64,000 nt of DNA from positions 8,122,001 through 8,186,000 of the forward strand of contig JAQFVV010000002.1 in NCBI GenBank assembly GCA_028023455.1. Reading direction: 5' to 3'. The notes under the pieces are model-generated. The model worked only from the letters and a program-made list of their open reading frames with translations. It ran no database searches and had not been told where the DNA came from. How positions within the stretch are numbered: the first letter of the stretch is position 1; each line of letters begins with the position of its first letter. The position numbers and the translations under genes were made by a program. The stretch comes from Epiperipatus broadwayi. Taxonomy: Eukaryota > Animalia > Onychophora. Below are positions 1 through 64,000 of this stretch, piece after piece.

Positions 1-568
1 TTTCATCTCCAGTACTTAAGATTTGTCCATATATAAGCAATTGGGTTGGAAAGAATAAGTGGATTCATTTTATTCTTTCATAAATACTATATCTTGGGTT
101 GGGAATAAAAGTATTCATTTATTATTAACACTCGTAAAAAGCGCATGCATAATAGCTTGAGAAGGCTGATCTTTAATGTATTACAATTTATAAAACATAG
201 CGCTATAAAAACAAATGCTTATTTACATATGTTTAAGTTTCATTTGAGAGTGACGTTTAGTAAATTCTAAATAATTTCGCCGACGTCATTCATTCACACA
301 TCGTAACAGTAATTTAAAGTGAGCGGTCTATTCTCATGCTTTCATTTCCAGTACTTAAGATTTGCACATATATAAGCATTTGGGTTGGAAAGAATAAGTG
401 GATTCATTTTATTCTTTCATAAATACTAAATCTCGTGTTGGGAATGAAAGTATTCATTTATTATTAACACTCGTAAAAAGCGCATGCACAATAGCTTGAG
501 AAGGCTGATCTTTAATATATTACAATTTATAAAACATAGCGCTATAAAAATAAATGCTTATTTATATA
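1..568. repeat. Direct repeat with a 339-bp period (1-229 matches 340-568)
   Basis: TTTCATCTCCAGTACTTAAGATTTG...GCTTATTTACATA recurs at 340 as TTTCATTTCCAGTACTTAAGATTTG...GCTTATTTATATA with only scattered substitutions. The array may continue beyond the left window edge. Confidence 0.9.
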
Positions 569-3347
569 ATGAAAAGTGGAAAAAAAAAATAACTAGCCTT
601 TTCAGGATAAGGCCCCCTCCCCCCAAAGATTTTGTTTTGTTTTGATATTTGGTAATATTTTATGTTGTGAATTGTATTTTTCATTGCATATTCTATTTTA
701 ATTAAATAATCAGATCTTTCAACTATAGTATCAAAATATAGCTTTTATAAAGTTAATGGTTTAACTAATATTCCAGTAAGTTAATTCTATTTAATTAAAT
801 AATCAGTTCTCTCACTACAGTATCAAATACGAAAAAAAAAAAACCCTTGCTTTTTATAAAGTTTTCTGATTTTTTTTAATTAATATTTTGTGGATTTATT
901 GTTGATAACATTTTGTATTTTACAAGAAAATTAAATAAATCTAGACATATATTGTATAACATGGTAAAATGATTCTGACAATTATAATTATATTATATAA
1001 TGTGAAACTAATTATTGCACTCTTTCACACAAATGATAAAAATAATATATATCTTTAAAAATATTTAGTGATCAAATATGAAACAATAATTTATATTTGT
1101 CTTCAAAAAAAAAAAAAAGTGAACAATGCCATTTGCACACATTCACTCTATTTCCAATTGCGCACATAAGAACTATATTCACTATTACTGTTCAACTTCA
1201 TAAATAAAATCACTAATGTCTTAAGATTCCTAAGAAATATCCAAATATCAGTCTTTTATTCCTTCTCTAGATATGTTTCTCAATTTGTTTCATCAAAAAT
1301 ATCCATAGATTTCAAATTCTCAAAACTGATATGATTTCCAATATGCACAATGTTTTAATTGTAAAACTATTTGCACATTGTAATAAAATACATAATAAAC
1401 CAGCACATATGTTGCAGGCATGAATCACCAATATTTTCAATACAATATATTAATTTGTTTTAAAATTATTTTAAAAGAGATTTATTTACAACTATATATT
1501 ATTATATTAGTGATAAGTAAACTGCAGCTGTTTAATATATATATATATATTAACGTGAGTTAATCAAGCTATGAATGACAAAAATATTTCACTCATATTT
1601 CTAAAAAATATAGTTATATTTCCTGATTAACTCAACCTAAGAATTATTATGATTTCAATTGCTGGCAGAATCAGTTTTTAATTTATAAAAGAGGGCGCCA
1701 AAGTCGTTAGACTCACTGATTCTACGTCATATCGTAACTTATAAAGTAATAATTGCAAGATCTGGATTAACATTTACCGTCAACTTATTAAAAAAAAAAC
1801 TATTCTTCCTGGAATTAATTAAGAAATAATATTGGCAAAGGTAATTTATACACTACTCTAAAACTAAATAATAAAAATCTAACAATCAAAATTAACAATG
1901 TAACTAACTAAAAAATTAGGCACGTACAATGAAAGTTTTTTTTTATATTAAGCATTTAAAGACCTATAATAATAAAATTATGATATTGGAAAGAAACGCG
2001 CATACTCAGATAATTATTTTAACCATTTGAATTCAAATATCGCACTTTTAAGTAATAGATAACTAATGTCTTCTTTTTCTACACAGTAACAATTTATTAT
2101 TTAAAATTCAGTTTGCAAATCTTTTATCTAGATAAAAATTATGACCATTAACTTACCGGTAAGTTTCAAGTGTTTACTTAGGTGATTGATCTCCTTAGTA
2201 GTCTGATTCCTTTCGATGGATAGTCTGCAGTATTGTTTTTTATGGTTTCATTTCTTCCATATCTCTGATCCTGATTGAGGCAGGGTTAGACAAAGGTTTA
2301 GGTGACTTTTTTCCGAGAAGGTGTCGGCCATGATCTGGTTCTACTTGCACATGTGGAATAGGTTCACTTTAGATCTAAGTGGCAACATTTTATTATTAAT
2401 TTTAAAAAAATGCTGCACACGAAAACTTGACCAAAACACAGGTGAAAAAGCCCCTTTCCAATTTGTCCGCTCCTTTTATAGTCCAGATCATTTTTGAGAA
2501 GTCCTGCGCATATTTTCTTTATCCTTTGTTTTATTATTCTATAATCTTCCACATTATTTCTTTTTTTTTTTTTAGCTACCAAGTTTTTTTTTATGATTAT
2601 TTTCGCCATCTTTAATTAGCTTTGGAAACTTTGATTGTAATCTGGGTGTGGAATGTCTTTTCACTATCTGAATTAATTAATCTGCATGCACTTTCCAATA
2701 TCAACATTATTTTGATTAAATTACATAGATAAATAAAAAAAACAAAAATTAACTTTCATTATACGTTTTTTTTTTAAAATAATTATACTACTTAAAAAAA
2801 AATTAAATATCTTTTAAACGATCTTTGCATTTTACTCTTTTTGAAGAAGTTTTTTTTTTTAAATATTACATAATGCGAAATATATATTTGTACCATCTAT
2901 AAATAAATGGTAGAATATATATATAACAGGTAGCTCACACATTATATATAATTTGTTACATACTTCCTGATTAATCGAGAAAAAACTAGCAAAATACATA
3001 TATATATAAAACTATTTAAATTTAGTTTTTTACATATTAACAATAATATATCAAGTAATTTAATATAATTATTTCTTTTTATTATTCAATTTATGGTGGT
3101 ATTATAAACACGTATTTAAAAAATTGTAAGTATTGATTGCTTTTGTTAGTATTATTATTGAATATTTGATAAACTAAAAAAAATATACTGGAGAAAACTT
3201 CAGTTACAGATATGAAAATAGTATTATTATTAAATATTTGATAAATTAAAAAAAAAAAAAACCTATTGGAGAAAATTTGTTACAGATATGAAAATCAACA
3301 AAAATAAAAATTATGTACACCCGGGTCTTGTTTTTTGCGGATTTTTT

Positions 3348-4505
3348 GGTAATACATTGTCTGATCATCCACACCACGCGATGGCGCTGTTTCTATGCAA
3401 AAGCACAAAAATATTCTGTTTACAAGGCAGCTCATAGATCCTACGATCTGTAAACTGTTCAAACACTAGATGTTGTTGAAGTGCAGCCTTCCCCAACATC
3501 GCTAGCATGTGAACATTGTTAGCGACGAGTTGCAACCCATTCTATAGACATTACTCGCGACTATTGTACAGCATATGCTGCCGAATCGCTTTTTTGAAAG
3601 TAGTATGACTAATGTATTATTGGATTAGCTTACAGTAAAGCGTATCGGAGCTGAGTTGGAAATGTGTCAAAATTCCGTAAGGAATATGACGTTAGCTCTT
3701 AGAGAGCTCTGTCAAGAAAGCCTTTTTTCTAGTCCATACTGCCAAATTGACGGTCCCAGCATGACAGTGGAAGTCAATGAAACCATGTTCAATCAACGAA
3801 AAAATCACCAGGGCAGAATCCTTCCGCAACAATGGATATTCGGGGGTGTCTGTTGTGAGACAGCCGATTGTTTTGTGGCAGCTGTACACTCCTGATCTGC
3901 CAGCATTCTAATGCAGTCCATCCGTGAGAACATAAGGCCTGGTGCCAACATCTATTTTGATTGCTGGAAAGGATATAGAACTTCTGAATTGGAGGCTTCC
4001 GGATTTTACATGAGAGTCAATCACAAATACAATTATGTGGACTCTTGACACTGGTGTGCATACCCAGACCATTGAATGCCTTTGGGGTTCTGTCAAGTGG
4101 CGAAACAAGTGAACACGAAGAGAAGATCTTGAGAACTACATAGCAGAATTTCTGTGGAGACGTCTGAAAAAGAATCAAGACGCGTTCTGTGCCATCTTAG
4201 AAGAGATAAATTTACCAGCAGTGACCTGATATTGTTTGAGTCTCTATGAAATAGAAAGTTTTTTGGTTGTTGTTAAAACAAAAATTATGTAAATATAAAA
4301 TGTAAAAAAAAAGAAAAGGCAATTTCTTTGTATTTGTTTATGAATAAAAACCCGGTAAATGACAAAAAAAAACAACCCCCAAACAAATCCAAAAATTAAA
4401 AACATAAATCAAAAAAATAAAAACAGCCCGCTAATGTTATATCTATTTGTTTTTCACTAGCAACAGCATCATTGAGCAGTATGAATGATCAGACGATGTA
4501 TTACC
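3348..4505 (+). mobile_element. Merlin-superfamily (IS1016/IS1595-like) DNA transposon, decayed
   Basis: TIRs GGTAATACATTGTCTGATCAT (3348-3368) and ATGATCAGACGATGTATTACC (4485-4505), 1 mismatch. Flanks GATTTTTT / AATTTTTT form an 8-bp TSD with 1 mismatch. Internal DDE transposase remnants. Confidence 0.88.
3560..4180 (+). pseudogene. Merlin/ISXO2-type DDE transposase pseudogene
   Basis: Pieces across frames: VEVNETMF..RKNHQGR..QQWIFGGVC; ENIRPGANIYFDCWKGY; VNHKYNYVD..GVHTQTIECLWGSVK; ENYIAEFLWRR. Several stops and frameshifts. Confidence 0.88.
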
Positions 4506-4580
4506 AATTTTTTTAATGCAATTTTGAAGATATGCAATTCGGGTTTCTTCTTAATATCTTTGTATGCGGTTTTCTTTTAT

Positions 4581-4728
4581 GCGATAAAAATTATTAGATC
4601 AGAAGTCGAGCTCCAATAAAGTGCTATTACTTTAAATATAAATTTCGTGCACTCACACGTCACATTTAAAGTAATAGGCATTATCGGAGTTCCACTTCCA
4701 TCTGATAGTTTCAATATTTTCAGCGCTT
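4581..4728. mobile_element. MITE-like imperfect inverted repeat (about 45-bp arms)
   Basis: ATTAGATCAGAAGTCGAGCTCCAATAAAGTGCTATTACTTTAAAT (from 4593) is the approximate reverse complement of ATTTAAAGTAATAGGCATTATCGGAGTTCCACTTCCATCTGAT (to 4706). Confidence 0.6.
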
Positions 4729-4983
4729 TATAATAGTACTGTAATAGATTTTATGCAATAAAGAAGTTCATAATTCACTTAAAATCAGGATTTCCCCTTT
4801 TTATATACACACATTAAATTTTACAAGATTATAATGTAAATCTGTTCAAACTTTATAGATGCCTATACTATGCATCTTGTTGTTTTTGCATTTTAAATCA
4901 CATTCTATTTTTGCTTTTTTTAAAAAAAAGAGTATATAATCAATTAATCATTTAGTGTCCGCAAGTTTATTTTTAAAAGGTAA

Positions 4984-5191
4984 CAGTAGTGGGCACTATT
5001 AAATTTGACAATTAAAAATTAAAATATGATTTTTAATTGTAATAAACAATTTAAAAATTACGTAATGTGATGTAAAATTCATGTGATGTGAAACAATGAT
5101 TTTTAAATGGAATTGAAAATTAAAAAATTAAAGACAAAAATAAGAATTTAATTTTTAATTGTTAGTTTTAATTAAGTTTTGCCCAACAGTG
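4984..5191. mobile_element. Small MITE-like element
   Basis: Ends CAGTAGTGGGCA / TGCCCAACAGTG plus inverted subterminal ACAATTAAAAATTAAA. No TSD found. Confidence 0.4.
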
Positions 5192-6014
5192 GTGAATAGG
5201 TCTCTTTTTATTATTGTAAGTCTAGGTTCTTATTTTAAACTTTTAGTTTATCCTAATGGAGAGGAAAAAAACACCCAAGAAAATGAATTTCTTTGGAAAC
5301 AAAAATTTCAATTTTAGATCGCTTAGCGAAATGGGAAGGATCAACAGCAATTGGAAAACATTTGCTTGGTTGAGTCCACTATAAGAGCAATTAAAAAAAA
5401 AAGAAGTTGGCACTAGTTGTATTTCCTCTTGTGACGAATCTGATGTCTTACCAATTCACAAACGAACCTGCATATCATCAAATAGCGATAATGACTAAAA
5501 TATTGCACATGTATGAAAAATGTAAAATACTGTAAATTATGCTAAAAATATATTGTTTTGAATAAAATTAAATACTGTAGTTAATAAAAAAAGTTTGTCT
5601 TGTATCAATTTTTTTCAAATTTGAAATTTTTTATTAGTCATATTTTATTTCCTTATTTTTTTTATGCGAATTTTAAAGTAACTTTATGGTATTGTTTTAT
5701 GCGATTTTTGAAAATTACAGTAGATATCTCCCATTTTCAAGGTAAGTTAAGTCTATTTTTGTGCATGTTTTTTGAGGAAACTACCTACTGCATAAAACGA
5801 GACCCAGGTGTTATTAATAAAAGAAATTCAAATAGAAAATAAAAATTATTCAAGGAAAATTTAAAAAAATACAGTTTTTTTTGCAGTGAATTATAAAAAA
5901 AATAAGCAAGTCAAAAGTCTTGATTAGTAATTAAATGAAAAATAAAATAGGAGAGCAGATGGAAAATTGTGAATTCTTTCAAAGGTAGAAAGACATAGAG
6001 TTTAATAGTGATTT

Positions 6015-6847
6015 TTTTTTTTTTTTAACTTTATTAGTAACAAAATATTTACAAGAATTAGTATATTTACATTAAGAGCTTTTTACATTTTTTTTTAATA
6101 ATTTTTAATTTCTTAGGATGTTTTTAGAATATAATGATTTGAAACAAGATGATTACTGTCATCGCATTAATGAGCAACTAAGGAATACATTGCTTTGCAG
6201 TATTTTTTTTGTGACATTACTAGGTATATATTTCTGAGCATAAAGATAAATGTTATACCATTCTTTGTTTTTTTTTTTAAGTACATTATACTTTTTGTTA
6301 TCAAATATTACAGCACAACAGGCAAGCCATATTGTTCTCAGAGTGTGAACAGATACAAGGGCATTGAATGGTTTTAAATTCTTTATATTATTTATTAGGA
6401 CATTTTTAAAATTAATTGTATCCTTGTGGAATACAAAGCGACGTAAGGTTGAAAAGTATGAACATGTCTCAAAGATATGTGATGTATTTTCCAGGAGCAA
6501 ATTGCATAGTACACAAGTAGGATCAATGTTTAGTTTAAATCTATTTATGAGAAATAACTTTGTTGGAATTATATCAAGTAGCAGATTATACAGGAATTTT
6601 AACCATGAGTGAGGCACGTATAAATTTTGAAATTTAGTCAGTGTTCTTGCAGTAAATAGTGTTGACCAAAGTTGATTTAAGATGTGATATATTTAAGACT
6701 AAAATAGGATTAAAAAAAGGAAGTATAAAAAATGGTTAGATTCAGTTTAATATACAGTATAATAAAATGTTAGTACTTAGTAACAGAACAAAATAAAAAT
6801 AATAAATTATAGAAAAAAAGCTGACACATTGAAAAGATGGTAAAAGG
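6015..6847 (-). mobile_element. 5'-truncated L1/Tx1-like LINE 3' end with poly(A) and probable 10-bp TSD
   Basis: ORF 6159-6617 encodes a zf-RVT-type C-terminus (WLKFLYNLLLDIIPT...CVLCNLLLENTSHIFETC). T15 run at 6012-6026 is the poly(A). ATAGTGATTT occurs at 6005-6014 and 6848-6857. Confidence 0.75.
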
Positions 6848-7579
6848 ATAGTGATTTATAAAAAAAAAATAATAAACCGAGTAATGTCTTTTGCTTTTAT
6901 ATTGTGAGATGATATACTTTAAGTAAGTTTTGGATCTATTGGAGTCTAAACCTATTTTTAGTTTTTCTTTTAATAAATCCAAGATCTAATATTGTTTATT
7001 GATATAATGAATTACCTTCAAATTCTCAATCAGAATTAATAAATTACAAGTGAATCTGGATTCAGGGAATGATTCAAAAATTGTACTCTACAAATGAGTT
7101 TGTGAAGAATTTCTGACATTTATAAAATACGCTGAAGTGATAAAAACCAATGTGCAATTCATATCAATTTTCATAATATTATGTATTGTTGTAAATCACT
7201 GTACTCTATAATAAACTTCATAAGGATAAAGCATTTTCCCATACTTATAAACCAACATTGGATTGAAATAATTCATATTGTCATGATAACACGTCTGGAT
7301 TATCAACAACTCTCAATGAAAATAATGCTTATAAAATTTCCACCACAAAAATATTAATGTCATATCAAATTAAAATATAGATCAGATTAATTCAACTCAA
7401 GATATTTCTAATCTTGATTATGATGATTATAACATAACTAGTCTAAATTTTAATATGAGAATTCCAACTGTTCTTTACAATTCTTTTTTAAATTATAATA
7501 ATGAGTATACACTTGTAATCACAACTACAAATAAGAATTGTAACCTAGTGGCATTTGAGAGCTTAAAAAAATTTATGGA

Positions 7580-7799
7580 AAAAGCTAGTGTACAATACTA
7601 TATTTTGAATGAATTGTTTTGCTGATTTTGTTATATTTAGCTAGAACTAGCTAAATTATACTAAACTGCTGTGTTAAAGTATTAAAATTCATCAATTTTG
7701 AGAATTTGAAGCCTGGCCGCATTTGAGGGGTCAAAGGTCGCTAGAAAAAAGCTAGTGTACAATACTATAATTTGCATGAATTTTTTTGCTGATTTTGTT
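7580..7799. repeat. Direct repeat of about 54 bp (7580-7633, 7745-7799) next to a LINE ORF1-like remnant
   Basis: AAAAAGCTAGTGTACAATACTATA...GCTGATTTTGTT occurs twice. The adjacent ORF has SYATVVK, typical of LINE ORF1 linkers (weak evidence). Confidence 0.6.
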
Positions 7800-8309
7800 C
7801 CTAAGTCTAATGATAATGTAAATATGCACAATGAACCCAATTTTTTATATACAAATTCACAAGTGTCAGACAAACAATCTTATGCTACAGTAGTCAAAAG
7901 AAATGCAATTGAGAATCATAAAGTAAGCAGTACTATTATTTCTGCTCAATATAACCATGATTGAAAAAACGGACATTAAATTACCATTTTGTGGTATGTT
8001 TTGTGCATTTTTTTTTTCAATATTAACATCGATGCTTAATTTATTTAAGATAATAATCACTATACTGAAAACATTTTGTACATATTTGGATACTTTGTGA
8101 CAAATGAAAAACATCGACAAACAAATCTCATAATTAGGAGTAAACATATTTCTAACTCTTAACTCAGAAGGTTGTGATAGATTTTTTTATAATAAACTAT
8201 CTCTTAAATTAATAAAAAAAAAAAAGTGATATAATGATATCTTAAAAAATAATTAATACTATTTTTTATATCAATTATAAAAAATAAAAACTATCTAATT
8301 ATTACTTAC

Positions 8310-8368
8310 AGGTACTTTTCCTCCACCACTTTTTGTGTTAATTCGAAGATCAACAACATTTCCATATG
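8310..8368 (-). CDS. G3BP: G3BP/Rasputin internal 59-nt exon (RRM part)
   Basis: Acceptor ttttgtttcttag, donor GTAAGT. Encodes (A)YGNVVDLRINTKSGGGKVP, matching G3BP RRM SYGNVVELRINSGGKLP. The 2-nt phase start completes the 1-nt phase end of the exon at 59,658. Confidence 0.9.
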
Positions 8369-10460
8369 CTAAGAAACAAAATAATAAATAATCTGAAATA
8401 AGTTAATATACAAAAGGGAGGGGGGCATAAAATTGTTTCTATGAATTCATTTTCTATAAGATTTATTATATCTAAATAAATACCATAAGGGAGGGTGGGG
8501 CAAGATTTCCTAAGAGCAGTCATATAGTATGTAAAGCATAAAAAATAAAGATTCAAATAAAAAAATTAATTTAGTTAATGTTCTACTCACACTACCAATG
8601 AGAGAAAAATTACCTTTAAATTACTTTGCAAAAAAAAAAAGTGATAGGTAAGGCTAACAACTTTAGTAGATGAGCAATCACAGTTTTAAATAATGGTGTA
8701 TAAAATATTACCTACCTTTTCATTAATTATAATTTTAAAACAAGTAAAAATTTAATGTACTTAGAAATAAAATTCTCCCCTCCACTGTCCTCTCCATAAA
8801 GGCATCATATTACACTCGTTTGTTTTAAATCAATATTCATCCGGCAATCCAGATTAACCTGGAACTAATACCTTAGAGTTAGTAGCAAAACTTTCCCTTT
8901 GCTGATCCAATAACTGGATGGTTACTCAGGCATGACTACGTTCAATTACTAGAGAAAAAATTCCTAAGCCTGCTTATAATCTAAAGTTTCCTAAATCATT
9001 CAACCTCTATACACAACCATGAGTTGTGGACATTAAAAGCTGATTTATTAACTACTATGCCATAAAGGCTCAATTACAATAAGAACCTTCATATATGACA
9101 TAAAACACAAATGCTATATTAGAAGATTAATATTTAATGGAAGCATTTAATAATAATAATCACACATATTTTAAAGCATGTAATAAGAATAAAATTTCCA
9201 ATTTTGAAACAAAATTTCCTGTATGAATATGTTATAAAACTACATTTAATTATAATAAAAAATCAATTTCTGAATGTTACAACTTTGACATGATATAAGG
9301 AATGGAATATTCTCTATATAAAAGATAAAACATCACTCAAGGACCAATAAATAGCATATCGCCCAAATTACTTAACTGCAAATAATGTCAATTTTTCTGG
9401 CTGAAATTAACAAAGATATTTATCATTTTGTGTTTACTGACTATGCACTGATAAAAAAAAAAAAAATGATAAAAACTCACAAGGATATTTATAGCAAAGA
9501 AAGACAAAATATACCCATTGTTTACTCAGATAAAATATTCTAGTAATGTCAAAAAATATTATTTACATTTAATAGTTTAAGATGATATAAAGTCCTTTTG
9601 CTTTTTTTTTATAATTATTCAGATACTTCAATATTTGCTAACACTCACTATAATGGATAATTTTTCTTTAATGTTTATGGCGTGTATCGATTTGTTCACG
9701 CCACAACAAAATCAAAAAATATGCATAATTTTTTCGCCATATTTTGCTTCTATTATTAACAAAGTCAGTTATTTTAAGCAACAATAAGAGTTGATTTTTT
9801 TTGATCTAGCTACAATGTATCCCCGATATATATATATATGTATTTGGGGGAAAAATTACATAATATAAATAAGAGATATCAATAGGTATGTTAAAATATA
9901 TTATTTTTTATAGTTGCAATATTTAAAATATGTTGTGCATTTTTTGTTTAAATAAAGTTAATATTATCAAGTTGTAATTTAATAATTAATTTATTGATAA
10001 TTTTATAGAAATGCTTTTAAAATTCAATATTTGCTATTTGTATAATGCTAAAGTCAATTTATTGTAATTGTATTAATGTAAAAATATTAATTTATATAAT
10101 ATGTAAAGGAAAATCACAGTGATTTCCAAAATCATATCAAACGGAAAAATAAAACTCAAACAATTAAAGAACAAGAAAATATAAAACAAAATTCCAATTA
10201 TTGTCAGGCATTAGTCAACAATAATTCACAAAATCACGTTAACCAACATGAAATTAGGTCCGCTACTTGCAGTGGCCGGGATGAAGCCATCGGTCACGGC
10301 AGTGCAGATTTTATGAAGAAAGATCATCCATCAGAGAATAATCACAACTCAAAACTGAAATTAAACAACAAAAATCAAATTAGTAATAACACATTTATTA
10401 TAAAATCATCAAACAATGAAATAATTCATAGCATATCCACAGGAAATAATGACGTATTAA

Positions 10461-12143
10461 TTGGGAAAAATAGTAATGTTAAACCTTCAGGAAAAGGGCG
10501 CAAAATGGAAATCTAGGAAACCCCGTCAATACTTGCATGTATTCAGGAAATCTAATATTGCAACAGATTTAAACGATAATACTCAAGCAAATAAAAATAA
10601 AACACATATAAATCAACCACAAACAAGCTTTAATGCACAAAATAGAAACACATATGCTAATATAGCAAAAATAAGAGTAACAGATAAAAACTCGTCCTAT
10701 TCTAGCTCAGGAAATCGCAACACAACAGTAACTGAAAATGCATTACGGGTAAACCCAACTAACTCAACACTACTTGATCTCATGGAAGATAATTTTAACA
10801 AACAACAACCCGCTAATATATCCACAGATAAATACATATTCACAACAGACAACTATGAAGAAGACCAATATAATCATCTATCATTTCGATTTAATAGCAC
10901 CATCCCTAATCTTTTGCTTAAATCACTGCTGAATTATAATAGTGACAAGAGTCTCGTCATGGCCATCACAGACCCTAACTACTCACTTATCAAATTCCCC
11001 ATAGACTCATTCTGTGCAATGATCAAAGAAGGGTCTATGGGTGTGGGCATTCACAGAATACTAACACATCCCAACAACCGCTATATAGCGGTCGAGTTAG
11101 AAACTTGGGCCGAAAGAAATAATTTCAAAGTCAACAATAGGACCATCAATAACCATTTTATTTGCTATATTGACTTCAATAGATTCTCAGTATTATCTGA
11201 CAGGATAAAAAACTGCATTTCTGGTTTTGAAGATCAGCTTCAAAGCACCCTCAGCCCATTTGGAAAGATATACAAATTTGTATATTTACCAGGAGATAGG
11301 GCTGGTGATGCAATATTATCTAACACTGCTGTGTTTGAATTGCATCTGAAACAAGGAATTAAACCTACAGATATACCCACTACCATCAGTTTCAAGGGAG
11401 CTCCCATGATTCTTACATTTCTGGGAGTAAGACCCCAATGCTTTGCTTGTGGTCAAAGAACACATTTGATCAGCGAGTGCATGACAAGGAATTGCTCCCA
11501 GTGTGAAGAAAGAAAAAACCAAAACCATAAATGTTCGGAAATAGACCAAAATGTGCAACCCTTACCCAAAACAAACCAAAGTGATAAGCAGTGTTTCACA
11601 ATAAACCAAAATATTAACAAACCAATTCACTTCAAAGAGATAACCAATTACTAAGTTTTAAAACTTCATTAAACCTACCACACACCACAAACAAACAAAA
11701 ACACACAAAAGTGCTCAAGTAACAATGTATCTATACTAACAAAGATAAAATCAAAAGATTTGAACACAGCTACACACAATCAAAAACAACCATACAATCT
11801 GATACACACCAACAATCAGGATAAAATGCTACCTTCGCAAAACCATATACCAGATCTCAATAGAGGCAAGACTCAAAACAAAATAATTAAGAAGTCGTCT
11901 TTTAAAAACAAAATACACATTGAATCTGAGTATAAACCTAATGATGAAACTGAAATGGAGCTTACACAATCCATAATTATAAAAAATAAAAGAAAATCTT
12001 TCCCAAACCAAAAGCCAGACTCAGAAGATGAAGGTTGTAGTTCCATAGCCCCAGCAAATACTATTAAATCTAGCACAACAAGCAGTATCAAGAAGATAAG
12101 AAAGACAAGTAACCCTATAATCCCAATCCATCAAATGGAATAG
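10461..12143 (+). pseudogene. LINE ORF1 (RRM-like region plus CCHC zinc knuckle), frameshifted
   Basis: 397-aa ORF with LSPFGKIYKF and CFACGQRTHLISEC; continues out of frame into the basic tail at 11,760-12,143. Confidence 0.8.
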
Positions 12144-12289
12144 ATAGAGAAGACACGTGAATCTGTCAATCTTTTAACACCAACCTTTTCAGAAGATTCT
12201 CAAGACCTCCGACGAAATATAAGATCAAAAACCAATTCACCATCTATAAATCCGCTTGCGGTTATCTATAGCGATCACCAACACAGTGC

Positions 12290-15200
12290 AGATTATTAAT
12301 TATAAGATTGTGGGGTTGAATATAAAAGGTATCAACTCCACTGCACTGCCCATGTATATGCCATAAAACACTGGTTTCAAAACAACCTACCACATATACT
12401 ATTCATGGGAGAAACTAAATATCACATAAACTCCAGCAGTATTATCATGGAAGAATTATCCAAAGTGGGTTACACTCAGTTTAGCAGTAGTAATGTAGCA
12501 GCTGGAGGAGTAGGCATAATTATAAATAATAAAAATGCTCCAGATAGTTTTAAAATTACTTACACAGACAAAAATATAATATCTATCAAACTCACATATG
12601 GAACTACCACCTTTAATGCTATATACATATACACTTCTAACAATGTCTGTTCATATATTAAAATAGTTAATAGCATCAACCTGATAATCTCCACCAGTAG
12701 CTGGCCAACAGCGATTGTTGGGGATTTTAACACTTCCTATGGAGAATTTGTCAATAAATACCTTCATCTTCTGAATAGAGGCTTTCTTAGCGGGGAAGGT
12801 TTTTTTCCAGATAGTGCTTTTTCATTCTATACCAGAAGACACAGATCTTTGATAGATCTGGTCTTTTACACAGCCGAATTTCACTACATTATGGAGGCAG
12901 TGCTTCAGCCTGTAGCATTCTCTGACCATTTTGCAGTGGTCATCTCAATGCAAATTGATAATCTCACACAACTGAATCACAACAAAACAATTACAATGCT
13001 AACAAAGGCCAACATAACTGAAGCCATCCCACCAGAGACATATATCCTATTTTCTAATAGATATACTCTCAAGACCACCTGAGGAGGCTTGGTTTGCACT
13101 AGTGGGAGTTCCGCAAACTCTAATAGTTCAGTACTCCCGCAGGTCAAAGTCCCCTACCTCATTATTAAAGGACCTAGAGAACATTAATGCTCAACTTAAA
13201 CAGTTTTCTACTGAAAGCAACTCGATAGATGACATCATCTCACTTAAGAATGAATATAAAGCAAAGCAAAAAGCCCTTGCTGAATATGTGTCTCTGAAAA
13301 GATCCAAGATATATCTGGCTCCTCAATATTGTTGGACTAGAGGATATCTCAGGTGGACACTGGGGCCACAGAAAAAACAAAATACTCCAATACTAATTAA
13401 ACATCAGGGCACCAGCATGACTGGATACTACATGCTTGAAAAAATTAAACTACACTTTGAAAACAAATTAAAAAAACACAACTCATCAGTAGATCGCGAT
13501 TGGACAAGACATTCATCCGGTGATGATCATTTGATCATAGTCCAAGATATTAAAAACAAACTATGCTCCCTTCCAGACAGCTTCCATCCCGGAATGCATG
13601 GGATACCTAAATTCCTCCTCTCCCACTTAAGCAATTTTACTGTCCCAATCATCATGTTAATGATTGACCATATTGTGCAAAAGCAAAGGTTCATTAAAAA
13701 TTTATATCCAGTTGCATTGGTGTCTTTTATAAAAAAGAGCAAAGACCCTACTGATATAAACAACATAAGACCCATATCCATGTCACCACTCTTAATAAAG
13801 ATTATAGAGGGTGTCATTAAAGATAAGATACAACATAAAATCCTGAGTCATATCATGCCCTCTCAGTATGCCAAGAAAGGCTCATCAGCACTCACGGCGA
13901 TTGGTGAAAACAAAATACTCTTGGATTACATTAGAACCAACAGAAAAATCCAAGCCCATTGCCGTACAACTTGACATATCTGAGGCATTCGACTCAGTCA
14001 ACATCAGCACACTGCTGATATTTTGGAGGCCTTGGTGTTCGATCCCAGATAATTCAGATACTGGACAATTTACTACACAAAAGGGAAATTCACATATCAC
14101 TCAATGGAGTATACACAAACAGTTTTACTCCGAATACTTCAATCCCACAAGGATCTCCACTCAGTGCTCTCCTATTGCCTGCTACATCAATCCACTTCTT
14201 AAAGACATTGAAGATAACCTGCCTGGAGTATATATACCCAGACTCAAAAGAGCGATCAAAGCAGTCGCTTACATGGATGATGTCTTGATCATTCTGTCAA
14301 CTCAGAAATATCTAAACACACTATATGAAATATTGGACAAATATACCAATCTATCAGACCTAAAAATAAATACAGGAAAATCCACAGCTTTATCTATCCT
14401 ATCTGGAAAAAAAATCAAATCGCGCTTCCAAGCTGAACCACAGAAATTTCTGGGATTTAATATTTCAAAATCACAATCAGCAATGTCTAAAGAACTTCAG
14501 GCAAAAATCCTCCAGTCCACAGACCAGATCACTAAGACCCTCTCAAAGGTATACCTTTCACTGCTAAATATAAAGATTTACAGCAAAATTGCATACTACC
14601 TGCCAATGATAAATGCAAATAAAACATTCATCAAGAAAATTGAGCAACATTGCTCAAGATTACTATGGAAAGGGCAAACTGTTACCATCAGCATGAGAAA
14701 CATGCAGGAAAACAAAAGATTAAATGGAATGTCACTACATTCCATCAATTAACTATCAGAAATCACACACTCTGATATATAATCTAGTCCAAAAGTACGG
14801 CCATGACTAGATCACCGAATCCATAATTCCTACCGTCACCCACCCCCCAAAAAATTAAGCTGGCTTGACCACCTAATCCTGTCAACAATGCAACAAAATA
14901 CAAATGCCCATAACAACTATCAAAGCAAGATCAATCTATGTAATGCCCATCGCATCCTAAAACAAGATAATCAAATCTCTACAAGATTAGGAATAACTAA
15001 TCACATGCTGATTTCCCTATTCAAGTATTGGGCTCTAGAACCAAAATAGTTAGATTACTTACTTAAAATTAATCTGGATGCCATGCCGGTCAACTGGTTC
15101 CTCAGATGTAAAAGATCTATCACCAAAGTCCAATCAATTTGACACAGCTGTGGCAGGGATGAAGAAACATTTGACCACATAATTAAAACATGCATGGGTC

Positions 15201-15490
15201 TAGGTAATATTAAAATAATAATATTTAACAATTCTAAGATAGACTACTACAAAATACTTAATATAAAAGAATGCATTAGTGGAAGAGATATTCCTACAAT
15301 CAGGCTGGCAATTTTCACAACCTATGCCATTTGGATTGTAAGGTGCAAGGCACAATACCAACATCCCAAGCCAGATGAAAACTAATTATTTATTCAGAGC
15401 ATAGAGAAATTTAAACAAAGAGACAAAACTCTTGCAACAACATTCATTTTTCAAGAGACATGGAAGCTATATCAGACTCTTCAATAAAGT
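12290..15490 (+). pseudogene. LINE ORF2: AP endonuclease, reverse transcriptase and C-terminal Zn finger, disrupted
   Basis: LNIKG (about 12,316), MGETK, GDFN, SDHFAV; IRPISM, SQYA, LDISEAFDSVN, YMDD; CGRDEETFDHIIKTC. Multiple frameshifts and stops. Confidence 0.9.
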
Positions 15491-17779
15491 TAACAAAGAA
15501 CTTAACCACTAAATACCCAACCCTGTTTTAACTCAATTATGTTAGTTCCATAACTCATCTAATATTGTAATTTTTCATTATCCATATTTGTAATGTATCA
15601 ACCATATTTATACCCATTTCATAAAGAGTGTAACACAGGTATTAATTAGTTTAATAAATGTTTTGAGATATAATACTGAGTGATTATTTATTAGCAAATA
15701 TTTTAATAAGAAACAAAAAAATAATCCATTATTGTGTCAGTATGTTGTTAAAAGCAACTATCTTGGAAACGTGGGATTTCATTCTTCTCTCTACTTGTAT
15801 TAAAGATAAGTTGGTTTATAAAATTTCCTGAATGGCTAACTTCATTGTCATTTTTTCCAGAAGAATAAATTGCAAATAAAAAATGGATAGTTTCAACCTA
15901 CACAATCTCTTGACCAATCATAGTATTATTATTATTGTCAAAATTACTACAGATCTGAAATGGATATTGCTATCATTTATTGCTTCTGCTGGCATTTTCT
16001 AACAAATAATTAATTTAAGACAGCAGCTGAATTAGATAAAATAATGATGATTTATATATTTCAGTTTTAATTTTAAAATATTAAAACGAACTTTTTGTGG
16101 TAAAAACCCTTTTATAAGCATTATTTATTTTCTTTTAATATACAATCATTATCAGTTCTGTAATAATTATTAAATGTGAAATGTAAAATGAATGCTGTAA
16201 AATGTTGATTTTACTGTTATTCTGATAAACACATTAAACATTTTGGGGTCATTCTTCACCGCAAACTAAGATAATATTAGAGATATATAAATGGTGTATA
16301 AATTAAATTAACATGTATTGGCTAATTATTATATAAATTGCATAATGCATATTTAATGATTAGGTGATTATTTGCTTTTATGTATGGGAATTGACTAATG
16401 TTACATGCATTGTCAAATTTGAAGTATTGAGAAGTATATTTAGTTTGTTATATTACTGATCCAGTTTAACCTTCATGAATCCTGTAGTATTACGTACTGC
16501 TTATCTTGATAATAAATTATGTGTGTATTTATTTGCAAAATTATATATTTATCACTACTGCCACTATCTTCATTTATATTCTAAGTTTCTTTTGTATTTA
16601 TAATGAATACAACCTATCACTCCATTCTTTATGCATTCATTGCAATGGTTACTTCAATACTAATTATTTATCATTTGAGTTTCATTTGTTTATATGAAAA
16701 ATTTGTTGATCCAAGTATATATCCGTCAATTTTCAGTACATGAATTTTGAATATTGCCAGTCATAACAAACATTTTTTTTGCAACAATAAATTAACTTTA
16801 AACTTATTCAACAGACATAGAAGCCATTTCATTATTAATTAGTACTTAGTATGATAATTAAAGGAGAATACAAGTATAGTATATCTATGCTGTTTATCTT
16901 GTATTTATAATATAAGTTTGTGATCTCCATGATCATGCAGGCTATTAAAAAAGTGATATTGTACGGTTGGTGAAAGAGAGTATTGGTATTACCTTAATAA
17001 ATAAATTAACTTATTCCATATGGGTATACTTCCATTAGTTTAGGATATTTATGGTAGCCTATGAAAGGAGTAATCTAGTCTTTTTAGCCAGTGATTCATT
17101 CTGGGATGTGTGATATCAATTAAGCTAAATCCAATATCGACTACAGAGTAAAAAATTTTTTTAAGACTCTAGCACCCAACATGAATTATTAATAAATATT
17201 TTATCAAAACCATCATTTGCTGCTGTAAATGTATGTTGTTAATATATGTATGTATTACTATTGTCAAAATTATTATGGTCCTGAACTGATGTCATCACAA
17301 ACTGATTTCATGTATTCTTTCAGAAATTAGTTATTTATGGAGCTTCAATTTATAGGAACTCGATATATAAACAAACCACCCTTATCTACTAAAGAATAGT
17401 ACATATCCTTTTAAGAATCTGGTGCCTCAACATGTAATGGCTAGATATAAAAAAAAAAAACACCTTGATAATCTGGCACCAGTACATAGGGGCAGTTACA
17501 TAATAAAGCATCCTGAGATAATAAATTTTTTTGAATAGTTGTTAATAATTATTCCTTCGACATAACTTTTATTTTTTTTATGAATTCTGGTTGCCAACAT
17601 GTTAAGTCAATATAAAGATCCGGGGATACTTGTTTTTTTTTTTTTTTAGGACTTCAAGTAAGAAAGGTTAACGATTTGGCTATTTAATTTTAAATATACA
17701 AAATTGGATCTCTATCGGATAGCATATTCTTCTATATTTAGTTATTATAAAATATATTTTGTATAAATCTAGTAAATTT

Positions 17780-19200
17780 TAAAATTTCATTATCAATCTA
17801 AGCAGCAGAATAATCCCATTTGAAAGTTTTGAAGAAAAATAAATTTTGTAGTAACGAATTTAGGAGATTAAGGGAAAGAGAACCCATTTGAGATCTGTAT
17901 CCACCTGAGGAACGGAATTATAATTTTAAAAACTTTTAGTAAAGATAATGGAGAAGAATGGGGAATTTGAGAGTAAAGAAAATGCTGAGAAACTCAGTAT
18001 GAAAATGATTTTCAACAACAGATAGAAATGGACAAAAATTCAATAAGGGAATATTTGCAAAAAAATTGAGAAAAATGGTGGACCATGCAAAACCAACTGT
18101 TGAAAGAGGAAATCAGGAAAAAAAACAAATGGATAGAAAAAAAACAAAAAAAAATTTAAATGCAAAAATCCCCAAAACTGGAGTAAAGAATGATAAAGTA
18201 AAAAAAATGATGAAAATATAGAATGATTACCAAGAAAGAAAAATTAAAGTGGACATTAACTTAAAAGAAATGGGGAATAGGATAGGTATAGTGAAAAGAA
18301 AATTACAAAGCAATCGGTCTCAAATAAAAAACCAAAAATCAATAATAAAGTAAATGAAAATGATAGAACTCTAAAGAATTTAAAACTGATATTAAGACAA
18401 CAAAAACATGCAAATTTGATGTGAACACTGATAAAGAACATAAAACTTAATTAATGTGGATAATAGATGAATCTGCAAATAATGTAGATATTTTAGCAGG
18501 ATCAAAAATTGACATGGACATTATGGAGCAAACTAAATTGAAGTCAATAATGTAAAACCATCTAAAAATAATTTAGGCAGTATAAAAAATCCAAAATTGA
18601 TGCAGATTTGACAGAACAATCTAGAGTAGACTTGGAGACTACAGAACAATTTGAAGTTGATGGGAACACTATGAATCAATCTAATATTACTATAAAATAT
18701 ATAACAACCTGAAATAGATACAGAAAACATGCAAAAAGAAACTGAACTTGATATAAAAATCATGCTTGAAAATAACAATGGTAAAGAGGCAAAAGTAAAT
18801 AGATGGTGTAACGGAACAGGTTTTTACTTGGTATGATAATAGGTTAACTAGGACATCACATTAGATAAAAAGGTCTATCTAGGATTCCTGCACTTATATA
18901 CTCACATACACTTTAATTTCATTCCTGGGAAATGAGGGGTTAATACTCACATACGTGTTAAATGATATACACTCATCTTGTCCTTACCATCTTTCCTTTC
19001 TGTCATTCCAAAATTTCAAACTCAGGGGGAATTTGCATGGTCATCTATCAATATCACTTAAAATGTGGGAATGCATACACATGTGAAGGTATATGAGGAT
19101 CGGTATGAATGCGTGAAAATATATATAACTGAGTAGGAATATATGTAGGTGTGTGAAAAGGTACGACCAATTAAGAATTGAATATAGAAATATACACAGT
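17780..19200 (+). mobile_element. Highly decayed purine-rich (K/E/N-rich) retroelement remnant, possibly gag-like, with a polypurine-like tract
   Basis: Strong purine bias on the + strand, broken frames, TCAGGGGGAA at about 19,022. No diagnostic motif. Confidence 0.3.
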
Positions 19201-19688
19201 TTTTAATTTAAACACATATATTTAACATATACATTTACAATAAGTAACATTTTAATAACAAAACTTAAAATACTTAATTTAAAGTCATCAAAAATTACCT
19301 TCAATAGAACATCCTCATTTTAATAATAGGAAAATATAAAAAACCAATGAGCTCCTTGGAATTCAGATAAAAATTTCTTATCAGCCAAACAACCAGCATA
19401 AATTTAAGCAGAGAATTTGAATTTGCAGTGCAAATAGAACTACCAGCTGCCATTGAGGTGAAATAGTAATAGAAATAACTACTTGAATATTCAAGAAAGG
19501 GATTAAAAAGTATATATATATATCAAAACGTGAAATCTCCAAAATTAAATTTGGATTATTCGAATTTCCAAAGTGTTCTAATTTTAAATCATAGAATGAT
19601 TACTTATAATTAAGATATCTAATTGCAAAAAAAATATTGCTCTTAATTCATTCAAGATATTCTAATAAAAAAATATATAAATAACAAT

Positions 19689-20047
19689 ACAATCATGCAT
19701 TGTTAATTGCAAAATCACATTGGGGAAAGAAAGTCATCACTTGTGAAGCTATAATTATCAAAACTGAGATGAAATTGTACCAAACATTTAACATCTTGCT
19801 GCGAAACATCAAATTTATTATTAATAAATGGATTGAACAACTTTACATCCACAGCAGAAGTTCTAAGGAGGAAAATTATAAGTAACTTAATGGAAGTTCT
19901 AGAACACTCATATTTAACCATCTATACCTAGAATGGATTAAATGAGGATTATTATAATTATTCATTAGGACATTTCTCTTATGAAGTTTAAAACTACATT
20001 TAGATTGACATAATCAATTTTATTTATTTTATGTAAATCTCTTCGTT
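19689..20047 (+). repeat. Dispersed repeat (LINE-like C-terminus/3' UTR); inverted copy at 28,754-29,051
   Basis: ACAATCATGCATTGTTAATTGCAAAATC...AGAAGTTCTAAGGAGG...TCATTAGGAC...ATGTAAAT.TCTTCGTT is shared in inverted orientation. Confidence 0.8.
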
Positions 20048-23000
20048 CATAGATTGGGGAGGGAGGGGGAGGGATAAGTGTTAATACTGTAGCAGTCATA
20101 TTTGATATTCAAACAACAAAATCCAGTTTTGGCAAATTATCCCAAGGCTGATCTAGATGAGGAGTTGAGACCTTCAATCCGATCGCACCTTAGTTCCTTC
20201 ACTAATACTTCATGATTTACTACCTTATGGATGATATATAGGCCATACTCGGAGTTCCTTAATTCGCATGCAGACAGTAGCAAAGGGTGGAACACAAGAC
20301 TTGAGAACTACAATGACTAACCTGAATTACCTAATAGATACACCCATCTATGGATGTTAGATGAATGAGTATATTCAAACTTAAAACTAACATGACAATT
20401 TAGAAGATGTGGTTGAATGGAAACGAGCTTGGAATAAGATGCTGAACATGTATACATTTTATATATATTTATTTGCAAAAATAAATAATAACAATATGAC
20501 AATAGTGCATGAGGTTACACCGCAGGTGTATAATGATGAATGGGTTTGGACACAAGATCTCATCTTTATTTGCACTTTATATAATTTATCAATTACAATT
20601 ATTACTACTTTATGAATTAAGTTATATACGGTTTAATATGCCTCACTTATGCTTTTGGTTAATAAGAATGATAACATTAAATATAACTTATTTATTAATA
20701 TTATAATAGCAATAAGTGTGCTCCCTATGCAGATCGTCTATATAAACTAGATCTGGAGTTCAGATCAATGCTGAACTGAATATAAAGGAAGACGAACTGG
20801 AGATTTGCAGCATAGCTTCCCAAACTATGGTGCTACATAAATTAAATAAGGGTTGTGGCTCGAATATGCAATTACTCATGGGATTCAGTACCAAGTACTC
20901 AACTCCTGTGGACCATAGGATTTGCTATCCTAAAATATAAGAACATTTAGTTCAGGTGATCAGAGCAGCTTAATATACGGTTCTGGACCCTCGTGTTCCA
21001 ATTCTAAAAGAGAGCTGCCCAAACTAAGAATAATGGGGTGGCCCTTAAAACCAAAGCCCATTTTAATAATTGGCATAACAAGGTGTAATGCACAGATGTG
21101 CTTCCTAAAGACACACTCGCAACACTTTCCAATTATCAAAATTAATAAAGCGTTAAATCTTTAGTTTCGATCTGCGAAACTACTACACGCCCATTCATAA
21201 ATTAGCATACTTAAAACATGCTAAAGGAGTTAATTAAAATGATTTATTTACTAATTAAATCTATTTAGTTTATGATAATAAACCAAGGAGGACTAAAGCA
21301 TATTTGGGACTTAACTAGTTACTTATAATATGCTTCAAAATATCATTCCTGCTATTACTTAAATAATATATAATTATTTAACATGCAAACCTGGATTATA
21401 TTAAGCAACATAATAACTTAATTAACATATAAAATAGGTTTCAGAATGGAAATTAGTATGTGTGCCATAGAACAATATAAGATTATATGAGAGCACCTAA
21501 TTGCCTTTCTACTGTATAATATTAGCAATCTCTGATCTGAAATACAGCATAGCATAATTAATAAAATATCAATACTAAGTAATGAAGGCATAACCACAGA
21601 TTGAATAGATTAAGAACAATAACTGACGACAGTTATCATATAAAAGAGAGTGTATTACTTAAACTTTTAATTAGGCAAGATCTTACAATATTATTATTTT
21701 TAAATAAGATTACATTCAGAGATTTAAACCAATAATTACAAATTCATTACAGAGTTCAATTATTAAGAGTAAATTTTAGTTTAACAGTTTGTGCATTTAT
21801 ACTATAGCTAGCTTATAAGAATTATTAGCAATTTATCAAGATTTAATTACGATCATCTTCTTGCTGTGGTGGCTTACATGGCATAGGCACTAACATTCAG
21901 TGATGGGCTACTTCATTCTTGGTGGCTTCTTGGTTAGAATGTTGTTCTTGATCCCTTCCATTTCATAGACCAGTGCCCTCCACGAGGAAAACGACGATAG
22001 GGCTTCTAGTCATGGGGCTCATGGTAAATTTGGCATAGCCTGGCTGTATTTGATTTGTAAAATGATGAGAGTTCATTTTTGAATTAAAACTGGGGTTTTT
22101 ATAGCAAATGGTTCTCACCTCCTCACAAGCCATTAAGTTGTTTATACAATTTTTAGTTTTAAATTCTTAAGTTTTAAAAACTAATAAATTTTAGTAAAGA
22201 CAAAAGATCCAGTTGGGGCTATTGACAAGTAGTGCCAGTCCAATGATTTTGTCCTTACTTTTTAACTTTATTTTTAAATTTCGGTTTTCATTTACAAACT
22301 AACGAGATGTATTTCTAAGAAACCGACGACCCTTTTCTTCTCTTTTTTAAAAGTAATTTAAGTTCTGTCAACATTCTACTATATGTATAAGACAGTCACT
22401 CCTGGTTTTAAGATTTTATATGCGAATACAAACAAATTTATAATAACTTAAGAGATAATTTAGACAAGTTGTAATGTTCACAAAATCTATCACATTAGTT
22501 TCCTTTGCATATATACATAGGTGCGCTTCTACACAAACAACGCCATTTACACAACTTACTTTAATTTAATAATTTAAAATTAGAACTGCATTATACGCCT
22601 ACAGCTTTGATTAATTAATGTACGCAATATAAATACACGAATATACTCGTTAATAGAACTTTTATACACTATTTTAGTATTAATTTAACAAATATACATG
22701 GTCTCGGATGGGTTTGAATTAGAGAAAATATACTACTATGAAACATAGTAGGTGAAATTGGATGATAGATAAATCATACTGTTTCAATCCATGAGATAAA
22801 TATTATTACCATTATTATAAGTTAAAATAAAATATACATTACGACGAGAACTTGCTTGTTTACAAATCCAATCATCATCAAGGGAAAGGCAAGATTTTAC
22901 CTAATACATATTTATTCCCTACATATGTACCATTACTCTATTATCCATTTTTTTGTTTGTTTATACTGATATTTTAGTTAAATGTTTTCAGTATATTTGA

Positions 23001-23620
23001 CTAATTATTTTTATTATAAATGGTCTTTCCTGTCTTTATTATATTTGCATTATATAACAGGGGGAATCCTTATCAATATGATGGATATGAACTTTATCAA
23101 GTTAATGAAAATAAAACATATAATTTCAATGAAATAATTTAGTGATTTAGACAATCATAAATATAACATAAATTTCATTTATGTTAATATGGACATCAAA
23201 TGGCTAGAGAATAAGGGTTTGGAAAAATAATTGAAATAAACTATAATCAAAGAGTAACCATTTAAATACCAAGTTCATAATTTTGATTTATTGTTTATGT
23301 AATTACTAGTGATTAGTATATATAGATAGTATGTTAATAACAATAAAATTTTAATTTCTTTCCTATAAAATAATCTTTCCTTTCATGCTTGCGTTTACTC
23401 TATCCAATCATATTTCCCTCGTATGCATTGTTATAGTGTATCGGAGTTACATCACAATTAACGGGATAATTTTAATAAAGGTTAATTGTCGTGTATGCGT
23501 TTTTATAGTTTAATTCAAATACATATTTATCATATAATAAAGTTAGGGGTTTAAATGTAAATAATAACTAGTGGTTTATCAATTATAGTGCTTCATTTTT
23601 ATTAATGTAGTGTTTAGTAG

Positions 23621-25785
23621 TGTAACGGGCACATACGCACGTTACATTGTTTTTTATTATTAAACATGAAAAAAATAAAAGTTCGCAAATAAAATTTTTT
23701 TTTTTTAAGAATTGAAAATTCTATACTAAACTCATATATATATAAACGCACAGATGAAAAAAAAATTATTAAAATAAAACTTTATTAAAAATAGAAAAGG
23801 TATTTTAAAAACAAAAACTCAACAAGATTTAGAGATAAAAATATATCTTTAAGTTTGGAAAACACATTAATTAATCAGAAAATGGAAATGATTGTTTTAA
23901 TTAGTTAAATATAAACTAGCCCTTGGGCATTTAAAATGTATAAGCAAAGGTCAGATAGAAGAGAAAAACAATGGAATCGGACCTCAGCGAAAGGACCATC
24001 ACATCGATGACATAATGTCAATTGAATCCTTAAAATTAATATAAAAGGAAAAGATTGGTTTAATAGTTATTAAGAGAGGACAGATATGTGTTAAGTTGGA
24101 AAGGGTTGGAGAAGGGATTGAAAGATGCACTTTCAATTCCTTCAGTTGTTCAAAAAAAAAATAAAACATCGTTTTCCAATATTGCGGACCACAGGACATC
24201 AAGGTCCGGAAGAATACCATCAACCATAAAGGACCAACGGTTAACTGCACACCAATTTCCTTATGACTTCGTGGGAATTAACACCTTCCATTACAAGAAA
24301 TCAGAGACTACGGACATTTTTCAAAACAGTAAGAAATATATAATTAATGAACATTTCTAAACAAAAGAACTCTAAATGCTAAACGTTTCAATATTTTAAA
24401 TAGAAGAATTTCCTGACTAAATTAGTTATAATTTTATTTGATGTATTTCTTTTTTGTAAAATCATTTCCATTTATTTTTTCTTGTTCTTTAAGTTTTTAT
24501 TATGATTTCTGTTTTTTGTTAAATTAAATTATATAAATGTTAAACTTACGTCGGCGTGAATGGCTGTATAGATTTGTAAAGTTATATTAGTGGAAGGTAA
24601 TCTTAGGTTATTTGTTTCGTAGTTGAATTAGGTCAATGGATTGGATATATTGGTGTAATTAGTAGATGTAGTACGAGATTCGCTACGGGCAGAATCGCTT
24701 TATACGCTGCACACTCGTTTTGCCTATGGGAGGAATTATAAGACGGAGACCGCAGTTCCTTTCTATGGAGTTTTTTTTTACTGCTCTTATCGTCAGATAG
24801 ATGTAGTATTCCTATCTGACGAGAAGCAATTTCTTCTCTTAACCTAATTGTGCTGTCGTATTTCGTATTACATTGAACACATCGATATATCAGATGGATT
24901 GACGCCGGTTTAGCTGCGAACTTTTGGCCTAAGGTTAAATAAGGATAGAATATTTTATTTCAAATGCAAATCTATGTAGTCTATTCATACTCGACACTCT
25001 AAATAAAAATTGCATTAAATTTAAGTTGGGTATGGACGTTGCATGGATTCGTTATTGGTTAATTATGTTTTTGGTGTTCATATTTGATCAAAATATATAG
25101 ACATTCGGTAAATGATACCTTACGGTGAGTATCTAAAATGTATTTATTTGGATGTCTTTTAACTTATTGGTGTCAATGCGGTATCTTATGATGAATACCA
25201 TTGGGTTTCTTGTATTCCCTATGCAATTGACGGTATCAATGACTTTGTATTTTGAACGTTTATGTTCATTTTGAAATGTTTTTTAACCGTGTAATCTATG
25301 TAACCGATTTATACTCAACATTAAAAACACATTTTATAAATCCATCTGTGCGAACTTATAAAAATTAAAATGCAAACTTATAAAAATTAAAATGTAAAAT
25401 CAAATTCTAAAATCAAGCTAAAATTATAAAGTAAAAGTAATGTTAAAATGATTCAAAATTTATATGTGCGTTAATAAATGTTTGTGTGTGTAATTACTGG
25501 CAGTGGCTTATTTTATTCTTTTTTTTATATATCTTAGATAGGAATTTAATATAAAATATAAATTTCTGCTGTTCCACTGAGTTAGTGACAATGGGCTAAT
25601 GACCGGATATCAAAATATATAAAATAAAAAAAAATAATTTTTTTTTTGACTTATATAAAATAAAAAAAAATAATTTTTTTTTTGACTTATGTATCTGCCT
25701 ACTTTATAAATTTTTCTAGGTTCAAATGCCTAGATGGCGCCCTGTAGTGCAGATTATGTTAAGTCGCTAAATCCGGATCGTTATA
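23621..25785. mobile_element. Solo-LTR-like insertion (2,165 bp) with 4-bp TSD
   Basis: Termini TGTAAC...GTTATA; GTAG at 23,617-23,620 and 25,786-25,789. Joined flanks reconstruct the uninterrupted repeat at 44,858-45,058. Confidence 0.75.
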
Positions 25786-25899
25786 GTAGAGAATGTTATT
25801 ATATAGGGTCTTGGATTCAAATTAGGCCAAACGGTGTGTAAATGATACTGAAGAGATGTAAGGGCTGCATCTTACATTATCCCACCAGTAAAAAGGTGT

Positions 25900-28400
25900 T
25901 AAAGATGAATCTTTAATTCCTTATCTTTCTATTATTTAGGAATTAAGCTAAGATAGGTCTATGACTTTTATTTAGGGGTTGTTTTAGTTTATCTTTAATT
26001 ATTTTTTCTAAAAAGATATATTTTATTTTTGCTAGGGTATCTTGGCCTGAACTTTGTAATAATTAGCCCATCATATAGTACTAGTATTTTTGATTGCTTG
26101 ATTTGTTCTACTCTCAGGAGTATTTTTCATACAATAGGACTTTACTTCATATACCTGATATTATGAGACACAGTTTATTACTTATATAATGATATACCAA
26201 AAACTTTTATAGCAGATCTGATTAGAGAAGCAGCTAAGTATCACCTTAGATAACTTGTGCATTAGTTTAAGTATAGGTTTGTTTAAGAGTATATATCATG
26301 CTCTTTTGCTTTGAGACTTAGTGGATTTTCTTCGGTATCGGTTAAACGAGTTGTCATTAATTTGTAAATGAAGTAACTTGTTAGAGTAATCACTCTCAGT
26401 TTCTGATAATAATGGTATGATTCATTACTGATTCTAGAAATATAATTTGTAAAAGTTAATTTTTCAACTGTATCTTAGGACATAAGTTTTGTAATGAGTG
26501 TCCTCCCCATTACATTTCTACTAATCATAATCCTAATCATTTATTACATGGGTTTAAATTCATACCTCTAGATTTTGTTTTGAATGAAAATGGCATATAT
26601 ATATATCTTATTTAAAATGGGAGAAAATTTGTTTTATTCCACTTCTCCATGATATGATTTCCATATCTTTGGTTTGTAAGTTCCTTTGGGTCTATCTCAA
26701 TTATTCACCCATTATGTCTTTGTGATGACACATTTAAAGATCAATGGGTCCTTATATATGTTACAGAGTTTATAAAACACTAATTCTTTTGAAAAACTAA
26801 TGTGTTTGTTTTTTAAAAAAATGTTTTATCTACAATTTTTAATTGGTAATTTGGTTTGCAGTGATAGTGTTGATTATTGCAGTATTTGGTAATCATTAAA
26901 ATATTACCAACAGTAATGTATACTCTTCTATGATAAGATCTGCTTTTTATATTCCTAGTTATCTTCATCATCCTTATTGTAAAGTTGATTAAACCTTTTT
27001 TTTTTTTTTAAAAAAAAAGGCTTATTATATAGTCGTAATCCTATGGGTCCTTTTCCATTATTTACTCTTAAGGCTTTACAATGGTATGACAAATAAAGTT
27101 AAATGGACCATCATAGGTATTACATAATTTATGGAACATAAAACCTTTTGAATTCTTACTTGGTGGTGTTTTAATATGTGTTGCCTCCAATCTTGATTTT
27201 ATACCTTGTTTCTTTTTATTTTTAACCTGTTTTGTGCTTTTTTATTATTATTTGATAAGTATCCATTTGATTTTTTCCTCGATCACTGGGTTTTCCATAA
27301 GGATAATAAAGGGTTTCTGAATTGGAGCTAATTGAATTGGTTTTTCTTTAGGTTCTTCGAGTTTGTGGTTCCAAGGCTAATGGCTTCATTTTGAATATTT
27401 ATAATTGATTGGGTGGTATGATTATTTATATTTTCTTTCCTTGGGTAACAAATATTTTCATTATTATTTTATGTTATATGCAAACATTCGATCTCGTTAT
27501 CCATTTTATACTGATCTCCAATCTTAATTTTTTTTAATCAATTTTATTAGTTTTCACAATATGATTCAATTTCTCTGTTATTGTTTCGATCAAATTCGGA
27601 AAGTTTACATTTTGAGATTTTTTTACTTTATTCTTTCATTTTATCCAATTCCTATCATATTTGTCTTTCAAATTTTTAATTTAATGAAGTGTTACTGTTT
27701 TCTATTTAATTTAATATGCTAGTATGATTTTCAAGTAAAATTTCAATAGCTTTTATTTTACTTTATTTCGATGTCCATCAAGTTGTTCTATATTAAGGCA
27801 TTGATAATCGTTTTCCATTGACTGAAATTTTTTTCATGAGTTTTTTATGGTGTCTGATTTCTACATGAATATTCTTCAATCATTCAGTGACATCCTTTTG
27901 TTTTCTTTTTGATTTTGATGAATTTTATGATCAAAATTTCCATATATTTTTTCATTTCCATATATCTTTACTTTCTATTTTTTATCACTTGCAGGCTTCT
28001 TGCCGCTTGTTGATGGTACTGGAGCATCACCCCGCAGTCACATGTGGCGTAAGTTACAACTACCATTATTTGTTATATCTGCTTTCATATTATCCATCTT
28101 GATGAACATTTGCTGCATTATTATCATCACTTGATTAAATATATCATTAGCATTTCCTTTCTCTTCCTGTAGTTTATTTGGAGTTTCAGTAATTTTTGGG
28201 GAATGAATAATTCCTACTGTGGCCCTCTCAGATATACTAAGATGCTGTTCTATATCTTCTAAAATATTACTCTCCATTTCTTCTCTGTTTCATTTCATAT
28301 TTCAATACTTGTTTATGGTCGTATCATTTTGATTTTGCTTCTGGTAATCATGTATTTTTCTATTACTTTATCTTAATTTATTATTTTTACACTGAGATAA
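25900..28400 (-). mobile_element. Decayed Ty3/Gypsy-like internal remnant
   Basis: Minus-strand K/E/N-rich gag-like stretch (27.4-28.3 kb) and FHKLCNTYDGPF at about 27,105-27,150, resembling the integrase C-terminal Y-[DE]-G-P-[FY] motif. Otherwise unreadable. Confidence 0.4.
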
Positions 28401-28753
28401 ATATTTCCTATAATAATGTACGTCGTGGAAATATTCATCATCGTTAATATTTTTACTTATCCTTGAATCAAAACAAAATTTTATGTTCACATGAATGGTT
28501 ATTTTATTTTACTATTTATTCTCTCCATATTAAAGCATATTAACCAATTGACTACCATCTATTTTATATGATTTTTTACTTGTAAGTAAATTTCAATATT
28601 CAAGTTCAATTTGTTACCCCAAAATAAAAATTTATAAATATGTTTTTACTATTGAAATTATTGAATTGTAGATTAACTTATAATAATGGTAATATTTATC
28701 CTTTATGTACCCCCCGCAACTCCTCGCAGTATGCACATTAAAGAAAAGATATA

Positions 28754-29190
28754 AACGAAGACATTTACATAAAATATATAAATAAAATTCATGATGTTAA
28801 CTTAAATATAGTTTTAAAGTTCATTAAGAGAAAAGTCCTAATGAGCGATTATACATTTACTTAAAATATCCCTCCTTAGAACTTCTCCTGTGGAGTGTAA
28901 AGTTGTTTGATCCATTTATTAATAAATTTTGATATTTTGCAACAAGATGTTAAATGCTAGACCAATTTTATCTCAGTTTTAACAATTATAGTTTTTTGAG
29001 TGATGAATTTCTTTCCCAGATATGATTTTGCAATTAACAATGCATGATTGTCTGTATTGATAATTACGTAGCTGTATCAAAAATTTTGTGAATTTATTCC
29101 AATTAAAATAGATAGTGGAATTACGTAAATAATGATTGAGATTCCTATTGAGATAGGATGATTTATAATAAAAAATCATATTCCAACAGT
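28754..29190 (-). repeat. Inverted copy of the 19.7-kb LINE-tail repeat, ending at the NUMT edge
   Basis: Reverse complement aligns with 19,689-20,047; weaker similarity continues toward about 29,150. Confidence 0.75.
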
Positions 29191-29209
29191 CAGTGATGTG
29201 AGGTAAAGG

Positions 29210-29255
29210 ATTGTCATTGATTAAATTCTAAATTTAAAATTTTATTGTTAGATTA
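29210..29255 (-). tRNA. trnL1: tRNA-Leu(TAG)-like remnant at the left NUMT edge
   Basis: Minus-strand anticodon arm TTAAA-TTTAGAA-TTTAA (29,237-29,221); other arms unclear. Confidence 0.4.
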
Positions 29256-29960
29256 AATTTCCATTTAATCTACTTTGTTTCGACTTTTCTTGTTTTTGCA
29301 AGAATGACGGGCGATATGTACATATTAATATTGATTTTCAATTTATCATGATAATATGATTTTACTGACAAATTCTGTTTATGAAATTTTTCAATTTTAT
29401 GTATGTTAATATAAATTAATGTAATTCATTTCATCTTAATAAAATTGCACCTTGACCTGATTTGATAGATTGTTCTATTTTGAGATTAATTTTAAGTAAT
29501 TTCTTATACGGTGGTATACAAATAAGTATTAAGTAAGGTAAGTCGTGGGTTGTCGATTATAGAAACAAATTCCTTTGTAAAAGTTAGTACCGTCAAATTT
29601 ATTTTGTTGTGTTTCTTTGAAGTATTGTTTTACGATAGAATAGCAGGGTATCTAATCCTGGTTTTGAACTAAATTTGGAATTATTTTAATAATATTATTA
29701 TTAGAAATTTCATTTTTAAGAAAAATATGGTTAAATTTATTTATTCAGAAAAAATTAATTTATAATGACATATAACCGCTGCTGCTGGCACGAATTTGGC
29801 CTCTAATAATTTTTAGATTTAAAGTAATTTATTACTTATGATTTTGTTAATAAAATATATTTTTTAATTGAAATTTTATGAAAAGTTTAAAAAGTTAATT
29901 TGTTTACATAAATTAAATAAAAGATTTAAGAATTAGTTTTTAAAAAATTGTATAGTTTAT
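29247..29960 (-). rRNA. rrnS: Mitochondrial small-subunit (12S) rRNA
   Basis: Reverse complements of conserved 12S motifs: GTGCCAGCAGCAGCGGTTA (about 29,773-29,791), TGTACATATCGCCCGTCA (about 29,305-29,322) and the terminal helix GTAGATTAAAT-GGAA-ATTTAATCTA. 5' end approximate. Confidence 0.92.
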
Positions 29961-29989
29961 ATATAAGTATATAGTAATTATATTATTTG

Positions 29990-30940
29990 AAAATAGTTTT
30001 TTAAAGAAATTGAAAAGGAGTAATTAAAATTTAGGAAGTAATTTATTGTACTTTTTGCATAATGGATGTATGATAAGTAGTTAATTTAACACCTCTAAAA
30101 AAATTGATCTAGGTTTTTTTAAAAAAATTGTTGCACAAATTTTTTTTAAAAAAAAACCTAGAAGTGAAATGCTAACGAAATTTTTGATATATAGTTCTTA
30201 TAAAATCACTATAGGTGATAAAATAAATTTATTAAATACATTAATGGTTTAGCATTAATGTAAATATTGGTATTTATTTATATGATGTTAAGGTTAAGTT
30301 TAATATTAAGATAAGTTAAGTTAATGTATGTTTAAATATATTATAAATATTAATTTTAGGAATTCAGCAAAAGTTGTTTCATCAGTTTATCAAAAACATA
30401 GCTTTATGAAAATATTTAGGGTATTGTCTGCTCAATGAGCATTAAATTGCCATGGTATTTATGACTATGCTAAGGTAGCATAATCATTTGTCTTATAAAT
30501 TAAGACTGGAATGAATGGATAAATGGGGCAGATTTCTTAGAGAAAAAATAATTTTTTTTAGTGAAGAGGCTAAAATGAAATTGAGGGACGAGAAGACCCT
30601 ATTAAGCTTAATAAGATTATTTTGTTGGGGAAACAAAAGAGAATATTTTCTTTAAAAATATTTTTTGATACGTGTTGCTCTTCCGATCTAATAGAATAAG
30701 TTACTATAGGGATAACAGCATAATTTTTTTTAAAAGTTCTTATTTACAAAGAAGATTATGACCTCGATGTTGGATTAGAAATATTATATGGTGAAGTTGT
30801 TGTATAAATTAGTCTGTTCGACTATTAAATTTCTACATGATCTGAGTTCAAATCGGTGTAAACCAGATTGGTTTCTATCTTCAAATATTTTGTGTTAGTA
30901 CGAAAGGACCACATGAAGTTTTTTAAAGAGTAGATTGAAC
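29990..30940 (+). rRNA. rrnL: Mitochondrial large-subunit (16S) rRNA
   Basis: AAGGTAGCATAATCA, GACGAGAAGACCCT, GGGATAACAGC, GACCTCGATGTTGGATT, ACATGATCTGAGTTCAAA, TAGTACGAAAGGACC on the + strand. Ends approximate. Confidence 0.93.
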
Positions 30941-30998
30941 TCTTTTAGGTAAATATATAGACTTTGGAAGTCTAAGATGAATGATTTTTCAATTAAAA
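30938..30998 (+). tRNA. trnP: tRNA-Pro(TGG)
   Basis: Anticodon arm TAGAC-TTTGGAA-GTCTA at 30,958-30,974, immediately before nad4L. Confidence 0.7.
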
Positions 30999-31277
30999 AT
31001 GTTAATTCCAATTATATTTATTATTGTTGGTGTTATTACATTTGTTATATATCGGGTTCATTTGTTGTCAATGTTATTAAGATTGGAGTTTATTATATTG
31101 AATATTTTTTGATTAATAATATCATGATTAGTGTTTTTAGGTAAGGAATTATTTTTAAGTTTAGTTTTTTTAACTTTAACTGCTTGTGAAGCTAGTTTAG
31201 GATTATCATTGATGGTTAGGTTAATTCGGAGTCACGGTAATGATTTATTCAATAGTTTAAGAATTGTAAGATGATAG
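30999..31277 (+). CDS. nad4L: NADH dehydrogenase subunit 4L (NUMT copy, frame intact)
   Basis: ATG to TAG; HLLSMLLSLEF and ACEASLGLSLMV..IRSHG motifs; classical 7-nt ATGATAG overlap with nad4. Confidence 0.92.
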
Positions 31278-32626
31278 AAATTTTTATAATATTTATTATG
31301 TTATTTGTTATGTGGATATTTGAGTTAATGCGTTGGGGATTTATATTGAATGTAATGTTAATTATTATATTAATTTTTTTTTTTACTAAATTAAATATAT
31401 GCATGTTTGTAACAAGAATTTCTAGAGGATTTGGTGTTGATATAGTGTCTATACCATTAACAATATTAAGAATATTAACTTGTGTATTAATGATATTTTC
31501 TAGAATAAAGATTTTGTTGAAGGATGATTATAAGGATTATTTTTGTTTAATAGTTTTGATTTTGAATGTTGTTTTATTTTATACTTTTGTTGCGTTGAAT
31601 ATTTTAGTGTTTTATGTATTATTTGAGTTTACTTTAATTCCTACAATTCTTTTGATTATAGGTTGAGGTTATCAGCCTGAACGTTTACAGGCTATGTTGT
31701 ATTTATTATTTTATACTTTGTTTGCATCATTCCCATTATTAATGGGAATTATTGGGATGTATTGATGAATAGGAAGAATATCTATTATTGTATTAATAAA
31801 AAGTTATTTTTTTATGAGTGAGTTTATGATATTATATTGAATTATTTGTATGTCTGCTTTTTTGGTAAAGTTACCAATTTATGTTGTTCATATTTGATTA
31901 CCAAAGGCTCATGTTGAGGCTCCAATTTCTGGGTCAATAATTTTAGCAAGGGTTTTGTTAAAGTTAGGAGGTTATGGTGTTATTCGATTTTCTATGATTT
32001 TTAAAAGAATTTCAGTTAAGTTTAGTGAGTTTTTTATTTGTTTGAGTTTGTTTGGAGGGATTATAACTAGAATGGTTTGTATTCGACAGGTTGATTTAAA
32101 AGCATTAATTGCTTATTCTTCTGTTGGGCATATAGGATTAATAATCAGGTCAGTTTTTGTTATAAGTAAGTGAAGGATTAATGCGGCTATATGAATAATG
32201 GTAGGGCATGGATTTTGTTCTTCTGGTTTGTTTTGTTTATCGAGAATTTCTTATGAGCGTTATCATTCTCGTAGAATGATGGTTTCTAAAGGAATGATGA
32301 GGTTGTTTCCAAGTTTAAGATTATTTTGATTTATGTTTGTTATTGCTAATATAGCAGCCCCACCATCTTTGAATTTATTAGGAGAAATTGGTATTATTAA
32401 TTCTTTAGTGTTTTGGAGTAATATTAGAATTTGTTTATTAATTTTTATTTCTTTTTTTGGTGCTGTATATAGTATATATTTATATTCATATACTCAGCAT
32501 GGACAAATATTTTTTAATTTAAATTGTATAAAATCAATTAGGTATGTTGAGTATTTTTTGTTGTTTTTACATTTGTTGCCATTGAATTTGTTGTTATTAA
32601 AATCTGAGTTTTTAATAGTTTATTAG
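31271..32626 (+). CDS. nad4: NADH dehydrogenase subunit 4 (NUMT copy, frame intact)
   Basis: [43 protein letters not shown]; one frame with only TGA interruptions. Confidence 0.95.
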
Positions 32627-32669
32627 AATTTTTAATTGGAAATTAAATGTAATATATACTTATATCTTT
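32612..32669 (-). tRNA. trnG: tRNA-Gly(TCC), 3' acceptor strand unmatched
   Basis: D arm GTA-TATAT-TAC; anticodon arm TTTAA-TTTCCAA-TTAAA (32,647-32,631). Confidence 0.7.
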
Positions 32670-32719
32670 TAGATTATTTAAAGCTTTGAAGGCTTTTAGT
32701 TTTGTTAACTTATTAGCTT
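32670..32719 (-). tRNA. trnW: tRNA-Trp(TCA), 3' end runs into trnG
   Basis: D arm AGTT-AACAA-AACT; anticodon arm AAAGC-CTTCAAA-GCTTT. Confidence 0.8.
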
Positions 32720-32763
32720 ATTTTTGAATTATGAATTCAAAAGCTTTTTTAGCTTATAGTGAA
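32720..32763 (-). tRNA. trnM: tRNA-Met(CAT), ends 4 nt after the anticodon arm
   Basis: D arm AGCT-AAAAA-AGCT; anticodon arm TTGAA-TTCATAA-TTCAA; then AAAT and trnW begins. Confidence 0.8.
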
Positions 32764-32810
32764 CTATAATTTAAACTTCAAAAGTTTAAGTGTCAAACAC
32801 TTATGAATTT
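32764..32810 (-). tRNA. trnQ: tRNA-Gln(TTG), 3' portion overlaps trnM
   Basis: D arm GTG-TTTGA-CAC; anticodon arm TAAAC-TTTTGAA-GTTTA. Confidence 0.75.
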
Positions 32811-33802
32811 TCCATATTATTTTTTATTTTATTTTTTGTTAATATTTAGTTTATTAATTCAAATGAGAATGAGTTCATGAATTTTTATTTAGGTTGGTTT
32901 AGAGATAAATATGTTATGTATTATTCCAATTTTAGTTAGAAGAATTAAAAATATAAATGAAAGGGCAGTTAAGTATTTTATTATTCAAGTATTTGGTTCT
33001 ATTATTTTATTAATTGGTTTTTTTTTAAGTACTATATTATTAATAAGTTATTATTACTATGATGTAATTGGATATGTTTTTTGAATATCAATGATGTTGA
33101 AAATGGGAGCTGCACCTTTTCATTTTTGATATCCTGGTGTTTTAGAGAATTTAAGATGATTAAATATTTTTTTGATGATAACAGTTCAAAAATTTGGACT
33201 TTTGTTTATTATAAGATATTTATTGAGGTTTAGGGTTTATTTATTTTTTAGGGTAATATTAAGAGTAATTATTGGTGGGGTTGGAGGTTTTAATCAAGTA
33301 ATAATACGTAGTTTGTTTGCATATTCATCTATTGGTCATGTTGGTTGGATAATTGTTTCTATTATGTTGAGGGATTCTGTTTGGGTTATTTATTATTCAT
33401 TTTATTTTATAATAATGATATTGTTTTGTATTTTATTTTATTTGAAAGGAATTGTTTATATTAATCAAATATTTATTTATTTTTCTAAATTTGAGAAATG
33501 GATTGTTTTATTAAGGATGCTTTCTTTAGGGGTTTTTCCCCCTTTAAGGGGTTTTTTTCCTAAAATTATAGTGTTAAATATTTTGATATTGAAAGGTGAG
33601 AAGATTTTGGTATTAATGATGTTAATAGGAATGTTAGTTGGATTATATTATTATGTTCGTTTAATGTATGTAAGAATAATGTTTGAGACATTAAGGTTAT
33701 TACATTATTTAAAAGTAAAAAAAAATTTAATATTGGATTGGTGATTACATGTTTTAATAATGGTAATATTATTTATCATTCCAGTTGGAATGATTTGATT
33801 TT
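32803..33802 (+). pseudogene. nad2: NADH dehydrogenase subunit 2 with premature TAG at codon 30
   Basis: ATG at 32,803; SSWIFI*VGLEMNML with TAG at 32,890-32,892 at the conserved Trp; KYFIIQ, KMGAAPFHFW, AYSSIGH. Incomplete stop abutting cox1. Confidence 0.9.
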
Positions 33803-33803
33803 A

Positions 33804-35326
<1,523 letters not shown>

Positions 35327-35327
35327 T

Positions 35328-36005
35328 ATGGCAAGGTGAAATGAGTTGATATTTCAGGATGCATCCTCTCCTTTAATGGAGCAATTGATTTTTTTTCATG
35401 ATCATTCGTTATTAGTTTTAATTTTAATTACAATTTTAATTGGGTATAGAATATTTAGTTTAATTTTGAATAAAAATTTGATGCGTTATTTGTTGGAAGG
35501 TCAGTGAATTGAAATGATTTGAACAGTTTTACCTGTATTTATTTTAGTATTTATTGCTTTTCCTTCATTACATTTATTATATATGTTGGATGAGGTTTCT
35601 GATCCGTTTTTAAGAATTAAGGTTGTTGGACATCAATGATATTGAAGGTATGAATATAGAGATTTTCTAGATGTTGAATTTGATTCTTATATAGTTAGGA
35701 TGGATGATTTAGAGTTTGGTGATTTTCGTCTTCTTGATGTTGATAATCGATTAATTTTACCATTTAATGGTCAGATTCGTTTTTTGATTAGGGCTGCTGA
35801 TGTTCTTCATTCTTGAACTGTTCCATCCTTAGGAGTAAAGGTTGATGCAGTTCCTGGGCGATTGAATCAGATTGTGTTGTATTTAAATCGGGTTGGATTA
35901 TTTTATGGACAATGTTCTGAAATTTGTGGTGCAAATCATAGTTTTATGCCTATTGTAATTGAATCTATTCCGATAAAGTTTTTTGTTAAATGGGTTATAA
36001 GATAA
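35328..36005 (+). CDS. cox2: Cytochrome c oxidase subunit 2 (NUMT copy, frame intact)
   Basis: [49 protein letters not shown]; follows cox1 after 1 nt with no trnL2. Confidence 0.96.
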
Positions 36006-36049
36006 AGAGTATAATTTATAAAAATATAAATATGTCAAATTTAAAATGA
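36005..36049 (+). tRNA. trnD: tRNA-Asp(GTC), only about 45 nt before the atp8 start
   Basis: Anticodon arm TAAAT-ATGTCAA-ATTTA (36,027-36,043); atp8 ATT begins at 36,050. Confidence 0.75.
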
Positions 36050-36208
36050 ATTCCTCAGATATATCCATTGAATTGAATGTTAATGATACCATTTAGAATT
36101 TTTATTTTATGAATTTATTTAGTTTTAGTTTACTATTTGATTAGATATTTAAAGTTTCAGGTGAAATTTAAAAATCAAATAAAAATTGTTTGTTTTTGGG
36201 AATGATAA
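36050..36208 (+). CDS. atp8: ATP synthase F0 subunit 8 (NUMT copy)
   Basis: ATT start, MPQMYPLNW...FWEW*; ATGATAA 7-nt overlap with atp6. Confidence 0.9.
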
Positions 36209-36875
36209 TAGGGTTATTTAATGTTTTTGATCCGTCGTCAAGAGTTTATATATTAGGATTTAATTGGGTTTCTATAATGATTGGAGTTTGTTTTATTCCT
36301 TTATGGTTTTGATTAATTCCTACTCGTTTAGTAGGAATTATAAATTTTATATTGAATTTTTTGAATAATGAATTTAAAATTCTTTTGATAATAAGAAATA
36401 TTAAGGGGATAACACTTATTTTTATTAGGTTATTTCTTATAATTATGTTAAATAATAGATTGGGTTTGATACCATATGTATTTACAAGAACAGCCCATTT
36501 ATTGGTTACTTTAAGATTAGCTTTTCCTTTATGGATTAGTTTTTTGATTTTTGGATGAGTTAATAAAATAATAATAATGTTTGCTCATTTAGTTCCATTG
36601 GGAACACCTTCAGTTCTAATATCATTTATGGTTTGTATTGAGACAATTAGAAATTTTATTCGTCCATTGACTTTATCTGTTCGATTAGCGGCAAATATAA
36701 TTGCTGGTCATTTATTATTGAGATTAGTTGGAGGTCAGGGAAGATTTTTAGGTATAGTGATGTTATTAGCGTTATTATTTGGGCAAACATTGTTAATAAT
36801 GCTTGAGAGGGCTGTTTCTGTTATTCAATCATATGTTTTTGTTGTTTTAAGAAGTTTATATTCAAGTGAGGTATA
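36202..36875 (+). CDS. atp6: ATP synthase F0 subunit 6 (NUMT copy)
   Basis: [45 protein letters not shown]. Probably an incomplete stop before cox3. Confidence 0.93.
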
Positions 36876-36877
36876 TT

Positions 36878-37663
36878 ATGATAAGACATAATCATCCATA
36901 TCATATGGTTGAGTTGAGTCCATGACCGATTATTGGGGCGTGCGGGGCATTATTATTAACATCTGGATTAGTAAATTGATTTCATAATTATATAATAGGA
37001 TTATTATTAATAGGAGTTATTATTATTATTTTAACAATAATTCAATGGTGGCATGATGTTGTACGTGAAGGTACATATCAGGGGCTTCATACTACAAATG
37101 TAGTATTTGGTCTTCGTTGAGGTATAATTTTGTTTATTTTATCAGAAGTTTTATTTTTTTTTAGATTTTTTTGGGCATTTTTTCATAGAAGTCTTGCTCC
37201 GACAATAGATTTAGGGTCTTATTGACCACCATCAGGTGTAATAGTCTTGAATCCATTTCAAGTTCCTTTATTAAATACTGCTGTATTGTTAGCTTCAGGA
37301 GTTACTGTGACTTGGGCTCATCATAGTTTGATAGAAAGAAATTATACTCAAGGGGTTCAGGGATTGTTTTTTACTGTTTTATTAGGTTTGTATTTTACTT
37401 TATTACAAGGAATAGAATATTATGAATCAAGCTTTTCTATTTCTGATTCTGTTTATGGAACAACATTTTTTGTTGCTACTGGATTTCACGGATTACATGT
37501 AATTATTGGTAGTAGATTTTTATTGATTTGTTTAATACGACAATTTAGTTTTCATTTTTCTAAAATTCATCATTTTGGTTTTGAAGCTTCTGCTTGATAT
37601 TGACATTTTGTTGATGTTGTTTGGTTATTTTTATTTATTTCAATTTATTGATGGGGATCATAG
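36878..37663 (+). CDS. cox3: Cytochrome c oxidase subunit 3 (NUMT copy)
   Basis: [52 protein letters not shown] stop; WWHD replaces the near-invariant WWRD. Confidence 0.95.
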
Positions 37664-37670
37664 ATTTTTG

Positions 37671-38021
37671 ATGTTAGTATTAATAATTATATTTTTTGTT
37701 GTATTTTTAATTGTTTTAGTATTATTAATGTTTATGTATTTTTTTCTGAGAAAAGGTATAAAGACCGTGAAAAAAATTCTCCTTTTGAATGTGGATTTGA
37801 TCCTTTTAGATCAAGGCGATTACCTTTTTCTTTACGGTTTTTTTTAATTGGAATTATTTTTTTAATTTTTGATATTGAAATTGTTTTAATTTTACCATAT
37901 CCTATTAGAATAGAGTTAATTCAGGTTAGAAGAATGTACTTGGTTGGTCAATTATTTTTGTTTATTTTATTAATTGGTTTAATTCATGAATGAAATCAAG
38001 GTGCTCTTGATTGAGCAGTTT
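37671..38021 (+). pseudogene. nad3: NADH dehydrogenase subunit 3 with a 1-nt frameshift in a T7 run
   Basis: Hydrophobic N-terminus from ATG 37,671 is out of frame with [13 protein letters not shown] / [14 protein letters not shown]; shift at 37,739-37,745; incomplete stop. Confidence 0.9.
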
Positions 38022-38070
38022 ATTTACCAAAACAAATGTGTTTAGTTTCGACCTTTAGTGTAACTTGAAC
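38020..38070 (+). tRNA. trnR: tRNA-Arg(TCG)-like
   Basis: TTAG-TTTCGAC-CT anticodon loop at 38,046-38,052; weak stems. Confidence 0.55.
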
Positions 38071-38117
38071 TTATATATTTTGTTTTCAAAACAAATTCTT
38101 TCATAAGATTAATAGTA
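38062..38117 (-). tRNA. trnS2: tRNA-Ser(TGA)
   Basis: Anticodon arm TTTGT-TTTGAAA-ACAAA (38,095-38,079), directly downstream of cob on the same strand (ancestral cob-trnS2 link). Confidence 0.7.
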
Positions 38118-39249
38118 ATTCAATAATTTTTTTATAAAAAATTATTGAGTATGGGATTAAGAAAAATGTCATGAAGTATGCTATGGATAATAGTTGACCA
38201 AAAAAGATGTATGGTGGTTCAACTGGATTTGCTCCAATTCATGTTAGTAGAATAATGATTCTAATATATATTCAAAAAAGAAATTGATTTCATTTATTAA
38301 ATGATGATGATAAATAATTTTTTGAAATTAAAGGAAGAGAGAATAGAATTATAATAGATATTAGTAGGGCAATTACTCCTCCTAGTTTGTTTGGAATTGA
38401 TCGGAGAATTGCGTAGGCAAATAAGAAATATCATTCAGGTTGAATGTGAATTGGAGTTACTAATGGGTTTGCTGGAATTCAATTTTCTGGATCCCCTAAT
38501 AAGTTAGGATAGAATAAAACTAAAAAGGTTAATAATAATATGAATATTATTATTGAAATTATATCTTTAATTGAGAAATATTGATGAAATGGAATTTTAT
38601 CAGAATTTGATTTTAACCCTAATGGGTTATTTCTTCCTGTTTGGTGAAGAAATAATAAGTGAATTATAACTAGGACTATAATAATAAAAGGTAATAGAAA
38701 ATGTAGTGAGAAAAATCGAGTTAATGTTGCATTTCTAACTGCAAATCCTCCTCATAGTCAATTAACAGTTATTGTTCCAATATATGGAATTGCTGATAAA
38801 AGGTTTGTAATTACAGTTGCTCCTCAGAAAGATATTTGTCCTCATGGAAGAACATAACCAAGAAAAGCTGTTGCTATAGTTAACAATAGAAGAATAATTC
38901 CAATATTTCATGTATAATTTAGTTTAAATGAGTTATAGTAAATTCCGCGTCCAATATGGATGTATAGACAAATGAAGAAGAATGATGCTCCATTTCTATG
39001 AAAAAATCGAATTAATCATCCATTATTTATACCTCGTGAGATGTGAATAATGGATCTGAATGCTAAGTCTATGTTATCTGAATAGTGTATTGCTAGTATA
39101 ATTCCTGTGATAATTTGAAATAGTAATGAAATGCCAAGTAATGATCCAAAGTTTCATAGATATGAAATATTAGATGGGGTTGGTAAATCAATTAATCTAT
39201 TGTTTATAATTAGTAATAATGGATGAGTTTTTCGTTCTGGTTTTATCAT
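38118..39249 (-). CDS. cob: Cytochrome b (NUMT copy, frame intact)
   Basis: [62 protein letters not shown]; incomplete stop. Confidence 0.96.
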
Positions 39250-39250
39250 A

Positions 39251-40180
39251 TTATCATAGTTGAATAATTTTATAGTTTAAAATGATTATTAAAACTCTTA
39301 AGCTAATTGGTAAGAAAACTTTTCATGTTAGAAATATTAATTTGTCATATCGAAAACGTGGATAAGAACCACGGATTCAAATAAATGAAAATGAAATTAA
39401 TGTTGTTTTAATTATTATAAAAAATGGGAAGTTTATGTTACTTCCAAAAAAAATTATAGAAGTAATTATTCTTATTAGGAGAATACTTGAATATTCTGCT
39501 ATAAAAATTATAGCAAATCTTCCTCTTCTATATTCTGTGTTAAATCCTGAAACTAATTCACTTTCACTTTCTGCAAAGTCAAAAGGAGCTCGATTAGTTT
39601 CAGCTAAAATTGAGGAGAATCAACAAATAAATAATGGTAAAAGGATAATAAAGTTTCAGATTAATAATTGAGAATTATCAATAATTATAAGGTTATATCT
39701 TTCTGATAAAAAAATAATGGTTAATAAAATGAGAGCTAATCTAACTTCATATGAAATGGTTTGAGCAACTGCTCGTATTGTCCCAAGTAAGGAAAATTTT
39801 GAGTTTGATGATCATCCAGCTATTATTATAAAATAAACTGTTATTCTTGTTATGCAAAGGAAAAATAATAATGCAAAATTAAAATTTATTGGGTTTCATT
39901 TTATTGGGATTAATATTCAAATAAATAGTGAAATAATAATTCTTATTGTTGGTGCAATTAGGAAAGTTATTCGATTTCTTAAATTTAATCATCTATTTTC
40001 TTTACAGAAAAGTTTTATTGCATCACTAATTGGTTGTAGAATTCCAATTAAACTAATTTTGTTTGGACCTTTTCGAATTTGAATATATCCAAGAATTTTT
40101 CGTTCAAGTAATGTTAAGAATGCTACTCTAATTAGAATAGAGATTAATAGAATTAAGTAGAAAATTAATGATAAAATCAT
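39251..40180 (-). CDS. nad1: NADH dehydrogenase subunit 1 (NUMT copy, frame intact)
   Basis: [54 protein letters not shown]; 930 nt from ATG to TAA. Confidence 0.96.
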
Positions 40181-40223
40181 ATTTACGAAACTTAAATTCG
40201 TTACATTTTTCTGACATGAAATT
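40181..40223 (-). tRNA. trnL2: tRNA-Leu(TAA), ends 4 nt after the anticodon arm at the nad1 ATG
   Basis: D region TCAG-AAAAA-TGT; anticodon arm ACGAA-TTTAAGT-TTCGT (40,201-40,185). Confidence 0.75.
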
Positions 40224-40260
40224 TGTTTAGTGTAAATAAACTGCTTTTTGCTTTTAGGTT
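40224..40260 (-). tRNA. trnV: tRNA-Val(TAC), ends about 1 nt after the anticodon arm
   Basis: Anticodon arm GTTTA-TTTACAC-TAAAC (40,241-40,225). Confidence 0.7.
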
Positions 40261-40300
40261 TGATTTACAAAATCAATATGCTAATTTATTTGGAACTATT
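40260..40300 (-). tRNA. trnT: tRNA-Thr(TGT), ends at the anticodon arm
   Basis: Anticodon arm TTGAT-TTTGTAA-ATCAA (40,276-40,260); trnV follows immediately. Confidence 0.65.
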
Positions 40301-40345
40301 TAGTTTTTATAATATTGATTTGTGGAATCAAAGATTAATTGAAGG
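40294..40345 (+). tRNA. trnH: tRNA-His(GTG)
   Basis: Anticodon arm TTGAT-TTGTGGA-ATCAA (40,315-40,331), directly upstream of nad5 (ancestral trnH-nad5 link). Confidence 0.75.
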
Positions 40346-42050
40346 GTTTAGGTTTAAATTTAGTAAGAATATTTTGTTTATTTTTTTTTGAATTTTATTT
40401 ATTTGTAGAATTCGTTTTTGTAATGAAAAGCTTGTTTATGTTTTTGAAATTGAATTATTAGAAGTTAATTCTAGAAGAATTATTATAACTATAATTTTTG
40501 ATTGAATATCAGTAATGTTTATAACTGTAATTTTTCTTATTTCTGGATCTGTTATAAAATTTAGATGTGAATATATAATTGAAGAAAAAAATAAGTTACG
40601 TTTTTGTATTATTGTAGTTTTATTTATTATTTCTATAGTTTTTTTAGTTGTTTCACCAAATTTGATTTCTATTTTGTTAGGATGAGATGGTTTAGGGTTG
40701 GTATCTTATGTCTTAGTAATTTATTATCAAAATAGGAAATCAAATAGGGCTGGTATATTAACAATTTTAAGAAATCGAATTGGGGATGTTGCTTTTTTGA
40801 TTTGTATTGCATTTATACTAAATCATGGTAATTGGAATTATTTTTCAATGAGTTGGTTAGATATAAATATTATTAATGTTATGATTATATTAATACTATT
40901 AGCTGGAATTACTAAAAGTGCTCAAATTCCTTTTTCAGCATGATTACCTGCTGCTATGGCAGCACCAACTCCTGTATCAGCATTAGTTCATTCATCAACA
41001 TTGGTTACTGCTGGAGTTTTTTTGTTAATTCGTTTTTCTGAATTTTTTAGAACAGAAATGTCATTTAAGGTTAGTTTATTATTTATATCAAGGTTAACTA
41101 TGATAATGGCAAGAATTGTTGCTAATTTTGAATATGATATTAAAAAAATTATTGCTTTGTCAACTCTTAGGCAACTTGGGTTGATAATAAGTATTGTATC
41201 ATTAGGATTTTCTACTTTAGCTTTTTTTCATTTATTAACACATGCAGTTTTTAAAGCATTATTGTTTATTTGTTCTGGAAGAATTATTCATAATTTTAAT
41301 CATATTCAAGATATTCGAATACTTGGATTTGTAACTAATCAGTTACCAAAGGTAAGAATTTGTTTAAATACAGCAAATTTGGCTTTATGTGGGATACCAT
41401 TTTTGGCTGGGTTTTATTCTAAGGATATAATTTTGGAAATATATTGTTATAGAAATTGAAATATTATTTCATTTTTTATATTATTTGTTGCTACTTCAAT
41501 AACAGCATCATATTCTATTCGAATAGCTTATTATTCATTTTGAAAAAAAGTTCATTCTAAAAGAATGAACTCTGTTTTTGAAGGAGGAAGAGATATTAGA
41601 GATTCTGCAATAATAATAAGTTTAGGGGCTGTTATTGGTGGGTCAATATTTAGATGGATAATTTTTAGTAGAGTTATTTATATTGAATTAATTTTTATAT
41701 TAAAAATTTTAACATTAATAATTACTTTTATAGGTGGTGGCTACATACTTAGTTTTCAAAAAGAATTTTTTTTAAAAAAAAATATAATAAAAATTTATTT
41801 TTTCTTTTCTCAAATATGATTTTTTCCAAAAATCAGGTCACAAATGTTTATAAAATTAATTATAAAATGAAGAAAATTTTCTTTTGAAAAAATTGATTCT
41901 TTATGAATTGAATCAATAGGACCTCAAAATATTTATATTACTGTGATAAAAGGATCTATAGTATTACAAATTATTCAGAAAAATTCAGTAAAGACGTATT
42001 TATTTAGGATTATTATTATGGTTTCATTTATTTATTTTTTTTTCTTTTAA
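40338..42050 (+). CDS. nad5: NADH dehydrogenase subunit 5 (NUMT copy, frame intact; start approximate)
   Basis: [68 protein letters not shown]; TAA at 42,048-42,050. Confidence 0.95.
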
Positions 42051-42102
42051 CATAGCTCTTAGCATATTGTTGAAGATAATAAGATGCAACAATAAATTGT
42101 TA
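42045..42102 (+). tRNA. trnF: tRNA-Phe(GAA), apparently T-armless
   Basis: D arm GCT-CTT-AGC; anticodon arm TATTG-TTGAAGA-TAATA; acceptor TTAACA/TGTTAG; follows nad5. Confidence 0.75.
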
Positions 42103-42135
42103 GTTAGAAACTAATAATAAACTAATTTAAGAACA
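42085..42135 (-). tRNA. trnS1: Possible tRNA-Ser(TCT)
   Basis: TTAG-TTTCTAA-CTAA arm on the minus strand (42,114-42,100); rest of the fold uncertain. Confidence 0.35.
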
Positions 42136-42165
42136 ATAAATTGTAAATTTATTTTAAATTTTTAT

Positions 42166-42190
42166 GACTCGCCTTTTTTTTTGGCGAGTC
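42166..42190. promoter_or_regulatory. GC-rich stem-loop with T9 loop in the non-coding region (putative replication-origin hairpin)
   Basis: GACTCGCC-TTTTTTTTT-GGCGAGTC: a perfect 8-bp stem in otherwise very AT-rich sequence. Confidence 0.65.
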
Positions 42191-42312
42191 GATGTAAAAA
42201 AGAATTTGTATTTGTATGTATTAGTATTTTTTTGATATAAATTTTATTAGAAAATAATGAGATATTGGTTATTTTTTACTAAGAAAAGTTTTTTTAATAG
42301 TATATATTGAAT

Positions 42313-42364
42313 ATGTTTGTATATTTAAATTATAAAATTTAATTTGCGTTTAAAAGTTGAATGA
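42313..42364 (+). tRNA. trnA: tRNA-Ala(TGC)-like
   Basis: Anticodon arm TTTAA-TTTGCGT-TTAAA (42,338-42,354). Confidence 0.5.
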
Positions 42365-42425
42365 GTATTTGTAAGCAATTTGCTTTTAATTGTTAATTAA
42401 TTTAGTTAGCCAGATTTGGTGTACA
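42365..42425 (+). tRNA. trnN: tRNA-Asn(GTT)-like
   Basis: D arm AAGC-AATTT-GCTT; anticodon arm TTAA-TTGTTAA-TTAA (42,386-42,400). Confidence 0.55.
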
Positions 42426-42555
42426 TTGATGATGTATATATATATATATAAAAAGCTTATTGATGCAATTAATATATCAAGGGTACAAATGATTTCGCGC
42501 AAATGCGTAAAATATGAATCGTGTTATTTATATAGTTTTTACTAGAATGTCTTGT

Positions 42556-43700
42556 TGTTTCTCTGCTAAAAACGCAGAAATATGCCGTTTACATAGCCCA
42601 ATATTTCTGTGCTTTTGCAGAGAAACCTACGGTCTATAGAACAGTACTTGTTCATATTAGACGCTCAGCCATATATGGCGTCGCACACCAATATTACGGC
42701 CTGCTAATGTGCTTCGCGACACTGCAAATATGCATACTTAACAGATCGTGATCATATGATGTGAGGGTGGAGGGAATTCAAGTGGCCATAACTGTTGTAA
42801 TATGCATTCTAATTAAAGATCTTACCCCCTACCTGACATAGAATTTGATACTAATAATTGTAACATCGTAGCCGTGCTTCCCTACAAATTTTGGAAGGTG
42901 GAAAACATTGCAAAAGGTCATGGCCAAGCACCTTTTCCCAGAACTCACGCGAATAGCCACGTAAATTACGAGATAAATAAAATATCTGAGGTTGCACATA
43001 GTTTTGGAAATCATAAACTTGGTTTGATCAGTGATGACAAATTATTTGTCAAACCCCCCCCCCCCAAAAAAAAAAAACATTACAATGAGATCAAAACTTT
43101 TTTCAACTTTGGTTTTTTTAAAAAAAATACAGCAACTTTTTTTTGGCTATACAGTGATTTTTGTTGAATACTGCTGATATACTAAAACTTTTCTTTTTAA
43201 AACCAGTTTTTATTAACCTTTTTTTACAAATAAAAACAAACCAAAAATAACTTTTGTCTCTTTTGTCTGAGTGATGACAAATTATCCCCCCCCCAAGTTA
43301 AACTAAGATCAAAACTTTTTCAACTTTGGTTTTCCTTTTTGTTTTTAAAATACGGCGATTTTTGTTTTGGCTTTTATTTGTATTACGCGATGTTTTTAAT
43401 TTTGCCATTTTTGAAAACAAAAATGTACAAATAATTGAATCAAATCTTGTATCGTAAATTATTTACAAGAATGTCAAAATATTGGTAAAAAGTCTTATCA
43501 AATGTTCAAATATTTTTAAAAAAGGTGGAGAAAATGTAAAAATATTTTAATAAAAGTCTGACAAATTGGAAAAAAAATATTTTAATAAAAGTCGGAGAAA
43601 ATGTAAAAATAATTTAATTAAAAATAGTCAGGTCCGGATCGATATAATTGTGCATTTTTAGCAGAGAAACACCACCACCAAGTGGCTGGCCTGATATACC
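42556..43700. mobile_element. Non-autonomous TIR element of the same motif family as the Merlin copy; left end truncated
   Basis: TGTTTCTCTGCTAAAAACGCA (42,556-42,576) vs TGCATTTTTAGCAGAGAAACA (43,651-43,671). The right end extends to a GGTATATC-type terminus (43,700) with no left counterpart. Internal subrepeats at 43,030-43,330. Confidence 0.6.
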
Positions 43701-43730
43701 GGATTTATTTTTATATATTTTTTAATTATT

Positions 43731-44190
43731 TTATTTTTAATTATTATTAAACATATTTTGCAAATATTATGACCTGATTTAGATTTGTCTATAATGTTTT
43801 GTCTACATTTTAATAAGAATAAATATACGCAAATGCTAAAAGTAAAGATTTTGACAGTATATAAACTTAGGTTGATTATACATCATTATTTTATTTTTAA
43901 TTATTATTAAACATATTATAAACATATTTTGCAAATATTATGACCCAATTTAGATTTTTCCATAATGTTTTCTCTGCATTTTAATAATAATAAAAATATG
44001 CAAATGCTAAAAGTAAAGATTTTGACAGTATATAAACATAGGTTGATTATACACTACTGCAATGTAAATTTCAAAGCTGCATATCAAATGCAAAGAGAGG
44101 TGGCAGTTGATGAAGCTATTACTAAATTTATGGTCATAGTAGCATGAAGCAATATGAGCCCTCAAAACCTATAAAGATAGGATAAATAAT
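43731..44190 (+). mobile_element. piggyBac transposase fragment preceded by a ~160-bp tandem duplication
   Basis: LHFNNN..YK..YQMQREVAVDEAITKF(MG)HSSMKQYEPSKPIKIG matches the piggyBac [LV]DE[SA]M..F.GRS..KQY.P.KP.K.G motif. 43,731-43,880 is duplicated at 43,891-44,053. Confidence 0.8.
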
Positions 44191-44857
44191 ATTATATCGC
44201 ACTGACTCTAAACTATTAACTTATGTACCTCAAGCTTAACTCTATCATGAATTTAGTATTTCATTCACATTTTAGTTTATTTTATTTTGTATGACTATTT
44301 TAATAGTACTTTTTAATAAATTACAAACTGTTCTGAAGTTCCTTATTACAATATTCAAATTATACTAATTATTGATTAATATTAACTACTTGTTATAAGA
44401 GATGTTATTAGGGATGACATATACATTGCAAACCCCTGTATGGAAATACATTTTGAAAGGCTACAGAAAAAAATGAAAGGTACTAATGTCTTTATTCTAC
44501 AAAGTTTTCAAGTGATGGATTACTTTAGATAAGTGTTATTATATACTAGTTTTTTAAAAATTTTATGATGAATCCAATTAACCTACTAACAAAAATTTAA
44601 TTTTAAGTTGTATGCATGATAATTTAGAATTTATGAAATAATATGAAAATTATTAGAAATATTAACTTTTATTCTTTTTTTTATTACTTTAAATATCAAT
44701 GACTATATATTTTTCAGCTTTATTACATTCTTTGGTGTTTGATCTTTAAATTAATATATATTATATCATTTTTTATTAATAAAACTTAAAAGATATGATA
44801 AAATTTGTGGCTTAGCATAATTTTTTAAATATTCAATACGGCCGCTTTACCATTGAA

Positions 44858-45058
44858 AAGGTTAATTCAAATATGTATTTATCAGATGATTAAGTTAGGG
44901 GTTTAAATATAAATAACAACTAATGGTTTGTCAATTATAGTACTTCATTTTTATTACTGTAATGTTTAGAAAAGAATGTTATTATGTTGGATCTTGGATT
45001 CGAATTAGGCCAAAGGGTATGTTAATAATACTGAGGGATGTAAGGACCATATCTTATA
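44858..45058 (+). repeat. Uninterrupted copy of the repeat split by the solo-LTR-like insertion at 23,621-25,785
   Basis: AAGTTAGGGGTTTAAAT...GTTTAG|AAAAGAATGTTATTAT...GGATTCGAATTAGGCCAAA matches 23,500-23,620 joined to 25,786-25,880. Confidence 0.8.
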
Positions 45059-46389
45059 ATGGATTAAAAGATTTGTGATGCTAAACATGAAAGCCATACT
45101 TTTATGAAACCACATACAGATGTAGAAATGTTAGTGATGAGATGATAAAAGATTGTTATACCCATGTGTATTAATTTTTATACCTTAAAGTAGTTTGAAT
45201 AGAATGTGAAATAAAGTACTGCCATCCAGAATAAATATTAAATTATTGTATCTTGTACATTTCTTTTGTTTGATATCCACAATATTAAATTTCTATTACT
45301 ATTTCAAATTATTGGAGCCATAGATGAAAGTAATTAATAATAAAAGGAATAGTGAAAGCAATAATCGAATATGAAGAAACACACATAATTCTTATCTAAA
45401 TAGATCACAGAGCTGAGATCTCTCAATACATATATTCTTATCATTAAAATCAGATCGTCCACATTAGGAGATGCAATTTACCATACAAGTGTACTAAATC
45501 AGCATGATTTTTTTTTTTAAGGAAAGACTTCAGGAAACGATCACAGTTAGCAATAAAAAGACTACACTAACAGTAAAAGAAACATTATCTTTAAGCTTTC
45601 TTGTTAATAGAAGGAGAAATAAACCCCATCCTGAAAAAATATTGGCAATAATAAATTTTTCCAGTCCAAGAACAAGAAATTTATAAAAATCCAAATAGTT
45701 TTGTTAACCATGAAATACTAAGTTATGAGTATGGCTATTCTGACTGTAAACATAAAGACATTTTTCAGTTATAAAGAAGAAAAGTTTTTATAGGGATGAA
45801 CATTTAGATATGATGTACAAATTGAGTGGCATGCAGAATATGTAAGTACATTATATTTTAATGGTATAAATACAAGATTACTAAATATTTCCTATGATTT
45901 GAATCTAGTAAAATCAATCCACTACTTTTATTTTTATTATATTGAACATAAGAATAAAATATTTTAGACAAACTTTATATCTTATGCAGGATATTACAAG
46001 GTTATAGATTGTGTAGAAGATAGCCAGATATGTATGTGATTTATATGCTACTATAGAAAGAAATTTGCTGTTAACTGAAAAGAGACCCTTTGATTCCTCT
46101 TGGAAGCCTTAGCAAATTCCTAACATCCATTCCATACATTCTTGTCATTGCAACTGTTATTACTATTCAATTATTCATATAGTATACAAATATGATGGGT
46201 TGTTCATCAACAAACATTGGCAGCATGGCGAGTTTACTGGATATTTACTTGAGAGTTTAAGACCAAGAAACACCATGGTCTTTCTTTTCAGTTACTGATA
46301 GCTCTTTGCTAAAATATCAGCTGAATTTTTCTGAAGGTGGAATGAAAGTGTGTGTGAATGATTTTTTTTTGCCTGATAGATATTTACAA

Positions 46390-48870
46390 TCATGATAAAT
46401 AAAAATAAATCAAGGCCCCTAAACCAAGACTATAAAATCGCCAGCCAAGGCAATAATTGGCGGCAAAAGGCAGACGTTCTAAAAACCACCAGATTGCAGA
46501 CCCAGGCTATCAGTAGATGACCTTTTATTTAGTACTTACAACGGCAGGTCACTTTCACATGAAGGAAGATTGCAAGAATTGGAAGAACTGTTTATCATTA
46601 AATGGGACATTATTGAACTTTGTGAAGTTATAAATGTGAAGGCACAAACATTGAAAATACAAAGTGAAGCAGAATTCATTTAAAATAAAAAAGGGAAGTA
46701 CATCATGGAAATTGGTTGGACACAGTGGCAAGATTAGTTTTAAACTTAATAGCAGATATCAAATTCAGTTAATTCAGATTTTTATAGCCAATAGAAATGA
46801 GAGAGGACATAGATTTGTGGAGTTTGCACAAAAACTTTATATTATAATTCTTTTTTTTTTGAGAAAAATGTTAAAATGGGCATGGAAGCATCCAAATGAA
46901 GAAACAGCAAAATTAGATTATATTTTGACTAACAGAAAATAATGTTATTTCAAGACTGTAATGTCTTTAATAAATTCAGCATAGGAAGTGATAATCGATT
47001 AATAAGATACATGTTAATGCAAAACTAGACAAAAATTACTAAGAAATAAAATAATCACAGTTGATATTCCAAGTCTTCAGAAACACTCCAATCGATTAAT
47101 AAGATACATGTTAATGCAAAACTAGACAAAAATTACTAAGAAATAAAATAATCACAGTTGATATTCCAAGTCTTCAGAAACATTCCAATGAATTTAAATT
47201 AGAAGTTGCAAATCATTTTCGAAAGTATGATTTTGAACATGTTTGAACAAAATCAATACTAAGATAACTAATATATCTTTAAAAGCTGAAACAAAGGCAG
47301 CTGGTACAAAAAAGCATCAATTGACCAGTAAAATTACTATTGAAACAAAGCATTTATGAAAATATATAAGAATGATGCATTAAGAAAGATTGAATATCTC
47401 ATATTTTGTAAAATGGAGCAAAAAAGAATTGATAATGATATGACAAAGTATAATTGTGAATTAACAAGGAAAGTATAGAAAAAAATAAAAGTCTAAAGAG
47501 TATAAAATATTTTGGTATTGGTAGAAAACTTATTTCTGTAATAAGAAAAAAATATGAAACTATTATTAAAAAGAGAGATGACATCATGAAAGATGTAGAA
47601 AAGTTCCATCAAGAATTGTATAGCAATAAAGAATAAGGAAAAGTACCTCCTACATCTACAGTATCTTCTGAATTGACCAAGATTTGAAATGAAGAAGTGA
47701 GACATAAAATTAAATTTACAAAGAAGGAAAAAGCTACAGATAATGATAGAATTATAATCAATACTTTAAAAAAAAGCTGGTGAAAAAACATATTTTTTTT
47801 TGCCAAACTTACCAAATGTCCAAATGATAAAAATGTACCAGCTGATTAAAAACATGCAATATTAATATTTAAAAACAGTGATAAAGAAGATATTAGAAAT
47901 TTCAGACCTATCAGTCTTTTATCAGTTCTATACAAAACTTTTACCAAAATAATTACAACTCGTCTACAGTGAACTTTAGATTTTAACCAACTGAAAGAAC
48001 AAGCTGGATTTAAAAAAGGATTTAGTACAGTGGATCACATCCAAGTATTGAGAGAAGTTATAACAATAAACAATGAATGAGTTGCCATTATGCTTTGGAT
48101 TTACAAATTATGAAAAGGCATTTGATTTTATAAGCATTTCTTCAGTGATTAAAGTATTGGCTCATCAAGATATAGACCCAGGATAGTCATATTCTAAAGA
48201 ATATTTATAAAAATAACAAGAATAATTACATTACATAATGATACAGTTTTGCAAGAAGTATTTTGTGGATTAAAATGGGAAGCTAAGGGAGTAAGGTCAT
48301 TCAGATTTTGCAGATGATGTAGTTGTTTTTAACAAATAATACTTTAGCTTCAGGAAATGTTATCAATAGTTATCAGATGATAATAAAACAAATAGAATTC
48401 AAGGCAAATGTTAAAAGAACTAAAGTAATTAATGTTCAATGGATTTTCTTAAAAAAAAAAAAAAATTGATAATGAAGAGTTAGAAGTTAATAATTACAAA
48501 TATCTTGGTCAGATTATTATTACAGATGAAAACATCGGATAAAATTAATCATAGAATTAAACTTGGTTGGAGTGCTTTTGGTAAAATTTTAATATTAAAA
48601 GAAACAGATGTTACTGACATTATTGAAAAAATTAAGAGACTGAAGTGGAGTTGGGCTGAACATATTGCTAGAAGAGATGATAATACATGTATAGTTGAAA
48701 TCTTAAATTGGGTTCCAAGAGATCGTAAAAGAGCTAGACGGATAAATGAAATGAAAAAGTGTGCTGGGGTGATGTGAAGAAGAGAGGCTAGATATCGGAG
48801 ATGTATTGAATTCAAGACCATCTTGTAGTGGATTGATAATGTTGAAAATGATGATGATAAGATGTAAAAA
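46390..48870 (+). mobile_element. RTE-clade LINE, decayed (endonuclease plus RT)
   Basis: TYNGRSLS..LQELEE..KWDII; NERGHRFVEFA; W..P....KLDYILTN; [17 protein letters not shown]; QAGFKKGFSTVDHI; YEKAFD; RFADD; YKYLGQ; RIKLGWSAFGK; IKRLKWSWAEHIARRDD. Perfect-like 97-bp tandem duplication at 46,993-47,186. Confidence 0.9.
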
Positions 48871-50059
48871 ATAGCGAACATTTTTAATATAAAATAGCAG
48901 TTTATGAATTGGCTCTAGAAAATAATTTCTCAAAAATAGTTATGAGCTGGGTAAGATGAAGTCATACATAGAATTACTTTAGAGGAGAAAAGTCATAAAC
49001 TCATTACAATGATAAAATAATAAAAAAATTGCATTGCATGCAATATTCTAATACTGCAGGACAGTATGAATTTACTATAACTGAAAGAGATCATTATATC
49101 AAGATATGTTAAATAAAAAATAGCTGAAAAACATACAAGAGCAATAAAAACTTCAGGATAATGATGGGAAAGCAAATTCTATCTATCTAATTTATAATTG
49201 TAATAATGACTTAGAAACTTTGATTTTTTAGTGATGAAGATGTCTGTGTTTATGACTTCAGGTTCTAATGGTAGTAAGTATATAAACAGATATAGCAGTA
49301 ACTGAAATAAGACTAACGTGAAAGGTGTAAATTATTATAATCTAGTAATGAAAGTATTGTCTCTAGAAATAACTATAATTCTATTTTTCTTTGGTATCAA
49401 AAAGTTATATTTATTTGGTGTAAAGAAATTGAATGTATTTTCCAATATTATCAGGATCTGCTTATTATTAATACTAATTTTCTTATTAGAGGTTAAATAC
49501 CTCGATAAAAACGATCTACAGTTGACTGGTTAATTTTATTAATAATAGGTAAATATTTAGACAACCTTTTTTTTTTTTTAATCAATTTTTGTTGCCCATA
49601 ATAAAAAAAATATTTTTTTTTTTTAAAGAAAGGGTGGGTATGGTATGAAACACCATGTGGAATACATATTCCATGTGCGTGCGTATTAAGGTCCATATCT
49701 GGACAAGAAGTTTTATTTAAATGGAATTATATAATAGAAATAAAGAGTCATCAATGGATGTGTTAAATGGTATATACATTATAATTTTTTTATAGTTGTA
49801 ATATTTAAAATATGTTATGCCTCATTTGTTAAAATAAAATTAATATTATAAAATTTTAATAATTAATTTATTGATAATTTTATAAAAACATTCTCTTCTG
49901 TTATTTGTATAATGTTAAAGTTGATTTATTGTAATTTTATTAATGTAAAAACATTCATTTATGTGCAACAGACAGTGATTATTTATTAATAAATATTTTA
50001 ATTAGGAGCTAGAAAATAATCCATTATTACATTAATACCTTATTAAGGTGGAAAAGAGT

Positions 50060-51600
50060 TTATAAAAAATAAACAGTGATGGTACACTATTCTGGAAAGA
50101 TTATACTTTATTAGAAAAATTTACAGCTTAATACTGCTTTCAAGCAGGTTGGTCATATTCATAGAAATAATGTAAGTTTATATAAATAGAATTTATAAGT
50201 TAAATAATTTAAAATATATCATTTACATGATAATGCAATGCACGATACTTTCTTGTTTATTACATTGATGTTATTTGCAACAAACCACACCTTTTTATAT
50301 TCTCTTTGTCGATCATTGTACTCAGTGCAAACAACTTTAATATTAAGTGGATTGAAATTGTGGCCAAACTATTTCACATTCTAAAAATATTGACCTAATA
50401 CTGTGATCTGTTTTAACACATTTGCACATGTATTTGTACTGCACTATTCTTGTAACTCAGTCAGCATAAGACTCACCACAGTAAATTGCATTACATGATA
50501 GTTCATTACATTTAATTTTATGAGCTAGTTGGAGAGCTTGGTCTGGAGATAATTTATCTTTAGTGTTGTTCAACATTTGATTAAGAGGTATTCTAAAACT
50601 ATTATTGAATTAATTTGAGCAGATTGTTTCTATCGTTTTAGACATATGCGGTACAAAAGGAAAACTAATCCAAGCATTAATATTGTTAGCAATATTCCTG
50701 GTATTTAAAGATGAATAGAAATTTTCAAGAGTTTTATTTAATATATTAATATTATATCCTGAATTGACCGAGTCTTTTATATAGTTTTCAATGCTATCCT
50801 TTCCGTTCACTTCAAACTTGCATAATATATAGTTACAAGACAAAAAACATTTGACGCCTGCCAATTTATGCAAAATTAGAGCATATGACTGCAGGTGAAT
50901 TACCCCATGAATGTTATTGGATTTTATTATCATTTTATAATCTATTCGTGCATCTAAAGATTGGAGGTATATATCTAAAAACTTTATACCCTTTGATGTA
51001 TCTTCATTTTCTATAGTCTAAACCCAAAAAGATAATTGACATAACTCATCGCATATATCAATAATTGTATTTTCTTTAGCATAAACAAGAACATAGTCTA
51101 CATAGAGCATAAACAAAGGTAATATTACTGTAGAAAACTTTTTTGAAATGACTGCTAATTCAAACTGGTGCAATACTATACTCCAAATTATTCAATTTTA
51201 TGGTAGTCCCATTGGTCAGGCTGTGTTCCATTGTATAAAATCCACTGTTGAAAAGAGCCATAATGTCTCCACCCATCCATTTAAGAGTATCAACAATAAA
51301 ATTTATTTTGTGTTTATTAAAATTTAAATTAATTAAAGAGACACAAATTATACTAATAGATAGTGAGTCTGATACTGAATGATAAAATTCCATTACATCT
51401 AATGAGGCAAATTTATTACTAGGGTTATACATTTACGAATTTAAAATGTGAGCGCATTAAAATGAACATTTTATAGCAAATTTATCGAAACCAACTTGAT
51501 CAATTAACTACTAGACTATTAATTTTGCTTCTTATAAAAATCTAAGAAGTTGATTTCCTTAATGCACCTTTATATTTGTGAAAAACTTGGGGGAATAGAA
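50060..51600 (-). mobile_element. Penelope-like element (RT plus GIY-YIG), decayed
   Basis: Minus strand: FASLDVMEFYHSV (RT motif resembling SFDV.SL), thumb region YNINILNKTL..WISFPFVPH, DKLSPDQ, AIYCGES GIY-YIG motif. Confidence 0.8.
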
Positions 51601-51949
51601 TAGCCTCGCTATTGAGTAAATACTTTTAAACTCAAATTTATTAATTGCTCTGCTTTAATAATGTATTAATATTGAAATAAGAAATTTATCTTTTTCTCCT
51701 TTTGAATTATATTCTTCACGATTTTTTAAATTTTAATTTGTTTATAAACTTTATTCTCATAATCTTCTTTTGATAAAAAAACTAATATATTCTCCATATC
51801 CTCCTTTAAGCATATAATATTATTACAGTGTAAAAATGATTTTCTTTTATTTTATTAGACCAATTTTATTTATTATTATTAATTTTAAATAGATGGAGAT
51901 GTAATACTTGTGCAATTTTACCTATAACATTCTCCCATTGATGTTTATT

Positions 51950-53095
51950 TTTATAGTTTGTCTCAATATCGGTAATTGTCTCTAAATATAGATTTTTCAA
52001 ATAATTTGGAATATTTTGTAGTATAGTATTGAATTAGCAGTCATTTCAAAAAAGTATGCTATAGCAATATCACCTTTGTATATGCGCTAGATAGACAATG
52101 TTCTTATCTATGCTGAAGAAAAAACAATTATTGATATATGGGATGAATTATGCCAATTATATTCTTTGATTTGGACTATAGAAAATGAAATTACATCAAA
52201 TGGTGTAAGGTTTTTAGATATGTATATCCAACATTCAAATACAAAAATAGATTATAAAATATTTATAAAACCCATCAGCATTCGGGGTATAATTTATCCA
52301 TGTTCATAGACTCCAATTTCGCATAAATTGATTGACTTTAAAAAAATTTTCTATAGAAACTATAAATAATGCAAGTTTGATGCAGAAGGAAAGGACAGCC
52401 TTGAAAACTATATAAAAGACTTAATCAATTTAGGGTATAATATTAATATATTAAATAAAACTCTTAAAAGGTTCTATTCATCTTTAAATACCAGGAACAT
52501 TAATAACAATATTAATGCATGGATCAGCCTTCCTTCTGTATCGCATATATCTAAAAAGATGAAAACAATCTGTAATCCCGGCTAATCTTAATCAAATGTT
52601 GAATAGCACTAAAGATAAATTATCTCCAGATCAAGGTCTCAAAATACTTTATAAATTACATGCAATGAATCAACACGTAATGCAATTTATTATGGTGAGT
52701 CATGTGCCAACTCTACTGCAAGATTAGCGCAACACAAATAAATATACAAACACGCTAAAACAGATGCCAAAATTAACTCTATATATTTAGATAATGAATT
52801 TGAATCTGGCCACAATTTCGAGTCACTTAATATTAAAGTTGTTTGCGATGAATGCAATGATTGAGGGAAAAAATATAAAAAGACAAATAACATCAACGCA
52901 ATAAACAAAAAAGACTAGTGCATTGCATTATCATGTAAATTGCATATTTCAAATATTTAACTTATAAATTTTATTTATATCAATTTATATTAGTTCTATG
53001 AATTTTAGAGACGTAGTCGAAAGCAATGCTAAGAAGTAAATTTTTCTAATAACTTATAATATTTCCAGAATAGGGTACCTTCACTCAAATTAAAA
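51950..53095 (+). mobile_element. Second Penelope-like element copy, inverted relative to the first
   Basis: YAR-IDNV (YxDD-like) at about 52,085; FLDMYI; GKDSLENYIKDLINLGYNINILNKTL; DKLSPDQ; AIYYGES..RLAQHK..GHNF. Reverse complement aligns with 50,070-51,200. Confidence 0.82.
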
Positions 53096-56000
53096 AAAGA
53101 AGAAATCTAAATGAGTTATCATTAGTTCATAAAGTTTTCACAATGTGTGGCTAATTTCATTAAAGTGCCATTCTGGAGGATGGATAGCAGATATAAAAAT
53201 TGATGGTTTCAAACTAACCAATCCCTCGATCAAATTATCAGTATATATTTTTTTCAAAACCATTATCTGCTGCTGTAAAAATATGTCATTAATACATATA
53301 TATGATTGTATTATTATTGTCGAAATTATTACAAGCCAGAAATAGATATCGCCACAGACTGCTATCATTTATTCCTTTTGCCTGCATTTCCTAACAAATC
53401 ATTATTAGAAGACAACAGCTAGATTAGATAACAAAATGAAGATAATTTCTATGTTTCAATAATAATTTAAAAATATTAAAATGAATTTTTCATCATAAAT
53501 TTTTTTCTCTATAATCGTTATTTATTTGCTTTTATAATAATTATCATTTTCGTAATAATGATTAAATTTGAAGTTTTATTAACGTGTTTTGTTAAAATTT
53601 TTATGAATAAAAGAAAATTTTAAAATGCTTTACTTGTTTAAGTTTGAAATGCGAAATACTAAAACAGTGATTTATTTTTATTCTGTTAAATGTATTAAAC
53701 ATTCTGGCATAGAACAAATGCTGCAAAATGATTTATTTTTATTTTGTTAAAACATATTAAATATTTTGGGTCATTCTTGATCACAAAAGTAATAAAATTC
53801 GAAGTATATAAATGGTGCATAACTTAAAATGTATTTCATAATTATTGGATAAATTGTAAAACACATAATGGCATTCAGTGACCAAGGGATTATTCAATTT
53901 TTTAAGTGGGAATTGGTGATAATACATGCATTGACAAGTTTAAAGTATTGATAGTATAACTCTAGTAGCAGCAATATAAATAAAAGGGCATACTAAGATC
54001 TTTTTAGTTTCACCTATTTCAAATTGTGTTGAAAATAAAATCTTATGATTTTGATAGAAAATAATAGGATGAATTCGAATCTAGGAAAAAAAACTTTGAA
54101 TTAACATTTTTTTGATTGTAAATAAAATAGTAAAAGTCGGCAAAGAATTTTCTCTTTTGTAATGCGTATTATATAAAGAAAACAAACTCATATCTTTCTT
54201 TTGGTAAGGAAAGACAAAGAAATATTTTTCTCTGGGGTCTGAGATAGAAGACCAGTCATGCTGCAAATAATAAAGAAGATAATCAATCTACATTATGGTA
54301 TGTGCAATAGCTAATGAAGCAGACAGTAAGCAGTTAGTCATTCAGCAGTCAAAATTCATTCCTACTGTGGATTGAAAGAATTCTAAATGCCAAAATATAC
54401 ATTAAAACAGTGGAAGTGCGCTGTGCAAAGAATTTGTCTTCCTGCTAATTGAAATTACAAGCTTATAATAGAAGCTATAAGACTGTTTTACTATACTAGA
54501 AAATTTTTTACCATGAAAGGCTCACAATAACAAGTAGAACATCAGTTGAAAACCCTGAACATGCAGCACAACCCAGTAAGACACCTACATAAAATTATAT
54601 TACCACCTCTTACAATCTACAAGAAAAAAAAGGACTACACAGCCAAATTGCCGAAAACTTGCATGTACTTGATATGTACAATACTAATACAAAGCTAATT
54701 TACATGTTCAATGTGTGAAAAAAAGATACATTTCTTGAAATTTTATGAAAAGACAGACTGTAATTGAAGAGAAGAAAACATATCTAAAATCTAGGAGAGC
54801 TGATGTTAAATATTGGTGAATGAGAAGATATTAAAAGATTACGCTATTCCTTTTTATAGTATGGAAAAAGATTTTTAAAGTTATGAAGATTAAAAAAAAA
54901 CTCTATATTGTGTAATGGTATCCAGTATTTAATTAAAAGTTTAAACCCAAACTGAAAGTATATTGGTTGAGGAAATGTGTTTCACTTCATATATATATAA
55001 AAGTGTGCAAGGAGTTAATAAAAAATAAGAATTGAAATAGATGAATCGTTTGCTGAAAGAAAAAAAAATATTAATGATTGTATGTTTTACTTTATGTCTG
55101 TACATGAAATTACTAAATGAGAAGAAACTAAATATTTGAATTTGTTTTTTTGGAAATGGACTCAATATTATATGATTTTTATATATCATATTACCAAATA
55201 GGAAGAAACTAAATATCTAAATTTGTTTATTGGAAATAGATTCAATATCATACAATTGATTTTTTTATATCTATACATGAAATTACTAAATGGGAAAAAA
55301 AATAGAATATATGAACTATTTTTATTAAAATGATTTTATGCACAATTGGAAATGTAAATTATTTAGTTACAATCAAACTAACTACATTTTATTTTATTAA
55401 TGAATGGTTATTTTATTATTTATTAATTTATTTGTTTTCCATAAGATTAAATGTTATAGTCTTAACACACACATGATAGTTCATAAAAATATCCACAGCT
55501 CTGGGAACATGCTAACTATTGAAGGATATGCTGGGGGTATTACTGTAAAGATTGATAAATGATTATTATCTTAAATAATTCCAAGTAAATATTCTCTTTT
55601 TGAAGAGGGTTGGCAGCTAGAGTTTCTTCAAATAGAAATCTATAACAAATAGAATACTTTAGTGATTGTGATAATAAAACCATAATCATTATCCTCATTA
55701 TTTAATTAGTTATGATGATTTAAACCAGAATTTATAAGGTTGACAAATATATGTAATGAGATATTCTTAGATTTATCATTATAGATATGCTTGTGGAACA
55801 TGAAATATCTTATATTTATTGTATATATCATTAGTTTGGTTCACACCTGAATTACTGAAATATTACCACTACATAAGATTGGTTAATGCATTTTTATTGT
55901 ACAATAGACATTTAGTTTATGATATATTATTGATCCAAAGTGTAACATTCATTAAGATGTTCTTTATTAAATATTTTGCTAAGGACATGGGTGAGTCAAC

Positions 56001-59000
56001 CTTTGTGTTATGTGGTATTAAGAATGGCTTATCATGATAATAAAATATATGAGTATGTATTCACTATTTATATATATGTTCTATGAAATGCTATTAAATA
56101 TATTACTGCTGCTATCCAGATTTATATTCTTAAAGAGTAAAGTTCTTGTGTATTTATAATGTATACATACTACCCATTGCTCCATTCTCTATGGATTCAT
56201 TATAATGCTTACCCTTAATACTAATTACATATTCAAGACTATTTAGGTTTCTTTGTCTTTATAAAAAACTTGCCAATCTTGTGTATATTTGTCAATTTCC
56301 AGTACATGAAATTTGAGCATTAGCAGTCATAACAATTGTATCATTTTTTTTTTGCAAAAATAATTTACCTTTAAATTTACTCAACATATACTATCACTTC
56401 ATTATTTACTAGTGCTTAGTAGATTAATTAAATGGGAGTACGAGCTTAGTACATTTATATAAAGGGTATGCAATAGTTCCTGATTTCTGTGACTGTGAAG
56501 GCTATTAATAAAAGAAGTGACTTTGTATTGTTGATGAAATTGAATATTGGTATTACACTGTTAGGAAAATTAACTTCTTTCCATGAGTCTTGGAAATTTA
56601 TGGTAGCCTGAAATCAGGACAAAGTCTAAGCTTTTAATCTAATGGCATTTCTGGCAAATGTGGTATCAATTTAGGCAAATCCAGCACCCATTCCAATAAA
56701 TATATATGACATAAAAAATTATTAAATCATTTTTTTCTTATTTTGAGGATCAGTTCCAGTTCTTGCTATATATATATATCAAAATAAAGAAGCAATCAGA
56801 CTATCTAGCTAGAATGTATGATTGCAGATGCCTCATCCCTATCATAAATAATGAATCTACAGCCACAGAAAATAAAAAAAAAATATTTAATTGAAATTGC
56901 AATTATTGCTACAAAATGATGTAAAATTCAAAGAAACCTTCAAAATTAAACTTTGATAACTAAATAAAATACAAAATTTTTTTCAAAGTAAAAAATAAAA
57001 AATAGAAGTGCTAGTGCATAGTAAAACAAAAAGAATCTCAACTTTATGGACTCAACTGTATCTAGTTCCATTGCTTTCAGCTATTAAACTCCATTCCATG
57101 AATGAAATAAGACTGTGCCCAATAAATTTCCATAAATCTCAATTATACAAAATTAAAAAGAATTTGAAGCTAAAAAGACTATAAAATATGACCTAAAACA
57201 ATTAATTTTTTTAAAAAATATGTGATTCTTACCACCCTAAAATATAATGTATTTATCATTTCAAATATGTTTTTATGTAATTCACTTCCATCACAGATAA
57301 ATCTTAGTTTTAAATGTACAAGTTATTTATTATTATTAAAATATAAAGAAATATATAACTTTGATATCAATCTATACATCCCATCAGATTCAGATTTTCT
57401 TGATAAATGTAAATAAAAGATCGTGCTAAAGAGTATTAGAGCTCTGACACTGAAGTGTAACACCATTATAAAAGAATTAGTTTAATTCTAGATATACTTT
57501 TGAAACAATATCTAACTATTGAAAGATTTAATTGATAATATAGTTAAATACTTAAATATATGTAATGTATAATTGAATATTTAAAATGGTAGGACGTAAA
57601 AATATTACTAATATAATTAATTATACAAACTACGAAAAAAATTAGCAGGTCAATTCTATTGAAAAAAGATATTTAAGGATGTGTGAGTATTTATTAAAAT
57701 GGAATATTAAAATCAAAAAAATTGTTTTATTAGTTTCATCTTAAAATTTTTTTTTGTCTGTGTAAACATACATATGTATTAGTAAAATGATGCTAAAGTT
57801 ATTTTAAAAAGCTGATAATTATAATGTGTTTAAGCCATTGTGACTACTGAAGGATGATAATAATACTCTCAACTATAGCTCTGACAGAGAAGTTATTAGT
57901 AAATAATAATATAAGCTCGTTAAGCTAAGAAAGCAATCACAAAGTACACGTAGTGCTACCAGTGATTGTTTATATAGTTTGATAAGGTTACAAAAATATT
58001 AAAACAAAAAATAAAGTGTGCCACTTGAATCAAAGTCCAGACCAGGGTGATGATCTATCCAAATTGATGTACAATCAAAGTTCAATGTTGAAAGTTTATT
58101 ATTTATCCTAATCATGAGAATAAAAAACCAAAGACAGTCATTATGATTATTCTTCAGTTGAAACATTATTTTATATATTTTATTGAAATCATATACTATT
58201 ATTAAACACTATAAGATGTGAAAAACCAGACTATAAAATTAGATCATCTTTTATGTATACGTTTAAACCACATATAGCTATATCTCCATAAAATATCTTA
58301 GTTGTTATTTTTAGGAATTAGGGATATTGATTGGTCAAACTTATTTTATATTTCATAAATATTAATTATTACTCTGGTTCACTTGCACAAAATTCCATTA
58401 TATGTTTAACTATTATGTGTGCATGCTAATAAATACATTAATTTACATTTTGAAAAAATTAAAATTCACCAAAACAGGGATATTTGAAATTTCAGTAATG
58501 TACTATATTGCAATTATAAAATTATAATTTTATTATTATAAACATTTTAGTTATGATGTGTTAATACTTTAGATCATATGAAAGTATAGTTAAGATTGAC
58601 CATTTATTTAATATACTGCCTATGATTAGACTTGTGGCAAATAATATGTGCCAGTTTACAATATATATGAAATATTGTATTTTCAAAATTTAAGTCAGCT
58701 TCCATAGGATTCACATTGACTTTTGATAATATCAATTAGTTTTTGACATATTGAAAAATGTTGCTTGTTTTTATTAAAACATAGTTCATATAAAATAGTT
58801 TTATAATAAACTAGTTACTTATTAAGTAAATAAAATTCTTATCACAGTACTCAATAGATGAGGAAGACAGTAATGAGAAGACCAGACATGAAAAAAAAAT
58901 TAGAATATACCACAAAATTCATATTTAATCATTATATGTATTTATTGTGAATAATAGACATCAAAATGCAAAGAGGGGAAACAATTTTGGTATTTCATCT

Positions 59001-59657
59001 TTTTAAACCCATTGCAAATCTGTATACATTTTGATATCTTGCATGATGATCATGCCTCTTACCCACCAATTACAAGTAGTACATATATCAGTATCAATTA
59101 TATCATATCAAATTAAATCAAATGAAAAAAAAAGAGCAGACTACTTTATCTATATACCGTGAACAATCATATATACCCACTATTATTTGCACCATGCCTT
59201 ATTAGGATGATCATTACAATATATATTAGTGTACTAAACATTTTACACACACTAAGTTTTTTAAGAATATAATATTCAGTGTTTGCCAGAATACCACATT
59301 TAAATATATTTAATATTTTTATTATAAAATATATCTATTCTATAAACAATGAGAAAATAAATATCATTTTCTCGAGTATCTAAATAGGAAATCAATATTA
59401 CATTAGGTTAAAATATTATGCAAATTTTCAGATTTGTTTACTCATTTATTTAGAAAATGTATCTGTTAATATTTATTTTATATAAAATACAAGTTTTAAA
59501 CTGCTTTTTCACTTATTTGCAAAATAGTTTTGTATAGGTCAAACATGTAATGGTTAAATGTCCACAAATGCAATTACCTCATTGCAGATAGCAAAATTCA
59601 TTAAAATTTCCCACCCCACAGAAACAAACTAAAATTAATGTTAAAACCAAGTTGTAC

Positions 59658-60035
59658 CTGAAAAATGTTCTTTTAATTCGTCTTCACTAATGCTGTGAGG
59701 TAAATTGCCTACAAACACTTGCTGACAATCAGGATACCGTGATGTCATTCTTCGAGTTTCATTCTCAGCTATATCTCCATCACCACCACGACCAGAACCA
59801 CTGGCACTTCGATTATTTCGGGAGTTCATCCTATCCCGAGATTGACGGGCATTGCGTTGAGGTGCTGGTGGTTGATTACCTGGCAAACATGCTTCAATTT
59901 TTAAGTTATCTACTTTTGAAAACACTGGATTTGACCCCGAAGTGTTTTTGATAACCATCGAATTAGAGCTCATACCAGGAATACTGGAAGGAGGTGTGCT
60001 TTTACTCACAACATTAGCAAATGTTTTAGGACCAC
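59658..60035 (-). CDS. G3BP: G3BP/Rasputin internal exon (378 nt): PxxP/Arg-rich linker plus RRM start
   Basis: Acceptor ttttaag, donor GTACAA. GPKTFANVVSKSTPP resembles G3BP RTFSWASVTSKNLPP; RRMTSRYPDCQQVFVGNLPHSISEDELKEHFS resembles [30 protein letters not shown]. Confidence 0.92.
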
Positions 60036-62375
60036 CTTAAAAAGATTCACTCACATTAATTTATTAAATTTAATTAATAAATATTATAACAAATATATTT
60101 TATTTTTATTAAAATTAAACTAAATTAAGTAACAAAAAATTCATTAGAAAGAATACATTTCTAATTACTAGCAATATTTAAACTTTACTAAATGCCTCTG
60201 TTCACTGTTTCATTATCAATATATAGTCACTATATATATATTAAAATAAAAAATTTGTACACTTGTAAATTTCATTCCTCTCTAAGCCCAGCACATCTAT
60301 CGTAATCTTGCATAGTAATTCATTCACATTTATGTAGTCTATGAAAATATTGGATATTATTATTTGTATGTTTAGACTACTAAATTATTAAATTCATTTA
60401 GAATGATTTTAAAGACCAAAGTTAGTAAAAAATAAAATTCTGCCAACCTTTAAAAAATAAATAAATAAATCAATGAAGTATTTTACATCATAAAGTCAAA
60501 ATTATTTAATTTTGTGTGTGTGTGTGTGTACAGAAATTAGCTACTTATTCAATGACAACAAACTGTTCAATCATGAAATTGTGCTGCATGCTACGATTGC
60601 TTGTACTCCTGAAATTAGTAGTCATATTCAGAGTACATGAAAAATGTTTCGTGTTGATTTAAAGTGGCTTTAAATTTATGGGTGTAGAATATGAGCAAAA
60701 AGAATATTTCATTACATAGTTGAGTGTTATATCAGAAAGAATTAATTAGATCTATGTGAAGAATTTAATAAAAGATTCACTGAAGCAAATGACACCAAAC
60801 CACTTGCTACAAACAAAGAATGATAGTACAGATTCAGAAATTTCTATGAAATTAAAATAAAAACACTTCATAGCTGTTTTTAAAATTGGCAAAATTGCTA
60901 CTATTATTATTAGATTTGCACTTTAAAGGAGTTTTAAATGAGGGTTTAATTTCCTATCCAAACTGTTGCTAAGATTATTTGAAACAAAAAAATGACTACA
61001 ATCTGTACATGCAAATATTATTTGAAATTTTTTGAATTAGCATCATCATATCTTTTACATTTTATCACCAATTTTCATTGTAAAAAGAATGAAGTATAAT
61101 TTCACATAAAATAAAAAAGGACATAAACAGCTTGATGGCTATTAAATTTGTATTATTTTATTGACAGTCATTGTAATAGTAGATTATTAATCCTCCTTAT
61201 TGCGGAATTTCACAGTAAGTGCAAGCTGTGCACTACTTTTGATTTACCCAGGATTTATCTGGGAAAGTCTATTTTTATTATATATCAGTAAATAGTTTTA
61301 GATTGTTTTATTTTTCAATAGTTGAAACTTAAAATTAAGCATAAATACTGCTTTTATATGATGAATTTAGACAGTAACATTTATTTAGGCAAGTTATCAA
61401 AAAAAAAAAAAAAACAGTAATGGTATGTATACTGAACCCTATGGCTTAATGACGTTTTTCACACAATGCACATCAATATACCAGTTTAGCGGCCTTAACT
61501 TATGGCTGACACTACAATAGGTGTTGTTTGAGCAGTAACAGGCCGCCTGAGGACGATGTATTCTATGATTACGTACAAAATACTATGCCCGTTGCATTGC
61601 GACAGTATTGCTCAAGTGAACGCTACTGAACTCTCGCTACGGTCTGATTTGATGGCGGCTGTATTTGAAAAAGGCGAAACTCTCCAAAAATTCATTGTCA
61701 GAAATTTTTTTAAAAAACGTAGTGGAATTAATATTACATATTAAGAAATGTCATGTCATCACACACAATTCCCTATGGTTTTGAACTGTACACAACTTCA
61801 AAAAGTTATTCTTTTCAGCAGATCTTTTCCCAATTTCATGTGCAAATGGAAGTTTATGTGTGAATCCTTGCGAGAACAGTAAAATGTTGTCTGCAAGTTG
61901 TAAAAATTGGTTGAAGCTGAGTGAATTGCTGGCCACAAAAGTTGAAAAAGTGACTTTTTTTTTTTTGTTTTGGTTCCCTGTTATTTTATTTGCATGTACA
62001 TTTGGCCGCTATATTTTTTATGCCCCCAAAAGTGATGTTTTTTACTTGTTTTGGTCACAACTTGTCCAAAGTTTATTTTATTTTTGATTCAATAAATTAT
62101 TTCATGGGAAACTGTTGTTGTTATTTTTGTTGTTCACATGATTTTAAAGTAGGTAGATAATATTTTATTTAAAAAGAAAGAAGTGTTTAAGAGTTTCTTC
62201 AAAAGGCCATAAAATAATAATAAACAACTAGGTGTTAACATAGATGTTAAAAAAAATCAAAAAAGAAGTCGATAATTAAAAATCAAAACAAACCTTCCCC
62301 ACCAGCCCCCCCCCCCCAAAAAAAAAGTGTTTTACAAAAACTAACTGTCTATGTCTTTTTTAAAAAGGCCAAAAA

Positions 62376-63995
62376 TTAAGGAAAAACTTTTCGCTATCAT
62401 ATAAAGGCCTCATAATAAATTAAAAAAAAAAAAAAGACGACAATTACAAATCAAAACAACCACTCCCCTCCACCCTCTAAAAAGCAAGTGTTGGTTTATT
62501 CAAGATACTCATCCTATGGCTAAAGACGCCGCTCTATGGCGTGGTTTTCGCGCTAAAACACATAAAAATGCCGTTTCCACGGCCGACATGTTCGAACCCG
62601 CGTTTTCTATAATACAACTTTTTTGTTGTGCTACAGAATGCAGGCCACTATGTCACATCGCAGCAAGTACATTTTCCGAATTTGCACAGTTTATAAAATA
62701 GTTACGGCTTAATGAGAGTTTGTATTTGAATTGGATGGAAATGTTGTTTTCATTGGATTTTTTTTTATTTTAAAGTATTGAAATGTTCAGAATTTTTAAA
62801 GTAATAATTCTAAAACTTTTTACAACGTACTCTGTTGAAGTTTTAATTGGGAAAATGTTAAATATCTATGTTTTTAGTGAGTTGCAATTAGGTAATATGT
62901 CAAGTAACGTACTGTTCGTAACATTCCACGAGACAAAGAAGATTCTACTGTGTGTATATTTTTGAATTAAAAAAGAGCGATACCAAAAAAATATCCAGTT
63001 AGAAAAGTACAAATATACACGATTTTTTGTAAATTTCATAAAAGGCAAATATTATAAACATGTTTAATAAGAAAAGAAGACATTTATATGTGTTTGTTGT
63101 TGTTTAAAAAAGTTTGAGTTTCTTTCTTTTGTCCGGTACGGTTACGATTTTGAATTATTTTATTTTAGCATTACAAACAACAGAACACTAACCCTAAAAC
63201 TAACCGTAACAACTTTTACTTTTTATTGTCATTCTATTTGAAGTAAAAAATAGCCGTAATATCTCTTTGTCTGTAAAAAAAAAAAAAAAAAAGGTAAAAC
63301 GAAGACTAAAAAAATAAAAAATAGACGAAGAAATTTTACTTTTTATTACGATTATTATTTTTTAGTTAAACAACAACAACAAAAAAAGTCATAACACAAG
63401 TAAAAAAATATCCGATAGCAAATTGATAAAAAAAAAAGCCGTAACACAATTAAAAAAATATACGATCGAAAAAACACGAATCAAATCGTAATTTGTTGAT
63501 TTTATTTTACATTTATTATTATCATTTAAATTGTATACGTTAATAAAAAATAATATTTATAAAAGACGATTTTGTTTTGTCTTTATTTTCGCATTACAAA
63601 AAAACACAGCAAAATTATTATAATCAACGGCCCGGGAATGGTCATATTTTATAGTTTTAGCGTGAAAACGGCACCATCCAACGGCATCTTTATCTATAAG
63701 ACAAGCACCATTCAAAAGTACCGAATTGTTTAAGTCTTTCAAATAAAAACATTTAAAAAAAAAGAAAGAAGATAATTTAAAAGCAAACCAAAAAATTAAA
63801 AAAGAACTTTTCGTTATCATATAAAGGTTTCTGTAGCGTAAATAAATATTTGAAAAAAAAAAAGCCTCGTAATAAATTTAAAAAAAAAGAGACGATAATT
63901 ACAAATCAAAACAAACCCTCCCCTCCACCCTCTAAAAAGCAAGTGTTGGTTTATTCAAAAATACTGAATTGTTTAAGTCTTTCAAATAAAAACAT
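62376..63995. repeat. Low-complexity tandem repeat unit (62,376-62,503 and 63,710-63,995) hosting a TIR insertion
   Basis: CTTTTCG.TATCATATAAAGG...CCCTCCACCCTCTAAAAAGCAAGTGTTGGTTTATTCAA and GAATTGTTTAAGTCTTTCAAATAAAAACAT each occur twice. Confidence 0.8.
62504..63709. mobile_element. Non-autonomous TIR element (1,206 bp) with 6-bp TSD ATTCAA
   Basis: About 60-bp imperfect TIRs: GATACTCATCCTATGGCTAAAGACGCC...GCTAAAACACATAAAAAT vs reverse complement GGTGCTTGTCTTATAGATAAAGATGCC...GCTAAAACTATAAAAAT. ATTCAA at 62,498-62,503 and 63,710-63,715; empty site at about 63,945-63,975. Confidence 0.75.
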
Positions 63996-64000
63996 CCAAA

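Follow-up and report, generated by a model that had tools for sequence, protein, structure and literature searches.

A near-complete mitochondrial genome, very probably a true nuclear insertion, in an intron of a G3BP-like gene of Epiperipatus broadwayi

The 64,000-nucleotide stretch of Epiperipatus broadwayi analyzed here (the window; contig JAQFVV010000002.1, positions 8,122,001 to 8,186,000) contains mitochondrial DNA of arthropod type in one block of ~13.4 kb (~29,060–42,500; Table 1), distinguished from its flanks by a GC skew of +0.2 to +0.5. Reversed strand skew is known in several arthropod groups (PMC2890569). Twelve protein genes were identified with Pfam and by translation under the invertebrate mitochondrial code, the number given in the original prediction. 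The plus-strand genes (nad4L, nad4, nad2, cox1, cox2, atp8, atp6, cox3, nad3, and nad5) are full length on translation, as are cytb and nad1 on the minus strand, and Pfam supports pieces of nad4, nad2, cox1, atp6, cox3, nad3, cytb, nad1, and nad5. The best database relatives of the nad5 piece are named NADH-ubiquinone oxidoreductase chain 5, the closest at 71%, and two ORF pieces matched no record exactly. No nad6 was found in the block.

Both rRNAs, located by their conserved motifs, are present as predicted and stand head-to-head, and an organelle contig from sequencing run X7 is collinear across rrnS and rrnL. The tRNAs were located with ARAGORN in mitochondrial mode (-mt), which at its default threshold returned 8–9 tRNA-like sequences in the spacers, such that the earlier description of many tRNAs could be only partly verified. 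Under the bacterial code ARAGORN found no tRNA, and Rfam returned zero matches at gathering thresholds and two chance matches only at E ≤ 1; for such models, the divergence of these rRNAs and tRNAs is too great. The stem-loop region that had been described corresponds to a hairpin with a GC-rich stem in the non-coding tail.

Table 1. Mitochondrial and host-gene features of the window.
Feature	Position	Strand	Basis
Next G3BP-like exon, RRM continues: YGNVVDLRINTKSGGGKVP	8,310–8,368	-	tblastn E 1e-7; acceptor AG 8,370–8,369
Left junction, nuclear repeat copy/mitochondrial DNA	29,052–29,062		repeat homology, organelle contigs, junction words
Mitochondrial segment past rrnS 3' end, probably tRNA or spacer	29,063–29,239		high-depth organelle contigs, ~8.6% differences
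rrnS (12S rRNA), limits approximate	29,240–29,960	-	12S motifs 29,305–29,321, 29,645–29,664, 29,773–29,791
rrnL (16S rRNA), short, limits approximate	29,990–30,925	+	16S motifs 30,380, 30,587, 30,708, 30,835
nad4L, open, 92 codons	30,999–31,277	+	translation
nad4, open, 451 codons	31,271–32,626	+	Pfam PF01059, PF00361; translation
Spacer, overlapping trnW-, trnM-, trnQ-like sequences	32,627–32,802	-	ARAGORN mitochondrial mode
nad2 with in-frame TAG	32,803–33,798	+	Pfam PF00361; translation
cox1 with frame change	33,795–35,323	+	Pfam PF00115; translation
cox2, open, 225 codons	35,328–36,005	+	translation
trnD-like sequence	36,005–36,056	+	ARAGORN
atp8, open (IPQMYPLNW...)	36,050–36,211	+	translation
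atp6, open, 229 codons	36,202–36,891	+	Pfam PF00119; translation
cox3, open, 261 codons	36,878–37,663	+	Pfam PF00510, E 1e-54; translation
nad3, open	37,664–38,011	+	Pfam PF00507; translation
cytb, open, 391 codons	38,071–39,246	-	Pfam PF13631, PF00033; translation
nad1, open, 309 codons	39,251–40,180	-	Pfam PF00146; translation
nad5, open, 590 codons	40,278–42,050	+	Pfam PF00361; database homology
trnF-like sequence	42,045–42,111		ARAGORN mitochondrial mode
Non-coding tail	42,051–42,500		right edge by composition
trnV-like sequence	42,110–42,171	-	ARAGORN mitochondrial mode
Hairpin	42,166–42,190		perfect 8-bp GC-rich stem, T9 loop
trnA-like sequence	42,314–42,378		ARAGORN mitochondrial mode
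(TA)8 in non-coding tail	42,435–42,450		
G3BP-like exon, linker and first RRM part	59,658–60,036	-	Pfam RRM_1; phmmer; donor GT 59,657–59,656

The frames had been described as mostly open, and 10 of the 12 protein genes are, with exactly two lesions in the assembled sequence of the entire block. The first is a TAG in nad2 (32,890–32,892) at codon 30, the site of a conserved tryptophan in ND2 proteins. The second is a shift of the cox1 frame by -1 at ~35,180–35,190, which leaves the final ~48 codons in another frame; this change falls inside a run of T and may reflect an error in the consensus.

Two exons of a nuclear gene bracket the block, which supports its predicted location in an intron of G3BP. 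The phmmer matches of the exon at 59,658–60,036 are proteins with NTF2 and RRM domains named G3BP1/2 by their sources, and the two RRM exons are consecutive in the tblastn query proteins. With the GT and AG in place and the phase matching, the block thus lies inside an intron of 51,289 nt that splits the RRM, antisense to the G3BP-like gene. There is no NTF2 exon inside the 64-kb window, and this exon presumably lies beyond 64,000.

The left edge, originally placed at 29,210, was corrected to ~29,052–29,062 from the end of repeat homology and the fit of organelle contigs. The match of the flank to a nuclear repeat (85% to 19,689–19,885, inverted) stops at 29,051, and the fit of organelle contigs begins only at 29,063 (run X7) and 29,059 (run X5), with 61 extra letters of the X7 contig at this edge having no fit to the window. 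All three sampled 31-mers across the left junction (29,032–29,091) are present in four DNA runs, all from the probable source sample of the assembly rather than from an independent individual, and are absent from RNA run X6 and the low-coverage run X7. The right edge (~42,450–42,530) was placed by a shift in composition only, in an assembly that is gap-free there; the window is without any N. A search around the block gave no target-site duplication and no terminal inverted repeat, and a comparison of the two flanks no similarity. The flank ORFs, examined for hAT or other transposases, had no match in Pfam or a protein atlas. The remainder of the 64-kb window holds no mitochondrial-like sequence and the window no long direct repeats, such that the block is a single copy and not a tandem array.

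Read evidence was taken from Logan contigs of sequencing runs, among the matches listed, with depth derived from DNA run X1 of the probable source sample. Organelle-type letters have a word depth of 25,000–118,000 in this run, the window's own letters at the organelle-comparison sites have a depth of ~30–960, and contigs of the single-copy flanks lie at 26.5–27.6. A contig identical to the window (31,251–31,459, 0 differences) has a depth of 63.9, and a near-identical contig (30,161–30,372, 1 difference) a depth of 142, which would place insert-type sequence at ~2–5 nuclear copies. Comparison with organelle contigs revealed a divergence of ~6–9% at hundreds of sites, including 110 of 1,449 letters (7.6%) for contigs from run X6 and, for the 3,257-nt contig from run X7, 26 gaps and 276 differences in 3,192 letters. 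Many other mitochondrial-like contigs occur at depths of 20–80 with 12–15% differences or internal skips.

The block is therefore very probably a true nuclear copy of mitochondrial DNA (NUMT), as the original prediction held, because its depth is on the nuclear scale (64–142, compared to ~27 for the flanks and at least 25,000 for the organelle), the organelle differs from it at hundreds of sites, and words across the left junction occur in four DNA runs. Its mitochondrial origin is apparent from the 12 protein genes, two rRNAs, and tRNA-like sequences collinear with organelle contigs, and its freedom to decay from its divergence from the organelle, the TAG, the frameshift, and the absence of nad6 and the control region. 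The alternative named at the outset, a chimeric assembly in which the true mitogenome of the sample was spliced into a nuclear scaffold by the assembler, would account for a block that is nearly full length with most frames open and that ends near the control region, a common end point of linearised organelle contigs. However, the sequence found at organelle depth in the same sample differs by 6–9% from the window, contigs identical to the window do not reach that depth, and neither the junction words in four runs nor the lesions in nad2 and cox1 fit with a spliced organelle genome; a chimera is extremely improbable. Hardly more credible is a rare second mitotype, ~7% diverged and either heteroplasmic at a low level or paternally leaked, that was misjoined to nuclear DNA. 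The almost intact frames and a divergence of the selected type, at third positions, would be expected of such a mitotype, and a depth far under that of the main organelle cannot alone distinguish it from a nuclear copy, but the depth exceeds the single-copy value by a small factor, junction-spanning words recur in the four runs, and a genome that lacks nad6 and a control region, has cox1 frameshifted, and has nad2 interrupted by a nonsense codon would be non-functional.

A third possibility accepts the NUMT but not its placement or bounds: among several NUMT copies, the wrong right-hand flank may have been joined or copies may have been collapsed. The depth of insert-type contigs, at 2–5 times single-copy depth, the many other mitochondrial-like contigs, and a right junction that rests on composition and a gap-free assembly rather than on reads would all allow for this. 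Weighed against the left junction words, the collinearity with an organelle contig over 3.2 kb, and the lack of gaps in the window, such an error is unlikely.

For a true NUMT, the distribution of differences is informative as to when and from what the copy was made. Only 1 stop is seen compared to ~21 expected were the 7.6% divergence neutral, and the probability of one stop or fewer is 0.02 at 2% neutral change; decay since insertion amounts to about 0.4% neutral change (<2%). Among the listed coding differences from the organelle, 14 of 15 are in third positions and 12 of 15 are synonymous, and all listed indels are in rRNA or spacers. The deficit of stops and the excess of third-position changes indicate that most of the divergence arose in functional mitochondria, and as the differences are marked by purifying selection, little separates the insert from the functional mitotype that was its source. 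At the listed sites, a biased sample for this comparison, the mitotypes now carried by organisms A and B both differ from the insert at 20, that of A alone at 10, and that of B alone at 1, a pattern which places the source mitotype outside both, beyond those of the species and its labelled relative today. The original suggestion that the insert preserves the mitochondrial lineage in a slightly older state is thus partly upheld, insofar as the insert is near a functional source mitotype that is an outgroup to A and B and may be either their ancestor or a side or replaced lineage.

It is possible, as regards timing only, that the insertion was very recent and that its source was a deeply divergent 'ghost' mitotype, later replaced in the population through a sweep or introgression, as opposed to an old insertion left unchanged as the organelle evolved. 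Decay of only ~0.4% against a divergence of 6–9% and a source outside the present A and B mitotypes both point in this direction. Conversely, the site list is a biased sample, and a mitochondrial rate at least 5 times the nuclear rate accounts for these figures with no need for a lost lineage. Mitochondrial rates 5 or more times the nuclear rate are ordinary in insects. A published parallel for a lost mitotype is the Mega-NUMT of Drosophila paulistorum, which is separate from the current mitotypes (PMC13565137). It is doubtful whether the insert preserves, almost intact, a mitochondrial lineage extinct in both the species and its close relative and lost to a sweep or introgression; if true, the 'ghost' mitotype would be reconstructable gene by gene from the nucleus and usable to date the replacement.

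The data show the mitochondrial origin of the block, its depth on the nuclear scale, its distance from the organelle, its left junction, its two lesions, and its placement between two exons. With regard to mechanism, timing, and the relationship between copies, we infer that a linearised, almost whole mitochondrial genome, without the ~1–1.5 kb that contains most of the control region and nad6, was inserted at a chromosome break, probably through end-joining repair. The break would have fallen where a nuclear repeat copy ends, within the present 51-kb intron of the G3BP-like gene. The block would be functionless there and decaying at the slow nuclear rate, having acquired one nonsense codon and one frameshift so far, while the living mitochondrial lineage may have since diverged by 6–9%, with most of the changes at silent sites. 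The copied mitotype may instead have been that divergent already at insertion. NUMTs are known to insert at double-strand breaks without target-site duplication, and have been described as 'molecular fossils' in which a slow, unconstrained nuclear copy is set against a fast organelle under purifying selection (Bensasson et al. 2001; Hazkani-Covo et al. 2010, PMC2820518).

NUMTs are a well-known kind of feature; the present insert is the same in kind as these 'molecular fossils', reveals no new mechanism, and is notable for its size and nearly undecayed genes. The genomes of fig wasps contain NUMTs of 12.1–14.9 kb (PMC7600805), which similarly are single tracts of mitochondrial DNA longer than 10 kb, at intergenic or intronic sites of AT-rich insect genomes and often with transposable elements close by. 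Compared to these, the insert has 10 of 12 genes open despite its distance from the organelle and derives from a mitotype outside the present ones. The D. paulistorum Mega-NUMT also consists of full-size or near-full-size nuclear mitochondrial copies, and in both cases some genes are open under the mitochondrial code, others are frameshifted, and the sequence is phylogenetically apart from the current mitotype. In the Mega-NUMT, up to 60 copies form one cluster, whereas the head-to-tail or clustered full-size copies that define it are lacking in this window, which has one copy.

The insert has practical consequences for work on this animal. With an open cox1 barcode region 6–9% from the organelle, it will co-amplify in barcoding, and it can mimic heteroplasmy or cryptic species and contaminate mitogenome assemblies. 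It also provides a snapshot, dated by its decay, of an earlier or lost mitotype, and sets the excess of mitochondrial over nuclear change at no less than ~5-fold. Combined with the many mitochondrial-like contigs of lower depth, the insert suggests a genome with active transfer of DNA from the mitochondrion to the nucleus.

The mitochondrial-like stretch in the G3BP-like intron (~29,060–42,500) is a real, unusually complete and little-decayed nuclear mitochondrial DNA segment (NUMT). It shows the NUMT features of mitochondrial origin, nuclear-scale copy number and divergence from the functional organelle, with a supported join to nuclear DNA on its left side. From 29 to 42.5 kb, GC content (~0.22–0.30), GC skew (+0.2 to +0.5) and a negative AT skew are unlike the remaining window, and the whole window contains no N bases. 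The original prediction proposed comparing nuclear with organellar depth and measuring divergence from the organelle, and both comparisons point to a nuclear insert over the span covered by the contigs (27,600–33,500). In X1, a DNA run of the sample from which the assembly probably derives, flank contigs matching the window have a word (31-mer) depth of 26.5–27.6. Inside the block, letters unlike the window occur at depths of 25,000–118,000, with an apparent ceiling of 25,000 per contig, and the window's own letters at the same sites at ~30–960. One contig of 209 nt with no differences from the window has a depth of 63.9 and another of 212 nt with a single difference a depth of 142; insert-type sequence is present at about 2–5 nuclear copies. 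The high-depth letters recur in X6, an RNA run from the same species, and in X7, a low-coverage run. A 3,257-nt X7 contig covers 29,063–32,254, where it departs from the window at 276 letters and requires 26 gaps, and eight X6 contigs differed from the window at 110 of 1,449 letters (7.6%); therefore the sample's real mitogenome differs from the insert by 6–9%. This sequence of at least 25,000 depth, 6–9% from the insert, together with the few nuclear copies of the insert type, rules out that the true mitogenome was built into a chimera by the assembler. X1 also holds many more mitochondrial-like contigs at 29,000–33,500, with depths of 20–80 and 12–15% divergence from the window or internal skips. 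These may represent other NUMTs of the genome, either older or rearranged, or library chimeras of very deep organelle reads.

Under the invertebrate mitochondrial code, the block reads rrnS(-), rrnL(+), nad4L(+), nad4(+), nad2(+), cox1(+), cox2(+), atp8(+), atp6(+), cox3(+), nad3(+), cytb(-), nad1(-), nad5(+). Stop-free pieces matched Pfam families for ND4, ND2, COX1, ATP6, COX3, ND3, cytochrome b, ND1 and ND5 (best E 1e-54). Pfam matches and translation bear out the predicted 12 protein genes, conserved sequence motifs place both predicted rRNAs, and the predicted stem-loop is also present (see table). The claim of many tRNAs held in part: tRNA-like sequences lie in the spacers, but ARAGORN in mitochondrial mode recognised only 8–9. 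No Rfam matches to the rRNAs or tRNAs of the block were found, and nad6 and a long AT-rich control region are absent from it. The mitogenome mirrored by 29,063–42,050 is strongly rearranged (rrnS and rrnL head-to-head; nad5, nad4 and nad4L on the cox1 strand; cytb opposite), with short rRNAs (~0.7 and ~0.9 kb), reversed strand skew and few recognisable tRNAs. The X7 organelle contig is collinear over 3.2 kb, so at least some of these traits are those of the living mitogenome rather than effects of the insertion.

The frames are mostly open, as predicted, with ten of the 12 protein genes having the expected lengths and ends. In nad2, an in-frame TAG occupies the position of a conserved Trp of ND2 proteins that precedes the GLE(I/M)N motif. 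In cox1, a -1 frame change within a T-rich stretch leaves the last 48 codons (...WESLVSKR...YNELGMLNN) recognisable in another frame.

Coordinates of features in and around the NUMT
Feature	Position	Details
zf-RVT piece	6,162–6,692(-)	
Subsequent RRM residues	8,368–8,310(-)	tblastn with NTF2+RRM relatives
Predicted G3BP-like intron	8,369–59,657(-)	51,289 nt; donor GT 59,657, acceptor AG 8,370–8,369
Non-LTR retrotransposon	10,100–15,400(+)	broken over several frames: endonuclease (PF03372/PF14529), reverse transcriptase (PF00078)
Nuclear repeat pair	28,750–29,051 / 19,689–20,051	inverted, 83–85% alike
nad2 start; in-frame stop	32,803; 32,890–32,892	ATG; TAG
cox1 frame change	~35,180–35,190	-1
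Tail 3' of nad5	42,051 to ~42,500	tRNA-like sequences, short TA run
Hairpin	42,166–42,190	perfect 8-bp GC stem, T9 loop
Right junction	42,450–42,530	placed by composition
Inverted repeat pair	42,553–42,583 / 43,644–43,674	31 nt, 87% complementary
Tandem duplicate	43,716–44,053	167-nt unit, 86% identity
Coding-like piece	59,644–60,036(-)	ends in RRM start

Divergence between insert and organelle accrued mostly in functional mitochondria and not in the nucleus. The probability that a random substitution in the block genes creates a stop is 0.026, and therefore ~21 stops would be expected at 7.6% neutral divergence, against one observed. Post-insertion divergence is most likely ~0.4%, and at 2% the probability of one stop or fewer is 0.02. 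Among 15 listed coding differences from the organelle, 14 are at third positions and 12 are synonymous, and all listed indels fall within rRNA or spacers. Within a list of difference sites that is a biased sample, the window differs from both A (the present mitotype of the species) and B (that of a labelled relative) at 20 sites, from A only at 10 and from B only at one; 11 of 12 coding differences common to A and B are at third positions. Based on this sharing and the codon-position pattern, the source mitotype is placed outside both A and B. The prediction of a slightly older mitochondrial state is partly supported: the insert is close to the functional mitotype from which it was copied, and that mitotype is an outgroup to the present ones. 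An earlier and a lost lineage both fit: the insertion may be old, with a fast-evolving organelle, or recent, from a mitochondrial lineage since lost.

At the left junction, the X7 contig extends beyond 29,063 by 61 letters without a match in the window, the fit of a contig from organism B ends at 29,059, and flank homology to the nuclear repeat ends at 29,051. For a 60-nt query (29,032–29,091) in which 26 of 30 words cross the junction, all three sampled words were present in four DNA runs from the source sample; this support is assembler-independent, yet comes from the same individual. None of the three occurred in X6 or X7. One copy of the nuclear repeat pair stops 8–12 nt short of the block, and the flank repeats probably number in the tens to hundreds, judging by summed X1 depth. 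Immediately right of the block, the 31-nt inverted repeats enclose a GC-richer segment of 1.1 kb. This segment is possibly a small DNA transposon, although none of its ORFs matched a known family.

The sole long coding-like piece near the block has NTF2+RRM proteins as relatives in an exhaustive search, named in source records as ras GTPase-activating protein-binding protein 1/2. The RRM parts flank the block, and splice sites and phase agree (...EHFS-A-YGNVVDLRINTKSGGGKVP), which supports the proposed G3BP intron; no NTF2 exon lies within the window. The predicted intron contains the block (antisense to the gene), the frameshifted non-LTR retrotransposon and other repeats. It interrupts the RRM after ...LKEHFS and, at 51 kb, is very large relative to a genome of ~130–170 Mb (a rough estimate from 4.6 billion letters of run divided by a flank depth of ~27).

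The block is a known kind of feature. Insect NUMTs >10 kb, often intronic, include those of 12.1–14.9 kb in fig wasps (PMC7600805), and Drosophila paulistorum carries clusters of full-size copies, apart from current mitotypes and with some frames open (PMC13565137). Unlike such a Mega-NUMT, the block is without a tandem array within the window. It is useful in two ways: it cautions those who barcode or assemble mitogenomes, and it documents a mitotype that is either earlier or lost.

Follow-up and report, generated by a model that had tools for sequence, protein, structure and literature searches.

To our knowledge, the mitochondria of velvet worms show the most extreme rebuilding of tRNA 3' ends, and we know of no enzyme identified as responsible for it. 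Outside this group, truncated tRNA genes have reportedly been described in spiders by Masta and Boore. In velvet worms, truncated mitochondrial tRNA genes and extensive 3' editing are said to have been found in Oroperipatus sp. and Peripatoides sympatrica (Segovia, Pett, Trewick and Lavrov 2011, Mol Biol Evol 28:2873). According to the account in PMC11571959, Segovia et al. (2011) used cDNA from Oroperipatus, a member of the Peripatidae, to show that as many as 34 nucleotides are added to complete its tRNAs. Truncated tRNA genes are also documented in gall midges (Beckenbach and Joy 2009; PMC2817422).

The tRNA genes considered here lie in a 64-kb stretch of DNA from Epiperipatus broadwayi, hereafter the window. 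As in Oroperipatus sp. and Peripatoides sympatrica, they end at or soon after the anticodon arm, the extreme being a gene that ends inside the stem (trnR in the window). Oroperipatus sp. is a different species of the same family; its editing was demonstrated by cDNA, whereas here editing is proposed by homology and the copy in the window is nuclear and carries lesions. Spiders and gall midges have likewise lost the T arm and 3' acceptor strand and have butt-joined genes, and a repair that uses the 5' strand as template has been suggested in their case, but they are independent lineages, and gall midges rearrange tRNA genes only, whereas in the window protein genes are rearranged as well. Gene order, together with the nad2 match, ruled out a gall midge. 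In land snails and the centipede Lithobius an upstream tRNA is also released 3'-truncated and completed after transcription, but only the last 1-6 acceptor nucleotides are missing, compared with ~25-34 nt in the window, the entire T arm among them. Genes of ~40-55 nt in AT-rich, compact genomes are likewise a feature of acariform mites and Enoplea nematodes, but there both acceptor strands are encoded and the tRNAs function with no extensive addition, while the genes in the window lack the 3' strand. Mite identity was ruled out by gene boundaries.

A peripatid mitochondrial genome in nuclear DNA

The mitochondrial part of the window is onychophoran. Its nad2 piece, used as a query, matches Epiperipatus biolleyi, and the two NAD2 proteins are identical at 250 of 333 residues (75% over 333 aa). 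The protein-gene order and the G-W-M-Q, L2-V and R-S2 tRNA clusters are those published for the Peripatidae (PMC13116273), and the base composition agrees with that of E. biolleyi mtDNA (Table S3, PMC13116273). Judged by NAD2, protein-gene order and tRNA clusters, the stretch is that of a velvet worm of the family Peripatidae.

29210 to 42500 (~13.3 kb, no strand assigned; boundaries approximate): nuclear copy (NUMT) of a peripatid mitochondrial genome, delimited by composition, code 5 reading frames and nuclear flanks
32890 to 32892, plus strand: in-frame TAG in nad2 (32803-33803)
35187 to 35195, plus strand (position approximate): frameshift in cox1 (33804-35326), not in a homopolymer
37739 to 37745, plus strand: run of 7 T at which the frame shifts in nad3 (ATG 37671 to TA 38022)

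The copy begins with the rRNAs, trnP, nad4L, nad4, trnG-W-M-Q on the minus strand, nad2, cox1, cox2, trnD, atp8, atp6, cox3 and nad3, and continues with trnR, trnS2, cob, nad1 and trnL2-V-T (the last four items on the minus strand), trnH, nad5, trnF, a hairpin, trnA, trnI and trnC. It amounts to ~92% of a roughly 14.4-kb genome, with ~1.1 kb, including nad6, missing from 29210-42500. Inside it the GC content is 25.0% and the GC skew +0.324; in the flanks these are 27.9% and 0.004, the skew falling to ~0 outside 29210-42500. Open reading frames for a LINE endonuclease and reverse transcriptase (12405-14749) and an RRM exon (59641-60006) lie in the flanks.

A stretch of this kind could also be true organelle DNA misjoined into a nuclear scaffold, in which case its tRNA genes would be working copies and not part of a NUMT. 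The mostly intact reading frames and the E. biolleyi-like composition would suit such a misjoin, as would the position of the nad3 shift in a T run, which is prone to assembly error, the run being of equal length in one of two related species. Against it, nuclear sequence lies on both sides of the mitochondrial stretch within one contig, ~1.1 kb including nad6 is absent, and two lesions are incompatible with function in an organelle. The TAG in nad2 occurs where E. biolleyi NAD2 has a Trp, implying a change from TGG or TGA, and this stop at a conserved Trp is a lesion of the nuclear copy. In cox1 the conserved C-terminus (WESLVSKR ... LEW ... PP) runs on in another frame to the TAA at 35324-35326. 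The nad3 frameshift is probably a further lesion of the nuclear copy; contigs of one related species (X2) have one more T, which restores the frame, and those of the other (X1) have no indel there. We consider a misjoin unlikely.

The stretch from ~29210 to 42500 is a nuclear copy, and its tRNA genes mirror working genes but are themselves inert. Like NUMTs generally, it is mitochondrial sequence in nuclear DNA, incomplete and bearing stop and frameshift lesions, but it is unusually long and little decayed. The reading that we prefer, at a probability of about 0.82, is that the half-length tRNAs are 3'-truncated mitochondrial tRNA genes of the type typical of peripatids, preserved in a young, slightly decayed nuclear insertion. 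An earlier note, made from the sequence alone, took the stretch for a mitochondrial genome; the genes that it described and their truncation are real, but the stretch is a nuclear copy and the arrays sit on the minus strand.

Truncated tRNA genes

Two arrays, trnQ-M-W-G (32809-32627) and trnT-V-L2 (40298-40181), are butt-joined, with a perfect 5-bp anticodon stem in every gene. Three cases, trnH, trnR and trnS2, are additional to those in the earlier note.

32764 to 32809, minus strand: trnQ(UUG), 46 nt; acceptor 5' strand 32809-32803, D arm GTGT-TTG-ACAC, anticodon arm 32788-32772, 8-nt tail
32720 to 32763, minus strand: trnM(CAU), 44 nt; acceptor TTCACTA, TA, D arm AGCT-AAAAA-AGCT, anticodon arm 32740-32724, tail AAAT
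32669 to 32719, minus strand: trnW(UCA), 51 nt; acceptor AAGCTAA, TA, D arm AGTT-AACAA-AACT, anticodon arm 32696-32680, 11-nt tail
32627 to 32668, minus strand: trnG(UCC), 42 nt; acceptor AAGATAT, AA, D arm GTA-TATAT-TAC, anticodon arm 32647-32631, tail AATT
36005 to 36049, plus strand: trnD(GUC), 45 nt; acceptor AAGAGTA, TA, D arm ATTT-ATAA-AAAT, anticodon arm 36027-36043, 6-nt tail, then atp8 ATT at 36050
38023 to 38054, plus strand: trnR(UCG), 32 nt; acceptor TTTACCA, AA, 2-bp D stem, anticodon 5' strand TTTAG, loop TTTCGAC, then CT only
38055 to 38117, minus strand: trnS2(UGA), 63 nt; acceptor TACTATT, AA, D arm TCTT-ATGA-AAGA, anticodon arm 38095-38079, T arm 38075-38059, loop GTTCAAG
40181 to 40223, minus strand: trnL2(UAA), 43 nt; anticodon arm 40201-40185, tail AAAT, then nad1 ATG at 40180
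40224 to 40259, minus strand: trnV(UAC), 36 nt; 18-nt 5' half with acceptor ACCTAAA and 2-bp D stem GC-AAAAA-GC, anticodon arm 40241-40225, 1-nt tail
40260 to 40298, minus strand: trnT(UGU), ~39 nt; anticodon arm 40276-40260, no tail; 5' boundary tentative (weak D region)
40289 to 40337, plus strand: trnH(GUG), 49 nt; anticodon arm 40315-40331, 6-nt tail, then nad5 ATT at 40338

Each gene of the Q-M-W-G array has a 5' acceptor strand, a D arm and an anticodon arm, and in Q, M, W, G, D and S2 the 5' half is regular, with a 7-nt acceptor strand, TA or AA, a D stem of 3-4 bp and then 1 nt. In trnT, trnV and trnR the D stem has just 2 bp and is a weak guide to the 5' boundary, and the 5' part of trnR is a tentative annotation. 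After the anticodon stem, tails of 0-11 nt, amounting to no more than a short variable region, remain in Q, M, W, G, D, L2, V, T and H; trnR ends within the stem, with 2 nt of its 3' strand encoded, and its stem is the only one that is not intact. The spacings given in the earlier note hold throughout. AAAT separates the trnM stem end (32724) from the start of trnW (32719), and AAAT again separates that of trnL2 (40185) from the nad1 ATG (40180-40178), 4 nt in each case; the trnV stem ends at 40225, 1 nt before trnL2 (40223), that of trnT at 40260, directly before trnV (40259), and that of trnD at 36043, 6 nt before the atp8 ATT. The 3' parts of trnQ and trnW would, as it claimed, have to lie inside the next tRNA, which begins after tails of only 8 and 11 nt. 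Likewise trnG has no complement to its 5' acceptor strand, only AATT (4 nt) standing between the stem and the nad4 stop codon (32624-32626, other strand), which adjoins the gene end.

Several boundaries are shared with neighbours. The first 7 nt of trnQ overlap the start of nad2 on the opposite strand, the 5' ends of trnT and trnH overlap on opposite strands, and the first base of trnD belongs also to the cox2 stop TAA (36003-36005). With trnR at 38023-38054, nad3 ends in TA at 38021-38022, and cob has an incomplete stop, the T at 38118, just ahead of trnS2.

The clusters of anticodon arms exceed chance: protein genes contain 2.7 perfect anticodon-arm motifs per kb per strand, whereas the 176-nt G-W-M-Q spacer alone holds 4 and that of T-V-L2 holds 3. 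A 3' acceptor strand was sought from 3 nt after the anticodon stem to 50 nt downstream, overlaps with the next gene being allowed. Within that range, Q, M, W, G, D, L2, V, S2 and I had no candidate better than those in random mitochondrial sequence (P 0.19-1.0), while trnF gave a 7/7 match in the same test. The 3' acceptor strand proposed by ARAGORN for trnH inside nad5 was no better than chance. Standard ARAGORN found no tRNAs among these genes and Rfam gave no tRNA matches even at E<=10. The 64-kb window holds no second copies of the truncated tRNAs, the mitochondrial copy in it being one without ~1.1 kb of the mitogenome. In Q, M, W, G, D, L2, V, T and H, and in trnR as far as its incomplete anticodon stem, the 5' acceptor strand, D region and anticodon arm are encoded and the T arm and 3' acceptor strand are not. 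The earlier note's claim that the latter two are not uniquely encoded is borne out; within 32764..32809 trnQ has neither, and within 38055..38117 trnS2 has a T arm and no 3' acceptor strand. Truncation is not universal, because trnF, trnA and trnP look complete.

These tests bear on the idea that the genes are full-length and overlap by 18-32 nt, each complete tRNA arising from alternative cutting of different transcripts. In its mitochondrial mode ARAGORN does model Q at 77 nt, M at 62 nt and W at 67 nt, and the proposed trnQ 3' strand pairs at 6/7 positions. These 3' strands, however, fall within the anticodon or D arms of the next tRNA, with mismatches, and the matches for Q, M and W are no better than in random mitochondrial sequence (P 0.41-0.90), while D, L2 and H would need protein-coding sequence and reach 5-6/7 pairs (P 0.86-0.97). 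Two trnW acceptor substitutions in related species, uncompensated among the listed differences, also speak against overlap, which we regard as very improbable.

Minimal armless tRNAs of 36-51 nt, functional as encoded as in acariform mites and enoplean nematodes, are an explanation to which we give very little weight. The gene lengths resemble those of armless tRNAs and the D regions of V, T and R are very reduced, but armless tRNAs still encode both acceptor strands and here none was found from 3 nt past the anticodon stem. The tails are just 0-11 nt and most genes keep a good D arm, so that the missing side is the 3' side only; moreover, peripatid relatives, on the account in PMC11571959, have been shown to add the missing part.

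Comparison with related species

High-depth Logan contigs of the two related species, probably derived from RNA, were compared over 32560-38200, T-V-L2-H lying outside this interval. X1 and X2 contigs are collinear over G-W-M-Q at ~96% identity, with insertions of only 1-2 nt (protein genes ~89-93%), and an X2 contig is collinear without gaps over 35918-36203 (cox2-D-atp8). This collinearity argues against truncation by decay of the nuclear copy (deletions after insertion) or by an assembly artefact, in which case it would be absent from the living mitogenome. The lesions in nad2, cox1 and probably nad3 might suggest such decay, but the same compact clusters occur in published peripatid mitogenomes (PMC13116273) and all anticodon stems bar that of trnR are intact, and we attach hardly any credence to it.

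Among the listed differences, substitutions in G-W-M-Q hit acceptor 5' strands and tails and not D or anticodon arms. Positions 3 and 5 of the trnW acceptor (32717, 32715) differ in the two related species, with no compensating change among the listed differences, and such uncompensated changes fit repair templated by the 5' strand. In one X1 contig a poly(A) follows directly after 38054, exactly at the end of trnR; coming from a single contig, it is only suggestive of added non-genomic 3' sequence.

Proposed rebuilding of the tRNAs and its implications

We infer tRNA editing in Epiperipatus broadwayi by homology. That a velvet-worm type of 3' rebuilding operates, as the earlier note proposed, is supported by peripatid identity, the shared clusters and the cDNA precedent of Oroperipatus. 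In the organelle, cleavage of polycistronic transcripts at the point where the following tRNA or mRNA has its 5' end would release half-molecules. By homology with Oroperipatus, the T arm may then be added largely without template, the 5' strand may serve as template for the 3' acceptor strand, and CCA may be attached. The T-V-L2 and Q-M-W-G arrays had also been put forward as substrates for working out such editing; they are indeed butt-joined, but the copies in the window are nuclear, within a stretch that has gene-breaking lesions, and the real substrates would be their organelle equivalents, in a genome outside the window.

For trnR, addition of A alone would finish the anticodon stem. The stem (TTAG.../...CT, after 38054) needs AAA, and the encoded continuation TTA would give two mismatches; an A-tail at this point also makes T38054 part of an in-frame TAA for uncut nad3-trnR RNA. 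It is tempting, if doubtful, to speculate that poly(A) addition may itself be a step of tRNA repair in peripatid mitochondria.

The finding is a rediscovery, because truncated tRNA genes and their rebuilding were shown by cDNA in Oroperipatus in 2011, so that truncated, rebuilt peripatid tRNA genes were already known, and the window contains no new kind of system. Mitochondrial features taken from this assembly, we caution, derive from a nuclear pseudocopy. What the window provides is the exact ends of eleven truncated tRNA genes in a further peripatid, and it supports the view that tRNAs called "lost" in peripatid annotations (13-14 of 22 found) may exist as half-genes. The addition of A to trnR offers one concrete mechanistic lead. 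If poly(A) addition is indeed a repair step, the nuclear copy would be a dated snapshot of the progress of truncation, and onychophoran tRNA rebuilding would have its first identified enzyme in the mitochondrial poly(A) polymerase.

Source of the mitochondrial stretch

The mitochondrial stretch of ~13.3 kb (roughly 29210-42500) has a GC content of 25.0% and a GC skew of +0.324, against 27.9% and 0.004 in its flanks. Under the invertebrate mitochondrial code its reading frames comprise nad4L, nad4, nad2, cox1, cox2, atp8, atp6, cox3, nad3 and later nad5 on the plus strand; between nad3 and nad5 the minus strand carries cob and nad1. Exactly this protein-gene order appears in a comparative study of onychophoran mitogenomes from 2026 (PMC13116273), which also lists trnG-trnW-trnM-trnQ, trnL2-trnV and trnR-trnS2 as clusters common to all Peripatidae. 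The NAD2 of Epiperipatus biolleyi is by far the best match to the stop-free nad2 piece, the whole nad2 (code 5 translation) being identical to it at 250 of 333 residues, and the base composition of the stretch nearly equals that of E. biolleyi mtDNA (compared with Table S3 of PMC13116273). Together, the nad2 match, the published gene order and clusters and the composition identify a peripatid velvet worm as the source. Truncated tRNAs, short rRNAs and a reversed skew had suggested gall midges, Tetranychus/Panonychus mites or Dermatophagoides as the origin; these were rejected because their gene boundaries and order do not fit, and afterwards through the nad2 match.

Truncated tRNA genes

The tRNA genes and related hairpins of the stretch are as follows, the tail being the nucleotides between the end of the anticodon stem and the next gene.

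tRNA genes and tRNA-like features of the mitochondrial stretch
32809-32764, minus, trnQ, 46 nt, tail 8 nt
32763-32720, minus, trnM, 44 nt, tail 4 nt (AAAT)
32719-32669, minus, trnW, 51 nt, tail 11 nt
32668-32627, minus, trnG, 42 nt, tail 4 nt, followed by the nad4 stop codon (opposite strand)
about 40298-40260, minus, trnT, about 39 nt, tail 0 nt
40259-40224, minus, trnV, 36 nt, tail 1 nt
40223-40181, minus, trnL2, 43 nt, tail 4 nt (AAAT), followed by the nad1 ATG (40180)
36005-36049, plus, trnD, 6 nt then the atp8 ATT
40289-40337, plus, trnH, 6 nt then the nad5 ATT at 40338
38117-38055, minus, trnS2, T arm encoded, without a 3' acceptor strand
38023-38054, plus, trnR, just 32 nt
within 42400-42474, trnI and trnC anticodon arms, just 37 nt apart
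42045-42111, trnF, looks complete, 7/7 acceptor stem
42315-42378, trnA, looks complete
30933-30995, trnP, looks complete
42166-42190, GC-rich hairpin GACTCGCC-T9-GGCGAGTC, non-coding part after trnF
29687-29727, overlapping anticodon-arm-like hairpins, E(UUC) plus and K(CUU) minus, rRNA region

The earlier note had described trnM, trnL2, trnV, trnT and trnD as ending 0-6 nt before their neighbours, the 3' parts of trnQ and trnW as lying inside the next tRNA, and trnG as lacking a matching 3' acceptor strand, and all of its adjacencies hold on the re-measured gene ends; trnH, trnS2 and trnR are additions to its list. The 5' halves of trnQ, trnM, trnW, trnG, trnD and trnS2 are textbook-like, with a 7-nt acceptor strand, TA/AA, a D stem of 3-4 bp and one connecting base, and the start of trnS2 directly adjoins the incomplete stop T of cob. 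With D stems of only 2 bp, trnV, trnT and trnR have 5' ends that can be placed less securely. Beyond the span of the earlier note, trnI and trnC show the same butt-joined compaction, and the mitochondrial-like sequence stops soon after trnC. trnF, trnA and trnP (63-67 nt) look complete, so not every tRNA gene of the genome is truncated.

Some further hairpins were observed. Read on the plus strand, each anticodon hairpin of the G-W-M-Q array also resembles a tRNA arm (32631-32803; anticodons GGA, TGA, ATG and CAA), and these mirror arms might guide cutting of the plus-strand nad4/nad2 transcript. The E(UUC) and K(CUU) hairpins may mark additional truncated tRNA genes lying between the two rRNA genes, and the hairpin after trnF is a candidate control-region or replication-origin stem-loop.

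Absence of templated 3' strands

The half-genes are real and well above chance. Perfect anticodon-arm motifs occur in the protein genes at a background rate of 2.7 per kb per strand, while the 176-nt G-W-M-Q spacer holds four, against 0.47 expected. We searched the interval from 3 to 50 nt beyond each anticodon stem for a partner of the 5' acceptor strand, with random pieces of the same mitochondrial DNA as the control. For trnQ, trnM, trnW, trnG, trnD, trnL2, trnV, trnS2 and trnI the best 7-nt partner was no better than in the random pieces (P 0.19-1.0), and for trnF the same search gave a 7/7 partner. The absence of a uniquely encoded 3' acceptor strand, as the earlier note had it, is borne out by the chance test for trnQ, trnM, trnW, trnG, trnD, trnL2 and trnV. 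No second copy of any of the eleven truncated genes was found within the 64-kb window.

The acceptor-strand result removes two rival explanations. In mitochondrial mode ARAGORN gave mixed output, with plausible complete trnF, trnA and trnP and false calls inside nad4; its full-length overlapping models for trnQ, trnM and trnW are rejected, as they are no better than chance. Armless tRNAs would also require both acceptor strands, and are rejected in the same way, there being no 3' acceptor partner above chance within 50 nt downstream. Standard ARAGORN and Rfam at gathering thresholds gave no match anywhere in the window, and Rfam at E<=10 gave only chance matches and no tRNA model in the G-W-M-Q region. 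A search for 3' halves encoded at separate sites, defined by a hairpin followed by a perfect 7-mer acceptor complement, returned only scattered chance matches in AT-rich DNA and was uninformative. By minimum free energy the arrays fold only slightly better than their shuffles (z -2.2 and -1.4), and this folding did not resolve tRNA structures; the centroid fold recovers several D and anticodon hairpins.

Conservation in related species

Contigs of two related species, X1 and X2, both other species of one study, were compared with the window over 32560-38200 at 80% likeness. They are most likely RNA, because they are very deep and short and one has a poly(A) end. Each species has a contig that is collinear with the window across G-W-M-Q, X1 with seven substitutions and two small gaps over 32619-32832, and X2 with eight substitutions and one gap over 32560-32771; an X2 contig also crosses cox2-trnD-atp8 without a gap. 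By this collinearity the compact tRNA arrangement is a property of living mitochondrial genomes, and not decay of the copy in the window. Identity to the window is about 96% in the G-W-M-Q contigs and about 89-93% in the high-depth protein-gene contigs. Among the differences listed, cluster substitutions fall in the trnW acceptor 5' strand (32715, 32717), the trnG acceptor 5' strand (32664) and the trnW tail (32671, 32677), with none in the D or anticodon arms and no change compensating the two in the trnW acceptor. Post-transcriptional copying of the 3' strand from the 5' strand would be expected to leave such uncompensated changes. Contigs of both species also share a joint from 33726 to 36098 that skips 2371 nt, from the nad2 end to atp8; the shorter arm of this joint is just 24 nt, and the joint may reflect either a real minor molecule or similarity by chance.

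Among the anticodon stems, only that of trnR is imperfect (5' strand TTTAG, loop TTTCGAC, encoded 3' strand CTTTA, two mismatches). One X1 contig ends in a run of 15 A that begins immediately after 38054, where CT, the first 2 nt of the 3' strand, stops; AAA added at this point gives CTAAA and a fully paired stem. In the nad3 frame T38054 opens a codon, so the A tail also creates an in-frame TAA for an uncut nad3-trnR RNA. The trnR end fits the account of Oroperipatus in PMC11571959, in which rebuilding extends even into the anticodon arm. This single contig from another species hints that A-addition is part of tRNA repair, and we regard it only as a lead.

A probable nuclear copy of mitochondrial DNA

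Several lesions interrupt the protein genes. In nad2 an in-frame TAG (32890-32892) stands where E. biolleyi has a conserved Trp. In cox1 the frame of the conserved C-terminus (WESLVSKR ... LEW ... PP) differs from that of the remaining gene; the shift lies near 35187-35195, a site not within a long homopolymer. The hydrophobic N-terminus of nad3 (from the ATG at 37671) is out of frame with the core, the shift lying at a 7-T run (37739-37745). An eighth T in X2 restores the nad3 frame; X1 shows no indel there, so this lesion is less certain. In addition, nad6 and about 1.1 kb are absent from the stretch, and nuclear sequence lies on both sides.

Features of the flanks
10461-14752 (plus) and 6159-6617 (minus), left flank, LINE-like retrotransposon remains (endonuclease, reverse transcriptase, zf-RVT)
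12405-14749, left flank, LINE-like element with endonuclease and reverse-transcriptase ORFs
59641-60006, minus, right flank, RRM exon, an ORF with the beginning of an RRM domain at its end

Taken together, the lesions, the missing sequence and the nuclear flanks make a young NUMT the best reading of the stretch, and a chimeric assembly is improbable. For NUMT and chimera alike, the tRNA anatomy reflects organelle genes.

Proposed rebuilding of tRNA 3' ends

The earlier note had proposed that the half-genes depend on 3' rebuilding of the velvet-worm type. Rebuilding of tRNA 3' ends in relatives was described by Segovia et al. 2011, as summarised in PMC11571959 and PMC13116273. The reading of the earlier note is supported by the peripatid origin, the clusters published for the family and the lack of a templated 3' strand. 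The gene structure, the absence of templated 3' parts and the conservation in relatives are observed here. In E. broadwayi, cleavage where the downstream gene begins would free the half-tRNAs; a T arm would then be added to the half-tRNA, and the acceptor 3' strand would be copied from the 5' strand before addition of CCA. Both the phenomenon and the clusters themselves had been published before for Peripatidae. This analysis adds the probable NUMT status, precise ends for the genes, the lead from the poly(A) end at trnR, and evidence that tRNAs recorded as absent from peripatid annotations may be present as half-genes.
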